From positions 15,911-79,910 of the IMG/VR virus record IMGVR_UViG_3300006056_000031: a stretch of 64,000 nucleotides of DNA. One strand, written 5' to 3'. Below are positions 1 through 64,000 of this stretch, one piece after another. Each line of letters opens with the position of its first letter. The first letter of the stretch is position 1. Source of the DNA: a virus (lineage: Duplodnaviria > Heunggongvirae > Uroviricota > Caudoviricetes). A program made the position numbers and the translations under genes. The notes under the pieces were generated by a model. It saw nothing but the letters and a program-made list of their open reading frames with translations, had not been told where the DNA came from and ran no database searches.

Positions 1-300
1 ATCTTTATTTATGGACATGGCCCTCCAGATTTTAATTTTACCATCTTTGACAATTTCTCCTTTGATCTTGGAAACAAATTCATCTGCTAGATAGTCTAAT
101 TCGTATTTAACCCAATTTGAAAATTCTTCTTCCTCTACCTCGTCATCATTAGATATTCCCTCCTCGTGCATATATTGATACATTAAAGATTCCCTATTAT
201 AGCTATCTGATAGAACTATACTTAGAAATTTTTTATTTATCACGTCGTCGAGTCCTATTGCGGCTATCGATGCTTCATTTATAAAATCTGCATATTTTAA
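1..300 (-). CDS. hypothetical protein (partial; gene runs off the window edge, start codon at 298-300 on minus strand)
   Basis: Reverse-complement reading from ATG(298-300) gives an uninterrupted ORF of about 100 codons (MLKYADFINEASIAAIGLDDV...) that reaches the window edge. It is co-oriented with the two minus-strand ORFs that follow. Confidence 0.4.
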
Positions 301-310
301 CATCTGTTGA

Positions 311-877
311 TTATTTCTTCTTTTTGGTGGATTTTGCTTTCTTAGCTTGTTTGTAAAGTGCACCGTCACCAACCTCTGTTGTTCTACCCCCAACTACAAA
401 CGAATTAACTCTAGAAAATCCCCATTGCTGCGGGTTTGTCCCAGGTACGTGACCATTTTTCCATGCTGCATAACCTCTAGCAAAAACCTTTCTAAGTATT
501 CCTAGTGGAAATCCTGTTTTTTTAGCTTTGTTCTTTAGAGCTTTATCAACCTTTGAATCCTCAAGTAGTGATTCATCATTAAATTCCTCGAATATCTCAT
601 ATGCTGCTAATTCAATCTCTGAATTAAATTCCTCGATTGGTACTATATTTCCAGGTGTTTCGAAATCTTCGCTCTCCCCGTATAGCTCTTTAAATTTCTT
701 AGTGTATTTACTAGCTTTAGTTGGAACTTTTTTACCCTTCCCAGCTTTACCGCTTTTATAATCAGCATCCCAAGGTCCATATGCTGAGTCATCATTGTCA
801 GCTTTATCTCCATGCTTTTTTATTTCCCTTTTCATGATGTTGGGATTAGTTTTTAGGTATTTCTTTGGATATTTCAT
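311..877 (-). CDS. hypothetical lysine-rich protein
   Basis: ORF of 188 aa on the minus strand, Lys-rich at both termini. No recognised motif. Confidence 0.5.
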   Translation of the reverse strand: MKYPKKYLKTNPNIMKREIKKHGDKADNDDSAYGPWDADYKSGKAGKGKKVPTKASKYTKKFKELYGESEDFETPGNIVPIEEFNSEIELAAYEIFEEFNDESLLEDSKVDKALKNKAKKTGFPLGILRKVFARGYAAWKNGHVPGTNPQQWGFSRVNSFVVGGRTTEVGDGALYKQAKKAKSTKKKK

Positions 878-1112
878 ACTTTATGTTTTTTATAATTTAG
901 TCCATTCTTTAAATCTCATAATGGATTCCTTTAGTGTTTCAACAAAATCGAAATCTCTAAGAAAATCACCAAAGTCTTCCAGGTATCCCCTTTTAGTTTC
1001 GTCGTATTTATCTTTGGTCCATTGCCAGTTAAAACTCAATACTTCAGGAGTCTTAAATCCAAAAAATCTAAATACATCCCTTTCCAATTTAACAGCATTT
1101 TCACCATTCCAG

Positions 1113-1631
1113 TTATGACCAATTGCTACAATTCCGCATTCCTTGTTTTTTTAATAAATTAGACTCGCCCAATGTGGCGTGTCTATTTTCTAACCAAGTT
1201 AATCTTTCAATTAATTCGGTGTAAATGGAATTCATTTTACCCCAACGGATGGAACCGAAAAATATAATTATATCTGCTTCGAAAATAGCGTTTGCTACCT
1301 TGTACATCTCATCAGATTCATTATTTAGAGAAGCCCAGCATCTGATATTTCCAGTTGGATTCTTTGATTTATTTTTTAGCATAGCCTCTTTTAAACCACA
1401 AGTGTTACCTCTCTTAGTGGATACGTTACCCTCACATGGGAATATTTTCAGTTTTGCAACATTGATCAATTCGATATTATCAGAACCAAGTTTTTTAATA
1501 AGCTCGTGTGCTATCATTGAAGATTTGGGTAATTCCTTGTCACCTTCCCATCTATTGGAGGTTGTTAGAAAGAGTACCTTTTTCTTTTTGTTCTTCTTTA
1601 TGTAATTATAAAGTCTTTTCAATTTATCCAT
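1113..1631 (-). CDS. flavodoxin-like fold protein (NAD(P)H-dependent FMN-reductase-like)
   Basis: ORF of 172 aa. The N-terminal KKVLFLTTSNRWEG and the later EADIIIFFGSIRWG resemble the two nucleotide-binding loops of flavodoxin-like FMN reductases. This is motif-level similarity only. Confidence 0.35.
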   Translation of the reverse strand: MDKLKRLYNYIKKNKKKKVLFLTTSNRWEGDKELPKSSMIAHELIKKLGSDNIELINVAKLKIFPCEGNVSTKRGNTCGLKEAMLKNKSKNPTGNIRCWASLNNESDEMYKVANAIFEADIIIFFGSIRWGKMNSIYTELIERLTWLENRHATLGESNLLKKQGMRNCSNWS

Positions 1632-1650
1632 GGATTATATATCCATAATT

Positions 1651-1688
1651 TTTTTTATCCGCAAGATTGTTTTATATTTGCAATATAA
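1651..1688 (+). promoter_or_regulatory. phage promoter, Bacteroidota -7 box TATATTTGC (1673-1681), with upstream T-rich/TCCGCAAG element; divergent from the minus-strand gene upstream
   Basis: Motif shared with 14 other sites in the window. ATG at 1699. Confidence 0.55.
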
Positions 1689-1698
1689 AAAATAGAAT

Positions 1699-2013
1699 AT
1701 GACGGTAAGTGAATTTAGGGATGGTATGGCTGATCTATCAAAGATCATTCATGGGAAAGGTGCTAAGGAATTTTATTTACTTTCAGAGAATCTGTGCATG
1801 AGCAAGCATTTAATACCAGAGGAACTTAGAGGTGAATTTGAGGAATTCTATTCCGGTGGTGATTATGGAGAACATACCGCTAACACAGCAGAATTTATAC
1901 ATCAATTTGCACGTGACATGGAAGCTAATATGATACTGATGGATTTTGAAATTGATGAATTTTTAGAAACGTTAACCTGGGTCAGAAATTCTGAAGCAGA
2001 AAAAATGGATTAA
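1699..2013 (+). CDS. hypothetical protein
   Basis: ORF of 104 aa immediately downstream of a TATATTTGC promoter box. Its stop overlaps the next start. Confidence 0.5.
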   Translation: MTVSEFRDGMADLSKIIHGKGAKEFYLLSENLCMSKHLIPEELRGEFEEFYSGGDYGEHTANTAEFIHQFARDMEANMILMDFEIDEFLETLTWVRNSEAEKMD

Positions 2014-2015
2014 TT

Positions 2016-2801
2016 ATGGGGCTAGATATAACAGTTTATCGACCAATAAAGGTCACAGACATCGAAAAAATAGAGGACTATTATGTCCTTAGTGAAATGC
2101 CAGAACTTGATGTTTTCAGGGATTTAGCTTTCGAAAAGGAAAACTCATACTATGATTTGGAAGCACCAATAAAATTATTGGGAAGAGAACCGGAAGACTT
2201 CTTGTGTGTTGGAGCATCCTATGGGAAGGAAGCTGCCTTTAGTTATCTTGATAGCAAACATGAACTGTATGAAGCCTACGAATTTCTGAATGAGCATTGG
2301 CACTCCGTATATTTCGAAACTAAGGAGGAATTATTTGCTTCGGAGATTTTCAAGGAATATAACAAAAGATTTGCTTCAGTAATGAAGAAATTTGGATACC
2401 GACCAAGATACAAATATTTTGCAAGCGGTAATATGACAACCTATTACAATCTGAATTTGGCAAAAGATTTTTCTGAAAAATGGGTAAAGATGATTATTAT
2501 AGATCCGCCAACAGAAAATAAGATAGAAACCTGTATAGGATTTGAGGAGGTTGGTTACCAAAGAAAGGGTGCTAATAAAAAATTCTACGAGGATGGCACA
2601 TGGGATTCACCATGTATCGTTGATTCAAAAACACTTAATGAACACTGGGAAAAATACTTCTCCCACCAAACACCAGAAAGCAAAGGTGGATGGGGTAGCG
2701 GTGTTGAATACAGTAAAGAAGACACTGAAATGCGAGAGGATTTCAAAAGAAATATTATTGACAAGTTCGTCGAAGGTGAAACCTTTGTGATTTACCATTA
2801 A
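2016..2801 (+). CDS. hypothetical protein
   Basis: ORF of 261 aa, followed by a strong hairpin terminator. Confidence 0.55.
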   Translation: MGLDITVYRPIKVTDIEKIEDYYVLSEMPELDVFRDLAFEKENSYYDLEAPIKLLGREPEDFLCVGASYGKEAAFSYLDSKHELYEAYEFLNEHWHSVYFETKEELFASEIFKEYNKRFASVMKKFGYRPRYKYFASGNMTTYYNLNLAKDFSEKWVKMIIIDPPTENKIETCIGFEEVGYQRKGANKKFYEDGTWDSPCIVDSKTLNEHWEKYFSHQTPESKGGWGSGVEYSKEDTEMREDFKRNIIDKFVEGETFVIYH

Positions 2802-2825
2802 TATTAATTGTTTTTATTTTGAAAA

Positions 2826-2866
2826 AAATCCTCGGGAATATTTTTTTATTCTCGAGGATTTTTATT
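2826..2866 (+). terminator. rho-independent terminator
   Basis: AATCCTCGGGAATA-ttttttt-ATTCTCGAGGATT hairpin followed by a T run. Confidence 0.6.
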
Positions 2867-2880
2867 ATATTTGCATTATA
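2845..2880 (+). promoter_or_regulatory. phage promoter (-7 box 2866-2874)
   Basis: ttattctcgaggatttttattatatttgcattataaaa. The upstream element overlaps the terminator stem. Confidence 0.55.
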
Positions 2881-2893
2881 AAATATAAAAGTA

Positions 2894-3160
2894 ATGAATA
2901 AGGAATATTTTGAGAGTATTGGTTGGAAATTTAACTCCGAATTCAGAGGAGTAATTCAATTCCAAAGAGGAGATATCTGGAAGGATAATGGAGCTGGAGC
3001 TTTTATAGATTTTGATACAAATACAAGCAAGCTTCTTATAATCACTACTGATATTGGCTTTAATGTGAATGGACCAAACACGTCAACTAAATTCAACGGT
3101 CGATGTGACTCACCAGAAACATTCAAACTAATCTGTGATCTAATAGAATTAAAAGTATGA
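2894..3160 (+). CDS. hypothetical protein
   Basis: ORF of 88 aa downstream of promoter box 2866-2874. ATGA overlap with the next ORF. Confidence 0.5.
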   Translation: MNKEYFESIGWKFNSEFRGVIQFQRGDIWKDNGAGAFIDFDTNTSKLLIITTDIGFNVNGPNTSTKFNGRCDSPETFKLICDLIELKV

Positions 3161-3522
3161 GTTTAAAAATAAACAAAGATCAAATAGCTAGTGTTACTCA
3201 ACATAACCAATTGAAATCCCGCTATTATGACGAATGGACAGAAGCTGGTAAGGAAACATGGTTTTTTGGTTTACTAACCGTTAATTCATGGGAAGGTGGT
3301 TATCATTCTTCATTTCTTAATACCTATGAAAATAAGGAACAATGGGAGAAGGACAACTATTACGAGAAAGAACCACGGGGTGGCTTATATTATGATCCGC
3401 ACTTAATAATTAAGATGTCCAACGGTGAAAGCATTACTAAATATTTTAAAACCATCAGCTCGATGGAATGGTGGGTTGTTGATAATCTAAAAGACGTTAA
3501 CTTAATAAAAATAAACGACTAA
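3157..3522 (+). CDS. hypothetical protein
   Basis: ORF of 121 aa in an operon-like array. Confidence 0.5.
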   Translation: MSLKINKDQIASVTQHNQLKSRYYDEWTEAGKETWFFGLLTVNSWEGGYHSSFLNTYENKEQWEKDNYYEKEPRGGLYYDPHLIIKMSNGESITKYFKTISSMEWWVVDNLKDVNLIKIND

Positions 3523-3524
3523 TT

Positions 3525-3914
3525 ATGGAAGATCTTTTTGTTGGTTACCTATTATCATATAAACTTAAATCCGCTGGTTTTAATGAACCCTGTTTTGCTT
3601 ACTATGGTGAAATAAATGGTGGAGAAATGATATTATTCGACAAGAAACGCTTTGATACAGAGCATGCTGGTGTTCTTGCTCCTACTATTCAGCAGGTGGA
3701 GAAATGGCTCCTCGAAGTCCATGAGATTTTATTGATCCCAAATTTTGATGACGCCACCTGGACTTGTGATATTTTCGAGTTTGCTGAACCTGATTTGGTT
3801 TATCTTGACACTGTTGGAATCGAGGAGAAGGGTTATTATTCAGAGTCACTTCGAGCTAAGAATGAGGTCCTAATTAAAGCAATATATGAATCTTTAAATA
3901 AAATTAAAAAATGA
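3525..3914 (+). CDS. hypothetical protein, paralog family A (GF-EPC N-terminal motif)
   Basis: 129 aa. The N-terminal LxxxLKSAGFNEPCFAYY and the central APTIQQVEKWL motif are shared with the ORFs at 6306, 29468 and 29851. Confidence 0.55.
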   Translation: MEDLFVGYLLSYKLKSAGFNEPCFAYYGEINGGEMILFDKKRFDTEHAGVLAPTIQQVEKWLLEVHEILLIPNFDDATWTCDIFEFAEPDLVYLDTVGIEEKGYYSESLRAKNEVLIKAIYESLNKIKK

Positions 3915-4903
3915 TAGATAAAATATTCACAGTTTTCAAGAAAAAACCATCAGTAGAATCAGAGGTAGCTGTATATGATAATCCGGGTCTTTCGGAGGAT
4001 CAGAGATTGATTGACGAAATTCATAATGAATTCGATACAGCTCCTCAGCGTATTTTAGATCAAGCATTAGAGATCATCAATAGGGAATCCGATGTTAAGG
4101 TGGAACTCCAGAGCAAGATAGTGGAAAAAGCATTAAGACTTAAAACTTTAGGGTTTGAGAAGAATGCACTAGTTCACAATCTTACCCATACTGAAAGGGA
4201 AATTAAAAAATCCGAGGGTCTTATTGACATGGGTTCCGCGATGGCACACAGAGTCAAGTACTACACAAGCACTTATCCATTCTTGAAGTTTCTTCCTGAA
4301 TCTGAACTTGACCGAATATGTGACAAGTACGGATTGGTTTATGCTCCTGTAAAACATTACAAGATGCCGGTTCCGGAAAAGAATCTACAAGAGATTGAAA
4401 ATGCGCAAAGACTGAATCCATCAGACGAACAAAAGAATCTTGTCACTTATAAGTTTCAAAATAAGTACGAATCTAATAGTAAAGATTTTAACGAATTAGT
4501 TAAACTGTTTGGTGGAGATACTTTTAATGAAGAACAACTAAAACAAATTCACATGGAGTATTTTGGAGGACTTAATCAGCATAGATTATCCGATACCTTT
4601 TGGCACTATGGTTATCTTGCAGAGAGAGGTAGAATATCCAATCCAGTGATTTCTAAAGGTATTATTGCTGATGCAATAGAGACAACATACGACAGAACAG
4701 GTCTATTCATTGCTGCCCCAAAAGAACACTTTGATCTGAGTGGTTTAGCATTTGATAAAAATAAAGGCTACTATCATGCTAAAACTGTTCGGATCATCAA
4801 AGATCCAATTGTATTTCGTTATGTAAAAGGTGGGATACAGGTTTTATCAAAATGGGGGCTTGAAGCTGAAGATCCAGCTCTACAGGTTGAAATTTTAAAT
4901 TAA
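3911..4903 (+). CDS. hypothetical protein
   Basis: ORF of 330 aa. ATGA overlap with the upstream ORF. Confidence 0.55.
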   Translation: MIDKIFTVFKKKPSVESEVAVYDNPGLSEDQRLIDEIHNEFDTAPQRILDQALEIINRESDVKVELQSKIVEKALRLKTLGFEKNALVHNLTHTEREIKKSEGLIDMGSAMAHRVKYYTSTYPFLKFLPESELDRICDKYGLVYAPVKHYKMPVPEKNLQEIENAQRLNPSDEQKNLVTYKFQNKYESNSKDFNELVKLFGGDTFNEEQLKQIHMEYFGGLNQHRLSDTFWHYGYLAERGRISNPVISKGIIADAIETTYDRTGLFIAAPKEHFDLSGLAFDKNKGYYHAKTVRIIKDPIVFRYVKGGIQVLSKWGLEAEDPALQVEILN

Positions 4904-4908
4904 CACCA

Positions 4909-5295
4909 ATGAGAGAATTTAAGGACAGATCTGAGATGACTCGGGAGGAGATTATCGACATGGAGCATTCTTTGGAATGTGAAATGTATGGTAAAAAATA
5001 CCCTGACACATTCAAGAAAAAATATCCGAAGATCACAAAGGAGAATAGCGAAGAGATGGAATTAGCATACTGCGATCATTCGGTTAAAAATCTGAAGGTT
5101 GGTAATAGACTCATTACATCTTTCTATACACCCTATGGCATATCCGGTATAGATGGATGGTTTTCTAAACAGATCAAAAATGGTCCTGACAGATACACCA
5201 GAGAGAACATGGAGAGAATGATACGCAGAAATCCGCATCTCTCAAATATTATAAAAACTAATTTATTGGATAATCTGGAATCGATATGGAAATGA
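4909..5295 (+). CDS. hypothetical protein
   Basis: ORF of 128 aa. Confidence 0.5.
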   Translation: MREFKDRSEMTREEIIDMEHSLECEMYGKKYPDTFKKKYPKITKENSEEMELAYCDHSVKNLKVGNRLITSFYTPYGISGIDGWFSKQIKNGPDRYTRENMERMIRRNPHLSNIIKTNLLDNLESIWK

Positions 5296-5418
5296 CAGTA
5301 CAGGATTGCTTAGATCAACTTGACGAGAAAGCCAAGATACTTAAATGGCTCATAGAAGGAAGTGGAATACACTGTCTCCCTATATCCTTCCTACATATTC
5401 TAACAAAAGAAAGAATAT

Positions 5419-5844
5419 GTGAGCTTTATAACACAGAACTATCATACTTTGAATAAAATGATTGAATTAAAAACACCTAAAATCGAGGAGAAACCAACTT
5501 ATTGCCATGCGTGGGTTTCTAAAGTTTCCGACAAGGTTATGTGCAATACCATGACCTGTTGCGGCTATGCCTTTCATGGATTGAAGGACAGAGTAACTAA
5601 TGGGTTTATGAAATCCGCAAATAAGAACGGGTTATTGGAAGATGATCCACATAAGTTGGAGAAAATAGGCTCGCATCCTTTAGTGGAGGGTAAGTTCATG
5701 TTTAATGATGGAACATTCCATGATCCAAATAAAACTCCGGAGCAATATAAAAAAGACATCACAGAAATCCGCAGAAAGGTGGACGAGGAAATGAGGGAGA
5801 AATTTGGTGACTATATGAACGATTCAGATGAAGACGATGAGTAA
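5419..5844 (+). CDS. hypothetical protein (acidic C-terminus)
   Basis: ORF of 141 aa with a Cys/His-rich N-terminal half and a DSDEDDE tail. Confidence 0.5.
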   Translation: MSFITQNYHTLNKMIELKTPKIEEKPTYCHAWVSKVSDKVMCNTMTCCGYAFHGLKDRVTNGFMKSANKNGLLEDDPHKLEKIGSHPLVEGKFMFNDGTFHDPNKTPEQYKKDITEIRRKVDEEMREKFGDYMNDSDEDDE

Positions 5845-6313
5845 GGATTTCGAAAGATTCTGTAACATGCTATATGCATCAGGTGGACATATATGGACTA
5901 GTCTTAATAACGGTACACCAATGTATCTTTACGAAGGTGAGGTTTACTATGAGGGAAGGGATTGTTTTAAAGACGCAAAGTATGGCTATCTTTATTTCAT
6001 AACAAGAAATGAAGATGGACAAATGGTAGCAACAAAGGCATCTAAAAACTATAAACAAATTGGCCATGTTCTTTCGCTAAACCTTGCAATATATCTTCTT
6101 AGAAAAGCAGATGGCGAAGTTTATAATATAGTTCCTGCGGAGAGGGGATTTAAAATATTCACACCTCTTGGGACATATCATTATCACGATGGAAACTTCT
6201 ATGAGAACAGAGAGATAATAGATAGACTTTGTGTGGCATTCGAGGAGGACCTTAAAAAATATCCATTGTTTGTGGATGAAGTTGAATTTCAAAATATAGA
6301 ACATCATGGATAA
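5828..6313 (+). CDS. hypothetical protein
   Basis: ORF of 161 aa overlapping the upstream ORF by 17 nt. Confidence 0.5.
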   Translation: MKTMSKDFERFCNMLYASGGHIWTSLNNGTPMYLYEGEVYYEGRDCFKDAKYGYLYFITRNEDGQMVATKASKNYKQIGHVLSLNLAIYLLRKADGEVYNIVPAERGFKIFTPLGTYHYHDGNFYENREIIDRLCVAFEEDLKKYPLFVDEVEFQNIEHHG

Positions 6314-6680
6314 AGAATTTATATCATATGATCTTGCCGAGGAATTAAAATCGATGGGCTATGATGAACCGTGCCTCGCAATGTATTCGGATGAGGTCCT
6401 GGAGATGTGGCTGCAGGATCAATACGATTTTAGGAGTGTAGGTGAAGAGGGAGGATTCCAATTTAGGAATTCGATGTGGGATGATTCCAGATTCGTAGCA
6501 GCTCCTCTATTGCAACAAGGTTTTAATTGGTTTCTAGATAATTATGGCATATTCGCCGAAACAACCTTATGGGGTGACGGTATAGGATATATGAGCACAA
6601 TCAAGGAGATAAGACAGGAGAACTTCAAGGAAGTTTATAATCTAGGTTCAGCAACTCCGAATAGGGGTTTACCCAATTGA
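6306..6680 (+). CDS. hypothetical protein, paralog family A
   Basis: 124 aa. LAEELKSMGYDEPCLAMY and AAPLLQQGFNWFL match the family A motifs. Confidence 0.55.
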   Translation: MDKEFISYDLAEELKSMGYDEPCLAMYSDEVLEMWLQDQYDFRSVGEEGGFQFRNSMWDDSRFVAAPLLQQGFNWFLDNYGIFAETTLWGDGIGYMSTIKEIRQENFKEVYNLGSATPNRGLPN

Positions 6681-6689
6681 GACAGGAAT

Positions 6690-6950
6690 TTGGAATCTCT
6701 GGCTTGTCTTAAAAAGATAATTGAGATTGTAAAATCTAAAGAATCATTGGATACTGATAAATGGAGGGTTCTAATAAATCCTATAGAAAGAGAAGATTTC
6801 CTATTATCCATTAGCTCGATATTACCAGATGAGAATAATGATACCACAGGGAAGGGATATAGTGAAACGTATCATACCGACCATGGAACATATGAGGTTA
6901 TATGGAAAACTGATAAAGAACAACCGATCGTTAGAAAACTTATAAAATGA
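6690..6950 (+). CDS. hypothetical protein
   Basis: ORF of 86 aa. Confidence 0.45.
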   Translation: MESLACLKKIIEIVKSKESLDTDKWRVLINPIEREDFLLSISSILPDENNDTTGKGYSETYHTDHGTYEVIWKTDKEQPIVRKLIK

Positions 6951-7372
6951 TAGAAGAAATAGTAAAATATGAAACTGCCATACTAGCAAAGACTAAGAAA
7001 TTTAATGTGCTTGTTAGTGATGCTTATTTCATGGCAAATGATAATGGTGAAATAACATTGGGAATGTCTAATTACGATGAGCCTATATATGGTGAAATTA
7101 AGGCACCAAGTCAATCTCTATTGCAAAGATGGCTTAGAGAAACCCACAACATTGATGTTGATGTAACCAGAGATAGCGAGGTCCACTACCAGGATGAAAC
7201 TCGATGGATAGTTAAGGTTTCGAATTGGAATGATATTCAGATAAAGGAATTCTCGATTGCACAATTGAAATTTCCGAACCATTCGCATCACATCGATTTT
7301 AAATCGTATGAGGAAGCATTAGAAAAAGGATTAGAAGAAGGATTAAAATTTATAGAGAATGAGAAAATTTGA
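6947..7372 (+). CDS. hypothetical protein
   Basis: ORF of 141 aa with an ATGA overlap. Confidence 0.5.
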   Translation: MIEEIVKYETAILAKTKKFNVLVSDAYFMANDNGEITLGMSNYDEPIYGEIKAPSQSLLQRWLRETHNIDVDVTRDSEVHYQDETRWIVKVSNWNDIQIKEFSIAQLKFPNHSHHIDFKSYEEALEKGLEEGLKFIENEKI

Positions 7373-7844
7373 GAAATTAACCCAGCTTAGAGGTTATGTT
7401 AGGAGAGCTTTAAATGGAGGTCTTAAGGAAGTACATATAGGCGATGATGTTTGGCTTTTTGGAAGACAAAAGCATATAAAAGGTAAAGGTATGCATATGG
7501 TTGTTTATGGTCCAGATAGAAAAACTGAACATCATATCTGGGGTGAGGATGTTAATGATCTTGTCATTGACGACGATTATGGAAATGATGGCTATGTTAA
7601 CAGAGATGGCAACAGAGCATCGGAAGCAAAGGTAAAGATCTACATTCTAACAAACATCCTAGACAGCCGTGAAAATTGGTGCTTTGATTTAAAGATGATC
7701 CCGGAAAATGGTCCGCTTAAAGTTGTTTATTCGAACGGGACCGTTAGGAACATAGAATTTGATGGTGTATTTGAGGATGCCCAATTGAAGAAGGATTGGG
7801 GATACAGATATGAGGTTAAGCCGGTAGGCTATCGAATTAAATAG
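7359..7844 (+). CDS. hypothetical protein
   Basis: ORF of 161 aa. Confidence 0.5.
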   Translation: MRKFEKLTQLRGYVRRALNGGLKEVHIGDDVWLFGRQKHIKGKGMHMVVYGPDRKTEHHIWGEDVNDLVIDDDYGNDGYVNRDGNRASEAKVKIYILTNILDSRENWCFDLKMIPENGPLKVVYSNGTVRNIEFDGVFEDAQLKKDWGYRYEVKPVGYRIK

Positions 7845-7852
7845 GAATTTAT

Positions 7853-7890
7853 TTTTTTATCTCGAATCTTTTATTTATATTTGCATAATA
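7853..7890 (+). promoter_or_regulatory. phage promoter (-7 box 7876-7884)
   Basis: tttttttatctcgaatcttttatttatatttgcataataaaa. Confidence 0.55.
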
Positions 7891-7899
7891 AAATAACAA

Positions 7900-8694
7900 A
7901 TGAAAGTGAAGGACTACTATTTAAAAAACGGCGAAAGGGTAAGACTCATAGAGAAGATAGGAGATAATAGGTTTCTTGTTGAGAACTATATGTACTACAC
8001 TGGATACGAGGGTGAGGAATTTGAGGATCCCTCAGGGATACAAACAGTAGTCAATGAAATTTTCGAATCTGTTCAACCAATTTATGCTAAGGAAGTTGAA
8101 TTCAACAAACAAAAATTAGCTGATATAAACAAGGAGATCGCGGAAAAAAGAAAAGAGCTCCTGGACGTAAAGACCGAATTAACGGTAAACGAAAAAAAGA
8201 GAAACGATCTAAGTAGGTTAATAATAGATCGGAGCCAATTTTTGACCTGTAAGGAGATGGTTATTTTCATAAAGGACAGAATAATGCCAGTTAGAAGAGA
8301 AGGCGGTGTGAGAGGTCTAAAAATGTCAATCGAAATAAATATGATAACCGGCGAGGAGAGAAGATGGACATATAAGATATATGACGACTATAACTCAAGC
8401 GGTGATTATGTTGAAAAATACTCGGATATTCTTTTTGATCCAACAGAGGAACAAGTTTATGATACTATAAAATCGAGAATAAAATCCGGAAATTTCACGT
8501 CAGCACAAATAGAATCGGTAGATGACAGTTATTTAGACGAAGCTCAGATTGAACGTAAGTATAATGATATTTTGGAAAGACAGATGCAGGAATATAATAA
8601 AATCGAATCTGAGATGACCAAACAAAAGGAAAAGTTAGATGATTTATCGATCAAGATAAGTAAAAATTTAAAATGGAAAAAACAAGAAGTATGA
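7900..8694 (+). CDS. hypothetical coiled-coil protein
   Basis: 264 aa with Lys/Glu-rich heptad-like stretches, downstream of promoter box 7876-7884. Confidence 0.5.
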   Translation: MKVKDYYLKNGERVRLIEKIGDNRFLVENYMYYTGYEGEEFEDPSGIQTVVNEIFESVQPIYAKEVEFNKQKLADINKEIAEKRKELLDVKTELTVNEKKRNDLSRLIIDRSQFLTCKEMVIFIKDRIMPVRREGGVRGLKMSIEINMITGEERRWTYKIYDDYNSSGDYVEKYSDILFDPTEEQVYDTIKSRIKSGNFTSAQIESVDDSYLDEAQIERKYNDILERQMQEYNKIESEMTKQKEKLDDLSIKISKNLKWKKQEV

Positions 8695-9068
8695 TAAGAA
8701 TAAACAATAATGACTATGTTGGTAGATCAATCAGCATAAGCGGAAATAAGATCATAGTGGACGGTAAGGATGTTACTGCGGATCACAAGGACAGTAAAAC
8801 AATTACGATTAATGTTACAGGGGATCTTGATAGCCTTGATGTCGATTACTGTGATAAGATAGAGATTAACGGAAACGTTAATAAAGCTAGAACAGGGAGT
8901 GGAGACATCAACTGCAACTCTATCACAAACGGAGCACAGACTGGGTCCGGTGATATTGAATGTGAATCTATTTCAGGTGATGTGCAGACAGGATCAGGAG
9001 ACGTAAAATCAACAACAATTACTGGATCTGTTAAGACTGGATCTGGTGATATTAAATATAGAAAATAA
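8691..9068 (+). CDS. repeat protein with four TGSGD(I/V) repeats
   Basis: The ORF contains tandem ~14-aa repeats: ..ARTGSGDINCNSIT / AQTGSGDIECESIS / VQTGSGDVKSTTIT / VKTGSGDIKY. The start was moved to the ATG at 8691 (ATGA overlap); the longer ORF began at 8673. Confidence 0.5.
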   Translation: MIRINNNDYVGRSISISGNKIIVDGKDVTADHKDSKTITINVTGDLDSLDVDYCDKIEINGNVNKARTGSGDINCNSITNGAQTGSGDIECESISGDVQTGSGDVKSTTITGSVKTGSGDIKYRK

Positions 9069-9937
9069 TGAGTCATTTTACAGTTATGGTTTTCGGCGAT
9101 GATGCCGAGAAACAATTAGCTCCATTCCAGGAGAACAATATGGGCGATTGTCCTGATGTATACATGGAATTCAACGACGAAACCGAGTACATTCAGAAAG
9201 AATGGGCCGACGAGGATCAGGAAACCAAGGATGAGTATAATAATGATGTGGATGCTTATGCTGACGATTATCATGGATACAAAAAAGACGAGGAAACTGG
9301 AAAGTATGGTTACTGGGAAAATCCTAATGCAAAATGGGATTGGTATCAGTTAGGAGGAAGATGGGCAGGTTTCTTTAAACTTAAACCTGGTGCAAAGGGA
9401 ACGGAAGGAAGAGCAGGATTATTCAGTAAAGGTGCTGAACCAGGACATGCTGATGCAGTTAGAAAATGTGATATCGATTTCGAGGGAATGAGAGAAGAAG
9501 CAGAAAAAGAGGCTGGTCAGAAATATGATGATGTGATAGCCATAGTTGGTGATTCGGTAAATGAAATGCAACCATGGGATTATGTTAGAGACGTTATGTT
9601 TCCGAAGGATCGAGATTTAGCTAGGGATTTCTATAATTCACAAATAGCACCAACAAGGTTAAAAGAATGGAACTCCAAGAATGATTTTAAAAATTCTTTT
9701 ATCAGTCTTGAGGATTTCAAAACAACCAGGGAGGAATATTGCAAAAGACAAGGGGATGCATCATTTGCTTCTTTCGCAGTAATCAAGGATGGAACTTGGT
9801 ACGAGAAAGGTGATATGGGATGGTGGGGAATGGTTTCTGACGAGAAGGAACAATCCAATTGGAATGCCGAGGTAGCCAACCTATTAGCAGATTTACCAGA
9901 TGACACATTAATCTCTCTTTACGATTGTCACATCTAG
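9068..9937 (+). CDS. hypothetical acidic protein
   Basis: ORF of 289 aa, Asp/Glu/Trp-rich. Confidence 0.5.
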   Translation: MSHFTVMVFGDDAEKQLAPFQENNMGDCPDVYMEFNDETEYIQKEWADEDQETKDEYNNDVDAYADDYHGYKKDEETGKYGYWENPNAKWDWYQLGGRWAGFFKLKPGAKGTEGRAGLFSKGAEPGHADAVRKCDIDFEGMREEAEKEAGQKYDDVIAIVGDSVNEMQPWDYVRDVMFPKDRDLARDFYNSQIAPTRLKEWNSKNDFKNSFISLEDFKTTREEYCKRQGDASFASFAVIKDGTWYEKGDMGWWGMVSDEKEQSNWNAEVANLLADLPDDTLISLYDCHI

Positions 9938-9962
9938 GATTACACTAATAAAAATCACCAAT

Positions 9963-10208
9963 ATGGATACATTCAAAATGCATCGCCACGGGAGCAACCC
10001 AAAAGAGAAGGAATTCTATGAAAAATTCCTTGCCAATAATGACAGGGACATGGATCTAATCATTTTTGGACATGGTGCAAATTCATTTAGACCTTTGGAC
10101 CATCTATCGGACAGGGAAAAACAAATTGTTCTTTCCACTGTACAGTGGTTAGGAAGTCCAGTTGGACAGGGATTTTTAAGAGAATGTGGGTTTGAAAAAA
10201 TTAAATAG
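9963..10208 (+). CDS. hypothetical protein
   Basis: ORF of 81 aa. Confidence 0.45.
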   Translation: MDTFKMHRHGSNPKEKEFYEKFLANNDRDMDLIIFGHGANSFRPLDHLSDREKQIVLSTVQWLGSPVGQGFLRECGFEKIK

Positions 10209-10217
10209 ATTTATACA

Positions 10218-10493
10218 ATGACAGAGGACAAGGACTTATTAATTTGTGACTGTAACAGCACAGAACACATGATGATGGTTTTCTATGCTGAAGACAAGAT
10301 GGATGATAGGGTTTACCCAACGGTTTATATTCATATCCATTTGTCCAAAAAATCATTTTGGAAGAGGGTTAAATACGCCATCAATTACATCTTTGGTAGA
10401 CAGTGTCGATATGGAGCATTTGAGGAGATGATTTTAAATCCTGATGACGCACCAAAATTTGAAAAGATTTCGGAATTTTTAAAGAAACAATAA
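10218..10493 (+). CDS. hypothetical protein
   Basis: ORF of 91 aa. Confidence 0.45.
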   Translation: MTEDKDLLICDCNSTEHMMMVFYAEDKMDDRVYPTVYIHIHLSKKSFWKRVKYAINYIFGRQCRYGAFEEMILNPDDAPKFEKISEFLKKQ

Positions 10494-10642
10494 TGGAAAA
10501 TAAAGAGAAGAAAAACCCATTGCTATTCCCATTTATAACGGCAGCGGTGTGCGCTGTTATGTACTGTGTGGCATTTCACTCGGAAAGAAACAAAGTTAAT
10601 GAGCTTGAGAAGAAATTAGAAATCTATAAAACCAAAAAATAA
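10493..10642 (+). CDS. small membrane protein (49 aa)
   Basis: TAATG overlap with the upstream ORF. Hydrophobic core (LLFPFITAAVCAVMYCVAF). Falls below the ORF-track length cutoff. Confidence 0.35.
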   Translation: MENKEKKNPLLFPFITAAVCAVMYCVAFHSERNKVNELEKKLEIYKTKK

Positions 10643-10643
10643 T

Positions 10644-10790
10644 ATGTGGTCAAGAATGCTAAGAGGTTTTGTTGGAATCCTGTTTATAGCGACACTCCCA
10701 GTTACCGCACCACTCTGTGTGTTGATATGGATAGCAACAGGTAGACAGTATTTGATTGTAATAGCGGATTGGGTAGTACTCGGTGAATAA
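10644..10790 (+). CDS. small membrane protein (48 aa)
   Basis: ATG one nt after the preceding stop. Two hydrophobic segments (GFVGILFIATLPV, LCVLIWIA). Below the ORF-track cutoff. Confidence 0.35.
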   Translation: MWSRMLRGFVGILFIATLPVTAPLCVLIWIATGRQYLIVIADWVVLGE

Positions 10791-11030
10791 TAATAAAAAG
10801 AAACCAACACATAGAAAGGCAAACAGGTAAGAAGTCAGGAGATGAACCTTTGATAAAAAAACATTATTTCTTGCAACATTGTCAAGAGGTGTTATGTTTG
10901 TTGAGTATGGTAATATCTACGAGGAACGAGATACGTGGAGAAATCCTCGATTATTGTTATTAGGTAGTAGAAAGATTTATCCCAATCTTGATGGATGTGT
11001 TGGTTTATAATAAAAATAAAAAAATAAAAA

Positions 11031-12122
11031 ATGGAAAGAAAACTTGCAAGTATTAGAAAGATTAGTGATCTTCAACCAATCGAAGGTGCGGACCTTATAG
11101 AATTGGCAATTGTGGATGGATGGAAAGTTGTAGTAGCCAAAGAAGTTGGCCATAAGATTGGAGACTTTGTGATCTATTGCGAGGTTGATTCATTCCTCCC
11201 AATCCGCGAGGAATTTGAATTTCTTAGAAAAAGTTCGTACAGAAAGATAATCGATCAGGAGGGATTCAGACTTAAAACCATAAAATTAAGAGGACAAATT
11301 TCTCAGGGACTTATCCTTCCGCTTTCCATATTGGAAGGTGAAGAAGAGGACGAAAAACTTGGTCATCTAGAAACTCCTGATGGACCAATTTATCAATTAG
11401 GACCATATGAGTGGGCTCTTGTTATAGAGGAAGGTGCAGATGTTACCAACATGCTTGGTATTGTTAAATGGGATCCACCTATGCCTGCATGTCTGTCTGG
11501 TATAGCAAAGGGTAACTTTCCAAGCTGGGGGAGAAAAACTGACCAGGAGAGAGCACAGAATCTTGTTTCAGAGATTGGTTTGGAGCTATCAAATGATTCG
11601 AAATTTGAAATATCTATAAAATTGGATGGTACATCGATGTCAGTAGGAAAGAATGGTAGCGATATAGTAGTTTGTTCAAGAAATTTGATTCTTAATACTG
11701 AGCAGGAAGGAAATACTTTAATTGATGTTGCTAAATCTCTAGGATTGTTGGATAGAATTAGTGAATTTGGTGATATAATGATATCTGGGGAATTGTGTGG
11801 TCCTGGAATACAAGGGAATCGTGAAAAACTTGGTAAACATAAATTTTTTGTATTTGATATATTCGACGTTAGAAGTGGGGAATATATCAGTCCTGAAGAA
11901 AGAATAAAGATTGTAGAATCTTTGGGTTTAGATCATGTTCCAATTATTCATAAATCGGTAAAGCTTAATGAGATTGGATTAAATTCACTTGATGATATAT
12001 TAGCTTATGCAAACGGAGAATCCTTAAATTCGAAGATTAGAGAGGGACTAGTTTTTAAGAAGGTTGATGGATCTTTTAGCTTCAAGGCAATAAGTAACGA
12101 ATTTCTTCTTAAATTTGAGTGA
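11031..12122 (+). CDS. ATP-dependent RNA ligase (Rnl2/Rnl5-like nucleotidyltransferase) with N-terminal Myf/EMAP-like tRNA-binding OB domain
   Basis: Motif I KxDG (SIKLDGTSMSV). FVFDIFDV, ISGELCGPG and the motif-V-like EGLVFKKVDG are ordered as in the covalent nucleotidyltransferase ligases. The N-terminus (IRKISDLQPIEGADLIELAIVDGWKVVVAKEVGHKIGDFVIYCEVDSFLP) matches the tRNA-binding Myf-domain pattern. Confidence 0.7.
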   Translation: MERKLASIRKISDLQPIEGADLIELAIVDGWKVVVAKEVGHKIGDFVIYCEVDSFLPIREEFEFLRKSSYRKIIDQEGFRLKTIKLRGQISQGLILPLSILEGEEEDEKLGHLETPDGPIYQLGPYEWALVIEEGADVTNMLGIVKWDPPMPACLSGIAKGNFPSWGRKTDQERAQNLVSEIGLELSNDSKFEISIKLDGTSMSVGKNGSDIVVCSRNLILNTEQEGNTLIDVAKSLGLLDRISEFGDIMISGELCGPGIQGNREKLGKHKFFVFDIFDVRSGEYISPEERIKIVESLGLDHVPIIHKSVKLNEIGLNSLDDILAYANGESLNSKIREGLVFKKVDGSFSFKAISNEFLLKFE

Positions 12123-12159
12123 TCTGATTGGTGTCGATATATAAGTAAAAATAATATTT

Positions 12160-12966
12160 ATGAATAATGATTTTTATGTTTATGTTTATATTGACCCAAG
12201 AAATAATGAACCATTTTATGTAGGTAAAGGTAAAGGAAGAAGATATAAACATCATCTGAATTCTGCAAAATCTGATCTCCATTACAAGGAATCAAATAGA
12301 ATTAAAATTAATAAAATTAGGAAAATATTAGAGTCCGGAATGGAACCAATTATAGAGATATTTAGCGATCTTAGCGAGAATGATTCATTCATTATGGAGA
12401 TGAATCTGATATCCAAATATGGTAGGATGGATCTAGGAACAGGAACATTGACAAATCTATCCGAAGGTGGTGAAGGGCAATCAGGATGGATTCCTGGTGA
12501 TGACTATCGAAAAAGAATGTCAGATTCGACAAGGGGTGAAAAAAATGGAATGTTTGGAAAGAATCAAAGTAATGAGACCAGGGAAAAAATAAAAAATAAA
12601 GCATTGGGTAGGAAGCTATCCGAATCAACAAGAAAAAAAATGTCAGAGCAAAGAATTGGTGAGATGAATGGATTCTTTGGTAAAAAACACACGAATGAAT
12701 CTTTAAAAATAATATCCATCAATAGGAAGGGTAAATGTAAAGGATCCGATAATAGTAGTTCTAAAAAATTTCTATTTATTTCTCCGGAAGGATCAAATTA
12801 TATTATAAACGGTGGATTTGAAAATTTCTGCAATAATAATCAATTATCGCACGGAAGAATGAAAAGATTTATAAATTCTGGAAAAATACCAGAATGTAAC
12901 AAATCTCATAATATGACAACACAATTAACTATTAACTGCTTTGGGTGGGAAGTCAAAATAATATAA
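12160..12966 (+). CDS. GIY-YIG homing endonuclease with NUMOD3-like repeats
   Basis: N-terminal YVYVYIDPRNNEPFYVGKGKGRRYKHH...E (GIY-YIG). Three G(E/M)xNxxFGKxxxxET/SR DNA-binding repeats, as in I-TevI-type enzymes. Confidence 0.8.
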   Translation: MNNDFYVYVYIDPRNNEPFYVGKGKGRRYKHHLNSAKSDLHYKESNRIKINKIRKILESGMEPIIEIFSDLSENDSFIMEMNLISKYGRMDLGTGTLTNLSEGGEGQSGWIPGDDYRKRMSDSTRGEKNGMFGKNQSNETREKIKNKALGRKLSESTRKKMSEQRIGEMNGFFGKKHTNESLKIISINRKGKCKGSDNSSSKKFLFISPEGSNYIINGGFENFCNNNQLSHGRMKRFINSGKIPECNKSHNMTTQLTINCFGWEVKII

Positions 12967-12967
12967 T

Positions 12968-13381
12968 ATGATATGCAATAACATTTTACCAGTATCACCA
13001 TATAGAGAAAGGGATGAAATCCAGCTGATGATCTTTCAGGGGAGAAAGGCTATTTTCAAATGTGATTATTGTGAAAAATGCCAAAGTACAGAAATATCAC
13101 AAATACGATTTAGAGGAGACGATAACTTGGAGATCCATTATAGTAATTCTTATATGCCGATAACGGGAAAGATAGTTATGAGATGCCCGGATCATCGCGT
13201 AAGTGACGATACCATCGAAGTTGAAACAATATACCATCCAAATCCAATAGAAATGACATACGGATGGGAAAGGAGAATGATACAAGGACCACCAATAGCT
13301 GAAAATGTGATATCACATGCATATGGAAGGGATAGAATTATATTTGATGAGAATGATTTTTTATGGATAACAATCAAATAA
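12968..13381 (+). CDS. hypothetical Cys-rich protein (putative zinc ribbon)
   Basis: 137 aa with CDYCEKCQ ... RCPDHR. Confidence 0.45.
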   Translation: MICNNILPVSPYRERDEIQLMIFQGRKAIFKCDYCEKCQSTEISQIRFRGDDNLEIHYSNSYMPITGKIVMRCPDHRVSDDTIEVETIYHPNPIEMTYGWERRMIQGPPIAENVISHAYGRDRIIFDENDFLWITIK

Positions 13382-13563
13382 TATTAGGAAAAATGGCTGC
13401 ACTGAAAGATTATGGTGATTATATTGGATCATCTCTAAATGACACCAATAATACCATTTTCGAGCTTGAGAAAAGAGTCTCAGAATTGGAAGCAATTCTC
13501 CTTATGGTAAAGGATATAGATTGGAAAACAATTAGATTTAAGGAGAGAGCCGAAACTTTTTAA
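13363..13563 (+). CDS. hypothetical protein
   Basis: ORF of 66 aa overlapping the upstream ORF. Confidence 0.4.
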   Translation: MDNNQIILGKMAALKDYGDYIGSSLNDTNNTIFELEKRVSELEAILLMVKDIDWKTIRFKERAETF

Positions 13564-13631
13564 TCGATAGATTGTATAATATAACATACGGGGAAATCCG
13601 AAAACCGTCAATAGAGTAGGAAAATCAAAAT

Positions 13632-14135
13632 TTGAAAAAAATGAAAAAAATTTTATTTATCGCAATTGCTTTAATCGCAATACAAACGAGCTTTGCTCAA
13701 GACCAAGAATCTACACCTGGTTTCTCTAAAGGGGACACCTTCGTAACAGGATCTTTTAACTATTCTGATGCAACAAAAGATTTTAATTTAAGCGCATCCG
13801 CCAATACTTTTATAACGAAAAGTATCTCTGTTGGTGCTGGTTATACAAGAACCCAGTTAGGCGACATTAAAACAAACGACGTAACAGTAAATGTTAGAAA
13901 CTATTACAGCGCAGCAAAACAATTTTCGGTTTTTGGAGAACTAAGAGGTGCTAAAAATCTTGACGGCAATGCTAATGTTAACATCGCGATTAACCCTGGA
14001 TTAAATTATTTTGTATCTAAAAACTTCTCGGTTGAAACAACATTGGGATTACTTAGTTACGACACCGATGGTGGAAACTATGAATTCGGAACAGACTTTA
14101 GAAATATCCAATTAGGATTGAATTACCGATTCTAA
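13632..14135 (+). CDS. outer-membrane beta-barrel protein (OmpA/OmpW-like porin fold) with signal peptide
   Basis: N-terminal signal MKKILFIAIALIAIQTSFAQ. Alternating hydrophobic pattern and a C-terminal ...LGLNYRF ending in Phe, typical of Bacteroidota OM beta-barrels. Followed by a strong terminator. Confidence 0.6.
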   Translation: MKKMKKILFIAIALIAIQTSFAQDQESTPGFSKGDTFVTGSFNYSDATKDFNLSASANTFITKSISVGAGYTRTQLGDIKTNDVTVNVRNYYSAAKQFSVFGELRGAKNLDGNANVNIAINPGLNYFVSKNFSVETTLGLLSYDTDGGNYEFGTDFRNIQLGLNYRF

Positions 14136-14156
14136 TTAAAAAATATCTCTGCTAAA

Positions 14157-14186
14157 AAGGTCCAGTGCTCTGGACCTTTTTTTTGT
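14157..14186 (+). terminator. rho-independent terminator after the OMP gene
   Basis: GGTCCAG-tgct-CTGGACC followed by TTTTTTTT. Confidence 0.7.
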
Positions 14187-14216
14187 TTGAATATATAGTG
14201 TAAAGTATTACTTAAA

Positions 14217-14957
14217 ATGAAATATATCAGGCTATTTGAGAATTATAATAAACCAAATCCGACTGAGGATGATGTATACAATGACGCTGATGAATATTTT
14301 CTTTCTTTGAACCCAGATCTGATGAAAATTACCGGTTATAACACATATGCACATCACGTTTCGGCAAGGAAAGATAAGGATTTCAAATCAACTCATGCTA
14401 TACAAATTTCTAGAGCTTTTGAAAAAAGCTCGGATGAAGTTTATAGGGGTTTACAAACATTTTTTATAAAAAGAGGTTATGATATTCAAACATACTCTCC
14501 AATATTAGATGGCAACGAAAGAAAAGCAGCGGAGCTTATTGCTAGAATAAACTTATCTAAAAATATAAACAAGAATGGTGAATTAGGTAGGGCAATATGG
14601 ATAAAATGCTCATCCGGAAAAACTATATGTTTCTATTTTTCACCGGGTACCGATACTAACTGGTGGCCGGAAGGATTAACAATATGCAGATTTGATGACG
14701 GAAAAATGGTTTCTGTGTATTGGACACAGCCTGACAGGAATGGAAATTTTCAATTAGCTTTTTGGAACGAGTCAGGAATAATAGATGGGGAATTTAAAAT
14801 AAAGTACGAGTATGATTATGATGAAATGGAGAGCTCGTATGATAAGTACAGTGCCTCATGTGATTCAGCATCCGATTCGTCGGGTTATACAGTAACTGTA
14901 AAAATACCACATGGTGAAAGTGATCCTGAGGATGTTATTAGCATCAGAAGAAAATAA
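14217..14957 (+). CDS. hypothetical protein
   Basis: ORF of 246 aa. Confidence 0.5.
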   Translation: MKYIRLFENYNKPNPTEDDVYNDADEYFLSLNPDLMKITGYNTYAHHVSARKDKDFKSTHAIQISRAFEKSSDEVYRGLQTFFIKRGYDIQTYSPILDGNERKAAELIARINLSKNINKNGELGRAIWIKCSSGKTICFYFSPGTDTNWWPEGLTICRFDDGKMVSVYWTQPDRNGNFQLAFWNESGIIDGEFKIKYEYDYDEMESSYDKYSASCDSASDSSGYTVTVKIPHGESDPEDVISIRRK

Positions 14958-14963
14958 AAAAGA

Positions 14964-15374
14964 ATGAATAAAAAACAAGAAGTTAGCGACCTGGAGGTTG
15001 CAAGAAAGATGATAAAAATACATCAAAGTGCTGCAGATAGAAAGTTAGATTTTGATTTAAGTTTAGAGACAGTTAGAAAGCTATTAACATATAAAACATG
15101 CTATTATACTGGGAAGGAATTTGAAGAGGATGGAGCTTTTTCGAGAAGCTTTGATAGAGTGGATTCATCAAAAGGTTACATAGAGGGAAATGTGGTTTCG
15201 TGCACTGTTGATATAAACGGTAAGAAAAGCAATCTAACATTCGATGAAATATCGGCTTTATATCACAAATTAAAGCCTCTAAATGATGAAAAATCAGGGG
15301 TTGAGATTGAGGTGAAGGTAAGGAAACCAAAGCCTGTAAGAAAGAAAAAAATCAAGGTTGAAAATGCCGACTAA
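14964..15374 (+). CDS. hypothetical protein (weak HNH-like core?)
   Basis: 136 aa. SFDRVDSSKGYIEGNVVSCTVDINGKK loosely resembles an HNH beta-beta-alpha core, but the catalytic His is absent. Confidence 0.4.
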   Translation: MNKKQEVSDLEVARKMIKIHQSAADRKLDFDLSLETVRKLLTYKTCYYTGKEFEEDGAFSRSFDRVDSSKGYIEGNVVSCTVDINGKKSNLTFDEISALYHKLKPLNDEKSGVEIEVKVRKPKPVRKKKIKVENAD

Positions 15375-16194
15375 AAAATTTAATGATTGGAAAGCAAACG
15401 AGTCCATAGAATGGGACTCGAAGGATGGGATTGAGGGAATTCTTAGCGATCTCCCAATGATTAAAAAATGGGACGACCACAGAGCAAAGAGTCTAAATTT
15501 TAATGGAGGTAGATACTCAATAAGTATTCTGAAGGGCTTTAAAAGCGTTGGGAATCACAAGAGCATGAGAATGAATCTCAATCTGCCAAGAGTTTTCATC
15601 GCAAAAGTTAGAGATCTGGAGAAATTTTCACATTGTCATATAACACCAGATGTTGTTGGTGACAGATTTAGCATAACCCTAATATGTGATGAAAGTTTAA
15701 AGCCGTATAGTAGCGACTCCGACGTTAAACGTAGATTTAGCGATGATGGTGAGATGAATCTGGAGGTTAGATTTAATAGCGACAGCTCGGGAGAATTTGT
15801 AAAGATATTTCAGGAGTCAGTGAATTTTATAATTGATGATATTAGGGATTCCAATTATATTTTCAATTCTGATATAAGAAGGTTTCCGAAGCTTAATGCC
15901 ATAATGAAACAGCAAATCGATGAAACATACCAAAGCATGATTGATGATCTAAGTGATGGCGATATTGAAAAAATAGAAAAAGACTATATATTTGATGATC
16001 AGCTAATCCTTGCCATGATAGGTAGAGCGATGGAGGAAGATCCTTCGTTAGTTGACTCTGTAAATTCATTTCCTGACGAATTCAAAGATATATTCTTTAA
16101 GGAATTCGGAGGAAGGGATTACAAGGCTACTAAGGATCTAGCTAGAATTATAAAGGCAGCGAAAACTGTTAAAAATGCAATGAGATTCATATGA
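15358..16194 (+). CDS. hypothetical protein
   Basis: ORF of 278 aa. Confidence 0.5.
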   Translation: MKMPTKKFNDWKANESIEWDSKDGIEGILSDLPMIKKWDDHRAKSLNFNGGRYSISILKGFKSVGNHKSMRMNLNLPRVFIAKVRDLEKFSHCHITPDVVGDRFSITLICDESLKPYSSDSDVKRRFSDDGEMNLEVRFNSDSSGEFVKIFQESVNFIIDDIRDSNYIFNSDIRRFPKLNAIMKQQIDETYQSMIDDLSDGDIEKIEKDYIFDDQLILAMIGRAMEEDPSLVDSVNSFPDEFKDIFFKEFGGRDYKATKDLARIIKAAKTVKNAMRFI

Positions 16195-16577
16195 TGAAAA
16201 ATTTAAAAGTTTACGAAAAATGGGACGAAGGATCAGAAGAAAATCTGGATCTTCTGAGAGATTACATTGAAAATAAAAAATTTAGAGAGGATTTTGACAA
16301 GGCTTTCGAGGATAGACAGATGGAAGCTGATATTGTAAGAGAACCACTTTCAGATACAGAGTTTATCGTGGAATGCTGGCCAAAAACATTCGATGGGGCA
16401 GTTCCAAATAAGATAAGCTATTATATAGACGAAATAGCAAAAATATTTTCAGGTCTTTTTGGTGTCAAGAATGTAACATGGAGGTTTGAGGGTGGCAAGG
16501 GTGTATCAAGAATAATATTTGATCTGAACGAACCGATAAATAGAAATCTTCTCAAGTTTAAAAATATGATAATGTAA
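16191..16577 (+). CDS. hypothetical protein
   Basis: ORF of 128 aa with an ATGA overlap. Followed by a terminator. Confidence 0.5.
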   Translation: MMKNLKVYEKWDEGSEENLDLLRDYIENKKFREDFDKAFEDRQMEADIVREPLSDTEFIVECWPKTFDGAVPNKISYYIDEIAKIFSGLFGVKNVTWRFEGGKGVSRIIFDLNEPINRNLLKFKNMIM

Positions 16578-16597
16578 CATTTGTATGTTGCTATTTA

Positions 16598-16634
16598 AAA
16601 ATAACCTTAATTTTCATTAAGGTTATTTTTTTTT
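16598..16634 (+). terminator. rho-independent terminator
   Basis: AAATAACCTTAAT-tttc-ATTAAGGTTATTT followed by a T run. Confidence 0.65.
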
Positions 16635-16666
16635 GTTCGGGAATTTTTATTATATTTGCCTTATAA
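16633..16666 (+). promoter_or_regulatory. phage promoter (-7 box 16651-16659)
   Basis: ttgttcgggaatttttattatatttgccttataa. Confidence 0.55.
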
Positions 16667-16669
16667 TAA

Positions 16670-16894
16670 TTGCATATGGATCAGAAATATAAAGAATGGT
16701 TGGAGCTTAGAAAAAAATCAACCAACGAGGAAGGTGAACAACTTTGCTACTGCGGACACACAAAGAGATGTGACTGCGGGGATCCTGATTTACTAACATT
16801 TACAGAATCAGTTTCTAGAGGTGACATCGTACCTGACGATCCCAACAATGGATGGAGGACGGTACAACCATCAGGAAACTTTGTTTGGGAATAA
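16670..16894 (+). CDS. hypothetical small Cys-rich protein
   Basis: 74 aa with CYCGHTKRCDCG, downstream of promoter box 16651-16659. Confidence 0.4.
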   Translation: MHMDQKYKEWLELRKKSTNEEGEQLCYCGHTKRCDCGDPDLLTFTESVSRGDIVPDDPNNGWRTVQPSGNFVWE

Positions 16895-16913
16895 TAAACT
16901 AAAAATATAAAAA

Positions 16914-17267
16914 TTGAAAACTAAAGGACAAATTGAATTCTCAGAATTCTTAGAAATAGAAAATAGATTAGATATCCGCATAGGTCAAATCTTGACCGCT
17001 GAGCGTGTACCTAAGAGTGATAAACTTTTGAAGTTATCAGTTAAATTTGATATTGGGTTAGATGGGTTGCTAACGGTGGTTACGAATATTGGTGAAACCA
17101 GAACTCCAGAATCTTTAGTAGGTTTAACGATGCCATTTATCGTAAACCTTAAACCTTCAAAAATGATGGGTGTTACCAGTGAAGCTATGATTATAGTCGG
17201 TACTAGTCTTGAAGGTCAAATGCAAGTGGGATTAGACTACTTTGCTATCGGAACCAAAATACTTTAA
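16914..17267 (+). CDS. tRNA-binding domain protein (CsaA/EMAP/Myf fold)
   Basis: LDIRIGQILTAERVPKSDKLLKLSVKFDIG...LVGLTMPFIVNLKPSKMMGVTSEAMII matches the tRNA-binding OB domain consensus (I.G.I...E..P.SDKL..L.VD.G ... NLKP.K..G..S.GMi). Confidence 0.75.
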   Translation: MKTKGQIEFSEFLEIENRLDIRIGQILTAERVPKSDKLLKLSVKFDIGLDGLLTVVTNIGETRTPESLVGLTMPFIVNLKPSKMMGVTSEAMIIVGTSLEGQMQVGLDYFAIGTKIL

Positions 17268-17270
17268 ATT

Positions 17271-18014
17271 ATGCCAAAATTATATAAAGTTGGAGGCTGC
17301 GTTAGGGATGCTATCCTTGGTATTGATTCCAAGGATATAGACTTCACTTTCGTGCTAGATGATCTAAACCAAACTGTCGAGGAGGGATTCCAAAAAATGG
17401 ATGATTGGATGACTGAAAAAGGATTTGAGATATTTCTAAGAGTCCCAGAGATGTACACCATCCGTGCTAGATTTCATAAAGGAGATCCAAACGAGAAACT
17501 TGTTGCTGATTTTGTGATGGCAAGAAAGGAAATGGGATATAGCGACGATAGCAGAAGACCAGTGTTGAAACTAGGTACCTTGGCCGATGATCTTATTCGT
17601 AGAGATTTTACGATCAATGCAATGGCTGAGGACTCGGAAGGGAATCTAATTGATTTATTTGGTGGACAGGATGATCTGAGAATAGGAATACTAAGAACAC
17701 CTAAGCACCCGGATATAACATTCTACGAGGATCCACTACGATTACTTAGAGCACTTAGATTCACCATAACGAAGGATCTTGTTATGCATGATGACATCTG
17801 GGAAGCTATGAAGAACCCAGAATTACTCAAAAAACTAGAACTCACTGTTAGCGGGGAAAGAATTAGGGAGGAGATTTCTAAGATGATGAAACACGACACA
17901 GTTAGAGCAATCCTGCTAATAAAAGATTGCGATGAACACATGGGATTAGGGTACAAATTATTAAGAGTGCTATTTAAAAACGGTCTTTGGCTAAAACCAA
18001 CATTTGAGCAATGA
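17271..18014 (+). CDS. tRNA nucleotidyltransferase (CCA-adding enzyme) head/neck domain, lacking the HD domain
   Basis: LYKVGGCVRDAILGIDSKDIDF corresponds to the class-II CCA enzyme GGxVRD...D.D motif. RRDFTINAMAED...EDPLRLLRALRF matches the RRD.TINA and EDPLR..R..RF motifs. At 247 aa there is no room for a C-terminal HD domain. Confidence 0.8.
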   Translation: MPKLYKVGGCVRDAILGIDSKDIDFTFVLDDLNQTVEEGFQKMDDWMTEKGFEIFLRVPEMYTIRARFHKGDPNEKLVADFVMARKEMGYSDDSRRPVLKLGTLADDLIRRDFTINAMAEDSEGNLIDLFGGQDDLRIGILRTPKHPDITFYEDPLRLLRALRFTITKDLVMHDDIWEAMKNPELLKKLELTVSGERIREEISKMMKHDTVRAILLIKDCDEHMGLGYKLLRVLFKNGLWLKPTFEQ

Positions 18015-18283
18015 AAGGAAATCTTAAATTAGTAGATGGTGTTTGGATGATGTCATACGACAATCAAGAAATCCCTGTTGATTCGAGCAGCTTCATTAAA
18101 ATAAAATCAATGAATCACGACAACTCGCAGGAGTTTGAATTCGAAATAAGTCACCGCATGAGAGAATCATTCACAGAAATAGCGAATCGATGTATATCAT
18201 ACTGCGAAAGATCTGGCCCATGCGGATGTGACAGGTATTGGAAAAGCGAAGCAAATCACATAAAAACAGCAAAGCTACTATGA
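18011..18283 (+). CDS. hypothetical protein
   Basis: ORF of 90 aa with an ATGA overlap. Confidence 0.4.
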   Translation: MKGNLKLVDGVWMMSYDNQEIPVDSSSFIKIKSMNHDNSQEFEFEISHRMRESFTEIANRCISYCERSGPCGCDRYWKSEANHIKTAKLL

Positions 18284-19080
18284 GCGAGCCAATTAAAATT
18301 GTAACAGCCGGGCTATACGGTAAAAGTTCAAGCGATGATGCATTCAAAAAGATGCTGGAATCATGGAGTCCATTGGATTCATTGGGTGATGGAGAGCCGG
18401 AGGAGTTAACACAGGAGGAAATCAATGAGCGACAAGCCTATATTGAAGACACCAAGAATGGTTACTCTGAAGCTGCTATTCATAAAATTCTTAAAGATCT
18501 AAAAGTTGACGAACCGGTTCTCAACATATACAGATACGGAAGTCGAATCTACGGAACTGCTGATCAGAATTCGGATCACGATTACATTATAGTTACCAAG
18601 GGTGCTATGCTTAAGAGTGGTGCTTTTAAACAGAACGCCATCTCCAGTGAGAATCGTAACATCCAGGGGATTCTTTATTCAAGAAGTGGATTTACTGATG
18701 CTATCAACAACTATGACATCAGTGCTCTAGAATGTTTATCCCTACATCCCAACGATGTTCTTATGAGCACATGGCCATTCAAGGTTCAGAAGTGGGATAA
18801 TAAGGTGATGATCAAGAAGATCATATCTAAGGTTTCTGCATCATGGCACACTGCTGATATGCAGGCAAAGGATGGATTCAGAGATCGTGCTAAGAAAGGA
18901 ATTTTTCATGCACTTAGAATTCTACATTTCGCTTTGCAATTGAAGGTGAATCAAAGAATTGATGATTTCGGTTGTGTTAACTACATCTGGGAGGATTTTA
19001 AATTGATACCTGATGATGAATTTGACACCAGAGACTACATCAAGGAAAGAGATGAACTAATGGAACAATTGAGATCATGA
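18280..19080 (+). CDS. minimal nucleotidyltransferase (pol-beta superfamily) with possible C-terminal HEPN-like helical domain
   Basis: YRYGSRIYGTADQNSDHDYIIV gives the GS-x9-13-D-x-D NTase signature. The C-terminal RDRAKKGIFHALRIL fits an Rx4-6H HEPN-like pattern. Start moved to ATG 18280 (ATGA overlap). Confidence 0.55.
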   Translation: MSEPIKIVTAGLYGKSSSDDAFKKMLESWSPLDSLGDGEPEELTQEEINERQAYIEDTKNGYSEAAIHKILKDLKVDEPVLNIYRYGSRIYGTADQNSDHDYIIVTKGAMLKSGAFKQNAISSENRNIQGILYSRSGFTDAINNYDISALECLSLHPNDVLMSTWPFKVQKWDNKVMIKKIISKVSASWHTADMQAKDGFRDRAKKGIFHALRILHFALQLKVNQRIDDFGCVNYIWEDFKLIPDDEFDTRDYIKERDELMEQLRS

Positions 19081-19277
19081 ATCTAAAAGTTGGAGACAAG
19101 GTAATAAAAAATCCAGCCACGTGGATCGGTAGTGATTTTGATTCCTGGGGAGCAGGTGAGGGTGTGGGTGAGATTGTAGAGCCACCATTTGAACTCGATG
19201 AAACTGAAGTTGATGTGAGATGGCCGGAGGGAAGATGCTTCCAGAAAGCAAGTGAACTTATAAAGGTTGAGGAATGA
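19077..19277 (+). CDS. hypothetical protein
   Basis: ORF of 66 aa. Confidence 0.4.
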   Translation: MNLKVGDKVIKNPATWIGSDFDSWGAGEGVGEIVEPPFELDETEVDVRWPEGRCFQKASELIKVEE

Positions 19278-19504
19278 TAAGAATAGACGAGAAAAAGCTT
19301 GACAGATACTACCAGGAATACCTAAATGGTATTGCGGAGAATCCAGAGATTAGCCACAATTTGAAGGATCTAGCACCGGCAAATTGGTATAGCACCAATA
19401 TGGTTTCCTGCATATTTGCATCAATACTGGAAAGCAATTTCCACGATCTAGCAACATTAGATTTTGAAGTTAAATTTGAAACAATAAAAAATGAAAATAA
19501 CTGA
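19274..19504 (+). CDS. hypothetical protein
   Basis: ORF of 76 aa. Confidence 0.4.
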   Translation: MIRIDEKKLDRYYQEYLNGIAENPEISHNLKDLAPANWYSTNMVSCIFASILESNFHDLATLDFEVKFETIKNENN

Positions 19505-20300
19505 TCATATAGCAAAAGCCATACAGGAATATCCCTCTTTATATAAGGATGTGGATTATGAAAAATCCAAACTGAAAGTGCTAAACCATATATTCTTTAC
19601 TAATGGTAATGGATTAGAGATGGCAGAAACCGAGAATCCTGAGGATGGTGGATATGTTGTCCAGCCGAAACACAAGAAAGACAAGTTTGGAGATTGGAAA
19701 AGAATTAAGGATAAGCCATATGCTTCGGTAAAATATAAGAAAATACCAGATGGGTATTTTGAGAGTGTGGTTTATTATGTATATGGCAGCGGAGGACCAC
19801 TGGAAACTCTACACAGAAAGGATGGCCATGGCGGTTCCGATACTTTATTCAGATACGAAAAAACCGACAGGGAATACCAAAAACCTAGACTTTATGAGGC
19901 CGAATCCAGATCGAATTTTTCACCTTATCCATTGAGTAAAGGCTATGCTCTTGCATGTGACATTTTCTACGAGAATCAATTTCTGCAAGAGGATTGGATG
20001 GCGGAGCTTGTTATTTTGTGCGAGAGAACTCTTGAGTATTTTAATAATCATGAATATCTCGATCATGTTTACTATCCAAGTGATGGACGTGTTGGTAGCG
20101 ATCTAAGAGCATTCAACGAGAAATTTGAAAATTCTGGTATAAAGGGAGTAAACGAATTAAGAAAAATCTGGGGATATGAAGCAAAGGAAACGCCAGTTGA
20201 TCGTGATGAAGTACTAGAGAAGAAGAAAAAATCTTGGGAAAAATTTAAAAATGAGCAGATTAGTTTTTTAACTAAATTTCTAAAAAAATATAAAAAATAG
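19491..20300 (+). CDS. hypothetical protein
   Basis: ORF of 269 aa. Confidence 0.5.
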   Translation: MKITDHIAKAIQEYPSLYKDVDYEKSKLKVLNHIFFTNGNGLEMAETENPEDGGYVVQPKHKKDKFGDWKRIKDKPYASVKYKKIPDGYFESVVYYVYGSGGPLETLHRKDGHGGSDTLFRYEKTDREYQKPRLYEAESRSNFSPYPLSKGYALACDIFYENQFLQEDWMAELVILCERTLEYFNNHEYLDHVYYPSDGRVGSDLRAFNEKFENSGIKGVNELRKIWGYEAKETPVDRDEVLEKKKKSWEKFKNEQISFLTKFLKKYKK

Positions 20301-20301
20301 A

Positions 20302-20550
20302 ATGAGAATAAAAGCAATTTATAAAAAAAACCTGAAAATGCCAGAGGGAAAAGTGGCATCACAGGTTGCACATGCAGTTAAGAATCTTGGTATCACACCA
20401 ATCGATTCGGTGATAGTTGTTCTTGCAGTTTCCAATAAGAAATTTGCGGAACTTGTTGCTGAGCACCCAAACTGTTATGTACAAACCGATCTTGGTTTAA
20501 CCTGCGTGGAAAGTGGTACACGTACTGCTGCTGCATGGATAGAAGAATAA
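20302..20550 (+). CDS. peptidyl-tRNA hydrolase, PTH2 family (compact)
   Basis: LKMPEGKVASQVAHAV matches the PTH2 motif (L.MgkGKiAAQc.HAa). YVQTDLGLTCVESGTRTAAAWI corresponds to the PTH2 C-terminal motif D.G.TqI..GS.TvlAigP. Confidence 0.65.
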   Translation: MRIKAIYKKNLKMPEGKVASQVAHAVKNLGITPIDSVIVVLAVSNKKFAELVAEHPNCYVQTDLGLTCVESGTRTAAAWIEE

Positions 20551-20553
20551 ATT

Positions 20554-21000
20554 ATGACGAATAAAGTTAACATAAACAACAGAAAAGCAAAGTTTGATTA
20601 CGAGTTCATTAGAACTCTAACCGCTGGAATGCAGTTAATGGGTTCGGAAGTAAAGGCTATCAGAGATGGTAGAGTTTCATTTGTTGATTCCTACTGTTAT
20701 TTCAATGGAAAGGAACTTTTTCTGAAGAATCTAAACATTACACCAATATCCTCGACATATACACACGAGCCAAACAGAGAAAGAAAATTACTTCTTAATA
20801 GAAGTGAACTTAAAAAGTTACAGAATGACATGGATAGAGGAATGACTATAGTTCCATTCCGAATTTTTACTAATGAGAAGGGTTTGATTAAATTGGATAT
20901 TGCTCTTGCGAGGGGAAAGAAGACCTATGATAAAAAGAAAAAAATAAGGGAGGAGGATATAGAGAGGGATACGAAAAGATCCATCGCCGGGGATATATAG
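20554..21000 (+). CDS. smpB: SsrA-binding protein SmpB
   Basis: AKFDYEFIRTLTAGMQLMGSEVKAIRDGRVSFVDSYCYF...ELFL.N..ITP..........ERKLLLNRSELKKL....DRGMTIVPFRIF.NEKGLIKLDIALARGKKTYDKKKKIREEDIER is collinear with the SmpB family over its full length. Confidence 0.8.
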   Translation: MTNKVNINNRKAKFDYEFIRTLTAGMQLMGSEVKAIRDGRVSFVDSYCYFNGKELFLKNLNITPISSTYTHEPNRERKLLLNRSELKKLQNDMDRGMTIVPFRIFTNEKGLIKLDIALARGKKTYDKKKKIREEDIERDTKRSIAGDI

Positions 21001-21019
21001 GTATAAAAATGTACCTAAT

Positions 21020-22054
21020 ATGAGATACGATAAAAAATATTTGATTAATTATCTAATAGAAAATTATAGCAAAAAGAGCAAATCTGAAATAATCAATGAA
21101 CTTGGTCTTTCCTGGTCATATTTACAAAGAATAGCATCATTAAATGGTATAAAGAGGGAATTTTCGGAAAATAAAAATGTAGGTAAATATTCGATACTAA
21201 CAAACTATGATGATATAACAAGTTGTTATTGGTTGGGATTTATGCTAGCTGATGGTAACATAAGCAAAAAAAATAATATGATGCTTAATTTAGCAATAAA
21301 GGATAAAGATCATATACTCAAAATAGAAGATCATGTTGGGAAAACTAGCGTTTATTATCAAAATGATAATATAATAAGGGTTGTTTTAAATGACTCCGGA
21401 ACATTTAGAAAAATAGCATCCGATTTTGAATGGAAAACAAACAAAACTAAAAATCCACCAGTCCTACCAGAATCAATGCAGCAAGATTGTATATTTTCGA
21501 TGGTTGTTGGATTTATTGATGGCGATGGATGCATTGACGAAAGACATGGACTCGCCGTTAAATGCGATGGCTCGTGGCAAGACATGCTTAATTATTTTTA
21601 TTTGATATTAACAGGAGATTCTAAAAAATATCAAATTGATAATAATGGATATTCAATATTTCGCATAGGAAACATGATAAAACTAAAGGATATAAAGAAA
21701 AAAATTATTGAGCTTAATATTCCGGCTATGGATAGAAAGTGGGATAAAGTGGATATTAACAGGATATACAAATCGGAGAAAGAATCTATTATTTCAGAGA
21801 TGCTAAATAATGGAAATAATATGAATGCAATATTGGAAAAAACAGGATTTAGTAAAACCTTATATTATTCAGTTGCAAATAAGAAAGGTGTAAATATAAG
21901 AAAAAATAAAATATCCAATGATCAATTCATGTCAATAGTAACAATGTACAACAATGGAATTAATCCGTCAGAGATGTCCAGATCTATTGAATTGAGTATA
22001 TCCACAATATATAGGCAGATTAAAAAATATAAAGCAACTAAAAGAAGTTTATAA
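21020..22054 (+). CDS. LAGLIDADG homing endonuclease (two-motif, monomeric type)
   Basis: Two LAGLIDADG motifs: CYWLGFMLADGNIS and FSMVVGFIDGDGCID. Confidence 0.75.
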   Translation: MRYDKKYLINYLIENYSKKSKSEIINELGLSWSYLQRIASLNGIKREFSENKNVGKYSILTNYDDITSCYWLGFMLADGNISKKNNMMLNLAIKDKDHILKIEDHVGKTSVYYQNDNIIRVVLNDSGTFRKIASDFEWKTNKTKNPPVLPESMQQDCIFSMVVGFIDGDGCIDERHGLAVKCDGSWQDMLNYFYLILTGDSKKYQIDNNGYSIFRIGNMIKLKDIKKKIIELNIPAMDRKWDKVDINRIYKSEKESIISEMLNNGNNMNAILEKTGFSKTLYYSVANKKGVNIRKNKISNDQFMSIVTMYNNGINPSEMSRSIELSISTIYRQIKKYKATKRSL

Positions 22055-22311
22055 TGGAAAGAGTTGAAATGAGGGATAAGACGAATAGATCAAATCCAAA
22101 AATTGAGACGCCAGCAAATTCTGGTAAAAAATCACATAAGTATCCGCCATCTAACAAGGAAATGGTATCACTTGGCTCTTCCGGACCTACTGGTATTCCT
22201 GGTCCTTCGGGAATAAATGGATTCGGAGATATGTCATCAGGTTCAGTAAAGATTGGAAAAACTGCTAAAAAGGTGAAAAATTGGGATACTTCATTTAATG
22301 ATTTTTTCTAA
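22054..22311 (+). CDS. hypothetical Gly-rich (collagen-like) small protein
   Basis: 85 aa with GSSGPTGIPGPSGINGFG Gly-X-Y-like triplets. Confidence 0.4.
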   Translation: MERVEMRDKTNRSNPKIETPANSGKKSHKYPPSNKEMVSLGSSGPTGIPGPSGINGFGDMSSGSVKIGKTAKKVKNWDTSFNDFF

Positions 22312-22604
22312 TGAAAGAATCATTAAAAGACCTTTCATTACCATTAATCTTTGTCGGGATCCCAATATTGGTTCTAGGACTTATTATAGTGCTGCATACG
22401 GAACCAAATAGATATGTGGGTACTGTAATGAAGGTAAGCAGTTGGGATGGAGCAGCGAGCTTAAAAACAAAGAATAAGAAGGGTAAGGATACCATCATCG
22501 AGGTCAAACCAAGAAGATCTGAAAGATTCACAGAAGGGCAGGTAATTACTGTTTGGACTGGCGGTGATTTAGTAGGTGGAATAGCAACAACAAATCCACA
22601 ATAA
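22311..22604 (+). CDS. hypothetical membrane-anchored protein
   Basis: 97 aa. N-terminal TM segment LSLPLIFVGIPILVLGLIIVL. Confidence 0.4.
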   Translation: MKESLKDLSLPLIFVGIPILVLGLIIVLHTEPNRYVGTVMKVSSWDGAASLKTKNKKGKDTIIEVKPRRSERFTEGQVITVWTGGDLVGGIATTNPQ

Positions 22605-22607
22605 CAA

Positions 22608-23105
22608 ATGAAAAATATAATGAGACAAGACATACTAGATATTAAAAAAATAGCAATAGAAACTTTTGTCATGGACAAGGATTCCATCCATGGGATTCAA
22701 CATTGGGATGAGGTCTATGGGAATGGCATGATGTTATCACAACAGCTGGGAGTTGACCAATTAGTTGTTGGTCTTTTTGCATACCTACATGATTGCAAAA
22801 GGGAAGATGATCATCAGGATCCTGAACATGGTGACAGAGCTGCTGATTTTGTGGTTTTTTTAAGAAACAGCGGAAAGTTGGAATTCCTAGAACATAGCCA
22901 ATATATCCAGCTATGGAAAGCCTGCTTACAACACCACAAGGGTGTAGTTGACATCGAGGACATCACAATAGGTGCCTGCTTTGATGCTGACAGAATAGAG
23001 CTAATCCGATGTGGTATAGTACCCAGGGTTGAACTAATGAGTACACCAATGGGAATTAGAATAGCACAGAAAATGAAAGAATTACAAACATTTAAAGGAC
23101 ATTAA
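22608..23105 (+). CDS. HD-domain phosphohydrolase (resembles the HD domain of bacterial CCA-adding enzymes)
   Basis: IHGIQHWDEV...LFAYLHDCKRED...HGDRAADF gives an H...HD...D metal-binding pattern. It aligns with the E. coli Cca HD region (IDTGIHTL...ATLCHDLGK). Confidence 0.55.
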   Translation: MKNIMRQDILDIKKIAIETFVMDKDSIHGIQHWDEVYGNGMMLSQQLGVDQLVVGLFAYLHDCKREDDHQDPEHGDRAADFVVFLRNSGKLEFLEHSQYIQLWKACLQHHKGVVDIEDITIGACFDADRIELIRCGIVPRVELMSTPMGIRIAQKMKELQTFKGH

Positions 23106-23106
23106 T

Positions 23107-23286
23107 ATGAAAAAATATAGAATAAGAGTACTGTTGAATAATGGACAATCAATATCATATTTTGCTGTAGACACGGCCATAAAAGGAGAACTTACTGAAA
23201 TTGGCGATAACCATTACCGCTTTAGAGACGACAATGGGAGGTTTAGCTACTATCCAATCGTTAACACAATAGTGGAGGAACAATAA
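23107..23286 (+). CDS. hypothetical small protein (59 aa)
   Basis: ATG two nt after the upstream stop; TAATG overlap with the next ORF. Below the track cutoff. Confidence 0.35.
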   Translation: MKKYRIRVLLNNGQSISYFAVDTAIKGELTEIGDNHYRFRDDNGRFSYYPIVNTIVEEQ

Positions 23287-23519
23287 TGGCAAAGTTATAT
23301 GATGCTGTAGGAATCGCAAGGAAAAAAGGTAGAAGCACCAAAACTACCAGGGAGGGCAACAGACTATTTGATAGCCTGGATATGGCAATCATCAAACATG
23401 ATGAGGCGGTACATAATGCCCAATTAAAAAGAGGTGAAATTGAAAAAGGTATAAAACATAAGATCTATGCTTGCGGGTGTGGTGGTTCAGGATGTTGCTT
23501 ACATGTTGAAATTAAATAA
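23286..23519 (+). CDS. hypothetical protein
   Basis: 77 aa with a C-terminal CGCGGSGCC. Confidence 0.4.
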   Translation: MAKLYDAVGIARKKGRSTKTTREGNRLFDSLDMAIIKHDEAVHNAQLKRGEIEKGIKHKIYACGCGGSGCCLHVEIK

Positions 23520-23526
23520 AAAAATC

Positions 23527-23844
23527 ATGGCAAAATATTTAGGAGAGGTTGAGGTAGGGATGGAAGATCCAGGAAATCCATACACTGGATTTGGAATCAA
23601 AGATTGGATGTTTGAGTTCATCGAGAGATACGGATCGATTGACGGTGCACACCACAAGGATTGGGTAATGAACCAATGTACAAAAATCTATCACGGAACA
23701 CCGGTTATGATTAGATTGGCATCATGGGATAATGGAGAAACCGAATACAGAATAAATCTTGGCGAGGATTCAGAAGCATATAAAAAATATGTAGAGGAGA
23801 CGGAGGAAGCAGGTTATGAGGTGGAAGAGGGAATTGCTCCATAA
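23527..23844 (+). CDS. hypothetical protein
   Basis: Start moved to the in-frame ATG at 23527 (MAKYLGEV...) to avoid overlap with the upstream ORF. Followed by a promoter box. Confidence 0.45.
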   Translation: MAKYLGEVEVGMEDPGNPYTGFGIKDWMFEFIERYGSIDGAHHKDWVMNQCTKIYHGTPVMIRLASWDNGETEYRINLGEDSEAYKKYVEETEEAGYEVEEGIAP

Positions 23845-23850
23845 ATATTT

Positions 23851-23886
23851 TTTTATCTCGAAATATTTTATTATATTTGCGATATA
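23851..23886 (+). promoter_or_regulatory. phage promoter (-7 box 23872-23880)
   Basis: ttttatctcgaaatattttattatatttgcgatataaaaa. Confidence 0.55.
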
Positions 23887-23899
23887 AAAATAAAAGAAC

Positions 23900-24484
23900 A
23901 TGGATTTGACAACCTACGTAGACTGGTGCATAGCACAACACGATAATACCAACCACATGTATGACAAATATTTGCCATATTCTTTCCATTTAAGAATGGT
24001 TGATAGAGCAGCACAACAATTCGAGCATCTTTTGGATGATACGAAAGACATGCAAACTGGTAAATCTAGAGAGATCCTGGATGGAAATAGATTAGGATTC
24101 GTTTCTCTTAGAATGGCTTGTAGAAAAGCTGGCTGGGGACATGATACAATCGAGGACACCAGAACATCATATAATGACGCAGTTAACCATCTTGGTAAAG
24201 ATGCAGCTGATATTGTTTATGCTGTTACTAACGAGAAAGGTAAGAATCGTTCGGAAAGAGCTAATGACAAATACTACGAGGGAATAGTAGCAACACCAGG
24301 AGCGGTTTTCGTTAAGCTTTGCGATCGTATTGCTAATGTTCAGTATGGTAAAATGACAGGAAGTGGTATGTACGACAAGTACAAAAAAGAGAATGCTAAC
24401 TTTATTACCAAGCTTGGTGGCGATGATAAGGATCATAAATTAGCTCCAATGTTCGAATATTTATTAAACCTTTTTAAAGACTAA
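23900..24484 (+). CDS. small alarmone hydrolase (Mesh1/SpoT-type HD-domain (p)ppGpp hydrolase)
   Basis: RMACRKAGWGHDTIEDT...AVNHLGKDAADIVYAVTNEKG...KLCDRIANV matches the SpoT/RelA hydrolase-domain signature HDxxED(T) and its flanking helices. Its 194 aa is typical of single-domain SAH enzymes. Confidence 0.65.
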   Translation: MDLTTYVDWCIAQHDNTNHMYDKYLPYSFHLRMVDRAAQQFEHLLDDTKDMQTGKSREILDGNRLGFVSLRMACRKAGWGHDTIEDTRTSYNDAVNHLGKDAADIVYAVTNEKGKNRSERANDKYYEGIVATPGAVFVKLCDRIANVQYGKMTGSGMYDKYKKENANFITKLGGDDKDHKLAPMFEYLLNLFKD

Positions 24485-25363
24485 TTGATGATAACAAATT
24501 CAAACAAATTAGAGATATTTGAAAACTTCATTGCTCTACCTAAAACTAGCAAGAAGCCGGATAATTCAATCGGAGGTATCACTATTGGTAATACTATGAC
24601 ATCGTTCATAAGTGGTGCTATGGAAAGAGATAGCAATTCACTTACTGAATCAATAGAGGTTCGTGCAGTTGATTATTTTCACTATCTTCATATGCACGAG
24701 CATACGTTCAAAAGCTGGATTAAATTAAGAGCGGCTGAACTGCTTTTTCCAAATAAGAAAATAACTAAAATCAGATACCAATCAGTTGATGAATTTTTTA
24801 ATGACGTTAAGAATTCAATCAAAATCCTGGAAGTAAATCCAGGTTCCGTTGAATTCTATACCAATGCAATAGAAACAGCAAAGGATAACGGACAAATAGC
24901 TTTTTTAGAAATATTAAGGGATAAGAAGGATGGAGTTCTTGCTGAGGCTAAACTATTGGAGGTTGGTGAGATGAAATACGTTACTGAAGAGGACGTAGTT
25001 AAGTTTTATAAAAAAGCAAATCTAAAAGATAGAATGCTGAAAATGACGTGGATGAAAAACTACGCCAGAATGATTCCCGAGGATGTTATAGAGGAGAAGA
25101 AAAAATACGACGCTTCTGAGCTATTCGATAATTATGTTATCCTACATTTTGATAAGTATGACAATTCCACGAAGATGACAAAAGCCGAGGTTGAAAAGGC
25201 CAAGGATCCAATTCTATTTGGTGTTCTTAAAGGTACTAGAAAATTGTACTTTATAGGTGATTGGATAGATGAGTATTGTGATCTGACATTGGATAAATTC
25301 TTATCAACTCTCGAAATGGAAGAAGCTAGAAAGCTAACATCCGAAACAATGGTAAAGAACTAA
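24485..25363 (+). CDS. hypothetical protein
   Basis: ORF of 292 aa. Confidence 0.5.
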   Translation: MMITNSNKLEIFENFIALPKTSKKPDNSIGGITIGNTMTSFISGAMERDSNSLTESIEVRAVDYFHYLHMHEHTFKSWIKLRAAELLFPNKKITKIRYQSVDEFFNDVKNSIKILEVNPGSVEFYTNAIETAKDNGQIAFLEILRDKKDGVLAEAKLLEVGEMKYVTEEDVVKFYKKANLKDRMLKMTWMKNYARMIPEDVIEEKKKYDASELFDNYVILHFDKYDNSTKMTKAEVEKAKDPILFGVLKGTRKLYFIGDWIDEYCDLTLDKFLSTLEMEEARKLTSETMVKN

Positions 25364-25384
25364 AAAAATAACAATTTCAATTCT

Positions 25385-25849
25385 ATGAATAGATTTATAG
25401 CGATTTTTCTCCTTTTCTTGTGTGCTTCTGGGTACAGTCAAAATAGAAGCCACATCACCAGAAATAGAAAACCTTTGACCTCCATCGGATCAATTAAGAT
25501 TGGTTCCGATATTGAATCTGTCGATGTCAACTTAGAAAATTTTGTTCCTGTTGAATCCGAGTTTGTGGAGATCTATAGAATCGATAACTATCCTTTTACT
25601 AAAAATATCATATTAAGTAATCTATATTTAAAATTTTATAAGCGTAAATTGGTTGAGATAATTCTCGATTTTAATCAGCAGTATAGCGATTATATAGGAT
25701 ATCTCCAGAGAACTGAATATTCAGATAGACCTAATGGTGAGATTGTGATAACATATAACACTTTTACTCCTGGTATTATATTCAGATCATTTCTAAATGG
25801 TGATCGGAAAGATTCAATGATAATGTGCATTGAAAATTATCAGGAATAA
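25385..25849 (+). CDS. hypothetical secreted protein/lipoprotein
   Basis: 154 aa. Signal-peptide-like N-terminus MNRFIAIFLLFLCASGYSQ (a Cys near the cleavage region suggests a lipobox). Confidence 0.5.
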   Translation: MNRFIAIFLLFLCASGYSQNRSHITRNRKPLTSIGSIKIGSDIESVDVNLENFVPVESEFVEIYRIDNYPFTKNIILSNLYLKFYKRKLVEIILDFNQQYSDYIGYLQRTEYSDRPNGEIVITYNTFTPGIIFRSFLNGDRKDSMIMCIENYQE

Positions 25850-25865
25850 ATTCATTTTTATTTTT

Positions 25866-25900
25866 TTATTCCGGAATAATTTCATATATTTGCAATGTAA
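25866..25900 (+). promoter_or_regulatory. phage promoter (-7 box 25885-25893); upstream element is the perfect palindrome TTATTCCGGAATAA
   Basis: ttattccggaataatttcatatatttgcaatgtaa. Confidence 0.55.
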
Positions 25901-25912
25901 TTAATAATAGGA

Positions 25913-26161
25913 ATGGCAAAGAATAAGGAACAGGCGGAGAGATACAAAGCAGAAGGACTTAGACGAATGCTTGCTAGAAAAAAGCAAAGGTTCGAAAAGT
26001 ACAGAACACTTGCTATCGAAGCTAGTAATTTAGGAATTCCTTTAGCAGGTGCAAGACTTGGAGGATCCTGGCCAGACCCAGATTCACCAACAGGATATTC
26101 ACAGAAATGCTCATATGAGGTATGGGGAACATGTCAATCACCTTGTAATGGTGATTGTTAA
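25913..26161 (+). CDS. hypothetical basic protein
   Basis: 82 aa, Arg/Lys-rich at the N-terminus and Cys-rich at the C-terminus. Downstream of promoter box 25885-25893. Confidence 0.45.
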   Translation: MAKNKEQAERYKAEGLRRMLARKKQRFEKYRTLAIEASNLGIPLAGARLGGSWPDPDSPTGYSQKCSYEVWGTCQSPCNGDC

Positions 26162-26168
26162 TAAGATT

Positions 26169-26225
26169 TGGGATATAGCTTAGTGGTAGAGCTTTACAGC
26201 GGAGGTTCAATTCCTTCTATCCCGA
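26169..26225 (+). tRNA. tRNA-like element lacking an anticodon arm (about 57 nt; acceptor + D arm + T arm only); possible tRNA pseudogene or anticodon-less tRNA mimic
   Basis: The acceptor stem TGGGATA/TATCCCG, a canonical D arm (GCTTAGTGGTAGAGC) and a T arm (GGAGG-TTCAATT-CCTTC) are contiguous. Only 8 nt lie between the D and T arms. Confidence 0.4.
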
Positions 26226-26424
26226 CAAAGCAGTTTTTATTGTGCATCTCCATCGGACGAGAACATTGTTTTAGATTTAAAAACAAGGTTAATAGGACCG
26301 GGTAGTTTAAAAGTTTTCCTAGCCTTAAGGAAAAGTAAGGGTGGTTTTGCAGATGACAGTTTCCTAACCTAGTGGAAAAGTCGGTATAATAGGGAAATCG
26401 GTCGGCTTTAACCGATTCCCAACA

Positions 26425-26548
26425 GGGGGAATAGACCAACGGTATGGTACATCTCTAACTTACATCATAGATAGAATCTATGACGTCTTCACACAAAGGC
26501 GAAGTTTAGCTGATTCAAGTGTCACAGGTTCGATTCCTGTTTCCCCCA
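26425..26548 (+). tRNA. tRNA-like gene, oversized (about 124 nt) between D arm and T arm
   Basis: Perfect acceptor pairing GGGGGAA/TTCCCCC. T arm ACAGG-TTCGATT-CCTGT at 26524-26540. A 3-bp D stem of the type-II kind. The interior contains a 7-bp/3-nt-loop hairpin (26466-26482), but no canonical 5+7+5 anticodon arm could be placed by eye. Confidence 0.4.
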
Positions 26549-26735
26549 CTAGCCACGTCACTGTAAGCTGCAGTGATAACTGGACACGAAATAAGGTGGT
26601 TCCGCGGATCACTAACGAAATCGTCTGAGGTAGAGTCCGAGTCCAGGGTTAAAACATAAAGAGTCTACTACATAACGAGGCGCCAAATTAATCTCGACAT
26701 GTACTGTCTGGCAGGTCAGACTAGGCTCTTTAAAC

Positions 26736-26812
26736 GATTGGAAATAGCTTGATTGTGGCGCGACGCCTATTGGGAGCAGTGGTAAAAATGGGTTCGAATC
26801 CTGTTCCAATCA
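26736..26812 (+). tRNA. tRNA gene (77 nt; isotype undetermined)
   Basis: Acceptor GATTGGA/TCCAATC. T arm ATGGG-TTCGAAT-CCTGT at 26788-26804. Total length is canonical. The D and anticodon arms are not cleanly assignable by eye. Confidence 0.55.
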
Positions 26813-26896
26813 CGAAACACGTAAAACGCAAACGCACGGGCCCTAGATGCATAAGGTGAGGCGCACCCCGTATACTGGATGACCTCTGTTTTTAAC

Positions 26897-27003
26897 GACC
26901 AGAATGCAGGGATGGAACCCTGCACATTAGAAAGTTCCTATAAAGCAATGGTTGATGTCGTGGAGCTTTGACATTAACTGCGGGTTCGATTCCTGCACTG
27001 GTC
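26897..27003 (+). tRNA. tRNA-like gene, oversized (about 107 nt)
   Basis: Acceptor GACCAGA/ACTGGTC (6 of 7 bp). T arm GCGGG-TTCGATT-CCTGC at 26979-26995. A 7-bp interior hairpin at 26903-26922. Confidence 0.35.
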
Positions 27004-27016
27004 ACAAATGCAAATG

Positions 27017-27083
27017 GGGAGATATGCTTAAAGTCACGTGGAGGTAAAGCAATAAGATTGGAGGTTCGAGTCCTTCTCTCTCC
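27017..27083 (+). tRNA. tRNA-like gene (short, about 67 nt)
   Basis: T arm GGAGG-TTCGAGT-CCTTC at 27059-27075. 3' acceptor TCTCTCC pairs with GGAGATA at 27017-27023 (6 of 7 bp). Confidence 0.35.
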
Positions 27084-27298
27084 ACAAAAAGAAAATGTTC
27101 TTCGTGGTGAATGAACGGTATTTTATAGGATGGACGCATTGGTAATAGTTGGGTAAGGAGAGAACTGCAGTGGGCTGCTGCACTACACCTCAAGAAAAAT
27201 CGCAAGATAAAACTGCCAATTTAGATAGAAAGAACTAAGCCATCCAATAAAATGCCAAAGAAACAATTTTAAAATAATTGTTATTGTTATTTTTTTAA

Positions 27299-27340
27299 TC
27301 CGAATTATTATCATATATTTGTGTGATAATTCGGATTTTT
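27299..27340 (+). promoter_or_regulatory. phage promoter (-7 box 27313-27320) embedded in the loop of a 12-bp inverted repeat
   Basis: AATCCGAATTAT-tatcatatatttgtgtg-ATAATTCGGATT. The stem arms flank the TATATTTG box. Confidence 0.5.
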
Positions 27341-27357
27341 AATTTAAAAATAAACTC

Positions 27358-27579
27358 ATGACACCAGAAACATTAAAGGAGGCTAAGGATTTCAGAAGAA
27401 GTACCGGAATAATGGCAATAGTTCTTTGGACTTTTATGCCATTCTTCGTTTACCTATCGGATTCGAAATCAATTGATATCACAGTACTTATTTCAATTGG
27501 AGCGATAGTACTCACATTCATCTACTTCAAAATGAATGGTCTAATTAAGAAATACGAGAGGATATCAGATGGAAAATAA
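27358..27579 (+). CDS. hypothetical membrane protein
   Basis: 73 aa with two hydrophobic segments. Downstream of promoter box 27313-27320. Confidence 0.45.
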   Translation: MTPETLKEAKDFRRSTGIMAIVLWTFMPFFVYLSDSKSIDITVLISIGAIVLTFIYFKMNGLIKKYERISDGK

Positions 27580-28111
27580 AAATCAAACACTGGAGGAGAA
27601 ATTTCTGGATTCTCTAAGAAAAAAGTCAGACAAGAAACCAAAGCTTTTTATCTATTGGAATCTTTTCAGTGTACTGCATCTCGGCGATCCTGATTTTCTG
27701 GAATATATCGTAACTGAATATAAACAAGCACCGGAGGATAGCTGGTGGTTTGTAAATTTCCACAAGGCACTTAGACAGTGTGACTATTTCAGCGACTCCC
27801 TATGTATGACTAATTCTGTAATAACAGATGAGGAAAATAAAAGGAGAAACGAGATATTATCGCTTAGAGCAAAGATCAGAAGAACAGCGGAATTTGACGT
27901 GGAAAGCAAAGAAACCGAATACTACTCCTTGGGTCTAGAATTAGGTGTATTAAACAGGAAAAACACAACCTACAATAGAACATCGATTTCTGGACATCTG
28001 GATTCCATACTTTATCAGTGTATAAGTAATGGGAATGATGAGCTATTCGATTTCATGGGTGAGTTTCTAAAAGAAAATGTTGAGTTTGATAAAGTAGAAC
28101 CCGCTTCGTAA
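27569..28111 (+). CDS. hypothetical protein
   Basis: ORF of 180 aa. Confidence 0.5.
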   Translation: MENKNQTLEEKFLDSLRKKSDKKPKLFIYWNLFSVLHLGDPDFLEYIVTEYKQAPEDSWWFVNFHKALRQCDYFSDSLCMTNSVITDEENKRRNEILSLRAKIRRTAEFDVESKETEYYSLGLELGVLNRKNTTYNRTSISGHLDSILYQCISNGNDELFDFMGEFLKENVEFDKVEPAS

Positions 28112-28866
28112 TGAAAGACCTTCCCATCCTTTGTCCTTGCTGTTTATCACCCCTTGTCGTTACACATCGGGACAGATACGAGGATCTAAGCGACCGTGTT
28201 TCAAATCCAAACGAAACGCCATCAATGAAGGATGGATATCAATGTCTAAATCACGATTGGTGTTTTGCTTCCACGTACAACTGCACCTGGCTAGAGGACG
28301 GTGATTTCTTCTGTGGTGCACCACCGGAGGGAATGGGTTACGGTGACATAAGTAGAATCCTTGATAGGCATTGGAAATTTCCAACTAAAACTTTAGCCGT
28401 AAATTCATGGAACTTCTTTTATAGACTTGGTGAAATTGAAAGGAAGAAAAGAATTAAATCATTCACAATTGGCAAATATACAGTCAGATTTATACCCAGG
28501 GATAAAGGCTATAAATATCCGCTCAGTGAGCAGTATATGCCAAGAAAATTCTCGTACAAAACGGAGATATTAAAAGCAACATCGGATGGGTGTTATACGG
28601 TTATGATTAGTGATTATCGAATGATCAAACATACCATATCGGATTTTAATGCCAATTACTATGATGAATTTAACACCAATGGTGCTTCGTACAGAGGAAC
28701 TTTTTTAGTTGACAAATGTATGGAAGCCATCCGGTGCTCAACAATCTCTGGCTATGAGGACAGAAGAAGGTACAAAGTAATATCAATGTTTCTTATAAAG
28801 ATATTATTTCCATATAAGGTTAAGAGGATAAAAAATCTTGCAAAAGAGAAAAAAAGATTTTTTTAA
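28111..28866 (+). CDS. hypothetical protein
   Basis: ORF of 251 aa with a Cys-rich N-terminus. Confidence 0.5.
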   Translation: MKDLPILCPCCLSPLVVTHRDRYEDLSDRVSNPNETPSMKDGYQCLNHDWCFASTYNCTWLEDGDFFCGAPPEGMGYGDISRILDRHWKFPTKTLAVNSWNFFYRLGEIERKKRIKSFTIGKYTVRFIPRDKGYKYPLSEQYMPRKFSYKTEILKATSDGCYTVMISDYRMIKHTISDFNANYYDEFNTNGASYRGTFLVDKCMEAIRCSTISGYEDRRRYKVISMFLIKILFPYKVKRIKNLAKEKKRFF

Positions 28867-28897
28867 TTCGAAATTTTTTCATACATTTGTATAAAAT
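28863..28897 (+). promoter_or_regulatory. phage promoter (-7 box TACATTTGT 28883-28891)
   Basis: ttaattcgaaattttttcatacatttgtataaaa. Confidence 0.5.
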
Positions 28898-29432
28898 TTT
28901 ACATATGGAAACATTAGCTTACATAGTATTAGCAATATTTGCAATAGTGATTATAATCACCATTAGATCTTTTCTTAAAAGAAGATCAAGAAAATCTGAG
29001 TATAAGGATTGGAAGGTTGGTGATAAGTTGATTATGGATCAATTTAATAGGGACACTGCATACGAAGTTCTAAGAAAAAAGGGTAAAAGTTACGCAAAGC
29101 TTTGTGGTTGGACGGATGATGATGTTTATGTCGATGTTCACGACGGGAATGTTTATAAGATAAAATGGAAGGAAGTAAAATTGAATAAATCTGCATACTG
29201 GAGAAGAAATTACGAGGAAGCTAAGAAGGTCATGGGAACTGATCCGTCATTTAGTGCTGATATAGAAGAACCAACAAGCTCATCATCAATCTCACCCAAA
29301 GGAACTATAGACGGAAAACCGATAGAGTTACTAACTGAGATTGAGTGCCAGGTTTATTTAAAAAATGCAATCGAATCCGAGGATTATAAAGCTGCGGAAG
29401 CGATAAGAAAAAGAATGGAAAATTTCAGATAA
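28887..29432 (+). CDS. hypothetical membrane-anchored protein
   Basis: 181 aa. N-terminal TM segment LAYIVLAIFAIVIIITI. Downstream of promoter box 28883-28891. Confidence 0.5.
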   Translation: MYKILHMETLAYIVLAIFAIVIIITIRSFLKRRSRKSEYKDWKVGDKLIMDQFNRDTAYEVLRKKGKSYAKLCGWTDDDVYVDVHDGNVYKIKWKEVKLNKSAYWRRNYEEAKKVMGTDPSFSADIEEPTSSSSISPKGTIDGKPIELLTEIECQVYLKNAIESEDYKAAEAIRKRMENFR

Positions 29433-29467
29433 TCACAGATAAGACTTTAATACTAAAACATCGAAGA

Positions 29468-29860
29468 ATGAATAAATTATTTGTTAGTTTGGAATTAGCA
29501 ACCTCGCTTAAGGAATTTGAATTTGATGGTGAGTGTATCTGTTTCTATAAAGGGGGAAGACTATCGGTAACTGATCAACATTGGGGATCAGGAATTAGCG
29601 GGATATCTAAAGCACTGGGATATAGAATCGATGATCTAATACTTGCACCAACACACCAGCAGGTAACTGATTGGCTGAGAGATGAGCATGGGATTATCAT
29701 TGTGGTTATGCCATTTCTAATGGAAGATAATGTCATTACCTATGAGTACACAAACTACACAGATAAGGACCAGGACGAAATAGATCATGGCGATGGTCCC
29801 TACGAAGATTACTACGAAGCACTAAACGCAGCAATAAAATCAGCAATATCATGCATTTAA
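29468..29860 (+). CDS. hypothetical protein, paralog family A (divergent)
   Basis: 130 aa. LATSLKEFEFDGECICFY and LAPTHQQVTDWL match the family A motifs. Confidence 0.5.
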   Translation: MNKLFVSLELATSLKEFEFDGECICFYKGGRLSVTDQHWGSGISGISKALGYRIDDLILAPTHQQVTDWLRDEHGIIIVVMPFLMEDNVITYEYTNYTDKDQDEIDHGDGPYEDYYEALNAAIKSAISCI

Positions 29861-30261
29861 TGGAGGAATACTGTGTACCTGTTGATATAGCGGTGCAACT
29901 TAAAAATAGAGGATTTAGTGAACCATGCTTCATGATTTACAATGAAGATGGGATACTAGAGGAGTGTATTAACGTTAATACTCATAAACTTCATCCGATG
30001 GACTATAACCATTTTGGTGGTTTACCGTCATCCATTTCTGCTCCATTATACCACCAGGTTGTTAATTGGTTGGAAAAAAGATGCAGCACACTGATAGAAA
30101 CTTTCAGAGGCGATGATGGATTTCTTGATCTACGGGTTAGAGTTTGGGAAGATCATGATGCTGATGGATATGGCTACATGGAAAAATACAACTCATATTC
30201 AACAAGGGATATGAGAGAATGCTTAGCTGAGGGAATCAGGGAGGCTCTAAAACTTTTATAA
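29851..30261 (+). CDS. hypothetical protein, paralog family A
   Basis: 136 aa. IAVQLKNRGFSEPCFMIY and SAPLYHQVVNWL match the family A motifs. Confidence 0.55.
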   Translation: MHLMEEYCVPVDIAVQLKNRGFSEPCFMIYNEDGILEECINVNTHKLHPMDYNHFGGLPSSISAPLYHQVVNWLEKRCSTLIETFRGDDGFLDLRVRVWEDHDADGYGYMEKYNSYSTRDMRECLAEGIREALKLL

Positions 30262-30614
30262 TGAGAAGACTTTTTAAATTCTATAGGGACGAAACTGGAT
30301 GGTTTGTTGATCTACCTGAATGGGAGGGATCAAAAGCTGATCTACAGATGGTTTCCGGTGCTGATACATTTCTAGATATACTTTCACAGGGAGACACAAC
30401 CATTTATGTTACTTTATCCGATGAGGATTTCGAGGGCGCGAATTTTATGGAGTTTTTATATCTTGGTCGCTTGGAAAATTGGGAATTAGGTGAAGGTGCA
30501 TGGTATAGAATGGAGAAATATATGGGTATCAGATATGATATTGATATGTGGCTTTGTGATGTTACCAAGTTTGTATTTGGTGGATTTCCTGCCACAATCT
30601 ATTTTAAATCATGA
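30261..30614 (+). CDS. hypothetical protein
   Basis: ORF of 117 aa. Confidence 0.5.
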   Translation: MRRLFKFYRDETGWFVDLPEWEGSKADLQMVSGADTFLDILSQGDTTIYVTLSDEDFEGANFMEFLYLGRLENWELGEGAWYRMEKYMGIRYDIDMWLCDVTKFVFGGFPATIYFKS

Positions 30615-30865
30615 GAATCAAAATACCATTGTCAATAGCTCTTTTTTTCCTTAGCGTATCATGCGACGGATTACGTAATATATGTAAGACGGACGAAAGA
30701 ATGAACGGTGAAGTTATCTATGCAGTCCCATCGTCTTGGGGAAGGACAGTTACACTAGAAACAAAATCCGGAAGAGTTATCATATACAGGGTTCCATTGG
30801 AACAACCACTTTACAATATACCAGTTTGTAAGCATCGTGGTAAATATTATTGGGTTATGCCATGA
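30611..30865 (+). CDS. hypothetical secreted small protein
   Basis: 84 aa. Signal-like N-terminus MRIKIPLSIALFFLSVSC. Confidence 0.45.
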   Translation: MRIKIPLSIALFFLSVSCDGLRNICKTDERMNGEVIYAVPSSWGRTVTLETKSGRVIIYRVPLEQPLYNIPVCKHRGKYYWVMP

Positions 30866-31272
30866 AAGGCAGAGTAATATCAATATTAGCTTATAATAAA
30901 TTCGCATTTGGTGATCAGACTGTTTCACAGTTTGTTCTATTCGAATGTAAATGGTTATTCTCCATCATCTTCTTTTATTTTCATAAAAGCGATGGCGCAC
31001 AGGATAGATTTCACACACATGCATTTAATGCATTCTCAGTGAAACTATTTGGAAGATATGATGAGTTTATTCTTCTTGACGAAAAAACTGGAGAATATGA
31101 AGTTAGACCAAGGGTGAAGGTTTTCCAATACTTTCCTAGAGATTCATATCACAAAATAGGAAATGGAACTGGATGCATGACAATATTGTTTTCCGGACCA
31201 TGGAAAAAGACATGGAAGGAGTATATCGATGGAGAAATAATTAAATATAACTGGAACAGAAAAAAATTATGA
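30850..31272 (+). CDS. hypothetical protein
   Basis: ORF of 140 aa. Confidence 0.45.
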   Translation: MGYAMKGRVISILAYNKFAFGDQTVSQFVLFECKWLFSIIFFYFHKSDGAQDRFHTHAFNAFSVKLFGRYDEFILLDEKTGEYEVRPRVKVFQYFPRDSYHKIGNGTGCMTILFSGPWKKTWKEYIDGEIIKYNWNRKKL

Positions 31273-31646
31273 CACAATCAGACATGTTAAGGAGTTTCTT
31301 TGACTTTAACGGCTTATATCAAAAAATAAGAGAAAAAACATTAGAGGACTTCCCGACACTGGAAGAATACCTACAATTCATAGATGATCACGAAGAGGAT
31401 AAGCAGAAGGCTGAGAGTCTTTATTATTTCATAACCGATCCGAAGCACAATGAGATTTTCATGGACTTTGAAGTTGGTGAGGATAATGAGATAGTAGTTA
31501 AGAACGACGCTATAGAAATCCACTTCTGGGAAGATACGAGTTACTCCAACGAGGGCGGAAGTCACGATGGAGGATACGAGTATTGGTTCCGAATTAATCT
31601 GGATCTTGAAAACTTTATTGGGTTGGATGTCGTAAATCAAAATTAA
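31269..31646 (+). CDS. hypothetical protein
   Basis: ORF of 125 aa with an ATGA overlap. Confidence 0.45.
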   Translation: MTQSDMLRSFFDFNGLYQKIREKTLEDFPTLEEYLQFIDDHEEDKQKAESLYYFITDPKHNEIFMDFEVGEDNEIVVKNDAIEIHFWEDTSYSNEGGSHDGGYEYWFRINLDLENFIGLDVVNQN

Positions 31647-31648
31647 AA

Positions 31649-32155
31649 ATGGAGGAAAAAATTAAGATTATATTTCTCGATATTGACGGCGTATTGAATG
31701 TTTATTCCCACGATCATGATGAATTTGGAAGTCAATTTCACAAGCATTTCGTTGATAACCTTGGGATGATAATAGAAGAGACAGGAGCCAAGATAGTGAT
31801 CTCATCAACATGGAGATACGCAGGATTGGAGAGAATGAAAGAGATGTGGCAGAAGAGAAATCTGCCAGGTGAGGTTATTGATGTTACACCAGACTGTACA
31901 TATTTATATAATGAGGGACTACTTGAGCTCACCACGAGAATTGAAAGAGGCCATGAGGTAGAGTATTGGTTAGATGAAAACAGGAAGAATGTTACTAAAT
32001 ATGTTATTCTTGACGACAATAGTGATTTTTTACCCCACCAACTCGGTAATTTTGTTATGACATCAAATAATATCAATCATCCGGATTGTGTGGATATCGG
32101 ATATGGTTTAACTAAAGAATGTTCAAAAAAAGCAATTAGAATATTAAATGGCTAA
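31649..32155 (+). CDS. HAD-superfamily phosphatase (DxDGV motif; Pnkp-phosphatase/5'-nucleotidase-like)
   Basis: N-terminal KIIFLDIDGVLN is HAD motif I (hhhDxDGT/V). A downstream ...VISSTWR... suggests motif II (S/T). Its size fits a stand-alone small HAD phosphatase. Confidence 0.5.
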   Translation: MEEKIKIIFLDIDGVLNVYSHDHDEFGSQFHKHFVDNLGMIIEETGAKIVISSTWRYAGLERMKEMWQKRNLPGEVIDVTPDCTYLYNEGLLELTTRIERGHEVEYWLDENRKNVTKYVILDDNSDFLPHQLGNFVMTSNNINHPDCVDIGYGLTKECSKKAIRILNG

Positions 32156-32444
32156 GGAAGAAAAAGACGAATACTGGAGATGTGTGATTGGACCAGTTAA
32201 GAGAAGAGAATTACCAAACGGAGCAGATTTTCCATTAAGGTGGGCTGTTAGAGAAAAATTCGAGGAGATGATTGGTAGAGATGCTGAAACATGTTCATCC
32301 GGATGGGGCATGGATGAAGAAACTAGATCAGTTTGTTCCAGTATAGGCTTGTTGAGCATAACAGACCCGTCGGGGGTTAAACTGAAAATGATAAAGGAAA
32401 TATTGGATTCTGAGTTTCTTGATTTTCCAAACCTTAAGAAATAA
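32148..32444 (+). CDS. hypothetical protein
   Basis: ORF of 98 aa. Confidence 0.45.
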   Translation: MAKEEKDEYWRCVIGPVKRRELPNGADFPLRWAVREKFEEMIGRDAETCSSGWGMDEETRSVCSSIGLLSITDPSGVKLKMIKEILDSEFLDFPNLKK

Positions 32445-32460
32445 TTCGGAATAAATTTTT

Positions 32461-32495
32461 ATATCTCGAATTAAATTCATACATTTGCAATATAA
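32461..32495 (+). promoter_or_regulatory. phage promoter (-7 box TACATTTGC 32480-32488)
   Basis: atatctcgaattaaattcatacatttgcaatataa. Confidence 0.55.
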
Positions 32496-32943
32496 TTTAA
32501 TAAAAGAAATCATGGCATCGGATATGTTGGAGAAAATGAAAGCTTTCATGGAGACTCCCGAGGGAAAGGCTTCACTCGAAAGAATGAGAGATAAGATGAA
32601 ACGAGAGGCTGACAGAAAGCAAAGAGCCTTCGAATATATCGAGAGCCTATCCAGAGCGGAATTTGAATCTAAATTAGCTAAGGAGATTGCCAGACATGAT
32701 GATGCCTACGTAGGAAGATGTTATGCTAAGGGTCACATGCCACACCCAAGAAATCTAATGTATTTTGTATTTGATGCAGCTGAGATTGGCGGGAGACCTT
32801 ATAACAAGCAGCTTGACACTTTTGATGCAAGTTTCGGTGGTGGAACTATTAAATATAGAGGCCACTACTTCAATTGGGTATTTGGACAGGGGACTGTTCT
32901 AAGAATATTCAATCCAAAAAAAGAATGTATTTTTTCACTATAA
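32485..32943 (+). CDS. hypothetical protein
   Basis: ORF of 152 aa downstream of promoter box 32480-32488. Confidence 0.5.
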   Translation: MQYNLIKEIMASDMLEKMKAFMETPEGKASLERMRDKMKREADRKQRAFEYIESLSRAEFESKLAKEIARHDDAYVGRCYAKGHMPHPRNLMYFVFDAAEIGGRPYNKQLDTFDASFGGGTIKYRGHYFNWVFGQGTVLRIFNPKKECIFSL

Positions 32944-32955
32944 AAACCAAATAAA

Positions 32956-33153
32956 ATGGCAGTAACAAGACAAAAATTTTTAATCACTTCGAGTACTAAA
33001 GCTAATGCACAGGAAGAAGTTGATGCTGTGTTAAACGACGGGTGGAGAATCATCTCAGTAACGGCAAGAGAAGTAGCAACAGGAAAATCCGGGGTAACAG
33101 AACATGGAGGATTTGGTATTCTATTTGAAAAATTCTTCCCAGACGAAAACTAA
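32956..33153 (+). CDS. hypothetical protein
   Basis: ORF of 65 aa. Confidence 0.4.
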   Translation: MAVTRQKFLITSSTKANAQEEVDAVLNDGWRIISVTAREVATGKSGVTEHGGFGILFEKFFPDEN

Positions 33154-33167
33154 TACAGATTTCATCT

Positions 33168-33216
33168 GATTGTGGTGATATATAGAAATAAAGATTCATA
33201 TGTATTTCTATGTATA
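33168..33216 (+). promoter_or_regulatory. imperfect inverted repeat spanning the start codon of the GIY-YIG gene (possible translational occlusion hairpin)
   Basis: TATATAGAAATA-aagattcatATG-TATTTCTATGTATATA. The ATG (33200) lies inside the predicted stem-loop. Confidence 0.35.
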
Positions 33217-34135
33217 TAAAATAACTAACACTGAACCTCTTGATGAAAGAAAATTTTATATTGGTGTAAGAACATCAAAGGTTGAACCATTATTGGATAT
33301 AAAATATTGGGGTTCATCAAAATCACTGAGCAGGGAGATAAGGGAGAGAGGAATTTCAATATTTAGGAAAGAAATACTTTCAATTTTTAACGACAGATCA
33401 GCAGCGGTGGAGGAAGAAATAAGACTCCATATGCTCTATAATGTTGATAAAAATTTGGAATATTATAATTTATCAATAAGTGGATCAATAGAATATGATG
33501 CTTCTGATAGGGTTAGCGTATTCGATAGCGAAGGTAAAACCCTAAGTGTTTCCACCAAAGATCCGAAATATCTATCGGGAAATTACAAATCCATAACCCA
33601 TGGATTTGTAACGTGTAGAAATGATAAGGGTGAAAATGTTAGAGTTAAGAAGGATGACTTCTACTCCAATGAAAAGTATACGAGTCCAAACGTAGGAATG
33701 GTTCCAGCAAAAGATTTTAACGGAAATACTTTCCTTGCAAATAAAAATGATCCAAGGTTACTAAATGGTGAGATAATGAGTGTTCATAAAGGTAAAGTTA
33801 TGTGCACAGACCAATGTGGAAAAAATAGATTAGTTACGTCTGATGAATTTAAAAACGACCCAAATCTGTTTGGCGTATGTAAAAATAAAATCTCGGGAAA
33901 TAAAAACGGGAGAGCTAAAATTATAGATATATTTAATAATAGTGGTGATCTTATTTATAGATGCGATGGAAATTTTAAAAAAGTTTGTATGGAAAATAAA
34001 TTTCCATTCGTGCCATTAAAAAAGTCCCATATAAATGGGGGTGTACCTATATACCAATCAAAAAAAGCAAAAACTGATTCAATTAAAAATGGTACGCAAT
34101 CCTATATAGGATGGTACGCAAAAGAAATTAAATAA
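33200..34135 (+). CDS. GIY-YIG homing endonuclease
   Basis: N-terminal FYVYKITNTEPLDERKFYIGVRT...E (GIY-x10-YIG). Long C-terminal DNA-binding region. Confidence 0.75.
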   Translation: MYFYVYKITNTEPLDERKFYIGVRTSKVEPLLDIKYWGSSKSLSREIRERGISIFRKEILSIFNDRSAAVEEEIRLHMLYNVDKNLEYYNLSISGSIEYDASDRVSVFDSEGKTLSVSTKDPKYLSGNYKSITHGFVTCRNDKGENVRVKKDDFYSNEKYTSPNVGMVPAKDFNGNTFLANKNDPRLLNGEIMSVHKGKVMCTDQCGKNRLVTSDEFKNDPNLFGVCKNKISGNKNGRAKIIDIFNNSGDLIYRCDGNFKKVCMENKFPFVPLKKSHINGGVPIYQSKKAKTDSIKNGTQSYIGWYAKEIK

Positions 34136-34136
34136 A

Positions 34137-34376
34137 ATGAAGTACAATAGCATAAATGAAATCGTGACTTCTCCTGAATGGAAGGAGTTCATTGACCTTG
34201 AAAACAAAGCAGCCGAGGAGAGATTAGCTAATATGACACTCAAGGAAAGAATGACTGAAGCTATGGATAGAATGGTTGGACCACAAGAAGGTGTGCTAAA
34301 TATGATTGTTGGAAAGTCAGCAAGTGGATCATCCATGATACAAAAATTCTTAGATAAATATCAAAAAGATGTATAA
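34137..34376 (+). CDS. hypothetical protein
   Basis: ORF of 79 aa. Confidence 0.45.
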   Translation: MKYNSINEIVTSPEWKEFIDLENKAAEERLANMTLKERMTEAMDRMVGPQEGVLNMIVGKSASGSSMIQKFLDKYQKDV

Positions 34377-34626
34377 ACCAAAGTATATTATAGCAGACGG
34401 AAGTGCAATTATTTTCTCTGCAGCAATCCAACATAGCGATATGGCTAGAGGAATGGGTAGAATAGATGGTGCTGGATTCGTAGACTTTAGAACAGAGGTT
34501 GACTCATGGGGAGAAACTATAGTGAAAGCCTTCGCGTACGGAAAGAGCACATCATTGGGAATAGAATCCAGACCGGAAGAGGATTCAGCAATCTTAACAA
34601 GACAGATCACAAATGTCTTCGGATAA
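34369..34626 (+). CDS. hypothetical protein
   Basis: ORF of 85 aa. Confidence 0.45.
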   Translation: MYKPKYIIADGSAIIFSAAIQHSDMARGMGRIDGAGFVDFRTEVDSWGETIVKAFAYGKSTSLGIESRPEEDSAILTRQITNVFG

Positions 34627-35062
34627 ACATATGACAATAGCAATAGCTCAGGCTGATGTTCCAAATCTAATAGGTAACATCTACACAAAAGAGGCTATAA
34701 CTAAAATGTATGAGAATGTCAAGGAAGCGATAGATAAAGGATTCTTTGGTGGTGAGCTAATACATGATGCTAGCGATAGGACCTACGAAACCACGCTTGA
34801 TCTATCAAAGGTGACTCATCAAGTATCAAAGGTGGATGTGGTTGATGGGTTTCTTGTTGCTGATGTTGAGTTTATGGATACCCATCATGGCGAAATAGCT
34901 AGAACCCTAGTTGAATCTGCGGCTGGTGTCATAAGACCGACCATTGCTGGTACTCTTGATCCAATAACAAAAGAGATTACAGTGAGCAACGTTATAAGTT
35001 TTGATATAATACAATATCACGATGATTTTAGATTACATATAACTTGGAAACAAATAAAATAA
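34613..35062 (+). CDS. hypothetical protein
   Basis: ORF of 149 aa. Confidence 0.5.
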   Translation: MSSDKHMTIAIAQADVPNLIGNIYTKEAITKMYENVKEAIDKGFFGGELIHDASDRTYETTLDLSKVTHQVSKVDVVDGFLVADVEFMDTHHGEIARTLVESAAGVIRPTIAGTLDPITKEITVSNVISFDIIQYHDDFRLHITWKQIK

Positions 35063-35063
35063 T

Positions 35064-35381
35064 ATGGCAGATAAAATATTCATATTCATCCTGCTAATAC
35101 ACTTCCTAGCAGATTTTGCGTTACAGACCGACGACCAGGCAAAGGGTAAAAGCACGGATACAAAATGGTTAACGTATCACGTTGCTGTTTATTCGATTAT
35201 ATGGTTGATGGCATCTTGGTTCTATTTTGGTGATTTTAGACAAGCAGTATTCTTTGCTACCGTGACATTCATTTGTCACTGGTGTACAGATTTTCTTACA
35301 AGCAGAATTGGTAAACCTTTCTGGGATATGAGCCATTGGTTCTTAATAAATTATTGGAAAAATATATGGAATCCGATATAG
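35064..35381 (+). CDS. hypothetical membrane protein
   Basis: 105 aa with three hydrophobic segments. Confidence 0.45.
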   Translation: MADKIFIFILLIHFLADFALQTDDQAKGKSTDTKWLTYHVAVYSIIWLMASWFYFGDFRQAVFFATVTFICHWCTDFLTSRIGKPFWDMSHWFLINYWKNIWNPI

Positions 35382-35623
35382 TTATTGGTGTGACTAACAT
35401 ACATTCACAAATAGGTAGGATATATTACAATTTTGAAAATGTTGAAAGAACATATTACCCCGATTTTTATATCAAAAGCATAAATACAATAATAGAGGTT
35501 AAAAGTGAATATACATTTAATATAAAGAAGGAAGAAAATATGGCAAAGTATAATGCCTGTATAAGTTCGGGATTTTTGTTTGAATTTAATATAGTAGATA
35601 GAAATGGAATACGTAGAAATTAA
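35336..35623 (+). CDS. small PD-(D/E)XK-like nuclease (putative homing-endonuclease fragment or stand-alone nuclease)
   Basis: YYPDFYIKS...IIEVKSEY fits a PD-x(n)-(D/E)xK pattern. Confidence 0.35.
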   Translation: MVLNKLLEKYMESDIVIGVTNIHSQIGRIYYNFENVERTYYPDFYIKSINTIIEVKSEYTFNIKKEENMAKYNACISSGFLFEFNIVDRNGIRRN

Positions 35624-36098
35624 AGGTGATCTTATTAAACTTGCATTAGAGGGTAGTTTTGACGTCATTAGTCACGGCGTAAATTGTTACGCCACTATGG
35701 GAGCTGGTATAGCACCACAAATGGCGAAAGCATTTGGTTGTGATAAGTTTCCGTTGGAGAGTCAACAGCATAGAGGTGACTATAACAAGCTTGGACAGAT
35801 TGATTGGAAGATTAATACATACACCGGAGAAAATGGCGAATTTGATTTGGCTGTTGTTAATAGCTACACCCAGTACGGGTTTGGATTAAACCATGATGGC
35901 GGAACCGCTAGACCACTTGATTATGATGCACTTAGACTCTGCATGAGAAAAATAAACCACCAATTCAAAGGTAGACCCGTCGGACTCCCGAAAATTGGTT
36001 CAAAACTCGCCGGCGGTGATTGGGAGATTATAAAAGTAATTATCCAAGAGGAACTAAAAGATTGTAAAGTAACCGTTGTAATATACGATAAGGAATAA
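35604..36098 (+). CDS. macro-domain-like protein (ADP-ribose binding/processing), tentative
   Basis: GDLIKLALEGSFDVISHGVNCYATMGAGIAPQMAKAFG resembles the macro-domain core (GDIT....DaIVNaAN..L.gGgGV..AI..AaG). Motif-level similarity only. Confidence 0.4.
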   Translation: MEYVEIKGDLIKLALEGSFDVISHGVNCYATMGAGIAPQMAKAFGCDKFPLESQQHRGDYNKLGQIDWKINTYTGENGEFDLAVVNSYTQYGFGLNHDGGTARPLDYDALRLCMRKINHQFKGRPVGLPKIGSKLAGGDWEIIKVIIQEELKDCKVTVVIYDKE

Positions 36099-36508
36099 TG
36101 AAGGTTATTTTTGAAAACAAATATACTGGCGACAAAGTAATCAGGGTGGACGAGAAATATCATTTTCTGGATGGGAATAAGGTGCTTAAGGAAACCATTA
36201 AAAATGGAATAATCGATAAGGGTGAAGATTGGGAAATGATTGAACCTAAAGGGGATCTTTATATAAAAGGAACCAACGAAAGGGGTAAGGATTACTTCAG
36301 AAGCTTCTGTAAGGGAATAGAATATCATCCGGGTGACAGTATAACAATACAGAAAAATGTGTCATTTGGTGACGGTAGAAGAGACTTTGTAATAAAGAGC
36401 TTTTATATAAGCGACAAACCAAATGATGATGGAGTTTATGAATACGTTTATGCAGAGACAATTTGTGGAAGAAGTATTCATTTAAGCGAAGTAATAATTA
36501 AACCATAA
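36098..36508 (+). CDS. hypothetical protein
   Basis: ORF of 136 aa with a TAATG overlap. Confidence 0.5.
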   Translation: MKVIFENKYTGDKVIRVDEKYHFLDGNKVLKETIKNGIIDKGEDWEMIEPKGDLYIKGTNERGKDYFRSFCKGIEYHPGDSITIQKNVSFGDGRRDFVIKSFYISDKPNDDGVYEYVYAETICGRSIHLSEVIIKP

Positions 36509-36519
36509 TAAAAAATAAT

Positions 36520-36747
36520 ATGACAAGAGATCAATTTAAAATAGTAGCAAAGTATTACGATACAAATTCATTAACATATATTTTCTATCTCGATATTATT
36601 ATCGGCTACGTTGAAGTTTATAGTGATCTATACTACTTGGAAGTTGAAAAGGATAATTGGAAATCACAGAAAAAGAAAAGAAAACCAGATGCAATCAATT
36701 CTGAGTGTGAGGTTCTTATTAAAAAATATATTGCTGCAAATTCATAA
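36520..36747 (+). CDS. hypothetical protein
   Basis: ORF of 75 aa. Confidence 0.4.
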   Translation: MTRDQFKIVAKYYDTNSLTYIFYLDIIIGYVEVYSDLYYLEVEKDNWKSQKKKRKPDAINSECEVLIKKYIAANS

Positions 36748-36758
36748 TCCAAAAAGCC

Positions 36759-36923
36759 ATGATAGAAAGATTAATAAGCAGACTAACAATGAAATGTGAA
36801 GGTTCATTGTTTACCGACGTTGTTAACGGAAGATCAGTAAATCTTTATATAGATGGCTATGGAGTTGAATGGATGGCACAATCAAAGTGGGGATTTAGAA
36901 CTAAAAGAAAAGAAAATCAATAA
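36759..36923 (+). CDS. hypothetical small protein (54 aa)
   Basis: An ATG-initiated ORF fills the gap up to the 36926 start. Below the track cutoff. Confidence 0.3.
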   Translation: MIERLISRLTMKCEGSLFTDVVNGRSVNLYIDGYGVEWMAQSKWGFRTKRKENQ

Positions 36924-36925
36924 AA

Positions 36926-37999
36926 ATGAGCGATAATAAAAAGTTTTTAAAAGAGTATTTAGACGCATTCTCACCTGTAGGTAGAGAAATCGAAGGTCAA
37001 AAGGTTTGGATCGATTACGTTAGACCATTAGTTAACGAAATAAAAGTTGATGCTTATGGTACCGCATACGGTCTTATTAAGGGAACTGGTGACAAGAAGG
37101 TAATTTTGGAAAGCCACTGCGACGAAATTTCCTGGATTATCACGGAAATCGAAGCAAATGGAATGATCCGGGTGAAAACAAACGGGGGATCCGACAATAT
37201 GATTGCACCATCAATGACAGTATTTGTTCATACCCATGACGGTAAAAAAGTACCTGGAGTTTTTGGATGGCCTGCTATCCACACGAGAGAGAAGAGGGTT
37301 GATATGGGTCCGGAAGTTCATGATCTATGGGTCGACTTGGGCGTTGACACAGCAAAGAAAGTTGCAAAGCTTGGTGTTGAGGTTGGTAACTGTATCACAT
37401 TTGACCAACCATTCTTCGAACTTGGTAAGTATTACGTAGGTAGATCTTTGGACAACAAAATTGGTGGTTATATCATCGCCGAAGTTGCGAGAGAACTTAA
37501 GGAGGAAGGCACAATTTTACCTTTCGACCTCTACATCGTTAATGCTGTACAGGAAGAGGTTGGGTTATTCGGTGCAAGGTTGATTGCACAAACAATCAAA
37601 CCAGACATTGCATTGGTTCATGACGTTACACATAACACAAACTCGCCTAAGATGAACAAAGCCAAATCCGGCGATGTTAAAGGAGGTGCAGGACCGGTTA
37701 TTGAGTACGCATCACAGAACCACAAGGATCTAATCAAGATGGTTAGAGAGGTTGCTAAGAAGAAAGAAATTCCATTGCAGCTATCTGTTGGGTCTTATGG
37801 AAATGACACTGTTTCGTTCTTCCTCGAAAACATCCCTACGGTGATCGTAGCTAGTCCGTTGAAGTATATGCATACTACAGTAGAGATGGTACATAAAGAT
37901 GACGTAGCGGCTGCAATACAAGTTTTTAAAGAGACGTTGAAGCAATTGACCACCGGCACAATTGCTATGATTAACGACCAAACACATAAATACGTATAA
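36926..37999 (+). CDS. M42-family metallo-aminopeptidase (FrvX/CelM/deblocking aminopeptidase-like)
   Basis: SPVGREIEGQKVWIDYV..VDAYGTAYGLIKG...VILESHCDEISWII matches the M42 N-terminal region and the H-x-D-E-I metal-binding motif. Length (357 aa) and domain order fit M42. Confidence 0.75.
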   Translation: MSDNKKFLKEYLDAFSPVGREIEGQKVWIDYVRPLVNEIKVDAYGTAYGLIKGTGDKKVILESHCDEISWIITEIEANGMIRVKTNGGSDNMIAPSMTVFVHTHDGKKVPGVFGWPAIHTREKRVDMGPEVHDLWVDLGVDTAKKVAKLGVEVGNCITFDQPFFELGKYYVGRSLDNKIGGYIIAEVARELKEEGTILPFDLYIVNAVQEEVGLFGARLIAQTIKPDIALVHDVTHNTNSPKMNKAKSGDVKGGAGPVIEYASQNHKDLIKMVREVAKKKEIPLQLSVGSYGNDTVSFFLENIPTVIVASPLKYMHTTVEMVHKDDVAAAIQVFKETLKQLTTGTIAMINDQTHKYV

Positions 38000-38000
38000 T

Positions 38001-38249
38001 ATGGCAGTTTCACCACAATTATTGGACGAAAATCTCCAAAAGGAAGCCGATGGATTTGAAAAAAAGATAGATCTTCATCTATCAAATTCTAAACTTAGGT
38101 CAGGGGGAACTTTAACTCTTAAGGTTCCAGAAGGTATGAGTTATTTACATCTTGAAATAATAAGAGGCAGGTACATCAAGGCTGGATGGAAAAAAGTTGA
38201 AATGAAATCCGATCAGCGAGAAGGCACCTGGTTAGAATTTACATCATAA
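38001..38249 (+). CDS. hypothetical protein
   Basis: ORF of 82 aa. Confidence 0.45.
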   Translation: MAVSPQLLDENLQKEADGFEKKIDLHLSNSKLRSGGTLTLKVPEGMSYLHLEIIRGRYIKAGWKKVEMKSDQREGTWLEFTS

Positions 38250-38254
38250 TAGGC

Positions 38255-38953
38255 ATGAGAAAGGAATCCATAGAGGAAATATTAGATGCTGGAGGATCAA
38301 TAAGATTCCCATATAAAACTGATCTTAAAGATTGGTACTCGGAAATTTCGATAGCCAAACTTGAGGAGTCCTATCGCATCTCCCCAGGGACGACTTTTTA
38401 TTCATTTGATGCTGCAATAAACTATCTATTTAGTATGATTCTAGCACCAAAGAATGCTGCTTACATTATAGATAGACTCAAGAAGAGGGGAATAGAATGT
38501 GATCTTGAAGATCCGGACGAAAACTATTTGTCAGAATTTAAAACAGAGAAAAAGGTGGTGTCTGAGGAATTCAAAAAATTGAACATAGCCAAACAAAAGA
38601 GAGGAACAAAGGAGGAAATAGAGAATTTTCTAGACAAAGTTTCTGCTAGAATTGTTACCAACGGGTTCCCAATCCTTTTACATACTGATCTGAGACTTTT
38701 TGTTAATCTCTATGCGCTCAATTCACCACATATCAGCATCTCGTTTTGTTATTCCATTGAAAGTCAGGAATCCATATTCAGAAATGGGGTTGAACTAAAG
38801 GACTTAACCCCACATAAACTTGAAGCAGCGAGGAAACTCGAAATTTTTAACGATAAATCGGGGGTTAAATATCTATTTACTGAATTAAATGTATCATACT
38901 ATCCAAAGGAGGGCGGTGGGAGAATTTATAAAAGGTACGAACTTAAAATATAA
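38255..38953 (+). CDS. hypothetical protein
   Basis: ORF of 232 aa. Confidence 0.5.
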   Translation: MRKESIEEILDAGGSIRFPYKTDLKDWYSEISIAKLEESYRISPGTTFYSFDAAINYLFSMILAPKNAAYIIDRLKKRGIECDLEDPDENYLSEFKTEKKVVSEEFKKLNIAKQKRGTKEEIENFLDKVSARIVTNGFPILLHTDLRLFVNLYALNSPHISISFCYSIESQESIFRNGVELKDLTPHKLEAARKLEIFNDKSGVKYLFTELNVSYYPKEGGGRIYKRYELKI

Positions 38954-38956
38954 CAT

Positions 38957-39127
38957 ATGCCAAGAATAGAAATCAAGGATTCTAAATTGAGCTCGATTAT
39001 CAAAAAGTGCGAGTCCTTAAAATTGGACACAAAAAAAGTTAAAATAGAAACAGCAACATTCGAGGATTTAACAAATCCCGATGAATATTATACTAAACTA
39101 TATTTAAGATATGAAAACAACAAATAA
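38957..39127 (+). CDS. hypothetical small protein (56 aa)
   Basis: ATG at 38957 fills the gap. Overlaps the 39111 start by 17 nt. Confidence 0.3.
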   Translation: MPRIEIKDSKLSSIIKKCESLKLDTKKVKIETATFEDLTNPDEYYTKLYLRYENNK

Positions 39128-39584
39128 ATACGTGTTTTTCTGGAATGGAATTTACTCGCAATGGCATAAAGCAAATATGACCATTGGCAAAATAGAATAT
39201 AATTCATGCGAGCAATACATGATGCACCAGAAGGCATTGTTATTTGGCGATGAAGAAACTGCAGAATTAATCATGCAGGAGAAAAATCCAAGGGAACAAA
39301 AGAAATTCGGAAGGATGGTTAAGAACTTTGACAAATCAATTTGGGAAAGGAATTGCTTAGCTATTGTATATGAAGGAAATCTTGCTAAGTTCTCACAAAA
39401 CGAGGATCTAAAAGAGGAGCTTCTCGCAACGGACAATAGGATTCTTGTTGAAGCAAGTCCAGTTGATAGTATCTACGGGATAGGATTGGCTGAGGATGGA
39501 AGGGGCATCGAGGATCCATCAAATTGGAGGGGTCTTAACATTCTGGGATCAATAATAACTATGGTTAAAAATGAATTAAGATAG
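39111..39584 (+). CDS. NADAR-domain protein (YbiA-like, DUF1768)
   Basis: YVFFWNGIYSQWH...EYNSCEQYMMHQKALLFGDEE.....NPREQKKFGRMVKNFDKSIWERNCLAIVYEGNLAKFSQNEDLKEELLATDNRILVEASPVDSIYGIGL is collinear with the NADAR/YbiA consensus (FfwG..S.FS ... sEq..qA.K ... P...K.lGr ... W...r..vm...n.aKF.Q...L...Ll.Tg...LvE.s..D..WG.G). Confidence 0.65.
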   Translation: MKTTNKYVFFWNGIYSQWHKANMTIGKIEYNSCEQYMMHQKALLFGDEETAELIMQEKNPREQKKFGRMVKNFDKSIWERNCLAIVYEGNLAKFSQNEDLKEELLATDNRILVEASPVDSIYGIGLAEDGRGIEDPSNWRGLNILGSIITMVKNELR

Positions 39585-40394
39585 AATATATTTTTCACAA
39601 ATAAATCCCTTGTGTGATTTATATTTTTTTGCTGATACTTTATACATTCCTGATTCTGATAATCCGTTTCTTCTACAAAATAGTGATAGATTATCGACAG
39701 CAAATTTCTCTCCTGATTCTATATTAGTTATTATATAATTATTTGGACACCATACATTATTAATATGTACGGTGTCCATTTTATTAAATATCTCGAATTT
39801 TCTGGGTAGATATACGGTTGCTTCCGTATAGATGTACTTTCTGAATTCGTGCGTATATTTATCTATATTTAGATTTGCAAGATCTTTATTTTTATGATCA
39901 ATGCTTATATTACCATAACCCAAATAGACAAGTAGATCCTCTATAAATCTTACATTCGATATTATTGATACCCGGTAGGAATTACCACCTCTGTGTGATA
40001 TGCACCCATCGCCATCAAAATATCCTCTTATAAAATGATTCATAAGACTATGACTGATATTAGGAAGTCTTATTTTAAATCCCTTATTCGTAACACATCC
40101 ATTATCTATTAAATCCAGAACCATTCTCTTACATCCTATTGTTATCTGACAATATGGATTAGCGACAGTATCATATATTTCTATTCTATGATTGGATCCT
40201 ATAGATTCTCTAAATTTCTCCATGTGGCTGAAATCTTTGATTGCTAGTTTTAATCTAGCAAAATTTAGCGTGTTTGATCTTATATACCCGTCAGCATACA
40301 GGAATCCAAGCCAATATGCTTTTTCCTCAGAATCTATGCTACTAAAAAAATTTTCATCAATATTATACTTTTTCATCCGCTTTATATTTTTCAA
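39576..40394 (-). CDS. LAGLIDADG homing endonuclease (minus strand)
   Basis: Two motifs: AYWLGFLYADGYIR and IRGYFDGDGCIS. The annotated first codon is TTG. The first in-frame ATG is at 40376 (MKKYNIDENFF...). Confidence 0.7.
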   Translation of the reverse strand: MKNIKRMKKYNIDENFFSSIDSEEKAYWLGFLYADGYIRSNTLNFARLKLAIKDFSHMEKFRESIGSNHRIEIYDTVANPYCQITIGCKRMVLDLIDNGCVTNKGFKIRLPNISHSLMNHFIRGYFDGDGCISHRGGNSYRVSIISNVRFIEDLLVYLGYGNISIDHKNKDLANLNIDKYTHEFRKYIYTEATVYLPRKFEIFNKMDTVHINNVWCPNNYIITNIESGEKFAVDNLSLFCRRNGLSESGMYKVSAKKYKSHKGFICEKYILS

Positions 40395-40512
40395 TTTCAG
40401 AATCTATAAAATTTCTTATCCTCTTACTCATATCCATCCCATTTTCATCCAATATTTTTTTATATTGAATATATTTATTCTCGTCAATTCTTATCGTGAT
40501 TAATCTTTTCAT
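40363..40512 (-). CDS. small ribbon-helix-helix (CopG/Arc-like) protein, 49 aa
   Basis: Reverse-complement ORF MKRLITIRIDENKYIQYKKILDENGMDMSKRIRNFIDSEIEKYKADEKV. It has the beta-strand (RLITIRID) plus two helices typical of RHH DNA-binding proteins. Its end overlaps the LAGLIDADG gene start by 14 nt. Confidence 0.4.
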   Translation of the reverse strand: MKRLITIRIDENKYIQYKKILDENGMDMSKRIRNFIDSEIEKYKADEKV

Positions 40513-40554
40513 ATCTAATAATTTTGTATATACATATATATCGAAATATATTTT

Positions 40555-40590
40555 ATTTTTTCGGAATAATTCATTATATTTGCAATATAA
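40555..40590 (+). promoter_or_regulatory. phage promoter (-7 box 40575-40583)
   Basis: ttttttcggaataattcattatatttgcaatataa. Confidence 0.55.
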
Positions 40591-40615
40591 TTTATAAATA
40601 TTTATAATATGAAAA

Positions 40616-40945
40616 ATGAACTTCGAGGAGCTTAAAGAACAGGCACTCCTGTTTGTTTACTGGTGTAACAAACTAAGAGAGGGTGGTTTTCTGGAAGGAG
40701 GAACACTTATAACAGAAAAGGGATTCGACATGGCAATGGATCTTGTTGAATCTGGGGTTAAACTCGAGGAGAAAACTGCAATAAAATGTGCAGAGGAATT
40801 AAACGTCGATGTTAGAGTTGTTGATCTCATCATGGAGATGCAGGATATTGGATATACAGCATTCGTAGAATTAGCCAAGAAATTAGAAGGCATGTCAGAG
40901 AGTGACGGAATTAGTGATATAATTAATAACATAGATAAAGAATAG
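40616..40945 (+). CDS. hypothetical acidic protein
   Basis: ORF of 109 aa downstream of promoter box 40575-40583. Confidence 0.5.
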   Translation: MNFEELKEQALLFVYWCNKLREGGFLEGGTLITEKGFDMAMDLVESGVKLEEKTAIKCAEELNVDVRVVDLIMEMQDIGYTAFVELAKKLEGMSESDGISDIINNIDKE

Positions 40946-40947
40946 TT

Positions 40948-41730
40948 ATGGGATTAGACATTTATTTGAAAAGGTACGATGATTTCAAAGCAACCAGACA
41001 ATCAGAGGAAGAGTACGAGAAATTATCAAACAAAATCTGGGAAGAAGGTGAGGTGAAATATGACGATATGTCGGATGAAGAAAAAGAATCCCGCAGATCA
41101 CAGGTTAATGCAAATGCACAAAGACTTGGACTTAATACCTGGGGTTCTGATGAAGCCAACGTTGAATCAATAGAGGAACCACATCCGTGCTATCCGGATC
41201 ACTACTTCAAGATTGGTTATTTTAGAAGCTCCTATAACGATAGTGGCATCGAGAGAATATTAGGAAATATGGGGGTTCCAACGCTTAGCGAAATATTCTC
41301 AGTGGAAAATGAGGACTATTATATCCAACCAAATTGGGAGGAGTCTCTAGAGAGAGTCAATTCAGCAATAGAGAAACTCAAGGTTGAACCAGCCTACAGA
41401 ATTAAAGCGGTTGGACCAAACATATTCCGTGATCCAGATGTTAATTCGGAGCAGGATGCAATGGCAATACTCAAAGAGAAATTAAATAGGGAGAAACACG
41501 AATATAATTACTCCTGCTCCGAGGGTGAATTTAGCATAGCAGAGCCACAAAAAATCGTTGCTCTCATACCGGGATACACACACGTACTTAGAAAGTCACC
41601 ATGTGTTTATGTGGTAACTGAAAGTGATAACACCTGGTATATTGAAGCTTTGGAAATAGTTAAATCCACAATCGAATATGTTCTAAGCAAAGATAAAAGG
41701 GAACAATATTACTTACACTGGAGCGGATAA
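40948..41730 (+). CDS. hypothetical protein
   Basis: ORF of 260 aa. Confidence 0.5.
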   Translation: MGLDIYLKRYDDFKATRQSEEEYEKLSNKIWEEGEVKYDDMSDEEKESRRSQVNANAQRLGLNTWGSDEANVESIEEPHPCYPDHYFKIGYFRSSYNDSGIERILGNMGVPTLSEIFSVENEDYYIQPNWEESLERVNSAIEKLKVEPAYRIKAVGPNIFRDPDVNSEQDAMAILKEKLNREKHEYNYSCSEGEFSIAEPQKIVALIPGYTHVLRKSPCVYVVTESDNTWYIEALEIVKSTIEYVLSKDKREQYYLHWSG

Positions 41731-41732
41731 TT

Positions 41733-42308
41733 ATGAACATAGAAGATCCAAAGAGAAATCCGGAAATTGAATCGTTTATGGCATTCGAATTTCCAATAGT
41801 TAGAAACGTGAGCGGAAATACAATAGCAGATTCATTAGAATCGGTTACACCGAAAGCTCCTGGAAAAATCAAAAAACAATATGAAAATCACTGGGGGGAA
41901 ACTGTTACACAGTATGAGGGAAGTATGTTTAGCACCATTACGAGTTACGATTCACATTATATGTTTGGCGACAGAGGGCACGCCTTTGGGATGGGTTGGT
42001 ACATCGTTAACGAAACGGGTAAAATGGTTTATTCCGGCAATGAAGAATATAACGAGCTCGTTAATAAATGTTCAATTTACTGGGAAGCGATGGAAATTCT
42101 TCGCAGAAAATACAAGCTCCCAGAATACTCCGTCGAGAGAGGGAGAGGAGATCGTCTCGTTGTCAACGATAAAATCATCAAAGGTATCCTTATCCACCCA
42201 GGGTCGTTCCGAGGAGGGCTTATGATATTTTTAGATTGTGCTTTCGATTTAATAGATGCAGATATTGCATCAGGTAGAATAAAACCTGGAGAATATGGAA
42301 GGGAATAA
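41733..42308 (+). CDS. hypothetical protein
   Basis: ORF of 191 aa. Confidence 0.5.
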   Translation: MNIEDPKRNPEIESFMAFEFPIVRNVSGNTIADSLESVTPKAPGKIKKQYENHWGETVTQYEGSMFSTITSYDSHYMFGDRGHAFGMGWYIVNETGKMVYSGNEEYNELVNKCSIYWEAMEILRRKYKLPEYSVERGRGDRLVVNDKIIKGILIHPGSFRGGLMIFLDCAFDLIDADIASGRIKPGEYGRE

Positions 42309-42507
42309 ATTAGTCAAGCGATATAAAATAAGTGTAAAGGCTTATAATTTCAGCGATCACTACGGAACCCATGTCGATATGCAAGACACACCACCATCGG
42401 AACAGGACATAATTAATTCAATCCTTGAATCAAAGGAGACATTAAAATGGGGGTCAAGGGAAGCATCGGTTGAGGAGGTTTATATACTAATGAAAGAAAA
42501 AGAGTAA
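42295..42507 (+). CDS. hypothetical protein
   Basis: ORF of 70 aa. Confidence 0.4.
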   Translation: MEGNKLVKRYKISVKAYNFSDHYGTHVDMQDTPPSEQDIINSILESKETLKWGSREASVEEVYILMKEKE

Positions 42508-42869
42508 TGAGGGATCCAAAAGAAATCAGGGAAGAAATAGCAACAGCAGAAGAAGAAATAGCAACCCTAGAATTGGAGCTAAAGAAATCCGAAGAGTTCT
42601 ATAAATGGGAATTTCTAACAGGAAGCGATGAACCAGGAGAAAGCATAGGATCTTTTAATATAGCAAAAGCCAAACTTATATTAACAGAACTAAGAAAAGG
42701 AAAAAGAGTTCAGCTTAGACACGATGCTCTAGGAACATATGAGGTTTATATGAATCCGCAGAGGAATAGAATATTGGTTGATCCTGAGGGGAAATATGTG
42801 AAAGAGGATAACATAATGGGCTTCATAGTTTGGCATGCTGGTGATTGGTATAAGACTAGAGAAAAATAG
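42507..42869 (+). CDS. hypothetical protein
   Basis: ORF of 120 aa. Confidence 0.5.
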   Translation: MRDPKEIREEIATAEEEIATLELELKKSEEFYKWEFLTGSDEPGESIGSFNIAKAKLILTELRKGKRVQLRHDALGTYEVYMNPQRNRILVDPEGKYVKEDNIMGFIVWHAGDWYKTREK

Positions 42870-43200
42870 GATGAAAAGATCATATGCAAAAAAGCTAGCG
42901 GAAACAGTTACTAACGAGGAACTAAGAGATATGTTTTATAATGCGCAGCGATCAATAACCCAATGGGGGAATTGGGAAAAGGTTAGCAAGGTTAATAAAT
43001 CATTGTCTATTGGCACTGCATTTAATATACTATCATGTGGTGTTGATTCTGAGGATTTTCTGGATCAAAAAATAGCTCCAATAGCTAAATTCAACATGAT
43101 CCGGGAGTTTGGTGAGTATTTACCAAATTATCAGCCGGAACAAACCAGAGCCAAACCAAATATAAAGATTACACATCACGAACCCAAATTTCTAAAATAA
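42835..43200 (+). CDS. hypothetical protein
   Basis: ORF of 121 aa. Confidence 0.45.
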   Translation: MLVIGIRLEKNRMKRSYAKKLAETVTNEELRDMFYNAQRSITQWGNWEKVSKVNKSLSIGTAFNILSCGVDSEDFLDQKIAPIAKFNMIREFGEYLPNYQPEQTRAKPNIKITHHEPKFLK

Positions 43201-43433
43201 TGAAAGCAACAGAATTTTGTTTTTGGATTCAAGGCTTCTTTGAGCTATCCGAATCAGAACAGTTAACACCAAGACAAGTGGAAATAATCAGAAATCATTT
43301 AAAGCTGGTTTTCTATCACGATATAGATCCATCATATTCAGAGGATCCAGTGGTACAAGAAGAAATGCAAGCTATCCATGACGGAACCACAAAACCACCA
43401 AAGAAACAACAAGGTACAATTGTAAAATGTTAA
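43200..43433 (+). CDS. hypothetical protein
   Basis: ORF of 77 aa. Confidence 0.45.
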   Translation: MKATEFCFWIQGFFELSESEQLTPRQVEIIRNHLKLVFYHDIDPSYSEDPVVQEEMQAIHDGTTKPPKKQQGTIVKC

Positions 43434-43445
43434 ATGATATAAACT

Positions 43446-43649
43446 ATGATTAAAGTAATCTGGACACCAGAAAAGAAAGAAGCTGTAATCCAAAAATTGA
43501 CAGAATACTTCGAAAAACACGGAATAGGTGAAATGATAATGCAGGATGATGACGCTCTTATTGAAGCACCAGAGTATCTTGCTGAGATTGCAGACGAGAT
43601 ATTAATTGATCGTGAAGGTATAATCTTTATTGATGAGGACGATGAATAA
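43446..43649 (+). CDS. hypothetical acidic protein
   Basis: ORF of 67 aa. Confidence 0.45.
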   Translation: MIKVIWTPEKKEAVIQKLTEYFEKHGIGEMIMQDDDALIEAPEYLAEIADEILIDREGIIFIDEDDE

Positions 43650-43902
43650 GCTACAAGGATTTGTGATGTGGCTGGATGGATTTTTAGCTGCAACCGGCGA
43701 CCATCTAACAACTAGTCAGACGAAAACTGTTAAAGAAAAACTAAATGGTCTATTCGAGCACGAAGCAGAACCACCGAAGAAACCAAATCCCACCCTCGAG
43801 GAATTGGGGGAACAACACGGATTTGAGGTGACACCTGGATTCCCAGGGGAACATAAAGGATTCCCAGGAAGGGACGAAGACGGAGTATTATACAGATGTT
43901 AG
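43630..43902 (+). CDS. hypothetical protein
   Basis: ORF of 90 aa. Confidence 0.45.
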   Translation: MMRTMNKLQGFVMWLDGFLAATGDHLTTSQTKTVKEKLNGLFEHEAEPPKKPNPTLEELGEQHGFEVTPGFPGEHKGFPGRDEDGVLYRC

Positions 43903-44234
43903 AAAAAAGAGGTCTTGCGGTAAAAAAAGATGACAGATGGTACATTTCCATCTGCTGTGGTGGATGTAATGGTATTGACGAGGTTTGTAAGCCAATTGAA
44001 TATAAACTACATCCTTCAGACCACCAGGACTTTGACCTTATACACAAGAATGCTACTTCAGTCCAAGATTTACCTCTATGGACATTTGTTCTTCTCGTCG
44101 AAGAGGAGGATTTTGTGGGAGGGTGTGGGCATACAGGGTATCCGACATACACAACTTACGCAAAGCTTTCTAATAAATTATATACCCCAATATTCATAAC
44201 CATAAAAGATCTAGATAATCTAATAGACTTCTAA
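43896..44234 (+). CDS. hypothetical Cys-rich protein
   Basis: 112 aa with ICCGGCNG...C and GGCGH. An alternative-frame ORF at 43930..44199 competes for this interval. Confidence 0.4.
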   Translation: MLEKRGLAVKKDDRWYISICCGGCNGIDEVCKPIEYKLHPSDHQDFDLIHKNATSVQDLPLWTFVLLVEEEDFVGGCGHTGYPTYTTYAKLSNKLYTPIFITIKDLDNLIDF

Positions 44235-44567
44235 ATGAGAAAAATAATTTACCTAGCATCACCTTATAGCCATCCAGATGACAAAAAAAGGGAGGAGAAT
44301 TTCGAGAAAATATCAAAAATAGCAGCGGATCTTTGTGCGAATGGGAACGTAGCATTTTCACCCATAACATACGGGCACACCCTTACACAATTTAAAGAAA
44401 TGCCAACGGACTGGCCATTCTGGCAGAATTTCTGTCTAAGCTTTCTTCAAGTTAGTGATGAGCTACATGTCTGCAAAATGGAAGGCTGGAATCATTCAAG
44501 AGGTGTCGCAGAAGAAATAGAATTTGCGGTCAAGGAAGGCATCGAAATAAAATATATTGATTGTTAG
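44235..44567 (+). CDS. nucleoside 2-deoxyribosyltransferase-like protein (DUF4406-type)
   Basis: KIIYLASPYSHPD...AFSPITYGH...W..WQNFCLSFLQVSDELHVCKMEGWNHSRGVAEEIEFAVKEGIEI resembles phage DUF4406/Rcl-like proteins (iYlAsPysh ... fsPi ... GW..SrG...E...A...g). Confidence 0.45.
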   Translation: MRKIIYLASPYSHPDDKKREENFEKISKIAADLCANGNVAFSPITYGHTLTQFKEMPTDWPFWQNFCLSFLQVSDELHVCKMEGWNHSRGVAEEIEFAVKEGIEIKYIDC

Positions 44568-44571
44568 TTAA

Positions 44572-44609
44572 AAATTTCCAAATAAAATTTTTTTATTTGG
44601 AATTTTTTT
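44572..44609 (+). terminator. rho-independent terminator
   Basis: AAATTTCCAAATAAAA-ttttt-TTATTTGGAATTT followed by a T run. Confidence 0.55.
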
Positions 44610-44625
44610 TATATTTGCCTAACAA
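44596..44625 (+). promoter_or_regulatory. phage promoter (-7 box 44610-44618)
   Basis: tatttggaattttttttatatttgcctaac. The upstream element overlaps the terminator stem. Confidence 0.5.
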
Positions 44626-44634
44626 TTAAAAGGA

Positions 44635-45165
44635 ATGAAAAAAGCAATACTTTTTATCGGCTTACCTGGATCAGGAAAAACATCCATAGTCAATAGAGAC
44701 TATGCCGGAGACTATGCTATAGTTTCTGCTGACCTCATTAAACAATCCCATAAGGATTATGACCCCAAGGATCCGGAACCCCTTCACCAATGGAGTGTTA
44801 AAGAAGCGGAAAGACAAATGCGTGAACTATCTGATAAAGGGATTTCTATGTGCATGGACTCCGGCGGAGTTAATAACTCCTACTCATCAAGAATTCATTT
44901 ATTGGAAAGTATGAAACGTGAACATGCAATAGTTTTAGTTACGTCCTGTCTAAGAGAAGGAAGCGATTTTGAGTGGCTAATTGAAACTGCAAGATTAACC
45001 TCAGCAATGGGAGGTATGTGTTTCAAACTCCAAAGATCCCAGTATGGATCACAACACTTCAACTGGGAAGGTTGGAAAAGAATAATAGCATCCTTAGAAC
45101 CATCAGTCGCCAAAATGAAAGAGTATTATGGCTACGATGAAGATGGGGACGAGGATGATATATAG
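44635..45165 (+). CDS. polynucleotide 5'-kinase-like P-loop kinase (T4 Pnk kinase-domain-like)
   Basis: N-terminal MKKAILFIGLPGSGKTS resembles the T4 Pnk kinase N-terminus (MKKIILTIGCPGSGKST). Walker A is at the extreme N-terminus as in Pnk/AAA_33 kinases. At 176 aa it is kinase domain only. Confidence 0.55.
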   Translation: MKKAILFIGLPGSGKTSIVNRDYAGDYAIVSADLIKQSHKDYDPKDPEPLHQWSVKEAERQMRELSDKGISMCMDSGGVNNSYSSRIHLLESMKREHAIVLVTSCLREGSDFEWLIETARLTSAMGGMCFKLQRSQYGSQHFNWEGWKRIIASLEPSVAKMKEYYGYDEDGDEDDI

Positions 45166-45183
45166 TTAAATTAAAATAATCTG

Positions 45184-45930
45184 ATGAGTATATACAATGA
45201 AATTTATGGGCTCTGTGCCGCAAAAAATGTAGGTCCTATCTTCACCAATGGAAAGGAGCTTACCCCTAGGCTGGAGTTTATAGTGTCGCTTCTTGAAAAA
45301 GAGGGGATAGAATACGAGATCGATCGTTTCCCTGTCGATGAGAAAACGGATGGGTTCAACATCAATCTTTTAGGTAATTCGAATCAGTTTGTAGTTGCTC
45401 ATCATGATATAGTTAATCCAAAATCCGATAATGCAAATGATAATAGCTGTTCAGTTATTAATGCAATTGCACTTAAGAAATTGGTACCATCTATAAATGT
45501 ATCGATATTGGACGGCGAGGAGTATGGAGGATTTGGATCCAAGCATCTAAGCGAAAGAATTAATGCAGGAGATTTTGGTGATATTAAATGGGTACTTAAT
45601 TTCGAGTTAACCGGCAGAGGGGGTGAAGACTTCTTTATTGGCGACTACCCAGGGCCACTAACAGATCACATCCAATCCATCTTTGATTGTCCAATAGTTA
45701 GAACACCTTTCAATGATTCAGTTATTTTCAGAAAGAATGGTATAGATTCTGTTGTTATCAATCCATTACCTCCAACAGATAAGAAAACACCAGTTGTTTG
45801 TTCCGATGGGAGATGCTTAGATTTTGAAGTTCTATTTCTATGTCATAGAATGGAAGACTCTGTAGATAAGATATCACCTGCAGATATGAAGGCATTCGTT
45901 GAGAATATAGCCGCAAAAATAATTACATAA
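45184..45930 (+). CDS. M28/M20-like zinc peptidase fold protein
   Basis: VVAHHDIVNP...NANDNSCSVINAIAL...ILDGEEYGGFGS fits the co-catalytic metallopeptidase pattern H.D...D(N)..G..a.le.a...f.gaEE.G..GS. Confidence 0.45.
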   Translation: MSIYNEIYGLCAAKNVGPIFTNGKELTPRLEFIVSLLEKEGIEYEIDRFPVDEKTDGFNINLLGNSNQFVVAHHDIVNPKSDNANDNSCSVINAIALKKLVPSINVSILDGEEYGGFGSKHLSERINAGDFGDIKWVLNFELTGRGGEDFFIGDYPGPLTDHIQSIFDCPIVRTPFNDSVIFRKNGIDSVVINPLPPTDKKTPVVCSDGRCLDFEVLFLCHRMEDSVDKISPADMKAFVENIAAKIIT

Positions 45931-45931
45931 A

Positions 45932-46072
45932 ATGAAAACTTTTGAGAATATAAAAACATTTAAAACCTTCATACAAAAGATTGATGAAGACATGGAATTT
46001 CCTAAAAAATCAAAGGTTAAAAGGCCAAGGAAAGAGAAAATAGTAACAATCCCAGATTGGGGAACATACTAA
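45932..46072 (+). CDS. hypothetical small basic protein (46 aa)
   Basis: ATG two nt after the upstream stop. Followed by a terminator hairpin. Confidence 0.3.
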   Translation: MKTFENIKTFKTFIQKIDEDMEFPKKSKVKRPRKEKIVTIPDWGTY

Positions 46073-46073
46073 C

Positions 46074-46104
46074 AAAAAATCCGAATTTATTTCGGATTTT
46101 TTTT
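46074..46104 (+). terminator. rho-independent terminator
   Basis: AAAAATCCGAAAT-ttat-TTCGGATTTTTTTT. Confidence 0.65.
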
Positions 46105-46116
46105 GTGATTTATTTT

Positions 46117-46152
46117 TTTAATTCGAAATTTTGTCATATATTTGCATTCAAT
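46117..46152 (+). promoter_or_regulatory. phage promoter (-7 box 46137-46145)
   Basis: ttaattcgaaattttgtcatatatttgcattcaataa. Confidence 0.55.
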
Positions 46153-46178
46153 AATATTAACAATTAATAATTAAAAAA

Positions 46179-48095
46179 ATGCACGAACAAATTTCAAATT
46201 TATTAGGGTATGCTTGGTGGATTATTCCAATTCTAGCTGTACTATTTTACAAATTCACTCTCCGAGTATTCTTCGGTATGGTAATTATCCCAGAGGATAA
46301 AATTGGTCTAGTTACCAAAAAATTCGTACTTTTCGGATCAAACAAAACATTACCTGATGGTAAGATTATTGCTCTTAATGGAGAACCTGGATTTCAGGCC
46401 GACACATTAGCACCTGGATTATATTGGCTCTATTGGCCTTGGCAATTCACAATCGACCAATCTCCATTAACAGTTATACAAAAAGGAAAAATCGGAATAA
46501 TCACATCCAAGGACGGTGCTCAGCTTCCAACAGGGTCTATTTTAGCCAGACACGTTGATTGCGATAACTACCAGTCAGCTAGGGAATTCTTAACTAACGG
46601 AGGTCAACGTGGTAAGCAGGTTGGGTACCTTAACAATGGGGTTTACCGTATCAATAGACACATCTTTGAAATCTACGAGTCAGATATTACTTATATTGAA
46701 GACGGAATGGTTGGGGTAATAACTGCATTGGATGGTATACCTCTTAAAACCGGATCGATCGCAGGATCAACGGTGGAGGGGCATAACAACTTCCAGGATT
46801 TTGATAAATTCCTAGAAAACGGTGGACAAAGAGGACTTCAAGTTCAGGTCATCCAGGCAGGTTCGTATTCAATTAATCCTTGGGCAATAGAAATAGAGAA
46901 GAAGGAGATGACACAGATACCAATTGGTCACGTTGGAGTTGTTATATCTTATGTTGGAGACGAGGGAGTTGATACCACGGGAGAGGGATTTAAGCATGGG
47001 AATATCGTTCAGAAAGGACAAAAGGGTGTTTGTATTACGCCATTGGACCCAGGTAAATATGCAATCAATCCATACACCCACAAGATTGACTTGGTAGCCA
47101 CCACAAACATTGTTTTAAATTGGGCTGATTCAAAGAGTGAGTCACATAATCTTGACGAGGGTCTATGCACTATAACTGTTCGGTCAAAAGACGGTTTTAC
47201 TTTTAATCTCGATGTTGCTCAAATTATCCATATACCAGCATCGGAGGCACCTAAAGTTATTGCTAGATTTGGATCCGTTCCGAATTTAGTTTCGCAAATT
47301 CTACAACCAACAATAGGTAATTACTTTAGAAATTCAGCACAGGATTCCGATGTTATTTCATTTCTAAACGATCGTCAGAAAAGACAGAATGCAGCAAAGA
47401 GTGAGATTAAAAGGGTTCTTGATGAATATAATATTCATTCGGTGGATACACTGATAGGTGACATTACACCACCTGAAACTCTAATGAAAACATTAACAGA
47501 TCGTAAAATTGCACAGGAAGAGGAGGTAACATTCGAGACTCAGAAAAAAGCACAAGATCAACGTAAAACCCTTGAATCAGCAAAAGCCTTGGCTAACATG
47601 CAAGGAGAAATGGTAAGTGCCCAGCAATCGGTTGAGATCTCTCAAAGAAAAGCGGAGGCTGAAGTTAAGAGATCAGAAGGGGAAGCTAAAGCTATCGAAA
47701 TCAAAGCTGGAGCGGAGGCAAAAGCAAAAGAGTTAATGGCAAAAGCAGATGCTACTCAAATCGAAGTAACAGGTAAGGCTGAGGCTTCTAAGATTGAAGC
47801 TATCGGTAGAGCGACAGCAGAAGCTTACGAGAAACAAGTTCAAGCGATGGGTGCTGATAACTTCGGACAATTAAAAGTTGTTGAGTCAATCGGTGTTAAC
47901 AACATCAAGATCATTCCGGAAATTCTTATCACTGGTAGCGGTGATGGTGGTAATGGACCAATCTCAGGATTGCTTGGGATGGAATTACTAAACCAGGTTA
48001 ACGCTAGAAAAGCTACTACTGAGGTTAAGGAAACTCCAGAGGTAACTCCATCAAGTCCAATTAGTCAGGAAGGACCTAAAAGAGGTAACAAATAA
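46179..48095 (+). CDS. large membrane-anchored protein with internal triplicated module and Ala/Glu/Lys-rich coiled coil (flotillin/SPFH-like architecture)
   Basis: N-terminal TM segment WWIIPILAVLFYKF. Three repeats of (I/V)G(I/V)(I/V)T..DG..L.TGSI, each followed by FL.NGGQRG.Q. C-terminal AEAEVKRSEGEAKAIEIKAGAEAKAKELMAKADAT... resembles bacterial flotillin EA-repeat coiled coils. Confidence 0.45.
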   Translation: MHEQISNLLGYAWWIIPILAVLFYKFTLRVFFGMVIIPEDKIGLVTKKFVLFGSNKTLPDGKIIALNGEPGFQADTLAPGLYWLYWPWQFTIDQSPLTVIQKGKIGIITSKDGAQLPTGSILARHVDCDNYQSAREFLTNGGQRGKQVGYLNNGVYRINRHIFEIYESDITYIEDGMVGVITALDGIPLKTGSIAGSTVEGHNNFQDFDKFLENGGQRGLQVQVIQAGSYSINPWAIEIEKKEMTQIPIGHVGVVISYVGDEGVDTTGEGFKHGNIVQKGQKGVCITPLDPGKYAINPYTHKIDLVATTNIVLNWADSKSESHNLDEGLCTITVRSKDGFTFNLDVAQIIHIPASEAPKVIARFGSVPNLVSQILQPTIGNYFRNSAQDSDVISFLNDRQKRQNAAKSEIKRVLDEYNIHSVDTLIGDITPPETLMKTLTDRKIAQEEEVTFETQKKAQDQRKTLESAKALANMQGEMVSAQQSVEISQRKAEAEVKRSEGEAKAIEIKAGAEAKAKELMAKADATQIEVTGKAEASKIEAIGRATAEAYEKQVQAMGADNFGQLKVVESIGVNNIKIIPEILITGSGDGGNGPISGLLGMELLNQVNARKATTEVKETPEVTPSSPISQEGPKRGNK

Positions 48096-48111
48096 TACCT
48101 GAACATATATG

Positions 48112-48141
48112 CAAAACCCGTGAGTAATCACGGGTTTTTTT
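48112..48141 (+). terminator. rho-independent terminator after the flotillin-like gene
   Basis: AAACCCGTGA-gtaa-TCACGGGTTTTTTT. Confidence 0.7.
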
Positions 48142-48157
48142 ATGAAACAAAATAGCT

Positions 48158-49240
48158 TTGCTGTGTATAAATTCTAAAGAATTAATTATGGCCAAATCAG
48201 AAAATCTTATAGGTAAAAGATTTGGAAAATTGTTGGTGTTAAATAAGAAAAATATTGACAAGAAAATATTATGGGAATGTAGATGCGAGTGTGGATCTAT
48301 GTTGCTAATAAGAACCAGCAGATTAATAGGAGCGGATAAGCATAGTGATAAATGCATTGATTGCACGGGAATATTATGGAATAAAAATGAAATAGATTAC
48401 CTAGTTGAAAATTACAAATTAATGGAAACTGTGGAAATAGCAAATAATATTAAAAGAACTATTAAAGCAATAAGCTCGAAAGCAAAAAAATTGGGTCTGA
48501 AGAAGGATGTTTCATTAATTAGTAATAGAATAATAAAAAGTAATAAGTTAAGGACAAGGGACATAAATATAGATTCACTGATTAAAATAGCATCAAAATT
48601 TATAACCAAGAGGGAATTTAGGGAAAGTGATAATTATGCTTACAGAAGGGCAAAGGAGATCGGATTCAATTTAATATGTCCACATATTATGGATATTTCA
48701 TATAGTTTACCTCAGTGCATACTATATGAAATATTATACGAATTACTAAAGTCAACCATTTATATGAATGATAGGAAAATAATAAAACCATATGAGCTAG
48801 ATTTATATATCCCATTATATAATATAGCATTTGAGTATGATGGAAGTTATTGGCATGCTAATGAATCAGCCAAAGAAAATGACAAAAACAAGGAAAATCT
48901 TTGCATTATCTCAGGGATTAATTTATTCAGAATAAAGGAAAAATCTAAAAACTATGTGGAGGATATAAAAAATCAACTAGTAGAAATTTTAGATGATTTA
49001 AACTTATTAACAAATAAAAAAATAACAAGAAAAGAAATATTGGATATTCGTATAGATTCGGATTTTATCAGAGATAAACACCACATGATATTTTTTTCTT
49101 ATAAATCCCTACATGAATTCACTAAGGAAAATTATTCACTATACAGAAAGCTAAAAAAGCATAATTTAGTCGAAAAATATTGCTCACACATGGAATATGA
49201 TTTACCGCCTAATATGAAACCACCATATATTAAAATATAA
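48158..49240 (+). CDS. putative homing endonuclease (N-terminal Cys-cluster DNA-binding region + C-terminal Vsr/PD-(D/E)XK-like nuclease)
   Basis: N-terminal GKRFGKLLVL..........WECRCECGS......L. C-terminal ELDLYIPLYNIAFEYDGSYWH resembles the D-x(n)-(F/Y)xDGxxWH core of Vsr-like endonuclease domains. Confidence 0.45.
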   Translation: MLCINSKELIMAKSENLIGKRFGKLLVLNKKNIDKKILWECRCECGSMLLIRTSRLIGADKHSDKCIDCTGILWNKNEIDYLVENYKLMETVEIANNIKRTIKAISSKAKKLGLKKDVSLISNRIIKSNKLRTRDINIDSLIKIASKFITKREFRESDNYAYRRAKEIGFNLICPHIMDISYSLPQCILYEILYELLKSTIYMNDRKIIKPYELDLYIPLYNIAFEYDGSYWHANESAKENDKNKENLCIISGINLFRIKEKSKNYVEDIKNQLVEILDDLNLLTNKKITRKEILDIRIDSDFIRDKHHMIFFSYKSLHEFTKENYSLYRKLKKHNLVEKYCSHMEYDLPPNMKPPYIKI

Positions 49241-49256
49241 ATAAAAAAAATAAAAA

Positions 49257-50165
49257 ATGAGTGAGATTAAAAAACATATATCTGTATCACAGGTGGACAG
49301 TGGACATGGGATATTAACTTACCTGGCCACAGAATTAAAGGATACACCTAGCGAAGACGGATTTCCAGAAATCGGAGTAACAACAAAAACAAAACTTGTT
49401 GAACTAGAGACATATCGGGTTAAATCAACAGTCAATAACGAACAGATACAAGATCTTGATGCACTCCATGGTATTGATGCTATGACAATGATTGAATCCG
49501 CCCTTAGAGGAGAATCCAGTACAGGTCAAGAAAAGCAGATTTATAAAAAAATGAAATTGCTTGGCTATGAATCAAACAGAAAGCTATGGACAAAAATCCA
49601 AAATCTTGCCAATAAATGGACAGGGTATATTCCAATGGTTGATGTATCAAAGAATGGGGAATTAGTAAGAAAGGTACTACTTTTATCCTATCAAATAGCG
49701 GCTGCTTCGAGAATTGGACCAGCAAACTTTGTTATAATAGGTCCCGGATTATTACCGCATTTCTCCGACAGCGAAGGATTCAGTCCGATTGAACATGATT
49801 CATCAATGGGACAGAGAGGACTATCAGGATTAATCTATAAATGCGGGGTATACAGGGGAAAAATTGAAATCCTAGTAAATCCAAATCTTAACTGGAAGGA
49901 TAAAAGAGTGGTTATAGGTAGAAATAACGGACCGATGAATGAAGGAATATTTCTAGTTGAGCATTCAGAGGGCGAGGGTTTCAATAGAAGTGAAAGAGTA
50001 AACCATGCTTCTCTTACAACCGAGGTTGATATTACATTAATAAAAAGATATGGTCTAGTTCACACACAAAACGCATCAAAAAATTACATAACGATAACTT
50101 GTACTGATAAAAAACATAATATCATCACGCATATTATAGATCGGTACTTTAAAAAGAAAAAATAA
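49257..50165 (+). CDS. hypothetical protein
   Basis: ORF of 302 aa. Confidence 0.5.
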   Translation: MSEIKKHISVSQVDSGHGILTYLATELKDTPSEDGFPEIGVTTKTKLVELETYRVKSTVNNEQIQDLDALHGIDAMTMIESALRGESSTGQEKQIYKKMKLLGYESNRKLWTKIQNLANKWTGYIPMVDVSKNGELVRKVLLLSYQIAAASRIGPANFVIIGPGLLPHFSDSEGFSPIEHDSSMGQRGLSGLIYKCGVYRGKIEILVNPNLNWKDKRVVIGRNNGPMNEGIFLVEHSEGEGFNRSERVNHASLTTEVDITLIKRYGLVHTQNASKNYITITCTDKKHNIITHIIDRYFKKKK

Positions 50166-50629
50166 TGGTTAGTTTATATTCTTCAATCCTTTGGGATAAA
50201 ATGGGTCACGATCACAAAGAATTCAAAATACACGAGAAAGAATTTCCGGAGATATTTGCAGAATTCAAAAAGTATATAGAGGAAAAAGGATCTGATCAAT
50301 TCTTTAATGACGTCAAGGAATTAGACGGTATAGTGGGGGAAACTAGCGAGTTCAGTTACTACGATGGACAGATCTATGAACACAAGACACACACCAATGA
50401 AAGCAACATCAAGGATCCGGAGGATTGGGAGGAGGGAAAGAGAAATGGTTATAAGGAGATCCGAATGATCTTCCATGAATCGGAAGTTCTCCCATCAGTT
50501 CTAAGACTCATGATGGAATTTCTAGGTCCGGATGAGGTTTCTTTTCTTGCAGATGTTCATAGAGAATACTATAAAAACAAGAAAGATGTAGCTGTTGAGG
50601 ATTGCCAATTGAAACCCAATGATGAATAA
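50165..50629 (+). CDS. hypothetical acidic protein
   Basis: ORF of 154 aa. Confidence 0.5.
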   Translation: MVSLYSSILWDKMGHDHKEFKIHEKEFPEIFAEFKKYIEEKGSDQFFNDVKELDGIVGETSEFSYYDGQIYEHKTHTNESNIKDPEDWEEGKRNGYKEIRMIFHESEVLPSVLRLMMEFLGPDEVSFLADVHREYYKNKKDVAVEDCQLKPNDE

Positions 50630-51188
50630 TAAAACTTACGTTTTACATTCTGGTGGAGCAATAGGAGCGGATATCACATGGGAAATCATCGGACGTCGTT
50701 TTGGTCTAAGAGAATTCAATCATTATTTTATAGATGGATATAAAACAACGAAGGGTAATGCATCAATAAAGATGTCAGATAAGCTAGAAAAGATAATTGA
50801 TTCGGATCTTATTAAAGCAAATAAAACTCTGAAAAGGAAATACCCAACCAGAAATGCTTATGTTAATAATCTTCTGAGAAGAAATTGGTTTCAGGTTAAT
50901 AAATCTGATTCTGTTTTTGCAATATCGAGAATAGAAAACAATCTAGTAAGTGGAGGAACAGGCTGGGCAGTTCAGATGGCAATTGATAAAGAAATGCCAG
51001 TTTTTGTTTTCTGTCAATTAGTCAAAGAATGGCACACATATTCTTCAGGATCTTGGGTAATTATAGAAACTCCAAAATTGACCGAAAATTTTGCAGGCGT
51101 AGGTACAAGGGAGATAGACGAATCAGGAATAAAGGCCATCGAGGATGTTTATAATAAAACCTTCGGGGTAAAAAAAGCTGAAGAATAA
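50619..51188 (+). CDS. SLOG-superfamily (DprA/LOG/YpsA-like Rossmann) protein, tentative
   Basis: YVLHSGGAIGADITWEI resembles the DprA/SMF GG.A.G.D motif. A later SGGTGWAVQMAIDKEMPVFVF is consistent with the SLOG fold. Confidence 0.35.
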   Translation: MMNNKTYVLHSGGAIGADITWEIIGRRFGLREFNHYFIDGYKTTKGNASIKMSDKLEKIIDSDLIKANKTLKRKYPTRNAYVNNLLRRNWFQVNKSDSVFAISRIENNLVSGGTGWAVQMAIDKEMPVFVFCQLVKEWHTYSSGSWVIIETPKLTENFAGVGTREIDESGIKAIEDVYNKTFGVKKAEE

Positions 51189-51203
51189 ATCTTCAGCTTT
51201 TTT
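51172..51203. terminator. bidirectional terminator between convergent genes
   Basis: AAAAAAGCTGAAG-aataaat-CTTCAGCTTTTTT. The stop codon of the + gene lies in the loop. Confidence 0.55.
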
Positions 51204-51510
51204 AATTTGCAAATGGTTTTCCTACTGATGCGTATCCAGGTTGTCCTAGCATCTCCTTCAACATACTCTGACATTCCTTTATATACCCTTCATATGTGTG
51301 TTCCTCGTCCATATCATTATGATATTCGTTAGCCTCGTCCATTAAATGCTTTTCGCAAAGTTTTTTCATTTTGGTTATTGCTTTTTCACTCATACATGAT
51401 TGTTTCTGTGAATCAGCATCCCAATTTTCACCAACGTAATCGTTGAATCTTTCGTAACTTTTAATATTTTCCATTTTATTTAGTTTGATTTGAATCCGAT
51501 GGGGTTTCAT
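51202..51510 (-). CDS. hypothetical acidic protein
   Basis: 102 aa on the minus strand, convergent with the 50619 gene across a bidirectional hairpin. Confidence 0.45.
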   Translation of the reverse strand: MKPHRIQIKLNKMENIKSYERFNDYVGENWDADSQKQSCMSEKAITKMKKLCEKHLMDEANEYHNDMDEEHTYEGYIKECQSMLKEMLGQPGYASVGKPFAN

Positions 51511-51742
51511 CCTTACCCTTATATTTTAATGCAAGTATTTTTTCAATAACGCTTAATCCCAATCCCCCACCTGCTATAAGGCAAAGAGAATCATACATAA
51601 ATTCCGGTGTTACTCCATCCTCTGATCTGAATGTAGCAATATAAGCTAGTATCACAATATTAATTAGCACAAAAATGGAAGCAATTCTTTTCGAAGAAAC
51701 CTCATTATTGCTAGAAAACATGTCTATCAGAAATTTTTTCAT
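51476..51742 (-). CDS. small two-TM membrane protein (holin-like)
   Basis: 88 aa with two hydrophobic segments (IASIFVLINIVILAYIATF, SLCLIAGGGLGLSVIEKILA) and a charged C-terminus. Confidence 0.4.
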   Translation of the reverse strand: MKKFLIDMFSSNNEVSSKRIASIFVLINIVILAYIATFRSEDGVTPEFMYDSLCLIAGGGLGLSVIEKILALKYKGKDETPSDSNQTK

Positions 51743-51777
51743 GTCGCTAATTTTTTATTCTATATATCTTTATTTGT

Positions 51778-52206
51778 TTGAATATATACAGTATGGAAAA
51801 CATATTAAACTTCAATTCATTCATAAATGAAAATCAAATGGCAGACCCACAGGATTGGGTTGAAGGTGGTATATTACTTGTTAGGGGTTTAACCATCAAC
51901 GATATAACTAGAATGTACGCATTTAAAATTAAAAAGATAACATCAGCAGGTGGTGGTAGGATGGCTCATTTAGATTTCCAACCTTACAGAATAGCAAAAC
52001 AAGACGGTAACTTTAAAGCCGTATCTATAGTTTCTGATCCGTCCCACATAAAGAAAAATATTGGACTTAATGGTCCTAGAATAATGTTAAATGCAAAAAA
52101 TGGAAAAACCCCATTGTGGAGAGAATCCGTTTTAGAAAGGAATTTTAAAAAATTCCTGAATGATAATGCATCGATATTAGATTCATGGAAAGATATAACT
52201 TATTAA
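51778..52206 (+). CDS. hypothetical protein
   Basis: ORF of 142 aa. Confidence 0.5.
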   Translation: MNIYSMENILNFNSFINENQMADPQDWVEGGILLVRGLTINDITRMYAFKIKKITSAGGGRMAHLDFQPYRIAKQDGNFKAVSIVSDPSHIKKNIGLNGPRIMLNAKNGKTPLWRESVLERNFKKFLNDNASILDSWKDITY

Positions 52207-52437
52207 ATGAAAAACTTACAATTATTTGAGGATTACTCAATATCTTCAGCTTACGGAACAACAACCCTTGACAAATTCATGGCCCTAAAGAGAGGGGATA
52301 AGGTTAAATATATGGGAGATCGCTATATAGTAGAAGAACCTGGTGAATTTGATGTGCTTCTAAGAAGTGAGGATGTTGAAGATGGTGAAATAAGAATCAA
52401 CTACAACATGTTCAAAGCAAAGGGAATGATCGACTAG
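52207..52437 (+). CDS. hypothetical protein
   Basis: ORF of 76 aa. Confidence 0.45.
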   Translation: MKNLQLFEDYSISSAYGTTTLDKFMALKRGDKVKYMGDRYIVEEPGEFDVLLRSEDVEDGEIRINYNMFKAKGMID

Positions 52438-52997
52438 GATAACAGATCCTTAAGAACCCATTCCGTTCTATCTTCTATGGGAATAACTGAGAGATCAACA
52501 TATGGTATTCTTTCAAGTTCCAAATAGTTTTTAATTATGGAATCCAATCTAATTATTTCCTCCTTATTGTGGAACCTTATTCCATCGTTCTCATCGTCCT
52601 CCAAGAATGGAGGAACATAGTAGATCTTATGCCACTGGCTCAGAGACTTAAGTATCTCTTTTTGTATATGGTTAATAGTTGCAATATCTTTAAGTGATAA
52701 CTGGTTTCCAAAGAGGGATCTGAAATAAAAGTAATTTAAGATTGTACTCGAATCACACACTATCCATTCCTTAGAACCAACATACATTCTTTCCCTTCCG
52801 AGCTGCTTATAGAATATGACTAATTGATCCGTCGGTGTGTCCGGTATTCCCCATTCAGCTATGTAATCGGTTGCAGCTTCACCAACAAATATGGAGTTTT
52901 TCTTTCTAATCTTAAGTCTATAGTGAACAGATGTTGCTAATGTTGATTTTCCGGACATCGGTGAACCTATTATACTAATAAGCTTAGAATCTCTCAT
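52434..52997 (-). CDS. P-loop NTPase (nucleoside/nucleotide kinase-like, AAA_28/NadR-kinase-like)
   Basis: Walker A KLISIIGSPMSGKSTLA near the N-terminus if translation starts at the internal Met (MRDSKLISIIG...). Downstream DxxG-like and ...VPPFLEDDENDGIRF.. regions. The longer ORF to 53171 adds a low-complexity hydrophobic leader and overlaps the divergent gene. Confidence 0.45.
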   Translation of the reverse strand: MRDSKLISIIGSPMSGKSTLATSVHYRLKIRKKNSIFVGEAATDYIAEWGIPDTPTDQLVIFYKQLGRERMYVGSKEWIVCDSSTILNYFYFRSLFGNQLSLKDIATINHIQKEILKSLSQWHKIYYVPPFLEDDENDGIRFHNKEEIIRLDSIIKNYLELERIPYVDLSVIPIEDRTEWVLKDLLS

Positions 52998-53112
52998 TTT
53001 CTGTAATTTATGTGTTATTAATTTTATCAAAAAAATCAATAATGTTTCGGTTTCATTACCATTATTGGAGCTCTTTCTTGTGGACAGATATATAGATAAA
53101 AATAAATATAAT

Positions 53113-54036
53113 ATGCTAAGCGAAGATAAAATATCTGCATATATTAGGGAAAATATAGAATTCACATCCAAAAAAACTATGTGCGAATTTTTAAGTATTC
53201 ACAGGAGAACCCTTGATAAAATAATAAAAAAGAATAACATACCTGACGATAGAATCTATAGGTACTGTCCATCCTGCAACAATAAGATCTATCACGTAAA
53301 CAAAACTGAGAGAGAAAGACGCGAGAGCAGAAATTGTATAAAATGCAGCAGACCTGATATCAGGGGAGAAAAAAATCCATTCTTCGGTAAACATCACACA
53401 GACGGGATGAAAAAATTCTATCATGATATCCACAAGGGTAAAAGATATTCACCAGAGACTGAATTTAAGAAGGGGTCAGCGGGAAATCCAGTAAGCAATC
53501 ATGATTCATGGGTCAAAAAATACGGGAAGGATATAGCTGATATAAAAAACGAGGCTTTTAAACTAAAAACATCAATAAATAATTCAGGGGAGGGGAATCC
53601 TATGTATGGAAAGCCAGCACCAATTGGATCTGGTAATGGTTGGTCTGGATGGTATAAGGGATGGTATTTTAGAAGCCTATTGGAGCTATCCTATATGATC
53701 TTTGTTATAGAAAGATTTAATATTAAATGGGAGACAGGAGAGTCTAAGAAAAATAAAATTGAATATCAGTATGATGGTGTCATTAAAAATTATTTTCCTG
53801 ACTTTATACTAAATGAAAAATATGTAATTGAATGTAAACCTAAAAAATTGCAGAATAGTGAAATCAATAAAATAAAAATGGAATATGCTAAATACTATTG
53901 CGAATCCAGAGGACTCGTTCTGAAGATAAGAGACTGCAGAAAAATTAAAAAGCAAGAACTTATCGAATTATACAAATCAGGAAATGTTAGATTTATAGAA
54001 AAATATGAATTAAAAATAAATGAAATAATTCCTTAA
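53113..54036 (+). CDS. putative homing endonuclease (Cys-cluster + NUMOD3-like repeats + PD-(D/E)XK nuclease)
   Basis: CPSCNN...C.KCS zinc-ribbon-like. GEKNPFFGKHHTDG and GEGNPMYGKPAP are NUMOD3-like repeats. C-terminal YFPDFILNEKYVIECKPKK fits PD-(D/E)xK. Start chosen at the internal ATG 53113. Confidence 0.5.
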   Translation: MLSEDKISAYIRENIEFTSKKTMCEFLSIHRRTLDKIIKKNNIPDDRIYRYCPSCNNKIYHVNKTERERRESRNCIKCSRPDIRGEKNPFFGKHHTDGMKKFYHDIHKGKRYSPETEFKKGSAGNPVSNHDSWVKKYGKDIADIKNEAFKLKTSINNSGEGNPMYGKPAPIGSGNGWSGWYKGWYFRSLLELSYMIFVIERFNIKWETGESKKNKIEYQYDGVIKNYFPDFILNEKYVIECKPKKLQNSEINKIKMEYAKYYCESRGLVLKIRDCRKIKKQELIELYKSGNVRFIEKYELKINEIIP

Positions 54037-54039
54037 ATA

Positions 54040-54070
54040 TTTTTTTATGTTGAATCTTTTCCATATATTT
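54040..54070 (+). promoter_or_regulatory. phage promoter (-7 box 54054-54062)
   Basis: ttgaatcttttccatatatttgccctataat. Confidence 0.5.
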
Positions 54071-54113
54071 GCCCTATAATTAATAACAACAATTAAAATT
54101 AAAAAACACAAAA

Positions 54114-54671
54114 ATGGACACTAGCAAAATTATCAAGTTTGGTATTATTGGTTTGGTACTTATCGTGATCTTCGGATTATTCTCGAGCGTTATTTCAACA
54201 AGCAACGATGAGGTAGATTTAAGAAATCGATTCAAACAAAAAATGGACGAGCGTACAGCTTTCTACGACAAAATGTGGAAAACTATCTCTCAGAAATCAC
54301 AAATCGCTGTTAAGAATGACAGTTCATTCGTTCGTAACGTTAACATTATTATGTCAGGACGTAAGGACGCACAAGGACTTGTTATGAAATGGGTACAAGA
54401 ATCCAATCCAAATGCAAACTTCGATCAAGTATCAGCTTTATATGCGGATCTTAGCCGTACTATAGAGGGCCAGAGAGATGGTTTCTTCATGCAGGAGAAA
54501 ATGATTATGGATATTGTATTAGCACATGATAACATCATGACCAAATTCCCATCAGGATTTATTCTTTCCAGCTTTATGGGTAGAACCAGATTAACCTATA
54601 AGCCAATCACGTCGGATCGAACAGACGATGTCATAAAAACTGGCAAGGACAACGACACAAAAGTATTTTAA
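54114..54671 (+). CDS. membrane-anchored protein, paralog family B
   Basis: N-terminal TM segment IIKFGIIGLVLIVIFGLFSSVIS. YDKMWKTIS....NDSSF...IIMSGRKDAQGLVMKWVQESNPNANFDQVSALYADLS..IEGQRDGF.....FP.....R.TYKP.TSDRTDDVIKTG aligns along its length with the 60519 ORF. Confidence 0.5.
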   Translation: MDTSKIIKFGIIGLVLIVIFGLFSSVISTSNDEVDLRNRFKQKMDERTAFYDKMWKTISQKSQIAVKNDSSFVRNVNIIMSGRKDAQGLVMKWVQESNPNANFDQVSALYADLSRTIEGQRDGFFMQEKMIMDIVLAHDNIMTKFPSGFILSSFMGRTRLTYKPITSDRTDDVIKTGKDNDTKVF

Positions 54672-54683
54672 TAAAAACAAATC

Positions 54684-54712
54684 AAAGGCAGACTTCGGTC
54701 TGCCTTTTTTCT
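54684..54712 (+). terminator. rho-independent terminator
   Basis: AAAGGCAGAC-ttcg-GTCTGCCTTTTTTC. Confidence 0.7.
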
Positions 54713-54726
54713 AAAAAGTAAAGATT

Positions 54727-55938
54727 ATGTCTATCTGGTTATGCCTTCTAATACCGATTATAGGCGCCGTAGTGCTGCTTAAATTTTTCTCAAAGAAATT
54801 GACATGGTGGGAAGTTTTAATTCCGCTATTGGCTTGTTTATCATTCATAGCGATCTTTAAGGCTATAGTGGAGAAGGTACAAGTGACTGACACGGAGTAT
54901 CATGGAGCTCTAATTGTATCGGCAAGATATTACGAGCCATACACGACATGGGTTTCTAAAACATGTAGTTATACTGTCTCGTGTGGTAAGAACTGCAGAA
55001 GAACCGTTTATTATGATTGCTCATATTGTGACGAGAATGGTCCGGAATGGGAGATTAAGAATTCATTAGGGAAAACATGGAATATTACACAGAAAGAGTA
55101 TAATAGACTAATGAAAAAATGGTCTGCTAAACCAGAATTTGTTGAGCTCGGCAGAAATATCAACTATCACGGGGGTTGTGGACAGGATGGAGATGCATAC
55201 CAGATAAACTGGAACGGGTTACCGCTTACTGCTGAATCCACAACAACAGAGAACAGTTACGAAAATAGGGTTCAGGCAGCTCATACAGCATTTGATTATC
55301 CGGTTATAACTGACGAAGACAAAAAACAATATAAGCTATTTGATTATCCCGAAGTTGAAGGGTATGGTCAGAAAATGGTTCTTGGTCTGGATAGTATCAA
55401 ATGGGTAAACAAAAGAGACAAGTGGTACATGAATCAATGGGCTACTTTTCTAAACGGTAAGTTGGGTGTTAAGAAACATGCAAGAATCTATTTTCTTTAC
55501 TTCAAAGATATGCCATCGGTTGCTGCTGATATGCAAGAGGCTTATTGGGACGGAGGCAATGATAATGAAATTGTGGTTTGTGTCGGTCTATCCAGCAAAT
55601 CTAGAGAAATCCAATGGGTAAAACCTTTTAGCTGGAGTCCGATCAGAAGAATAATCCCAGATGTCCGTGAGGATATAATGAAGAATAAAAGCTTCGATGC
55701 AGGTAAATTATCAAATGCTGTTTGGTATAACGTTGATAGGGAATTTAAAAGAAAAGATTTTAGCGAATTTTCATACATTTCAGTAGATCCACCAACATGG
55801 GCAAAATGGGTTACTTTCTTTATAACATTGATCATAACCGTATGGATTTGCTATTGGGCAGTTGTTAACGATATTGACGGTAGTGATGATCCACTCAATG
55901 ATATGTTCAAAGGTAACAATAGAAATGGATACTATTAA
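54727..55938 (+). CDS. polytopic membrane protein with Cys-rich extracytoplasmic domain
   Basis: 403 aa. Two N-terminal and one C-terminal TM segments. CSYTVSCGKNCRRTVYYDCSYCDENG cluster. Confidence 0.5.
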   Translation: MSIWLCLLIPIIGAVVLLKFFSKKLTWWEVLIPLLACLSFIAIFKAIVEKVQVTDTEYHGALIVSARYYEPYTTWVSKTCSYTVSCGKNCRRTVYYDCSYCDENGPEWEIKNSLGKTWNITQKEYNRLMKKWSAKPEFVELGRNINYHGGCGQDGDAYQINWNGLPLTAESTTTENSYENRVQAAHTAFDYPVITDEDKKQYKLFDYPEVEGYGQKMVLGLDSIKWVNKRDKWYMNQWATFLNGKLGVKKHARIYFLYFKDMPSVAADMQEAYWDGGNDNEIVVCVGLSSKSREIQWVKPFSWSPIRRIIPDVREDIMKNKSFDAGKLSNAVWYNVDREFKRKDFSEFSYISVDPPTWAKWVTFFITLIITVWICYWAVVNDIDGSDDPLNDMFKGNNRNGYY

Positions 55939-56281
55939 AGAGAAAGCAACATATCTAAATAGACATTCGGATAAGATTGTATTTGAGAGAGTTGATTTAC
56001 TGAAATTCCAAATGACTGGATTCATGCCAGGAGGAACCAGAACCATAAGAGGAGAATCGGGTACAAATATTATAGCTATTGATCCGCCGGGTGGACCATT
56101 GATAAGTGCACATCAGGAGAACACTTGGCCTTCTACCGATCTAGGTGAGTTTAATAAGAAATGGAAGGGAATGAAAGTCATATCAATAAATTTCGACATT
56201 ACTGAATTTCACAAGATCATAATGGAATGTGAATACATTTTAGAAAATATAAAATGGAAGGGAATAAAAAATCCAGCTTGA
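55925..56281 (+). CDS. hypothetical protein
   Basis: Start placed at the internal ATG 55925 to limit overlap with the upstream ORF. The longer ORF begins at 55862. Confidence 0.35.
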   Translation: MDTIKEKATYLNRHSDKIVFERVDLLKFQMTGFMPGGTRTIRGESGTNIIAIDPPGGPLISAHQENTWPSTDLGEFNKKWKGMKVISINFDITEFHKIIMECEYILENIKWKGIKNPA

Positions 56282-56306
56282 TGCTGGATTTTTTTATTTT
56301 AACCAT
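56274..56306. terminator. bidirectional terminator between convergent genes
   Basis: AAAAAATCCAGC-ttgat-GCTGGATTTTTTT. Confidence 0.65.
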
Positions 56307-56896
56307 CGGTCTAATATATTCATTGCTGTCTTATATTTCCTAATTCCATCATCAAAATCTTTTCTTGTTGTTTTTATTTTTTTTATAAATTTGTTCTTTT
56401 CATCATCTCCCAGAGAATCATACAGTGAGTATATCAATAATGGATCCTTAGCATTTTTCTTGACCATGAAATCTATAACAGAATCAGTATTTAAAAATTC
56501 GGATTTTTTAATATCTCCATATTTGCTAACTATTCCCTTCTTCTTGTATTGCTTCAGCGTCCAGTCATAAACATAAAGAAACTGATCATTCCATCTCTTC
56601 AATGTTTCATCACCATCAAATTTTATTCTAACACTTTGATTGGATGGCTTATATCTGGTTGGTGTATTTCTTCTAATATAGCCACTAGAATAAACCACAA
56701 TATTATCATTAGGATTATCTAATTCAAGTTCATTGTTGTATAACCTTACGCTCATGTGTTTCTTCATAGCTGGTGTACTAGTTTCATAATATCCCATAGC
56801 AAGAAGCAATTTAAAGGCTGGAAGTTCCTTTATATCATCCATCGAATATTTCTCCCCGTAGCTTTCGAATATTCGAAAAGTCATTAAATTTACCAT
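56294..56896 (-). CDS. hypothetical protein
   Basis: 200 aa on the minus strand, convergent across a bidirectional terminator. Confidence 0.5.
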   Translation of the reverse strand: MVNLMTFRIFESYGEKYSMDDIKELPAFKLLLAMGYYETSTPAMKKHMSVRLYNNELELDNPNDNIVVYSSGYIRRNTPTRYKPSNQSVRIKFDGDETLKRWNDQFLYVYDWTLKQYKKKGIVSKYGDIKKSEFLNTDSVIDFMVKKNAKDPLLIYSLYDSLGDDEKNKFIKKIKTTRKDFDDGIRKYKTAMNILDRWLK

Positions 56897-56921
56897 GGAA
56901 TATATATCTTAAAAAAATAAA

Positions 56922-57104
56922 ATGATTGGAGCTATAGTTATTAAGGGTTGGGATGTACACCAGGCCAAGCTTAAATGGGGTGAGGAATTTGTTGATAACG
57001 TCATGCTGAAATGTAGCGGAAAACATCCATCAGTTCTTTATAATGAAACCGATGACGAAGATATAAAAGAATGTCTAAAGCTTCTATTTAAGGAAAATGT
57101 ATAG
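56922..57104 (+). CDS. hypothetical small protein
   Basis: ORF of 60 aa. Confidence 0.35.
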   Translation: MIGAIVIKGWDVHQAKLKWGEEFVDNVMLKCSGKHPSVLYNETDDEDIKECLKLLFKENV

Positions 57105-57136
57105 AAAAAGTCAATCTTAGGATTGACTTTTTCTTT
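57105..57136. terminator. bidirectional terminator between convergent genes
   Basis: AAAAAGTCAATC-ttag-GATTGACTTTTTC. Confidence 0.65.
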
Positions 57137-57383
57137 TTAACTTTGGTATACTAATTTTCTTTCCTGAAATCCAAAAATAGATTCCAAAGAAAAAAGCCGA
57201 GAGGCAATAAAATATACCATCTGTTATCAGATACGATCCTGTCCAATGCATCACTAATGCAAAAAGTGCGTCGAAGCCTAGTGGGTTGAAGAATGTCGCC
57301 AGGATCAGAACAATTGTCTGAATGTTTTTTCTCTGCATTTTTCTTGGGTGTTTCGGTGTCCATAATGGAATTTTTTTGCACAA
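57117..57383 (-). CDS. small membrane protein
   Basis: 88 aa on the minus strand with two hydrophobic segments. Confidence 0.4.
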   Translation of the reverse strand: MCKKIPLWTPKHPRKMQRKNIQTIVLILATFFNPLGFDALFALVMHWTGSYLITDGIFYCLSAFFFGIYFWISGKKISIPKLKRKSQS

Positions 57384-57503
57384 TTTTCATCTTTAGTGGA
57401 AAAAAATTGAGAGATTCTAGTTATCTGATCTATATATTGGAAAAAAATCGGAAACTTTTACCTTTTTTATCTATAATTAATACCAACATAAAAACATAAC
57501 GTC

Positions 57504-57779
57504 ATGCTCAAATTACCAAAATCTTACGAACAAACATTTGATCAGTTAGAATACTCCAGAGCAATTAACAAATTAAAATCCTCATACTATGTTCTATCTA
57601 ACGAAAAGATAGAAGAGATTCATAAGCTTTCACCGGATATTCGATCAAATGAATCCTACTATAATATAACATTTGATCAAGCAAGGTATAATGAATCAAT
57701 TGGAAATTTAAAAAATGCATATTATACCCTACCCTACGAATCCATAGAGAGGGTCAAGGTATTGGCCAAAGATTTATAA
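57504..57779 (+). CDS. hypothetical protein with internal duplication
   Basis: 91 aa. YEQTFDQLEYSRAINKLKSSYYVLSNEKIEEIHKL repeats as YNITFDQARYNESIGNLKNAYYTLPYESIERVKVL. Confidence 0.45.
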   Translation: MLKLPKSYEQTFDQLEYSRAINKLKSSYYVLSNEKIEEIHKLSPDIRSNESYYNITFDQARYNESIGNLKNAYYTLPYESIERVKVLAKDL

Positions 57780-58165
57780 TGGATGAAATAACACTCATAA
57801 ATCCTAATGGCTATGATCTAAAAGAAACTATTCTTATAAATAATAGACTCCATTATGCAAAACATCACGTCTGTCAGACATGCGGTGTATCTGAGTGTGT
57901 TCAATATTGGACGGAAGGAAACGGTGTAGCTAGATGCGAATCACCTGTTCTGGGTGACACCATGATATACGGTAAACTTTTCGGTAGATGTTTAGAATGT
58001 AGAATACCTGATCCAGATAAAGAGTATTTCTATCAGCCAAGATTGGATATCTTTGGAATTGAGGATGGGGGAAGACCATTCAAATTATCACTTAATCTGT
58101 ATGATCCGAATAGGGACCAAATAATTTCAGACTCCACGCTAATAGAATGGAGTAAAATAAGATGA
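57779..58165 (+). CDS. hypothetical Cys-rich protein
   Basis: 128 aa with CQTCGVSEC ... CESP ... CLEC. Confidence 0.45.
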   Translation: MDEITLINPNGYDLKETILINNRLHYAKHHVCQTCGVSECVQYWTEGNGVARCESPVLGDTMIYGKLFGRCLECRIPDPDKEYFYQPRLDIFGIEDGGRPFKLSLNLYDPNRDQIISDSTLIEWSKIR

Positions 58166-58175
58166 ATTTTATTTT

Positions 58176-58207
58176 TTTATTCCGCTTTCATTTAATATAT
58201 TTGCAGC
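58176..58207 (+). promoter_or_regulatory. phage promoter (-7 box 58196-58204) abutting the start codon at 58208
   Basis: tttattccgctttcatttaatatatttgcagcATG. Confidence 0.5.
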
Positions 58208-58765
58208 ATGAAAGGAAAAGATCTAAATACGTTCGTTAGATTCGGCGGGGTTAACCCAAAGAAGCAGAAGGGGTACAAGCCAGAACCGGATACGTATCAT
58301 TCCCCACCCGCTACTAGAGGTTTCTACGCTATGCCTAAGATTGCCCAAGAGTTTTTTCTTATTAGTTCTATGGGAAGATACCAACCAAGTACTGTCCCAA
58401 AGGAGGTTGAATATGATGAAAATAGAACAATAGAGGAATCAGAAAAACTCTGGGATGATTATAATAAAAGAAGAAAGAAAGCTATAAGCTCCATGAGAAA
58501 AGAGTTTATTAAAATGGATGGGAACATCTGGCATCATTTAAGGGATCACGTAAAACCAAATGAAGTTATAGATAGACACGGATCTTGGGTTAAAACAGAT
58601 ATAAAGTCATGGCAAAAGGCATTCACCAAGAGATCGCTAAAATATCGATATGGTGAAAGAGATGATTTTGGAGGAACTGTATCAATCAATGAACCAGCAC
58701 GATCTGGTCTTTTCGGAGTTTACTCGAGAGACGAATTTGAAGTATTTTTTGACGAAAAAGTTTAA
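58208..58765 (+). CDS. hypothetical protein (near-leaderless transcript predicted)
   Basis: 185 aa. The ATG lies only 3 nt after the TATATTTGC -7 box. Confidence 0.5.
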   Translation: MKGKDLNTFVRFGGVNPKKQKGYKPEPDTYHSPPATRGFYAMPKIAQEFFLISSMGRYQPSTVPKEVEYDENRTIEESEKLWDDYNKRRKKAISSMRKEFIKMDGNIWHHLRDHVKPNEVIDRHGSWVKTDIKSWQKAFTKRSLKYRYGERDDFGGTVSINEPARSGLFGVYSRDEFEVFFDEKV

Positions 58766-58768
58766 ATT

Positions 58769-59167
58769 ATGGAATTAAAAGGAATTATAACATCAGGAGA
58801 GAGAATATCAGTTACCTGTTGTGAAAACATTCAGGATCTAGAAATAGATGGAGTTTCTTTATATAAGAAACTAGAGGAGCTATTTGCTCAAAGTGAGGAG
58901 GATCATTGGAATGATTCCACGAAACAAAGTCCAAGATATCAAGTTCGCTATGTTATACTTGACGAGAAGCCGGAAGATGAGAAATCTTTCGAACAGCAAA
59001 GCGCCGAGGTGGTAACATCCATGCTTTATGCTAATCTGATATATGGATGCTATTCGGAGTGGACTTGTGGATATGGCGGATTTGATTATGTTGCTGATGA
59101 GAATGGTCATTCCATATTTAAAGAGCTTGAAAGCTATAGAGGCAAATATGTTCATTTTACAATATAA
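58769..59167 (+). CDS. hypothetical acidic protein
   Basis: ORF of 132 aa. Confidence 0.5.
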   Translation: MELKGIITSGERISVTCCENIQDLEIDGVSLYKKLEELFAQSEEDHWNDSTKQSPRYQVRYVILDEKPEDEKSFEQQSAEVVTSMLYANLIYGCYSEWTCGYGGFDYVADENGHSIFKELESYRGKYVHFTI

Positions 59168-59189
59168 AAAAATATACAAAATAATTTTT

Positions 59190-59225
59190 TTATATCGAAA
59201 ATGTTTCATACATTTGCCATGTAAT
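59190..59225 (+). promoter_or_regulatory. phage promoter (-7 box TACATTTGC 59209-59217)
   Basis: tttatatcgaaaatgtttcatacatttgccatgtaa. Confidence 0.55.
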
Positions 59226-59239
59226 TAAATAAAACAAAA

Positions 59240-60493
59240 ATGAAACTTTCAAATTTGCACACCACCAAATCTGGATATGAATTGAAGAGCATGATCCTAA
59301 ATGAATCTAGAACCGTAATAATCGGTAAGGTTCAGGACAAAGATCAAATCAAAGAAAATCCAGATATCGAGTCTATCTACATCTCAACCAAATGGGATAT
59401 TGACAGGGAGAACAAAATCTGTAAATGCCAGCTCGGTATCAGTGAGTATGATATTAGCCTGGAGAACAAGTATATCCCGGGTGTAACCGCTGAGCCAAAA
59501 CCAAAAAAGAACTTCTACACATTCAAGAAAGATGCTTGGCACTGTAAAGTCTATAAATGGGTTTTTGGTAAAGAACCACATAAGGTTCACCCTACCATGT
59601 GCCCATACTTCTGGATAATGGTTGTTGTATTTTTAACATTCCCACTTATTTTACTTGTCAAGATGACGGGTAAAATGGGAGCAAATTTCATCGAGTCTTG
59701 TTCAACATATTCTAAAAGAATGGAGGAGAAAAGAAGAGCAGCTTTCGTTAAAAGCTGTTTGGATAAACTTCCAACCATGACTGATAGAGAAGCCTATGTA
59801 CTTAAGCATAGCAAGATCTTTAAGAAGTATCAATACGAACTTCATTTTAAGGAAAGATATGCAATAGAGGATAAAGGATCAGAGTGGTATAACCAAAAAT
59901 GTCAGAAGGAGAGGGAGGAAAGAATGGGAAGAGACGAAGCGGAAAGAATGAAAAGAGAAATCAGAGATCGGAAAGATGATGAAAAATACCAAAATAAAAA
60001 GGTGAGAGAAGTAAAGATAGAGGAATTTAAACAGTCCAAAACTTCTAAGATCATTGGTATAGGTCTGGTGGTTATCATGTCTTACTTTATAATCTGGGGA
60101 TTAGGGGTAGCTACCGTTAAAGCGGTTGAGTGGATAAACTGGAAATACGTTGGGTATACAATTTTAGTAATAGCCTCAATTGTGACTGCGGCATTTATAA
60201 TATACATAACATTCAAATATATTATAAATCCATTCTTTAAATGGGTATTTATGCAAATGAGCAAGATCAATCCACCAAAAATTCCAAGCCCTAAGATGCC
60301 AGTTTATAAATTCGGCAGGGGTATAGGAAGGGGTTTTAAATTCCTCTTCGGTTGGGTAGAACCTCTATTCAGAGCAATAGTTCAGGGTATCATCTATATG
60401 GTTGATTTCTTCGGAATGGTTAGAGATTTAATCCACAGTATGTACAAAAAGAATTGTCCAGTCATTACATGGACTGACGATGATCAAAAATAA
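59240..60493 (+). CDS. polytopic membrane protein
   Basis: 417 aa with a charged central Arg/Glu/Lys-rich coiled coil flanked by TM segments. Confidence 0.5.
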   Translation: MKLSNLHTTKSGYELKSMILNESRTVIIGKVQDKDQIKENPDIESIYISTKWDIDRENKICKCQLGISEYDISLENKYIPGVTAEPKPKKNFYTFKKDAWHCKVYKWVFGKEPHKVHPTMCPYFWIMVVVFLTFPLILLVKMTGKMGANFIESCSTYSKRMEEKRRAAFVKSCLDKLPTMTDREAYVLKHSKIFKKYQYELHFKERYAIEDKGSEWYNQKCQKEREERMGRDEAERMKREIRDRKDDEKYQNKKVREVKIEEFKQSKTSKIIGIGLVVIMSYFIIWGLGVATVKAVEWINWKYVGYTILVIASIVTAAFIIYITFKYIINPFFKWVFMQMSKINPPKIPSPKMPVYKFGRGIGRGFKFLFGWVEPLFRAIVQGIIYMVDFFGMVRDLIHSMYKKNCPVITWTDDDQK

Positions 60494-60518
60494 AAATTAA
60501 CAATTAACAATCAATTTT

Positions 60519-61340
60519 ATGAGCATCTTTAAAAAAGGTAAATTAAGTAAGCCAGAATTCATCTCGAAGATGATTGGCACAGTCATCTCGCTTTTGGCAT
60601 TTGGCTTCATGTGGACGGTAGAGTTCCCAGGTGACACGGTAAAGGACAACGGATCCTTAAGTTTTTCGGCAATGCACACAACATTCAACATTGCTTTCTT
60701 GGTGGGCTTATTTGTCTATATCGTTATTCTAATGAGAAAGTCATTGGACCAGAATTTGGAATGGGATTTTAGAGAATCTAATGACGGCGATAAAAATCCA
60801 TTCGGAAGCGTAGCAGGTTTATTGGTTCTATTGCTTTTAGTTATTGGGCTGAGCCGATTCTATAAAGATTCAAAAGTCATCTATAATCAAACAGTTCTAT
60901 ATCAAAATGATTATGCTCAAGTGAGCCAAGAGAAAGAAACATACTACGACAACATGTGGAAATCTTATACACTTAAACATAATGTGCTAATCGAAAATAA
61001 ACAAACTTTTATCGAGATAACTAAGATGATCATGGATGGAAGACGTGATGGTGAAAAACTTACGTGGAAATGGTTACAAGAAAATCAACCAATACCATAT
61101 AGTGAATTTAGCAGCTTCTATGCTGACCTATCACAATTCGTAGAAACACAAAGAGCTGGATATTTAGCTTTAGAAGTGAAGTCACAGAACATCGCAAAAG
61201 CTAATAATATATTGCTACAGACTTTCCCGAACAATGTATATAATAGGGTTTTGAAAAGATCTCAGATTGATTACAAACCTGGATTTAGTTCAACAAAAAC
61301 TAAGAATGTGTTCCAAACAGGGATAGAAGATATTGAATAA
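60519..61340 (+). CDS. membrane-anchored protein, paralog family B
   Basis: Two N-terminal TM segments. The C-terminal 150 aa are collinear with the 54114 ORF (YDNMWKSYT ... IMDGRRDGEKLTWKWLQENQPIPYSEFSSFYADLS ... QRAGY ... FP ... YKPGFSSTKTKNVFQTG). Confidence 0.5.
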   Translation: MSIFKKGKLSKPEFISKMIGTVISLLAFGFMWTVEFPGDTVKDNGSLSFSAMHTTFNIAFLVGLFVYIVILMRKSLDQNLEWDFRESNDGDKNPFGSVAGLLVLLLLVIGLSRFYKDSKVIYNQTVLYQNDYAQVSQEKETYYDNMWKSYTLKHNVLIENKQTFIEITKMIMDGRRDGEKLTWKWLQENQPIPYSEFSSFYADLSQFVETQRAGYLALEVKSQNIAKANNILLQTFPNNVYNRVLKRSQIDYKPGFSSTKTKNVFQTGIEDIE

Positions 61341-61344
61341 AAAT

Positions 61345-61372
61345 AAAACCAGAGTTTAAGCTCTGGTTTAAA
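61345..61372 (+). terminator. rho-independent terminator
   Basis: AAACCAGAG-tttaag-CTCTGGTTTAAAT. Weak T tail. Confidence 0.5.
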
Positions 61373-61403
61373 TGGTCCTTCAACTTAATACGATTCGGCA
61401 ATC

Positions 61404-61802
61404 GTGTCAGCCTCTAAAACTGATGTAACGTGTTCGATGCACGGTGGGATCACAAAAAACATAACGATGAAAGAATATTCATGGAAAACAGCTCTAGGAG
61501 AAACTAAAAAATTCTCGGAAATAGATCATCAGCACCTATCGAATATACTTTGGTTCAGAGAGATTTTAACAGGAGCTAATTTTTGTAACTGTGAGGTTCA
61601 AAGGCTTTTAAATTCTGAACTAAAAAGAAGATTCAAAGGGGAGAGATTGCCATGGAAGCCATTACCAATTCCAAATGAGATAGATTGGATAAGAAAGGCG
61701 GCTTACATAAACAGTAAAGGTGAAATAATAGGAACAATGAAAACACCATCACATTACGGTAGAGTTATTGGATCTATTGCTCATATAGAAAAACTCAATT
61801 AG
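61404..61802 (+). CDS. hypothetical protein
   Basis: ORF of 132 aa. Confidence 0.45.
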   Translation: MSASKTDVTCSMHGGITKNITMKEYSWKTALGETKKFSEIDHQHLSNILWFREILTGANFCNCEVQRLLNSELKRRFKGERLPWKPLPIPNEIDWIRKAAYINSKGEIIGTMKTPSHYGRVIGSIAHIEKLN

Positions 61803-61881
61803 CGGAGAGTAGGGGAAACCCAAAAATAGCTAAGCTGTGTAAAGCGACAGAACTGATAATCTGTTAGAAGCTAGGTTGGAT

Positions 61882-62030
61882 GGCGGAAAGCTTATAATGG
61901 AAGAAATTCTATTACAGCAAGGAAGACGCTATATTAGAGAAAGGACGCACTGGATTTGGAAACCCAGTTAGCGACAGTGGAAGAATCAACGCTCTAATTA
62001 CCATTGTGGGTTCGAATCCCACTTCAGCCA
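61882..62030 (+). tRNA. tRNA-like gene, strongly oversized (about 149 nt), tentative
   Basis: T arm GTGGG-TTCGAAT-CCCAC at 62006-62022. 3' acceptor TTCAGCC pairs with GGCGGAA at 61882-61888 (6 of 7 bp). The interior contains an anticodon-like hairpin near 61847-61866 outside this span, so the boundaries are uncertain. Confidence 0.3.
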
Positions 62031-62050
62031 CTAATAAAAATATAAAAATA

Positions 62051-62557
62051 ATGAAAAAAGCATTGATTGCATTAGCTTTAATATTAGCGATAAATTCAAT
62101 ATATTCGCAAGATAATAAAGTAATTATTGAAAATTGCACCAACAAGTCTCAACTTTATGGACCAAGTGGTGTAATCTGTTCAAATATTGATAGAACAAAG
62201 TGGTTCACATTAAAACCAAACTACTTATTAGATGGTGATAGATTGTCTTGCCATGGCCTTATAGTAATTAAATCAAACATTGGTGGTCCGAGTAAAAAAT
62301 GCCAATTGGTATTTTCATTTAGCGATGGAAGTAAATTAAGACTGAAACCTGAGGAGGAATCAAAAACTGGGAACATTTTTTATTTTAAATTAACCGAATT
62401 AGAATTCATAATTTTAAAAAGTAAAAAAATTAATCACGCTAGATACATTAACGGAATTGATAATATCTCGTTCCAATATAAAATGGGTGAGGAAGAAAAA
62501 AATTACTATGTAAATTTGTTTACTAATTATCATATTCAAAAAATGTACTGTGAATAA
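62051..62557 (+). CDS. hypothetical secreted protein
   Basis: Start moved to MKKALIALALILAINSIYSQD (signal peptide). The longer ORF from 62006 would overlap the tRNA-like T arm. Confidence 0.45.
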   Translation: MKKALIALALILAINSIYSQDNKVIIENCTNKSQLYGPSGVICSNIDRTKWFTLKPNYLLDGDRLSCHGLIVIKSNIGGPSKKCQLVFSFSDGSKLRLKPEEESKTGNIFYFKLTELEFIILKSKKINHARYINGIDNISFQYKMGEEEKNYYVNLFTNYHIQKMYCE

Positions 62558-62559
62558 AT

Positions 62560-62662
62560 GGGTAGTTGGCGAATTGGCTAACGCAAAGGGTTAGTTTATA
62601 TCGGTAACAAATCAAGGTATAAATGAGTCCCTCATACGCAGGTTCGAATCCTGTACTACCCA
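62560..62662 (+). tRNA. type-II (Leu/Ser-like) tRNA-like gene with enlarged anticodon region (103 nt)
   Basis: Acceptor GGGTAGT/ACTACCC. D arm TGGCGAATTGGCTAACGCA is nearly identical in layout to bacterial tRNA-Leu. Variable-arm hairpin ATGAG-TCC-CTCAT. T arm GCAGG-TTCGAAT-CCTGT. The anticodon region is about 18 nt longer than canonical and no 5/7/5 arm fits. Confidence 0.5.
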
Positions 62663-62906
62663 CAAATCAGCGATGTTAACTACTCTGTGGTATCTACGGA
62701 GTGCTAGGAGTAAACCTAGAAACTTGCTTAGGTAAGTTAAGGATTAAATGAGTTACAGTTCGGATTTGAACCTTAAAAAAGCTAATGCTTTAATGACATG
62801 TAGATTCAGAATAGCTTATACTATTTAGGTACCTGAACCATTCAAAGAAGTCTTAGCAGATGATGATATTTTTTAGCCAAGGCGGAAATTTTTTGATTCA
62901 CTATTT

Positions 62907-62999
62907 GGTCAGATTGGACATAAGGTCGGTTCGAGTCCGATGGAAGGTCATGGATGTCGGGTAGCTCCCTGTAGGAAGGTTCGATTCCTTCCCTGACTG
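62907..62999 (+). tRNA. tRNA-like gene (about 93 nt) with duplicated T-arm-like hairpins
   Basis: T arm GGAAGG-TTCGATT-CCTTCC at 62974-62992. 3' CTGACT pairs with GGTCAG at 62907-62912. A second T-arm-like hairpin GTCGG-TTCGAGT-CCGAT sits at 62926-62942. Confidence 0.35.
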
Positions 63000-63015
63000 C
63001 GGCGCTTTTTCGTAC

Positions 63016-63052
63016 TTTAGTTTAGATATATAAAATAAACTAAAGTATAGAA
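63016..63052 (+). promoter_or_regulatory. 10-bp inverted repeat immediately upstream of the GIY-YIG gene start (possible regulatory hairpin)
   Basis: CTTTAGTTTA-gatatataaaa-TAAACTAAAG, ending 4 nt before ATG 63053. Confidence 0.35.
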
Positions 63053-63727
63053 ATGGCAAGAAAAGAAAAACTGTTTCATTATATCTATAAGATAACAAAC
63101 ACAAAGAATGGTAAATATTATATAGGAATGCATTCTACCGATAATGTGGAGGATGGATATTTCGGAAGCGGAAAAAGAATAAGAAATTCGATTAGAAAGC
63201 ACGGATTACTAGTACACACAAAAGAAATTATAGAATATTTCGAAGATAGGGAATCATTAAGAAACTGTGAAATTGGATTGGTAAATGAGGATTTATTAAA
63301 CGATCCAATGTGTATGAATCTACAGCCCGGAGGTGGTGGTGGATTTATAAATGAGGAACATAGGAAAAAATGCGCATTAGCAGCGAAGCTGGCAAATACC
63401 AAACACTTAATAGAATTTTGGAAAGACCCAATAAATAGGAAGAAAAGGACCGATGATATCAAAAAAGCGATGGGAAAACTAAGTATGGAATATAAAAAAA
63501 ATTACGCATCGCACGGATTTAAAGACAAAACCCACACGGAAGAAGCTAAAGAACTAATAGGTGTAAAAAATTCAACAAAACAAAAAGGTGAAGGAAATTC
63601 CCAATGGGGTTCTTTTTGGGTAAATCATCCTGAAATGGGTAATAAAAAAATTAGAGGTGAAGAAAATCTGGATGTATATATTAATTCGGGATGGAATAGA
63701 GGCAGAAATATGAAATTTAAAAAGTGA
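63053..63727 (+). CDS. GIY-YIG homing endonuclease
   Basis: N-terminal FHYIYKITNTKNGKYYIGMHST....YFGSGK (GIY-YIG). Downstream H...N and Lys-rich DNA-binding tail. Confidence 0.75.
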   Translation: MARKEKLFHYIYKITNTKNGKYYIGMHSTDNVEDGYFGSGKRIRNSIRKHGLLVHTKEIIEYFEDRESLRNCEIGLVNEDLLNDPMCMNLQPGGGGGFINEEHRKKCALAAKLANTKHLIEFWKDPINRKKRTDDIKKAMGKLSMEYKKNYASHGFKDKTHTEEAKELIGVKNSTKQKGEGNSQWGSFWVNHPEMGNKKIRGEENLDVYINSGWNRGRNMKFKK

Positions 63728-63776
63728 AACAAAACAAAAATTGAATATATAATAATAAATTAAAAACAACACAATG

Positions 63777-64000
63777 ACTTAGATTAACAAATTTCAAGAA
63801 ACAAAACTGGTAGTAATTACCAGATCAGATATCCACCCAGGGTATCAATTACCCCAGGCTTGTCATAGTCTCGCAGATTTTGCACATGAACATCCTACAA
63901 AGTTCAAAGAATGGAAAGAGACATCAAATTCTATAATTTGTCTCTCCGCAAAATCAGAATCGCATTTAATTAAACTTTACGAAAAATTCAGACACGTCAC
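63777..64000 (+). CDS. PTH2-like peptidyl-tRNA hydrolase paralog (3'-partial; no ATG start found)
   Basis: The open frame to the window end encodes ..KLVVITRSDIHPGYQLPQACHSLADFAHEHP...SNSIICLSAKSESHLIKLYEKF, resembling the PTH2 N-terminal half (KmVlVVRtDL.MgkGKiaAQcsHAa...kVVLkv.sEeeL). There is no in-frame ATG between the upstream TGA (63774-63776) and the conserved block. Confidence 0.35.

What the first reader, a model, noticed from the sequence alone, without database searches (positions are those of the whole stretch)
26165..27090. tRNA cluster with non-canonical architectures, including an anticodon-arm-less tRNA-like element
The 1.2-kb untranslated block holds five plus-strand T-arm signatures (GGTTCGATTCC-type), each with matching acceptor-stem halves. 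Only one (26736..26812, 77 nt) has canonical length. The first (26169..26225) has acceptor, D arm and T arm with only 8 nt where the anticodon arm should be. Others span 107 to 124 nt between paired acceptor halves, with extra sequence between the D and T arms. Possible explanations: decaying pseudo-tRNAs; tRNAs with short insertions or introns that need processing (notable given the phage's own ligase, kinase, phosphatase and CCA enzyme); or deliberate anticodon-less tRNA mimics acting as decoys for anticodon nucleases or as substrates for the phage CCA enzyme.
Basis: seen in the sequence. Interest (0 to 1): 0.75.

Follow-up and report, generated by a model that had tools for sequence, protein, structure and literature searches.

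The report
Anticodon-less tRNA mimics with partner protein
A giant phage carries a string of tRNA-shaped RNAs with no anticodon, and the first one belongs to an apparently undescribed, strongly conserved RNA family that always sits a few bases behind the gene for one small unknown protein, which points to a new tRNA-mimicking RNA-protein pair.

Summary
The non-coding block 26162-27357 contains five plus-strand tRNA-like elements at essentially the stated boundaries.

E1 (26169-26225, 57 nt) is not a decaying gene. It belongs to a family of at least 30 distinct 56-61-nt sequences from uncultivated phages.
- Helix covariation is strong: 95% of cells paired, 12 of 16 pairs with compensatory changes, 0 of 500 shuffles as good.
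- The tertiary 15:48 pair covaries perfectly, and U8 and A14 are invariant.
- An 8-9-nt linker replaces the anticodon arm.
- Every copy lies 2-13 nt after the stop codon of a small protein (window 25913-26161) with a basic helix and an invariant C-terminal ...SPTGYSQKC...CQSPCNGDC. This protein has no Pfam, PHROG, NCBIfam, PDB or literature match.
- One relative has lost gene and RNA together.

The surrounding genes handle tRNA ends and ribosome rescue (SmpB, Pth2-like, CCA enzyme, tRNA-binding protein, RNA ligase).

E2 and E4 keep the acceptor and T arms through compensatory changes but carry idiosyncratic inserts. E3 and E5 lack comparative evidence. The "spacers" S1, S2 and S5 are the best-conserved sequences in the block.

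Most likely this is a co-transcribed array cut by tRNA-processing enzymes, and E1 pairs with the small protein. Function is untested.

The parts
25860..25895 (+). Promoter-like sequence (T-run, palindrome TTATTCCGGAATAA, TCATATATTTG) upstream of the small ORF. A near-identical motif recurs at 27296-27325, just past the block.
   Evidence: Sequence read. TCATATATTTG matches at 25882 and 27311. Reading it as a Bacteroidota-type TAnnTTTG promoter is inference from general knowledge; the sigma-70 scan is uninformative.
25913..26161 (+). Gene for an 82-aa protein: a basic N-terminal helix with an R18/R22/R26/Y30 stripe, and an invariant C-terminus W.D..SPTGYSQKCSY..WGTCQSPCNGDC followed by the stop codon. 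It is the conserved partner of E1.
   Evidence: 20 homologues among 5.8 billion clusters and 59 representative clusters, two of them spurious repeat proteins. Alignments. No Pfam, PHROG, NCBIfam, PADLOC or PDB hit. AF2: helix 2-40, C-terminus low pLDDT.
26169..26225 (+). E1: a 57-nt tRNA-like RNA with no anticodon arm. It has an acceptor stem (pair 1:72 is U.G), a canonical D arm with G18G19, an 8-nt linker UUUACAGC, a T arm, A73 and C74, and no encoded CCA.
   Evidence: Rfam tRNA 43.6 bits. 68 bits with family model R1. Family covariation. 15:48 tertiary covariation. Lies 7 nt after the stop codon.
26226..26424 (+). S1: conserved structured non-coding segment (199 nt).
   Evidence: 89-92% nt identity to L011/L047, where flanking ORFs are 61-78%. 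RNAalifold fold with 4 compensatory pairs.
26425..26548 (+). E2: a 124-nt tRNA-like frame (acceptor GGGGGAA/UUCCCCC, weak D arm, T arm) with a 67-nt structured insert in place of the anticodon arm.
   Evidence: Rfam tRNA 31.4 bits. Relatives carry a different 39-nt insert with a UUCG-capped hairpin (U-A to C-G change between L011 and L047). Acceptor A7-U66 becomes G7-C66. Fold z = -2.7.
26549..26735 (+). S2: conserved two-domain structured non-coding segment (187 nt). In L047 a ~300-nt insertion with its own tRNA-like element splits the two domains.
26736..26812 (+). E3: 77-nt element with acceptor (GAUUGGA/UCCAAUC) and T arm but no cloverleaf core.
   Evidence: Not reported by Rfam at E<=10. 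12 bits with R1. Seen only in the window and L001.
26897..27004 (+). E4: 108-nt tRNA-like frame (acceptor GACCAGA/ACUGGUC, 5' hairpin GCAGGG-AUGGAA-CCCUGC, internal hairpin, T arm).
   Evidence: Acceptor kept by compensatory changes in L001 (GGCCAGA/ACUGGCC), L047 (GGUCAGA/ACUGAUC) and L003 (GGUCAGU/ACUGACC; 140 nt). Single-sequence MFE prefers an extended alternative fold, z = -6.5.
27016..27084 (+). E5: 69-nt tRNA-like with no anticodon arm, a 5-bp stem with a 17-nt loop in the D-arm position, G3.U70 and A73.
   Evidence: Rfam tRNA 29.3 bits. R1 32.9 bits. Sequence. Only L001 has a homologue.
27085..27262 (+). S5: conserved structured RNA closing the array, present in all relatives.
   Evidence: 89% identity to L047. 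Closed fold with compensatory GC to AU changes at two pairs of the closing helix.
27262..27296 (+). AT-rich hairpin AACAATT-TTAAAAT-AATTGTT followed by T7: a possible terminator of the array.
   Evidence: Read from the sequence. Not called by the terminator scan, which requires 3 G-C pairs. Inference.
20554..21000 (+). Context: phage SmpB, preceded by a Pth2-like ORF at 20302-20550.
   Evidence: Pfam SmpB E = 3e-45. Pth2 match is weak. SmpB lies directly upstream of the small gene in L013, L014 and L018, and close to it in L003, L057 and L074.
16914..18014 (+). Context: tRNA-binding-domain protein (16914-17267) and CCA-adding/poly(A) polymerase-family enzyme (17271-18014).
   Evidence: Pfam tRNA_bind 7.6e-16 and PolyA_pol 8.3e-19.

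Best explanation
The block is not a tRNA gene cluster in the decoding sense. It is one transcription unit of about 1.4 kb, from the promoter-like site at ~25.88 kb to the AT-rich hairpin and T-run at ~27.29 kb. Its order is: small-protein ORF, E1, S1, E2, S2, E3, E4, E5, S5.

What the tRNA-like elements keep: each retains the acceptor/T-arm coaxial helix. E1, and less clearly E2, E4 and E5, also retain a D-loop/T-loop elbow. These are the parts that RNase P, RNase Z and CCA-adding enzymes recognise. All have lost or replaced the anticodon arm, so none can read a codon.

Inferred mechanism: host tRNA-processing enzymes cut at every element, and the phage's own CCA enzyme may finish the 3' ends. 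That would produce three kinds of product.
- The small-protein mRNA, ending a few nucleotides after its stop codon.
- Stable anticodon-less tRNA mimics of 57-124 nt.
- The conserved structured RNAs S1, S2 and S5.

E1 is the special case. It is the dedicated partner of the small protein encoded just upstream. The conserved arginine stripe on the protein's long N-terminal helix most likely binds the RNA, which would give a small RNP that acts within the phage's tRNA-end-maintenance and ribosome-rescue module.

Shown here: the structures, their conservation, the absence of an anticodon arm, and the gene-RNA linkage. Inferred: co-transcription, processing, CCA addition, protein-RNA binding, and the target.
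For: Reality and architecture
- ARAGORN finds no tRNA. Rfam tRNA hits fall at the stated boundaries with the anticodon arm missing or replaced.

E1 family
- 30 distinct sequences. 95.2% of helix cells are paired against 73.8 +/- 1.3 in shuffles.
- 12 of 16 pairs show compensatory changes: 94 double-change cells against 25.6 +/- 3.9 (0 of 500 shuffles), and at most 17 in slid controls.
- U8 and A14 are invariant. The 15:48 pair is G-C in 24 and A-U in 6, with none discordant. The L-shaped core is therefore under selection.
- C74 follows N73 in 29 of 30, and no CCA is encoded.

Linkage to the small protein
- The element starts 2-13 nt after the ...PCNGDC stop codon in 30 of 30 distinct loci.
- In L018 and L004 one ORF intervenes, but the element is still present.
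- L001 lacks both the gene and E1, while S1 onward is retained.
- L005 has a protein with the same basic N-terminus but a different Cys-rich C-terminus, and it is still followed by the RNA.

Protein
- R18 and R26 invariant, R22 and Y30 >=90% conserved, on a predicted helix spanning residues 2-40.

Context
- In the window: SmpB, Pth2-like, CCA enzyme, tRNA_bind and RNA ligase.
- In other phages: SmpB, Thg1, RNA ligases, YqeY, TROVE, RlaP, tmRNA and canonical tRNA arrays next to the pair.

Other elements and spacers
- E2 and E4 have compensatory acceptor changes and variable inserts.
- Spacers are 89-92% identical where neighbouring ORFs are 61-78%, with closed folds and no inter-domain helices.
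- The same 3' trailer (N73, then CAAA or similar) follows E1, E4, E5, the 62560-62662 element and the bona fide tmRNA of L016.
Against: - There are no expression or processing data of any kind.
- Single-sequence folding energies of E1, E3 and E5 are not better than shuffles (z = -0.9 to -1.25). This is usual for tRNAs, but it means the evidence is comparative only.
- E3 and E5 have homologues only in one nearly identical genome, so their structures are unsupported by covariation.
- E4's minimum-energy fold is an extended alternative.
- Tight gene-RNA linkage could in principle reflect a purely cis role for the mRNA 3' end rather than an RNP.
- AF2 gives no confident fold for the invariant C-terminus, so the protein's activity is unknown.
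- The acceptor sequence and pair 1:72 are not conserved, which gives no clue to a specific enzyme partner.
Confidence: 0.5

Rival explanations
1. Decoy or titrant. The anticodon-less mimics accumulate to soak up a host factor that recognises the tRNA top half or elbow. Candidates are acceptor-end-modifying toxins, tRNA-cleaving defence nucleases, or host SmpB, as proposed for the tRNA-like-domain-only RNA of mycobacteriophage DS6A.
For: [quoted passage not shown] E5 carries G3.U70 and A73. The neighbourhood is rich in tRNA-end repair functions, including two HD-domain proteins, one with weak SpoT/RelA-hydrolase similarity.
Against: E1 lacks G3.U70 (1 of 30) and has a normal D stem, unlike a tmRNA tRNA-like domain. 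The phage encodes its own SmpB, so titrating SmpB would be self-defeating. A simple decoy does not explain the invariant coupling to a small protein. Elements without an anticodon loop cannot be substrates of anticodon nucleases.
Confidence: 0.2
2. Purely cis-acting element. E1 is only a 3'-end formation, stability or translation-coupling signal for the small-protein mRNA, in the way RNase P cleavage upstream of mascRNA forms the MALAT1 3' end. The released RNA itself would have no function.
For: The 2-13-nt spacing to the stop codon is constant. Co-loss of gene and RNA in L001 is equally expected under this model.
Against: A canonical tRNA or a minihelix would do the same job. The conserved D arm, the 15:48 tertiary pair and the specific absence of the anticodon arm across 30 lineages indicate selection on the folded RNA beyond a cleavage site.
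Confidence: 0.12
3. One large ornate RNA. S1, S2 and S5 are domains of a single GOLLD/ROOL-like giant phage RNA, and the tRNA-like elements are passengers in its linkers.
For: GOLLD and ROOL are phage RNAs found near tRNA islands, and tRNAs sometimes sit in the GOLLD linker (PMC12286853). The spacers are the best-conserved sequences here. Elements come and go between them.
Against: No Rfam hit to GOLLD, ROOL or any other large RNA at E<=10. A joint consensus fold of S1+S2+S5 gives no real inter-domain helix: 5 U-A pairs out of 156. This model also does not explain the E1-protein pair found in phages that lack S1, S2 and S5.
Confidence: 0.07
4. Amino-acid carrier for peptide chemistry. E1 is charged and donates an amino acid to the Cys-rich C-terminus of the small peptide, a RiPP-like system that depends on aminoacyl-tRNA.
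For: The protein looks like a leader helix plus an invariant Cys/Ser/Thr-rich C-terminal 'core' that AF2 leaves disordered. The RNA keeps only the acceptor-bearing half of a tRNA.
Against: No conserved acceptor identity elements: pairs 3:70 to 7:66 vary freely and N73 is A, G or C. No LanB/PEARL-, Fem- or cyclodipeptide-synthase-like gene is conserved next to the pair. Unlike typical RiPP precursors, the 'core' is invariant and the 'leader' is variable.
Confidence: 0.05
5. Precursor tRNAs with introns, or decaying pseudogenes.
For: The phage encodes an RNA ligase and a CCA enzyme. Homing endonucleases are frequent in the window.
Against: E1 and E5 have no anticodon stem to restore. The inserts contain no U33-NNN-R37-type loop, and there is no intron hit. 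Covariation, tertiary-pair conservation and above-background sequence conservation exclude decay.
Confidence: 0.04

Closest known systems
tmRNA tRNA-like domain with SmpB, and the 'TLD-only' RNA of mycobacteriophage DS6A (PMC4131195)
   Same: A tRNA-shaped RNA with an acceptor stem and T arm but no anticodon arm, working with a small basic protein that occupies the missing arm's space. It is phage-encoded in some cases. SmpB genes lie next to the pair in several phages. E5 has the G3.U70/A73 alanine identity.
   Different: E1 has a regular D stem and no G3.U70. There is no P2 helix, pseudoknot or tag reading frame, and no Rfam tmRNA hit. The partner protein is unrelated to SmpB. Ribosome entry is untested.
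mascRNA/MALAT1-type tRNA-like 3'-end modules (PMC8457004) and the gammaherpesvirus MHV68 tRNA-like/miRNA units (own knowledge)
   Same: A non-decoding tRNA-like structure placed directly after a functional upstream RNA. tRNA-processing enzymes define the ends and release a small CCA-tailed mimic.
   Different: Those are eukaryotic or viral nuclear systems and keep a reduced anticodon stem. Here the upstream RNA is an mRNA for a co-evolving protein, and cleavage is only inferred.
GOLLD and ROOL large phage RNAs near tRNA islands (PMC12286853)
   Same: Conserved, elaborately folded non-coding RNAs of unknown function in phage tRNA regions, with tRNAs sometimes embedded in linkers. S1, S2 and S5 are arranged this way.
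   Different: No sequence or structure match in Rfam. The domains are shorter (170-200 nt) and fold independently.
Bacterial Y RNAs (YrlA) with a tRNA-like module (PMC4201824)
   Same: Non-decoding tRNA mimicry (acceptor, D and T arm equivalents) coupled to a dedicated protein and to RNA repair or decay genes. A TROVE/Ro60 gene lies within 3 kb of the pair in L015.
   Different: YrlA is permuted, with its ends in the Ro-binding stem. Its partner is Ro60, and no Ro60 was found in this window.
Stable 'species 1/2' RNAs in the T4 tRNA cluster (own knowledge)
   Same: Non-tRNA small RNAs co-transcribed and co-processed with a phage tRNA array.
   Different: No sequence relation was tested. T4's array consists mainly of real decoding tRNAs.

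Membership tests
Canonical tRNA (Rfam RF00005 / cloverleaf) | 7-bp acceptor stem stacked on a 5-bp T stem with a T-loop (UUCRANU) | tested here: met
   All five elements. For E1, 6 of 7 acceptor pairs and the T stem covary.
Canonical tRNA (Rfam RF00005 / cloverleaf) | D arm with G18G19 and core tertiary pairs (U8-A14, 15:48) | tested here: met
   E1 family: U8 and A14 in 30/30; 15:48 is G-C in 24 and A-U in 6. Degenerate or unclear in E2-E5.
Canonical tRNA (Rfam RF00005 / cloverleaf) | Anticodon arm with a 7-nt loop presenting an anticodon | tested here: not met
   The Rfam alignment shows 1 nt (E1) or 3 nt (E5) in place of the arm and a 67-nt insert in E2. ARAGORN finds 0 genes.
Canonical tRNA (Rfam RF00005 / cloverleaf) | Aminoacylation at a 3' CCA end | not testable with these tools
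   CCA is not encoded; C74 is present in 29/30. A phage CCA-type enzyme is present.
tmRNA / TLD-only RNA | G3.U70 with A73 (AlaRS identity) | tested here: not met
   E1 family: G.U at 3:70 in 1 of 30. Met only by E5.
tmRNA / TLD-only RNA | D-loop without a stem, a P2 helix, pseudoknots and a tag reading frame; match to tmRNA covariance models | tested here: not met
   Only a 17-nt T-arm match (10.7 bits) to RF00023. No similarity to the genuine phage tmRNA of L016 beyond the T arm. No tag-like frame.
tmRNA / TLD-only RNA | SmpB partner | tested here: inconclusive
   SmpB is encoded at 20554-21000 and lies adjacent to the pair in some phages. Binding is not testable.
GOLLD / ROOL | Match to RF01998 or RF03087 | tested here: not met
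   No hit at E<=10 in 25800-27500, nor at gathering score in the window.
Intron-containing tRNA | A recognisable intron (group I or bulge-helix-bulge) whose removal restores an anticodon stem-loop | tested here: not met
   No intron family hit. E1 and E5 lack any stem. The inserts of E2 and of 62560-62662 fold as extended arms capped by hairpins.
Y RNA (YrlA) | Permuted tRNA-like module plus a Ro-binding stem; adjacent Ro60 (TROVE) gene | tested here: not met
   No Rfam hit. The ends lie in the acceptor stem. No TROVE domain was detected in the window ORFs scanned.
New family proposed here: 'armless tRNA-like RNA following the ...PCNGDC protein gene' | 56-61 nt; acceptor, D arm, 8-9-nt linker and T arm; starts 2-13 nt after the stop codon of the small protein | tested here: met
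   Window E1 scores 68 bits with model R1 and starts 7 nt after the stop. This was a training sequence, so the score is by construction; independent support comes from L018, L030 and L081, which were not in the model.

The most novel reading that the evidence does not exclude
The small protein and E1 form a chimeric tRNA. The RNA supplies the acceptor/T-arm and elbow. The protein's ~60-Angstrom basic helix stands in for the missing anticodon arm, as SmpB does for tmRNA. This would let the particle enter the ribosomal A site (or another tRNA-binding machine) without a codon. If so, it is a second, independently evolved protein-RNA tRNA mimic, used by phages to rescue, stall or reprogramme host ribosomes.
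Probability: 0.12. Interest if true: 0.9.

Novelty: new variant of a known kind. Interest (0 to 1): 0.72.

Why it matters
Non-decoding tRNA mimics are known (the tmRNA tRNA-like domain, Y RNAs, mascRNA, viral tRNA-like structures). I found no description of a family that precisely lacks the anticodon arm, keeps the tRNA core tertiary pairs, and is locked to its own small protein gene across dozens of phage lineages. Neither the RNA, nor the protein, nor its invariant C-terminal motif turned up in Rfam, Pfam, PHROGs, NCBIfam, the PDB, 50,697 GenBank phages or the searchable literature.

The pair sits among phage genes for SmpB, Pth2-like, CCA-adding, tRNA-binding, Thg1 and RNA-ligase functions. 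It probably belongs to the poorly understood toolkit with which large phages take over or protect the host's translation system.

It also makes two practical points. Standard tRNA finders (ARAGORN here) miss these elements entirely. And in huge phages the 'spacers' in tRNA-like arrays can be the most conserved, structured RNAs of the locus.

The system is small (57 nt plus 82 aa) and directly testable in vitro.

Tried and rejected
- DNA similarity of the block and of 14 kb around it to GenBank phages: no match. tblastn of the small protein against the same collection: none.
- Rfam at a permissive threshold on the block and on the second cluster: only the tRNA model and noise.
- Hidden tmRNA: no similarity to the genuine tmRNA found in L016, no tag-like reading frame, and no acceptor partner for a long-range tRNA-like domain.
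- One giant RNA spanning S1, S2 and S5: no inter-domain helices in a joint consensus fold.
- An apparent S1-S5 complementarity (GCAGUUUUUAU / AUAAAACUGC) seen by eye is not maintained in L011 or L047 and was dropped.
- Protein annotation of the small protein and its neighbours with Pfam, PHROGs, NCBIfam, PADLOC and a PDB profile search: nothing for the small protein. AF2 gave only a long helix, so no fold search was run.
- Two long repeat proteins that matched the profile (P0060, P0070) are low-complexity artefacts.
- A short 55-nt reading of E4 (5' half GGUUGAU) was rejected in favour of the 108-nt one, which has Watson-Crick compensatory changes in three relatives.
- tblastn for Thg1, YqeY, RlaP and other neighbours of the pair in other phages found none in this window.
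- Literature searches for an anticodon-less tRNA-like RNA in phages, and for the peptide motif, found no description of this family.
Full report
**What is in the window.** Positions 26162-27357 have no credible ORF. The T-arm motif GGTTCRANTCC occurs ten times in the 64 kb against 0.22 expected. Five copies lie in this block and five in a second block at about 62-63 kb. ARAGORN finds no tRNA or tmRNA gene anywhere in the window.
- 26169-26225: 43.6 bits, 1 nt in place of 15 anticodon-arm positions.
- 26425-26548: 31.4 bits, 67 nt in place of 17 positions.
- 27016-27084: 29.3 bits, 3 nt in place of the arm, with an oversized D loop.

Explicit pairing of the acceptor halves gives these lengths:

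| Element | Coordinates | Length |
|---|---|---|
| E1 | 26169-26225 | 57 nt |
| E2 | 26425-26548 | 124 nt |
| E3 | 26736-26812 | 77 nt |
| E4 | 26897-27004 | 108 nt |
| E5 | 27016-27084 | 69 nt |

Two corrections: E5 is short, and E3 has canonical length but no cloverleaf.

**What genome this is.** The window matches nothing in GenBank phages. Its closest relatives are uncultivated viral contigs of 430 and 434 kb. It encodes a Gp23-type capsid protein fragment and homing endonucleases. It also encodes a set of tRNA and translation functions:
- RNA ligase (11031-12122)
- tRNA-binding-domain protein (16914-17267)
- CCA-adding-type nucleotidyltransferase (17271-18014)
- a Pth2-like ORF (20302-20550, weak match)
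- SmpB (20554-21000)
- two HD-domain proteins

**E1 belongs to a conserved family coupled to a small protein.** The ORF just upstream (25913-26161, 82 aa) has 20 homologues among 5.8 billion protein clusters and 59 representative clusters in an exhaustive profile search, two of which are spurious repeat proteins. All true members are about 55-120 aa. They have a variable basic N-terminus and a nearly invariant C-terminus W.D..SPTGY(S/T)Q.C...G.C(Q/H).PCNGDC that ends at the stop codon. R18, R22, R26 and Y30 form a stripe on a predicted 40-residue helix, and the C-terminus is not modelled confidently. There is no hit in Pfam, PHROGs, NCBIfam, PADLOC or the PDB, none in 50,697 GenBank phages, and the motif is absent from the searchable literature.

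I fetched the DNA around homologues from viral, metagenome and genome collections. Thirty distinct loci extended past the gene and had no intervening ORF. In all 30, a 56-61-nt anticodon-arm-less tRNA-like element starts 2-13 nt after the stop codon. In L018 and L004 one ORF is inserted, but the element is still there. The close relative L001 lacks both the gene and E1 and resumes exactly at S1. L005 has the basic N-terminus with a different Cys-rich C-terminus and still has the RNA 3 nt after its stop.

**Structure of the family.** On the 30-sequence alignment:
- 95.2% of helix cells are standard pairs, against 73.8 +/- 1.3 in shuffles.
- 12 of 16 pairs show compensatory changes.
- There are 94 double-change cells against 25.6 +/- 3.9 (0 of 500 shuffles reach this), and at most 17 in slid controls.
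- U8 and A14 are invariant. The tertiary 15:48 pair is G-C in 24 sequences and A-U in 6, with no discordant case. The L-shaped tRNA core is therefore under selection.
- The D stem joins the T stem through 8-9 mostly U-rich nucleotides: position 26, two or three nucleotides, and a 5-nt variable loop.
- Pair 1:72 is unusual. It is unpaired in 13 of 30 and G-C in only 2.
- Pairs 2:71 to 7:66 are paired in nearly all sequences: four never break, and 3:70 and 5:68 each break once in 30.
- N73 is A in 24. C74 follows in 29 of 30. CCA is not encoded.
- No acceptor identity set is conserved. G.U at 3:70 occurs once.

A covariance model built from the alignment finds E1 as the only true member in the window (68 bits). 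E5 is next at 32.9 bits. In loci that were not used to build the model it finds one top hit behind the small gene in L018, L030 and L081.

**Context of the pair elsewhere.**
- SmpB overlaps or directly precedes the small gene in L013, L014 and L018, and is close in L003, L057 and L074.
- Thg1, two RNA ligases and YqeY flank it in the L013 clade.
- TROVE/Ro60 lies nearby in L015 and RlaP in L019.
- A genuine tmRNA lies 600 nt downstream in L016.
- Canonical tRNA arrays surround it in L007, L015 and L019.

The only invariant neighbour is the RNA.

**The other four elements.**
- E2 keeps its acceptor and T arm. GGGGGAA/UUCCCCC becomes GGGGGAG/CUCCCCC in L011 and L047, and it is entirely different but still paired in L016. 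Its middle differs, however. In the window, L001 and L002 it is a 67-nt insert. In L011, L047 and L016 it is a 39-nt extended arm with an AGUA/GAA internal loop and a UUCG-capped hairpin that shows a U-A to C-G change.
- E4's acceptor stem is maintained by compensatory changes in L001, L047 and L003, while its length ranges from 108 to 140 nt. Its single-sequence minimum-energy fold is an extended alternative (z = -6.5). The local hairpins nevertheless covary between the window and L047, which favours the tRNA-like fold.
- E3 and E5 occur only in the window and in the near-identical L001, so they have no comparative support.
- E5 has G3.U70 and A73, the alanine identity shared by tRNA-Ala and tmRNA (identity rule from established knowledge).

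None of the inserts leaves a plausible anticodon loop. The intron and pseudogene readings are therefore rejected.

**The 'spacers' are conserved RNAs.** S1 (26226-26424), S2 (26549-26735) and S5 (27085-27262) are 89-92% identical between the window and L011 or L047. Over the same comparison the small ORF, the 154-aa ORF and the downstream 73-aa ORF are 61-78% identical at the nucleotide level. Each spacer gives a closed multi-helix consensus fold with a few compensatory pairs. A joint fold shows no inter-domain helices. Module content varies among relatives:
- L002 lacks E3-E5.
- L047 lacks E3 and has a ~300-nt insertion, with its own long tRNA-like element, between the two S2 domains.
- L003 follows E1 with modules that in this genome lie in the second cluster.

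**Interpretation.** The features that survive in all elements are those used by RNase P, RNase Z and CCA-adding enzymes (established knowledge). The part needed for decoding is what is missing or variable. A shared 3' trailer (N73 followed by CAAA or similar) follows E1, E4, E5, the 62560-62662 element and the bona fide tmRNA of L016. I therefore read the block as a co-transcribed array that is punctuated and processed at tRNA-like elements, releasing the small-protein mRNA, the mimics and the S RNAs.

E1 shows strict coupling, co-loss with the gene, and a persistent link to the basic N-terminus even when the C-terminus differs. For E1 these point to a protein-RNA pair. The closest functional analogy is the tmRNA tRNA-like domain with SmpB, and there is a phage precedent in the TLD-only RNA of DS6A (PMC4131195). 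For the arrangement 'functional RNA followed by a tRNA-like element', the analogy is MALAT1/mascRNA (PMC8457004). For conserved structured RNAs in phage tRNA regions, it is GOLLD and ROOL (PMC12286853). Membership in each of these families fails on defining features (see the table). I found no paper describing this family.

**Limits.** Everything about transcription, cleavage, CCA addition, binding and target is inferred. E3 and E5 rest on a single sequence each. The shuffle control for covariation does not correct for phylogeny, although the slid controls and the perfect 15:48 covariation do not depend on it.

Noticed in passing
window 61340-63050: A second non-coding cluster holds further aberrant tRNA-like elements. 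62560-62662 is 103 nt (Rfam tRNA 48.1 bits): a full cloverleaf whose 'anticodon loop' is a ~40-nt extended arm. Around 62899-62999 lies an element with two T-arm motifs (62928, 62978), containing a possible 45-nt mini form at 62955-62999. 61979-62030 scores weakly. 61375-61453 folds roughly as a cloverleaf with CUA in a 9-nt loop. The sequence after 62662 is homologous to the modules that follow E1 in relative L003.
   Followed up: partly
window 26226-26424, 26549-26735, 27085-27262: The segments between the tRNA-like elements (S1, S2, S5) are 89-92% identical to relatives whose flanking genes are only 61-78% identical. They fold into closed multi-helix structures with a few compensatory pairs and match no Rfam family. 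They look like new structured phage RNAs of unknown function.
   Followed up: partly
L020-L042 (22 viral contigs, e.g. L026 2231-2289, L033 1899-1958, L036 1390-1448): A different class of ~59-nt anticodon-arm-less tRNA-like elements (linker C-UUGG-GUCG) occurs in ordinary-sized phage contigs that lack the small protein. Several have G3.U70 and A73. They score 42-64 bits with the E1 model. Armless tRNA mimics may be widespread in phages and missed by tRNA finders.
   Followed up: partly
L047 3704-4007: A ~300-nt insertion between the two domains of S2 carries its own long tRNA-like element (acceptor GGUUUGG/CCAAACC, about 160 nt). This suggests that tRNA-like-bearing modules move or recombine within these arrays.
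   Followed up: no
window 16914-24484: A dense island of tRNA and ribosome-rescue genes: tRNA_bind, CCA/PolyA_pol, a nucleotidyltransferase, a Pth2-like 82-aa ORF, SmpB, an HDIG protein and an HD protein with weak SpoT/RelA-hydrolase similarity. A LAGLIDADG endonuclease gene (21020-22054) interrupts it. No tmRNA was found in the window despite the SmpB gene.
   Followed up: partly
window 25868-25881 and 27298-27338: Both promoter-like regions flanking the array carry inverted repeats (TTATTCCGGAATAA; AATCCGAATTATTATCA...TGATAATTCGGATT) around the TCATATATTTG motif. They could be operator sites. The second produced a spurious miRNA hit in Rfam.
   Followed up: no
L013 3370-3420 (and L014): Downstream of E1, a tRNA 5' half (GGCGTGGTAGCTCAGGCGGTTAGAGCGTCGGATTCA...) is followed by unrelated sequence containing an ORF start. 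This may be a tRNA gene interrupted in the anticodon loop by an intron or a homing element.
   Followed up: no
L016 3028-3495: A genuine phage tmRNA (Rfam 76.7 bits) with G3.U70 and a candidate tag ending ...VAVAA, which ARAGORN did not call. It lies 20 nt after an E2-like 90-nt tRNA-like element.
   Followed up: partly
window 62006-62557: The listed GTG-start ORF begins inside a T-arm motif (62009). The real start is probably the ATG near 62052, which opens with a signal-peptide-like MKKALIALALILAINS.
   Followed up: no

Follow-up and report, generated by a model that had tools for sequence, protein, structure and literature searches.

What do a macrodomain protein and a NADAR protein, encoded near each other in a T4-like phage, do for that phage? 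An initial annotation of the 64,000-nucleotide stretch of DNA analysed here (the window) had placed the two ORFs at the coordinates given below, about 3 kb apart, and had read them as a candidate anti-DarTG-type module that would reverse ADP-ribosylation. Both ORFs are called exactly there on the + strand, with the same result for the source contig ENA ERZ27257534 k141_654739 (136,584 bp), and are separated by 3,012 bp. Comparison of the two genes with those of relatives gave dN/dS values of 0.07-0.17, indicating purifying selection, so neither is a chance ORF. The pair and the interval that it encloses are as follows.

35604-36098, + strand: macro protein, 164 aa
36098..39127, + strand: co-oriented, tightly packed genes between macro and NADAR (ORF spacing -1 to +11 nt)
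36926-37999, + strand: M42 aminopeptidase (Pfam/NCBIfam M42 matches)
39111-39584, + strand: NADAR protein, 157 aa

From macro to NADAR, the interval encodes proteins of 136, 75 and 54 aa, the aminopeptidase, and proteins of 82, 232 and 56 aa. Apart from the aminopeptidase, these ORFs gave zero matches in Pfam, PHROG and NCBIfam. Because the compact operons of diverged relatives (L015-L042) were found to be without them, the intervening genes are probably clade-specific fillers outside the ADPr module.

The initial annotation had made its reading depend on the macro call surviving a profile search. That call failed in Pfam only: with the window protein as query, a search including PF01661 gave no match at E<=0.01, and PF01661 was passed by some close homologues and by the L037 copy. 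It stood in the other searches. PHROG assigned the protein to phrog_335 (E=6.6e-42), and PDB sequence matches were found to BT1257 (E~1e-11), SCO6735, TARG1 and Poa1p. The best 50 Foldseek PDB matches of its AF2 model (pLDDT 90.4) were natural macrodomains or designed serine hydrolases on macro-like scaffolds (OSH55 series), with a probability of 1.00; BT1257, TARG1, DarG and Poa1p were the fold matches named. ORF 35604-36098 is a macrodomain on the strength of its PHROG, its PDB sequence matches and its predicted fold. Residues H24, N27, G33-A34-G35, Q90, G132 and L135-A136-G137 are invariant in its family, and both glycine-rich ADPr-binding loops (G33-A34-G35 and G132...L135-A136-G137-G138) are conserved.

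Full-length BLASTP matches related the macro protein to the phiAbaA1 NARP1-macro (107 bits, 37.5% identity, E 2.6e-34), to the tested Adpp of Vibrio phage Gary (65.5 bits, 34.8% identity, E 7e-18) and to BT1257 (62.8 bits, 30.5% identity, E~1e-11 to 1e-17), and the match to AdfM reached 20.8 bits (E 0.008-0.075 over 37 aa). The NCBIfam DarG model reached 26.6 bits (cutoff 250), over the C-terminal loop only. Q90 sits where the catalytic Lys of DarG/TARG1 (DarG K80) would be and corresponds to SCO6735 Gln85. Although this Gln is kept, the mobile loop, GFGLNHDGGTAR, has no Lys at the positions of SCO6735 Lys89/Lys94. A DarG/AdfM-type identity was rejected on the missing catalytic Lys, a DarG score far under the cutoff and the lack of sequence relationship to AdfM. 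By sequence, the protein appears to be an Adpp-like member of the ALC1-like/BT1257-SCO6735 class and closest to Adpp, although the margin between Adpp and BT1257 is small and the catalytic Gln of SCO6735 is shared.

The NADAR call was likewise borne out. PF08719 matched the protein at E=6.7e-50 (170 bits vs a cutoff of 35.1; residues 12-157, model positions 10-163 of 163), and NCBIfam TIGR02464 (YbiA-type) matched it at 143.2 bits vs a cutoff of 73.7. Its AF2 model (pLDDT 80.8) found PnNADAR (8BAU) as the top Foldseek match (TMq 0.83), followed by YbiA (2B3W, 0.70), with no further significant match, in agreement with the alpha-helical NADAR core fold. Aligned with the catalytic and ADPr-contacting residues of PnNADAR taken from PMC11543638, E34, K41, R68, W78, E114, D119 and Y122 correspond to E43, K50, R79, W89, E125, D130 and W133. 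The first six are invariant among 30 homologues, the Y122 position is W in most relatives, and PnNADAR R93 aligns with C82 at a position that is not conserved. E114 is the Glu signature of the YbiA type; since Glu, not His, occupies this diagnostic position, we assign the protein to the YbiA/PnNADAR type, as a stand-alone core domain. It is 20% identical to T4 AdfN (gp30.3), which carries a different diagnostic residue, and shares 37-43% identity with NADARs from rV5-like coliphages, a group including Bas60-62. No riboflavin biosynthesis gene was found in window or contig annotations or fused to the NADAR. Also missing is the N-terminal extension typical of DarT1-linked NADARs, where it forms a proposed ssDNA-binding groove (PMC11543638).

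With these properties, the pair might be a two-enzyme anti-DarTG kit acting on DNA, in which the NADAR, as an AdfN-like orphan antitoxin, would treat guanines modified by DarT1 and the macro, SCO6735-like in sequence and AdfM-like in function, would treat thymines modified by DarT2. Guanine-ADPr is removed in vitro by every NADAR subfamily assayed (PMC11125620), DarTG1 is countered during infection by three unrelated phage NADARs, those of T4, Bas32 and Bas60 (PMC11825919), and SCO6735 hydrolyses thymine-ADPr DNA and rescues DarT-exposed cells (PMC9411070). Retention of every catalytic residue of the NADAR, its identity to rV5-like coliphage NADARs, the BT1257 and SCO6735 matches of the macro and the placement of Q90 are consistent with such a kit. 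ADP-ribosylated guanine/cytosine in nucleic acid is the only NADAR substrate class demonstrated in the superfamily, and we know of no NADAR demonstrated to act on a soluble ADPR derivative. However, the macro has neither the DarG/TARG1 catalytic Lys nor the K89/K94 pair that is important for the DNA activity of SCO6735, and it resembles neither AdfM nor the DarG model in sequence. The NADAR, for its part, is distant from T4 AdfN, has Glu rather than His/Asp at the subfamily-diagnostic position and is without the DarT1-linked extension, and the conserved context of the pair is NARP1, not DNA metabolism. We regard the kit as unlikely; anti-DarTG1 activity of the NADAR taken singly is plausible by homology.

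Phages counter NAD+-depleting immunity with NARP1, whose core consists of Adps (a PRPS-like ADPR pyrophosphokinase) and Namat (a nicotinamide ADPR transferase); NARP1-AP adds Adpp, a macro-domain ADPR-1''-phosphate phosphatase (Osterman et al., bioRxiv 10.64898/2026.01.28.702374). The cluster of related T4-like phages runs Adps, macro, NADAR, Namat, with the macro gene following Adps directly and preceding Namat, and the L025 operon shows this order with overlapping stop/start codons and confirmed domains. The PRPS-like protein of the relatives scores ~120 bits to Gary Adps vs 36-39 bits to canonical Prs, and for their NAPRTase-like protein, the Namat structures 9W5W/9W5X gave 319 bits and NAMPT ~75 bits. 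When viral loci were scanned from NADAR, a macro gene was found at <=3.7 kb on the same strand in 27 of 31 loci, an Adps-like gene in 21 and a Namat-like gene in 24, and when they were scanned from macro, Adps and/or Namat lay within 8 kb in 57 of 80 loci and NADAR occurred in 23; many loci in both scans are near-duplicates, so these counts overstate independent events. Both gene orders, macro-NADAR and NADAR-macro, exist among the NADAR-anchored loci, which argues for selection on adjacency. The pairing noticed initially is therefore real and conserved across diverged relatives, but the comparative evidence points to NARP1 operons rather than to a module reversing DarT damage. In cyanophage B23, a NADAR of the same clade lies between NMNAT and Nampt. 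NADARs of Herelleviridae and rV5-like phages are unlinked to NAD+ salvage or macro genes, and the published NARP1-AP of phiAbaA1 is without a NADAR. Published computational work predicts that NADAR occurs in NAD+ salvage neighbourhoods and that phage Macro and NADAR proteins divide between them the processing of soluble ADPr derivatives (PMC9503650, PMC7824862).

The same two papers already put forward another hypothesis, that the pair cleans up by-products of NAD+-dependent RNA repair. A KptA/Tpt1-type enzyme taking 2'-phosphates off repaired tRNA would be the source, a Poa1p-like macro would dephosphorylate ADPR-1''-phosphate/Appr>p, and the NADAR would handle a related ADPr by-product. Poa1p is indeed among the sequence and fold matches of the macro, the Herelleviridae NADAR lies amid RtcB, RNA ligase and phosphoesterase genes, and phiAbaA1 has RNA ligase 2 directly upstream of its NARP1-AP. 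The window itself encodes an RNA ligase, a tRNA-binding protein, a CCA-adding-type nucleotidyltransferase and SmpB, but these genes lie 15-28 kb from the pair. Since the genes in close operonic association with the pair in relatives encode Adps and Namat and not enzymes of RNA repair, and no KptA/Tpt1-type gene was found in the Pfam annotation of the contig, we give this hypothesis little credence.

What, then, has become of the NARP1 core in the phage of the window? By tblastn and Pfam, neither Adps nor Namat was found in the window or across 83 kb of the contig (positions 34,246-117,661). Comparison with relatives, among them L005, whose flanks are 95-99% identical to those of the window (blastn), located the following features.

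35326..35694, + strand: replacement scar (blastn breakpoints vs L005)
35336-35623, + strand: ORF in the scar, C-terminal remnant of a PD-(D/E)XK/TnsA-like nuclease (DUF7487; Pfam)
39576..40609, - strand: ~1 kb insertion directly after NADAR, overlapping the NADAR stop (gene tables of relatives, blastn gap)
39576-40394, - strand: LAGLIDADG homing endonuclease in this insertion (Pfam LAGLIDADG_3, phrog_4645 endonuclease)
44635..45165, + strand: chimeric ORF marking a 3.9 kb deletion (blastn junction; blastp vs both L005 parent ORFs)

At the scar, ~370 bp unique to the window stand in place of a 2.7 kb L005 segment with the Adps-like gene, three further ORFs (one of 248 aa and two small ones) and the 5' end of the macro gene. 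The Cys-rich N-terminal extension of the relatives' macros is lost in the window copy. The ORF in the scar matches DUF7487 (2.8e-15) over model positions 146-220 of 220 only, with weak matches to TnsA_N and PDDEXK_3, and the Adps replacement is linked to a mobile nuclease. The 3.9 kb deletion took the Namat-like gene and three neighbours of L005 and joined aa 1-87 of a P-loop kinase to the C-terminal 94 aa of an unrelated ORF of 336 aa, with a short microhomology around 44881-44895. The LAGLIDADG insertion, which also holds a 49-aa ORF, is absent from relatives L004-L009. Cumulatively, these results show the following: 1) Namat was lost recently by microhomology deletion; 2) Adps was lost, likewise recently, by segment replacement; and 3) the macro and NADAR are now intact orphans in the window.

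We thus favour, at somewhat better than even chances, the reading that the macro and NADAR are accessory enzymes left over from an extended NARP1 cluster for NAD+ reconstitution; on this reading, both belong to known kinds and do not form a new anti-DarTG system. We infer their substrates and their role in vivo from homology and genomic context. Most likely, the macro is an Adpp-type hydrolase that would strip ADPR-1''-phosphate, which aRES-type NADases produce, of its 1''-phosphate, and the resulting ADPR would be reusable by NARP1. The NADAR is most likely a ribosyl N-glycosidase that would release ADP-ribose from an N-linked ADPR conjugate, and the operon context suggests, as an alternative substrate, a soluble N-linked ADPR derivative that the host's immunity produces. 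The general idea of ADP-ribose and NAD-metabolite processing in the initial annotation was correct. With Adps and Namat missing from the window, the NARP1 role is inoperable here unless these genes lie in the unsequenced rest of the genome; the orphan hydrolases may still detoxify or deconjugate ADPR derivatives, yet could not feed NAD+ resynthesis.

Alternatively, after the loss of Adps and Namat the pair could be functionless relics awaiting decay, or could temper the phage's own ADP-ribosyltransferases. As the losses are recent, intact ORFs need not signal current selection, and the adjacent kinase was destroyed by the same deletion. However, both ORFs remain intact with all invariant residues kept, and a separate lineage (L059/L097) has no NARP1 within 8 kb and yet keeps a macro and a NADAR at a distance of ~1 kb. 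Most phage homologues of the macro family have no NARP1 linkage, which indicates that a stand-alone function is common, and an ART domain was not found in the contig annotation. Decay and self-tempering are both highly improbable in our judgement.

Phage counter-defence built on NAD+ and ADP-ribose moves fast, with NARP1/2/3, Adpp, RyDEP, AdfN and AdfM all dating from 2024-2026. Phage NADARs reversing DarT1 damage (AdfN) and the neighbourhood of NADAR and NAD salvage have both been published. A NARP1-AP that includes a NADAR is modestly new, and no description of the recurrent four-gene NARP1 operon with NADAR beside an Adpp macro was found in the searchable literature beyond a general remark on NADAR near NAD+ salvage. 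The locus is a natural case of very recent NARP1 core loss in which both accessory hydrolases are retained, and it offers a built-in comparison between near-identical phages. It also cautions that phage NADARs are not automatically anti-DarTG1, nor phage macros automatically anti-DarTG2. If the NADAR substrate is soluble, it would point to a host NAD+-derived molecule not yet tied to immunity. A NADAR between Adpp and Namat might even be a third kind of NARP1 feeder after Adpp and RyDEP, converting a host-made N-linked ADPR derivative to ADPR, which we find rather doubtful. Its substrate could then be an immune NADase/TIR base-exchange or cyclisation product (His-ADPR, an N-linked cADPR isomer) or another product. 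Were this true, the NADAR would eliminate a signal or toxin and at the same time feed NAD+ synthesis, pointing to an unrecognised NAD+-directed immunity that is insurmountable for plain NARP1 and NARP1-AP.

Among known systems, Adpp (Gary KNV71_gp137) is of the same family as the window macro and has the motifs H-x-x-N, G-x-G, x-Q-Y/H and G-x-G-L-A-G-G-D-W in common with it; by contrast, the window macro is without Adps and Namat partners, and its phosphatase activity is predicted. The Cys-rich extension of the relatives' macros, and the NADAR that relatives often carry between macro and Namat, are undescribed for NARP1-AP. SCO6735/BT1257 ALC1-like macrodomains, which are thymine-ADPr DNA and Glu-ADPr protein hydrolases (PMC9411070), share with the window macro the full-length similarity (to BT1257) and the Gln replacing the DarG/TARG1 Lys, but the window macro is without the two DNA-processing lysines in its loop, is slightly nearer to the Adpp type and belongs to a NARP1 context. 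AdfN (T4 gp30.3, Bas32, Bas60; PMC11825919) is likewise a stand-alone phage NADAR, with a Glu/Lys catalytic pair of the same 7-residue spacing (window E34/K41, T4 E36/K43), and no DarT toxin adjoins the window NADAR among annotated genes. It differs in its diagnostic residue (His in T4, Glu in the window), and the conserved neighbourhood of the window NADAR's family is NAD+ reconstitution; anti-DarTG1 activity is putative. Phytophthora nicotianae NADAR (8BAU) and E. coli YbiA (2B3W) are the best sequence and fold matches, with the same active-site residues including the subfamily Glu. Unlike YbiA-subfamily NADARs, the window protein has no riboflavin-biosynthesis fusion or neighbourhood and is phage-encoded, and its relatives' copies lie inside NARP1/NARP2-type operons. 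Finally, RyDEP, a phage glycosidase with an RyR domain whose gene is inserted in a NARP1 operon, converts immune 2'/3'cADPR to linear ADPR, which Adps and Namat make into NAD+ (PMC13232231). As an accessory glycosidase within NARP1, it is a precedent for the role proposed for the NADAR, although its fold is unrelated and its target is an O-glycosidic ribose-ribose bond rather than the N-glycosidic kind of bond cut by NADARs.

The window lies within a 136.6-kb metagenomic contig (ENA ERZ27257534 k141_654739) of a T4-like phage, whose GC content is ~35% and whose small genes are arranged in long co-oriented runs. Two of its genes had been proposed in the initial annotation to reverse ADP-ribosylation, and public gene calls on the contig place both identically:

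35604-36098, macro protein (164 aa)
39111-39584, NADAR protein (157 aa)

They are separated by 3,012 bp, and both are under purifying selection within their clade (dN/dS 0.07-0.17). Between genes, neither sigma-70 promoters (31, versus 26.7±5.2 in shuffled sequence) nor terminators (4, versus 3.4±2.1) rose above expectation, and both counts are uninformative on co-transcription. The contig annotations include no ART, DarT, KptA or NMNAT domain, and window ORFs at 22-29 kb have no Pfam match. A Shine-Dalgarno motif is not obvious at any of the eleven gene starts in window 35580-39111, where upstream sequences are A/T-rich, and the best cultured-phage match of the macro protein is in Cellulophaga (Bacteroidota) phages (46% identity). 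Together with the GC content, these features hint at a Bacteroidota host. Elsewhere the window carries a set of genes of the RNA-repair/translation-rescue type:

11031-12122, RNA ligase (PF09414/PHA02142)
16914-17267, tRNA_bind protein
17271-18014, PolyA_pol/CCA-adding-type nucleotidyltransferase
20554-21000, SmpB homologue

A second RNA ligase, of T4 Rnl1 type, is encoded on the same contig upstream of the window (L049 19177-20283, L049 being a stretch of the window's own contig). A cREC_REC (PF20274) gene that lies shortly beyond the window (L049 13263-13688; contig ~41.1-41.5 kb) adjoins ClpP, GIY-YIG endonuclease and SLT lysozyme genes. According to Iyer and Aravind, cREC is reportedly predicted to act on cyclic ADPr or on 2'-3' cyclic phosphate; because of this predicted role, it may be a third ADPr-related enzyme of the phage.

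The 39111-39584 product matches PF08719 over nearly its full length (E=6.7e-50) and scores 143 bits against NCBIfam TIGR02464 (cutoff 73.7). By sequence its closest solved structures are Phytophthora NADAR 8BAU (E=1.3e-15) and E. coli YbiA, and its AlphaFold model (pLDDT 80.8) matches only these two in the PDB (TMq 0.83 and 0.70), bearing out the NADAR/YbiA call. PnNADAR contacts ADPr through E43, K50, R79, W89, R93, E125, D130 and W133 (Schuller et al., PMC11543638). At these positions the window protein has E34, K41, R68, W78, E114 and D119, all invariant in 30 homologues, and Y122; the sole mismatch is at R93, which aligns to C82. The E125 position is diagnostic: the YbiA subfamily has Glu there, DarT1-linked NADARs (BC4488) have Asp and T4-type phage NADARs have His (PMC11543638). 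With PnNADAR-equivalent residues present, the window protein is apparently an active, core-only NADAR of the YbiA/PnNADAR type. Its identity is 43% with the NADAR from rV5-like coliphage anhysbys and 40% over the aligned segment of PnNADAR, but only 20% with T4 AdfN (gp30.3), which has the diagnostic His. AdfN proteins are phage NADARs (T4, Bas32, Bas60) that reverse DarT1 guanine ADP-ribosylation (PMC11825919). Since every NADAR subfamily assayed de-ADP-ribosylates guanine in vitro, with variable protection of cells (PMC11125620), the window NADAR would very likely hydrolyse guanine-ADPr in vitro, and perhaps cytidine-ADPr as well. A NADAR match labelled 'Acinetobacter phage MD-2021a' (L047, CAKLQH020000014.1) was discarded as bacterial chromosome, its ybiA lying amid infC, rpmI, rplT, pheS and pheT; this GenBank record is mislabelled in the phage collection.

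The macro protein gave no Pfam match at E<=0.01. It did match phrog_335 'phosphatase' (E=6.6e-42) and, among PDB sequences, BT1257 (about 1e-11), SCO6735, TARG1/OARD1 and Poa1p, and its model (pLDDT 90.4) best resembles BT1257, TARG1, DarG, Poa1p and viral macrodomains, so the macro-like call also stands. Positions invariant in 38 homologues include H24, N27, G33-A34-G35, Q90, G132 and L135-A136-G137. These span two ADPr-binding loops and a Gln located where DarG and TARG1 carry the catalytic Lys; essential Gln85 of SCO6735 occupies the Q90 position (PMC9411070).

Because the best PDB matches of the macro were BT1257 and SCO6735, both ALC1-like macrodomains, we at first favoured an anti-DarTG1 plus anti-DarTG2 pair. 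It lost its place as lead explanation once the NARP1-AP pathway and the NARP1 operon context described below were taken into account, and an anti-DarTG pair now seems unlikely. AdfM (PhiKZ gp104), a phage macro reversing DarT2 damage (PMC13309987), is unrelated to the window macro in sequence (E=0.008-0.075 over 37 residues). DarG models score it far under their cutoffs, and the mobile-loop lysines of SCO6735 that are important for DNA processing are not conserved in it. Net charge and pI were abandoned for separating DNA-acting from small-molecule macros, since one validated DNA enzyme, AdfM, is acidic; ICP1 AdfB was set aside as not a macrodomain.

NARP1 is a phage counter-defence that rebuilds NAD+, with core genes Adps (a PRPS-like ADPR pyrophosphokinase) and Namat (nicotinamide ADPR transferase). 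In its NARP1-AP form, a Poa1p-like macro, Adpp, present in 15% of phage NARP1 operons, converts the aRES defence product ADPR-1''-phosphate to ADPR, letting NARP1 rebuild NAD+ (10.64898/2026.01.28.702374). The window macro was compared with Adpp and NARP1-associated macro sequences from Table S1 of that preprint.

Alignment scores and identities of the window macro protein
NARP1-associated macro, Acinetobacter phage phiAbaA1: 107 bits, 37.5%
NARP1-associated macro, Pseudomonas phage PAK_P1: 70 bits, 32.3%
Tested Adpp, Vibrio phage Gary: 65.5 bits, 34.8%
BT1257: 62.8 bits, 30.5%
AdfM: 20.8 bits, identity not significant

Adpp-type macros and those of the BT1257/SCO6735 type evidently form sister groups with a common Gln motif, and by sequence the window macro falls on the Adpp side, by a margin that is not wide. 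Its most likely function would be that of an Adpp-like ADPR-1''-phosphate phosphatase; SCO6735-like activity on thymine-ADPr DNA is a possible alternative. The relatives' macros bear an N-terminal extension of ~28-50 aa with a CxxC...CxxxC pattern (e.g. MRTVIGGCMYCEGKCNKYCLHED...), possibly a zinc knuckle, which both the published Adpp sequences and the window macro lack:

L005 6404-6490, Cys-rich extension
L006 6228-6314, Cys-rich extension
L007 7381-7467, Cys-rich extension
L025 9360-9550, Cys-rich extension

A megablast search with the 9 kb region returned no match among GenBank phages, and relatives were therefore sought through their proteins. Close relatives (contigs of 67-430 kb) share the gene order and have, in addition, a PRPS-like gene that precedes the macro by two genes and, ~5.8 kb downstream of NADAR, a NAPRTase-family gene. 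Over ~270 residues the PRPS-like protein shares 33% identity with Gary Adps (~120 bits), versus only 36-39 bits with canonical Prs structures, and it lies under every NCBIfam Prs cutoff. Against the phage Namat structures PDB 9W5W/9W5X (PMC12774641) the NAPRTase-like protein reaches 319 bits (E=5.5e-94), and against canonical NAMPTs ~75 bits. These scores indicate that the close relatives encode a genuine NARP1. Also kept across the clade are the following:

36926-37999, M42 aminopeptidase, between macro and NADAR
45184-45930, M28 peptidase
46179-48095, Band_7/prohibitin-like protein (638 aa)
49257-50165, Gp23-domain protein (302 aa)

A NADAR-anchored scan of IMG/VR yielded 31 loci, 27 of them with a macro homologue on the same strand within <=3.7 kb, 21 with an Adps-like gene and 24 with a Namat-like gene. 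Among 80 macro-anchored loci, with partners counted within 8 kb, 48 had both Adps and Namat and 9 more had one of the two; NADAR was present in 23, of which 20 also had NARP1 genes and 3 had macro and NADAR only. Both sets of counts overstate independent observations because many loci are near-duplicates. The cluster is compact in diverged relatives, as in the L025 operon, where the domains were confirmed:

8425-9360, Adps-like
9360-10001, macro
10001-10474, NADAR
10559-12076, Namat-like

Stop and start codons overlap at its Adps-macro and macro-NADAR junctions. Most lineages have the order macro-NADAR, and L024, L037-L042 and L060 have NADAR-macro; the adjacency has therefore been kept through rearrangements. 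Other genes accompany the cluster. In the compact operon the Namat-like gene ends within a nucleoside 2-deoxyribosyltransferase-like gene (L025 12063-12533; PF15891, E~1e-33), which may encode a further N-glycosidic-bond enzyme associated with NARP1. In the window's clade, a small P-loop kinase (Zeta_toxin/AAA_33, weakly similar to PSTK and polynucleotide kinase; L004/L005/L007 ~14480-14970) lies upstream of Namat with two small ORFs between. A Thg1-like gene (tRNA-His guanylyltransferase family) lies upstream of the cluster in L004-L007, L014 and L016 (e.g. L005 1113-1961) and between NADAR and Namat in the diverged L015, L017, L021, L022 and L036.

Searches of the window and of 83 kb of the contig detected no Adps or Namat gene. 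Comparison with L005, a relative whose flanks are 95-99% identical in DNA, revealed four events. First, L005 14739-18665 (3.9 kb) is deleted, with a junction within short microhomology, removing the 3' part of the P-loop kinase, two small ORFs, Namat, a 123-aa ORF and most of a 336-aa ORF. Second, ~370 bp stand in place of L005 3853-6584 (2.7 kb), a segment with Adps, an ORF of 248 aa, two small ORFs and the macro 5' end with its Cys-rich extension; the replacement encodes a remnant, the C-terminal part, of a PD-(D/E)XK/TnsA-like nuclease, and a macro N-terminus that is new but homologous. Third, a LAGLIDADG homing endonuclease is inserted directly after NADAR, and fourth, a SegE-like GIY-YIG endonuclease occupies the position of the relatives' Thg1-like gene. 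The corresponding window features, with other endonuclease genes, are:

12160-12966, GIY-YIG+NUMOD3 endonuclease
21020-22054, weak LAGLIDADG-like ORF
33200-34135, SegE-like GIY-YIG endonuclease
35336-35623, PD-(D/E)XK/DUF7487 remnant
39576-40394, LAGLIDADG endonuclease
44635-45165, chimeric ORF from the deletion (kinase residues 1-87 joined to the C-terminal 94 residues of the 336-aa product)

The kinase remnant, cut after residue 87, spans 44635-44895. Mobile endonuclease genes and remnants are unusually dense in the window. Several sit exactly where it departs from its near-identical relatives, which suggests endonuclease-driven turnover of this accessory region. It is improbable that macro and NADAR, having outlasted the core genes, are relics.

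Cumulatively, the best-supported reading is that macro and NADAR belong to an extended NARP1 cluster as its accessory hydrolases, and that recent loss of the core genes left them stranded here. NADAR is repeatedly placed between Adpp and Namat, which makes an N-linked ADPR derivative a candidate for its physiological substrate in these phages; NADAR would hydrolyse this to ADPR, in parallel to the feeding by Adpp and by RyDEP, a phage RyR-domain glycosidase found inserted in a NARP1 operon (PMC13232231). The observation behind the initial annotation is thus confirmed, and its anti-DarTG interpretation is supported in part. The genes belong to known families (phage NADAR and Adpp-type macro), the literature already describes the proposed anti-DarTG role for phage NADARs, and the operon context in relatives is that of NARP1.

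Beyond the window's group, linkage of macro, NADAR and NARP1 is not universal. A separate lineage (L059 7992-10021, L097 7992-10194) is a second example of a NARP1-less pair; its macro (166 aa, no extension) and NADAR (170 aa) flank ~1 kb that contains two unrelated ORFs, and Adps and Namat are both absent within 8 kb. In rV5-like phage anhysbys the two genes are 19 kb apart on opposite strands. Herelleviridae carry NADAR among RNA-repair genes; that the window pair clears RNA-repair by-products is very doubtful, given that its operonic partners in relatives are NARP1 genes. In the cultured T4-like cyanophage B23, a NADAR of the window's clade (46% identity) lies between NMNAT and Nampt in a NARP2-type operon. 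Iyer et al. described NADARs in NAD+ salvage neighbourhoods, reported that Macro and NADAR occur together in DNA viruses more often than by chance, and proposed that the two divide labour on soluble ADPr derivatives (PMC9503650; PMC7824862). Our literature search found no paper placing NADAR inside NARP1 or NARP1-AP, and the NARP1-AP of phiAbaA1 is without NADAR. Two modest novelties emerge: uncultured T4-like phages have a variant of NARP1-AP that contains NADAR, and in the window's phage the NARP1 core was recently lost by natural means while both accessory genes stayed intact.
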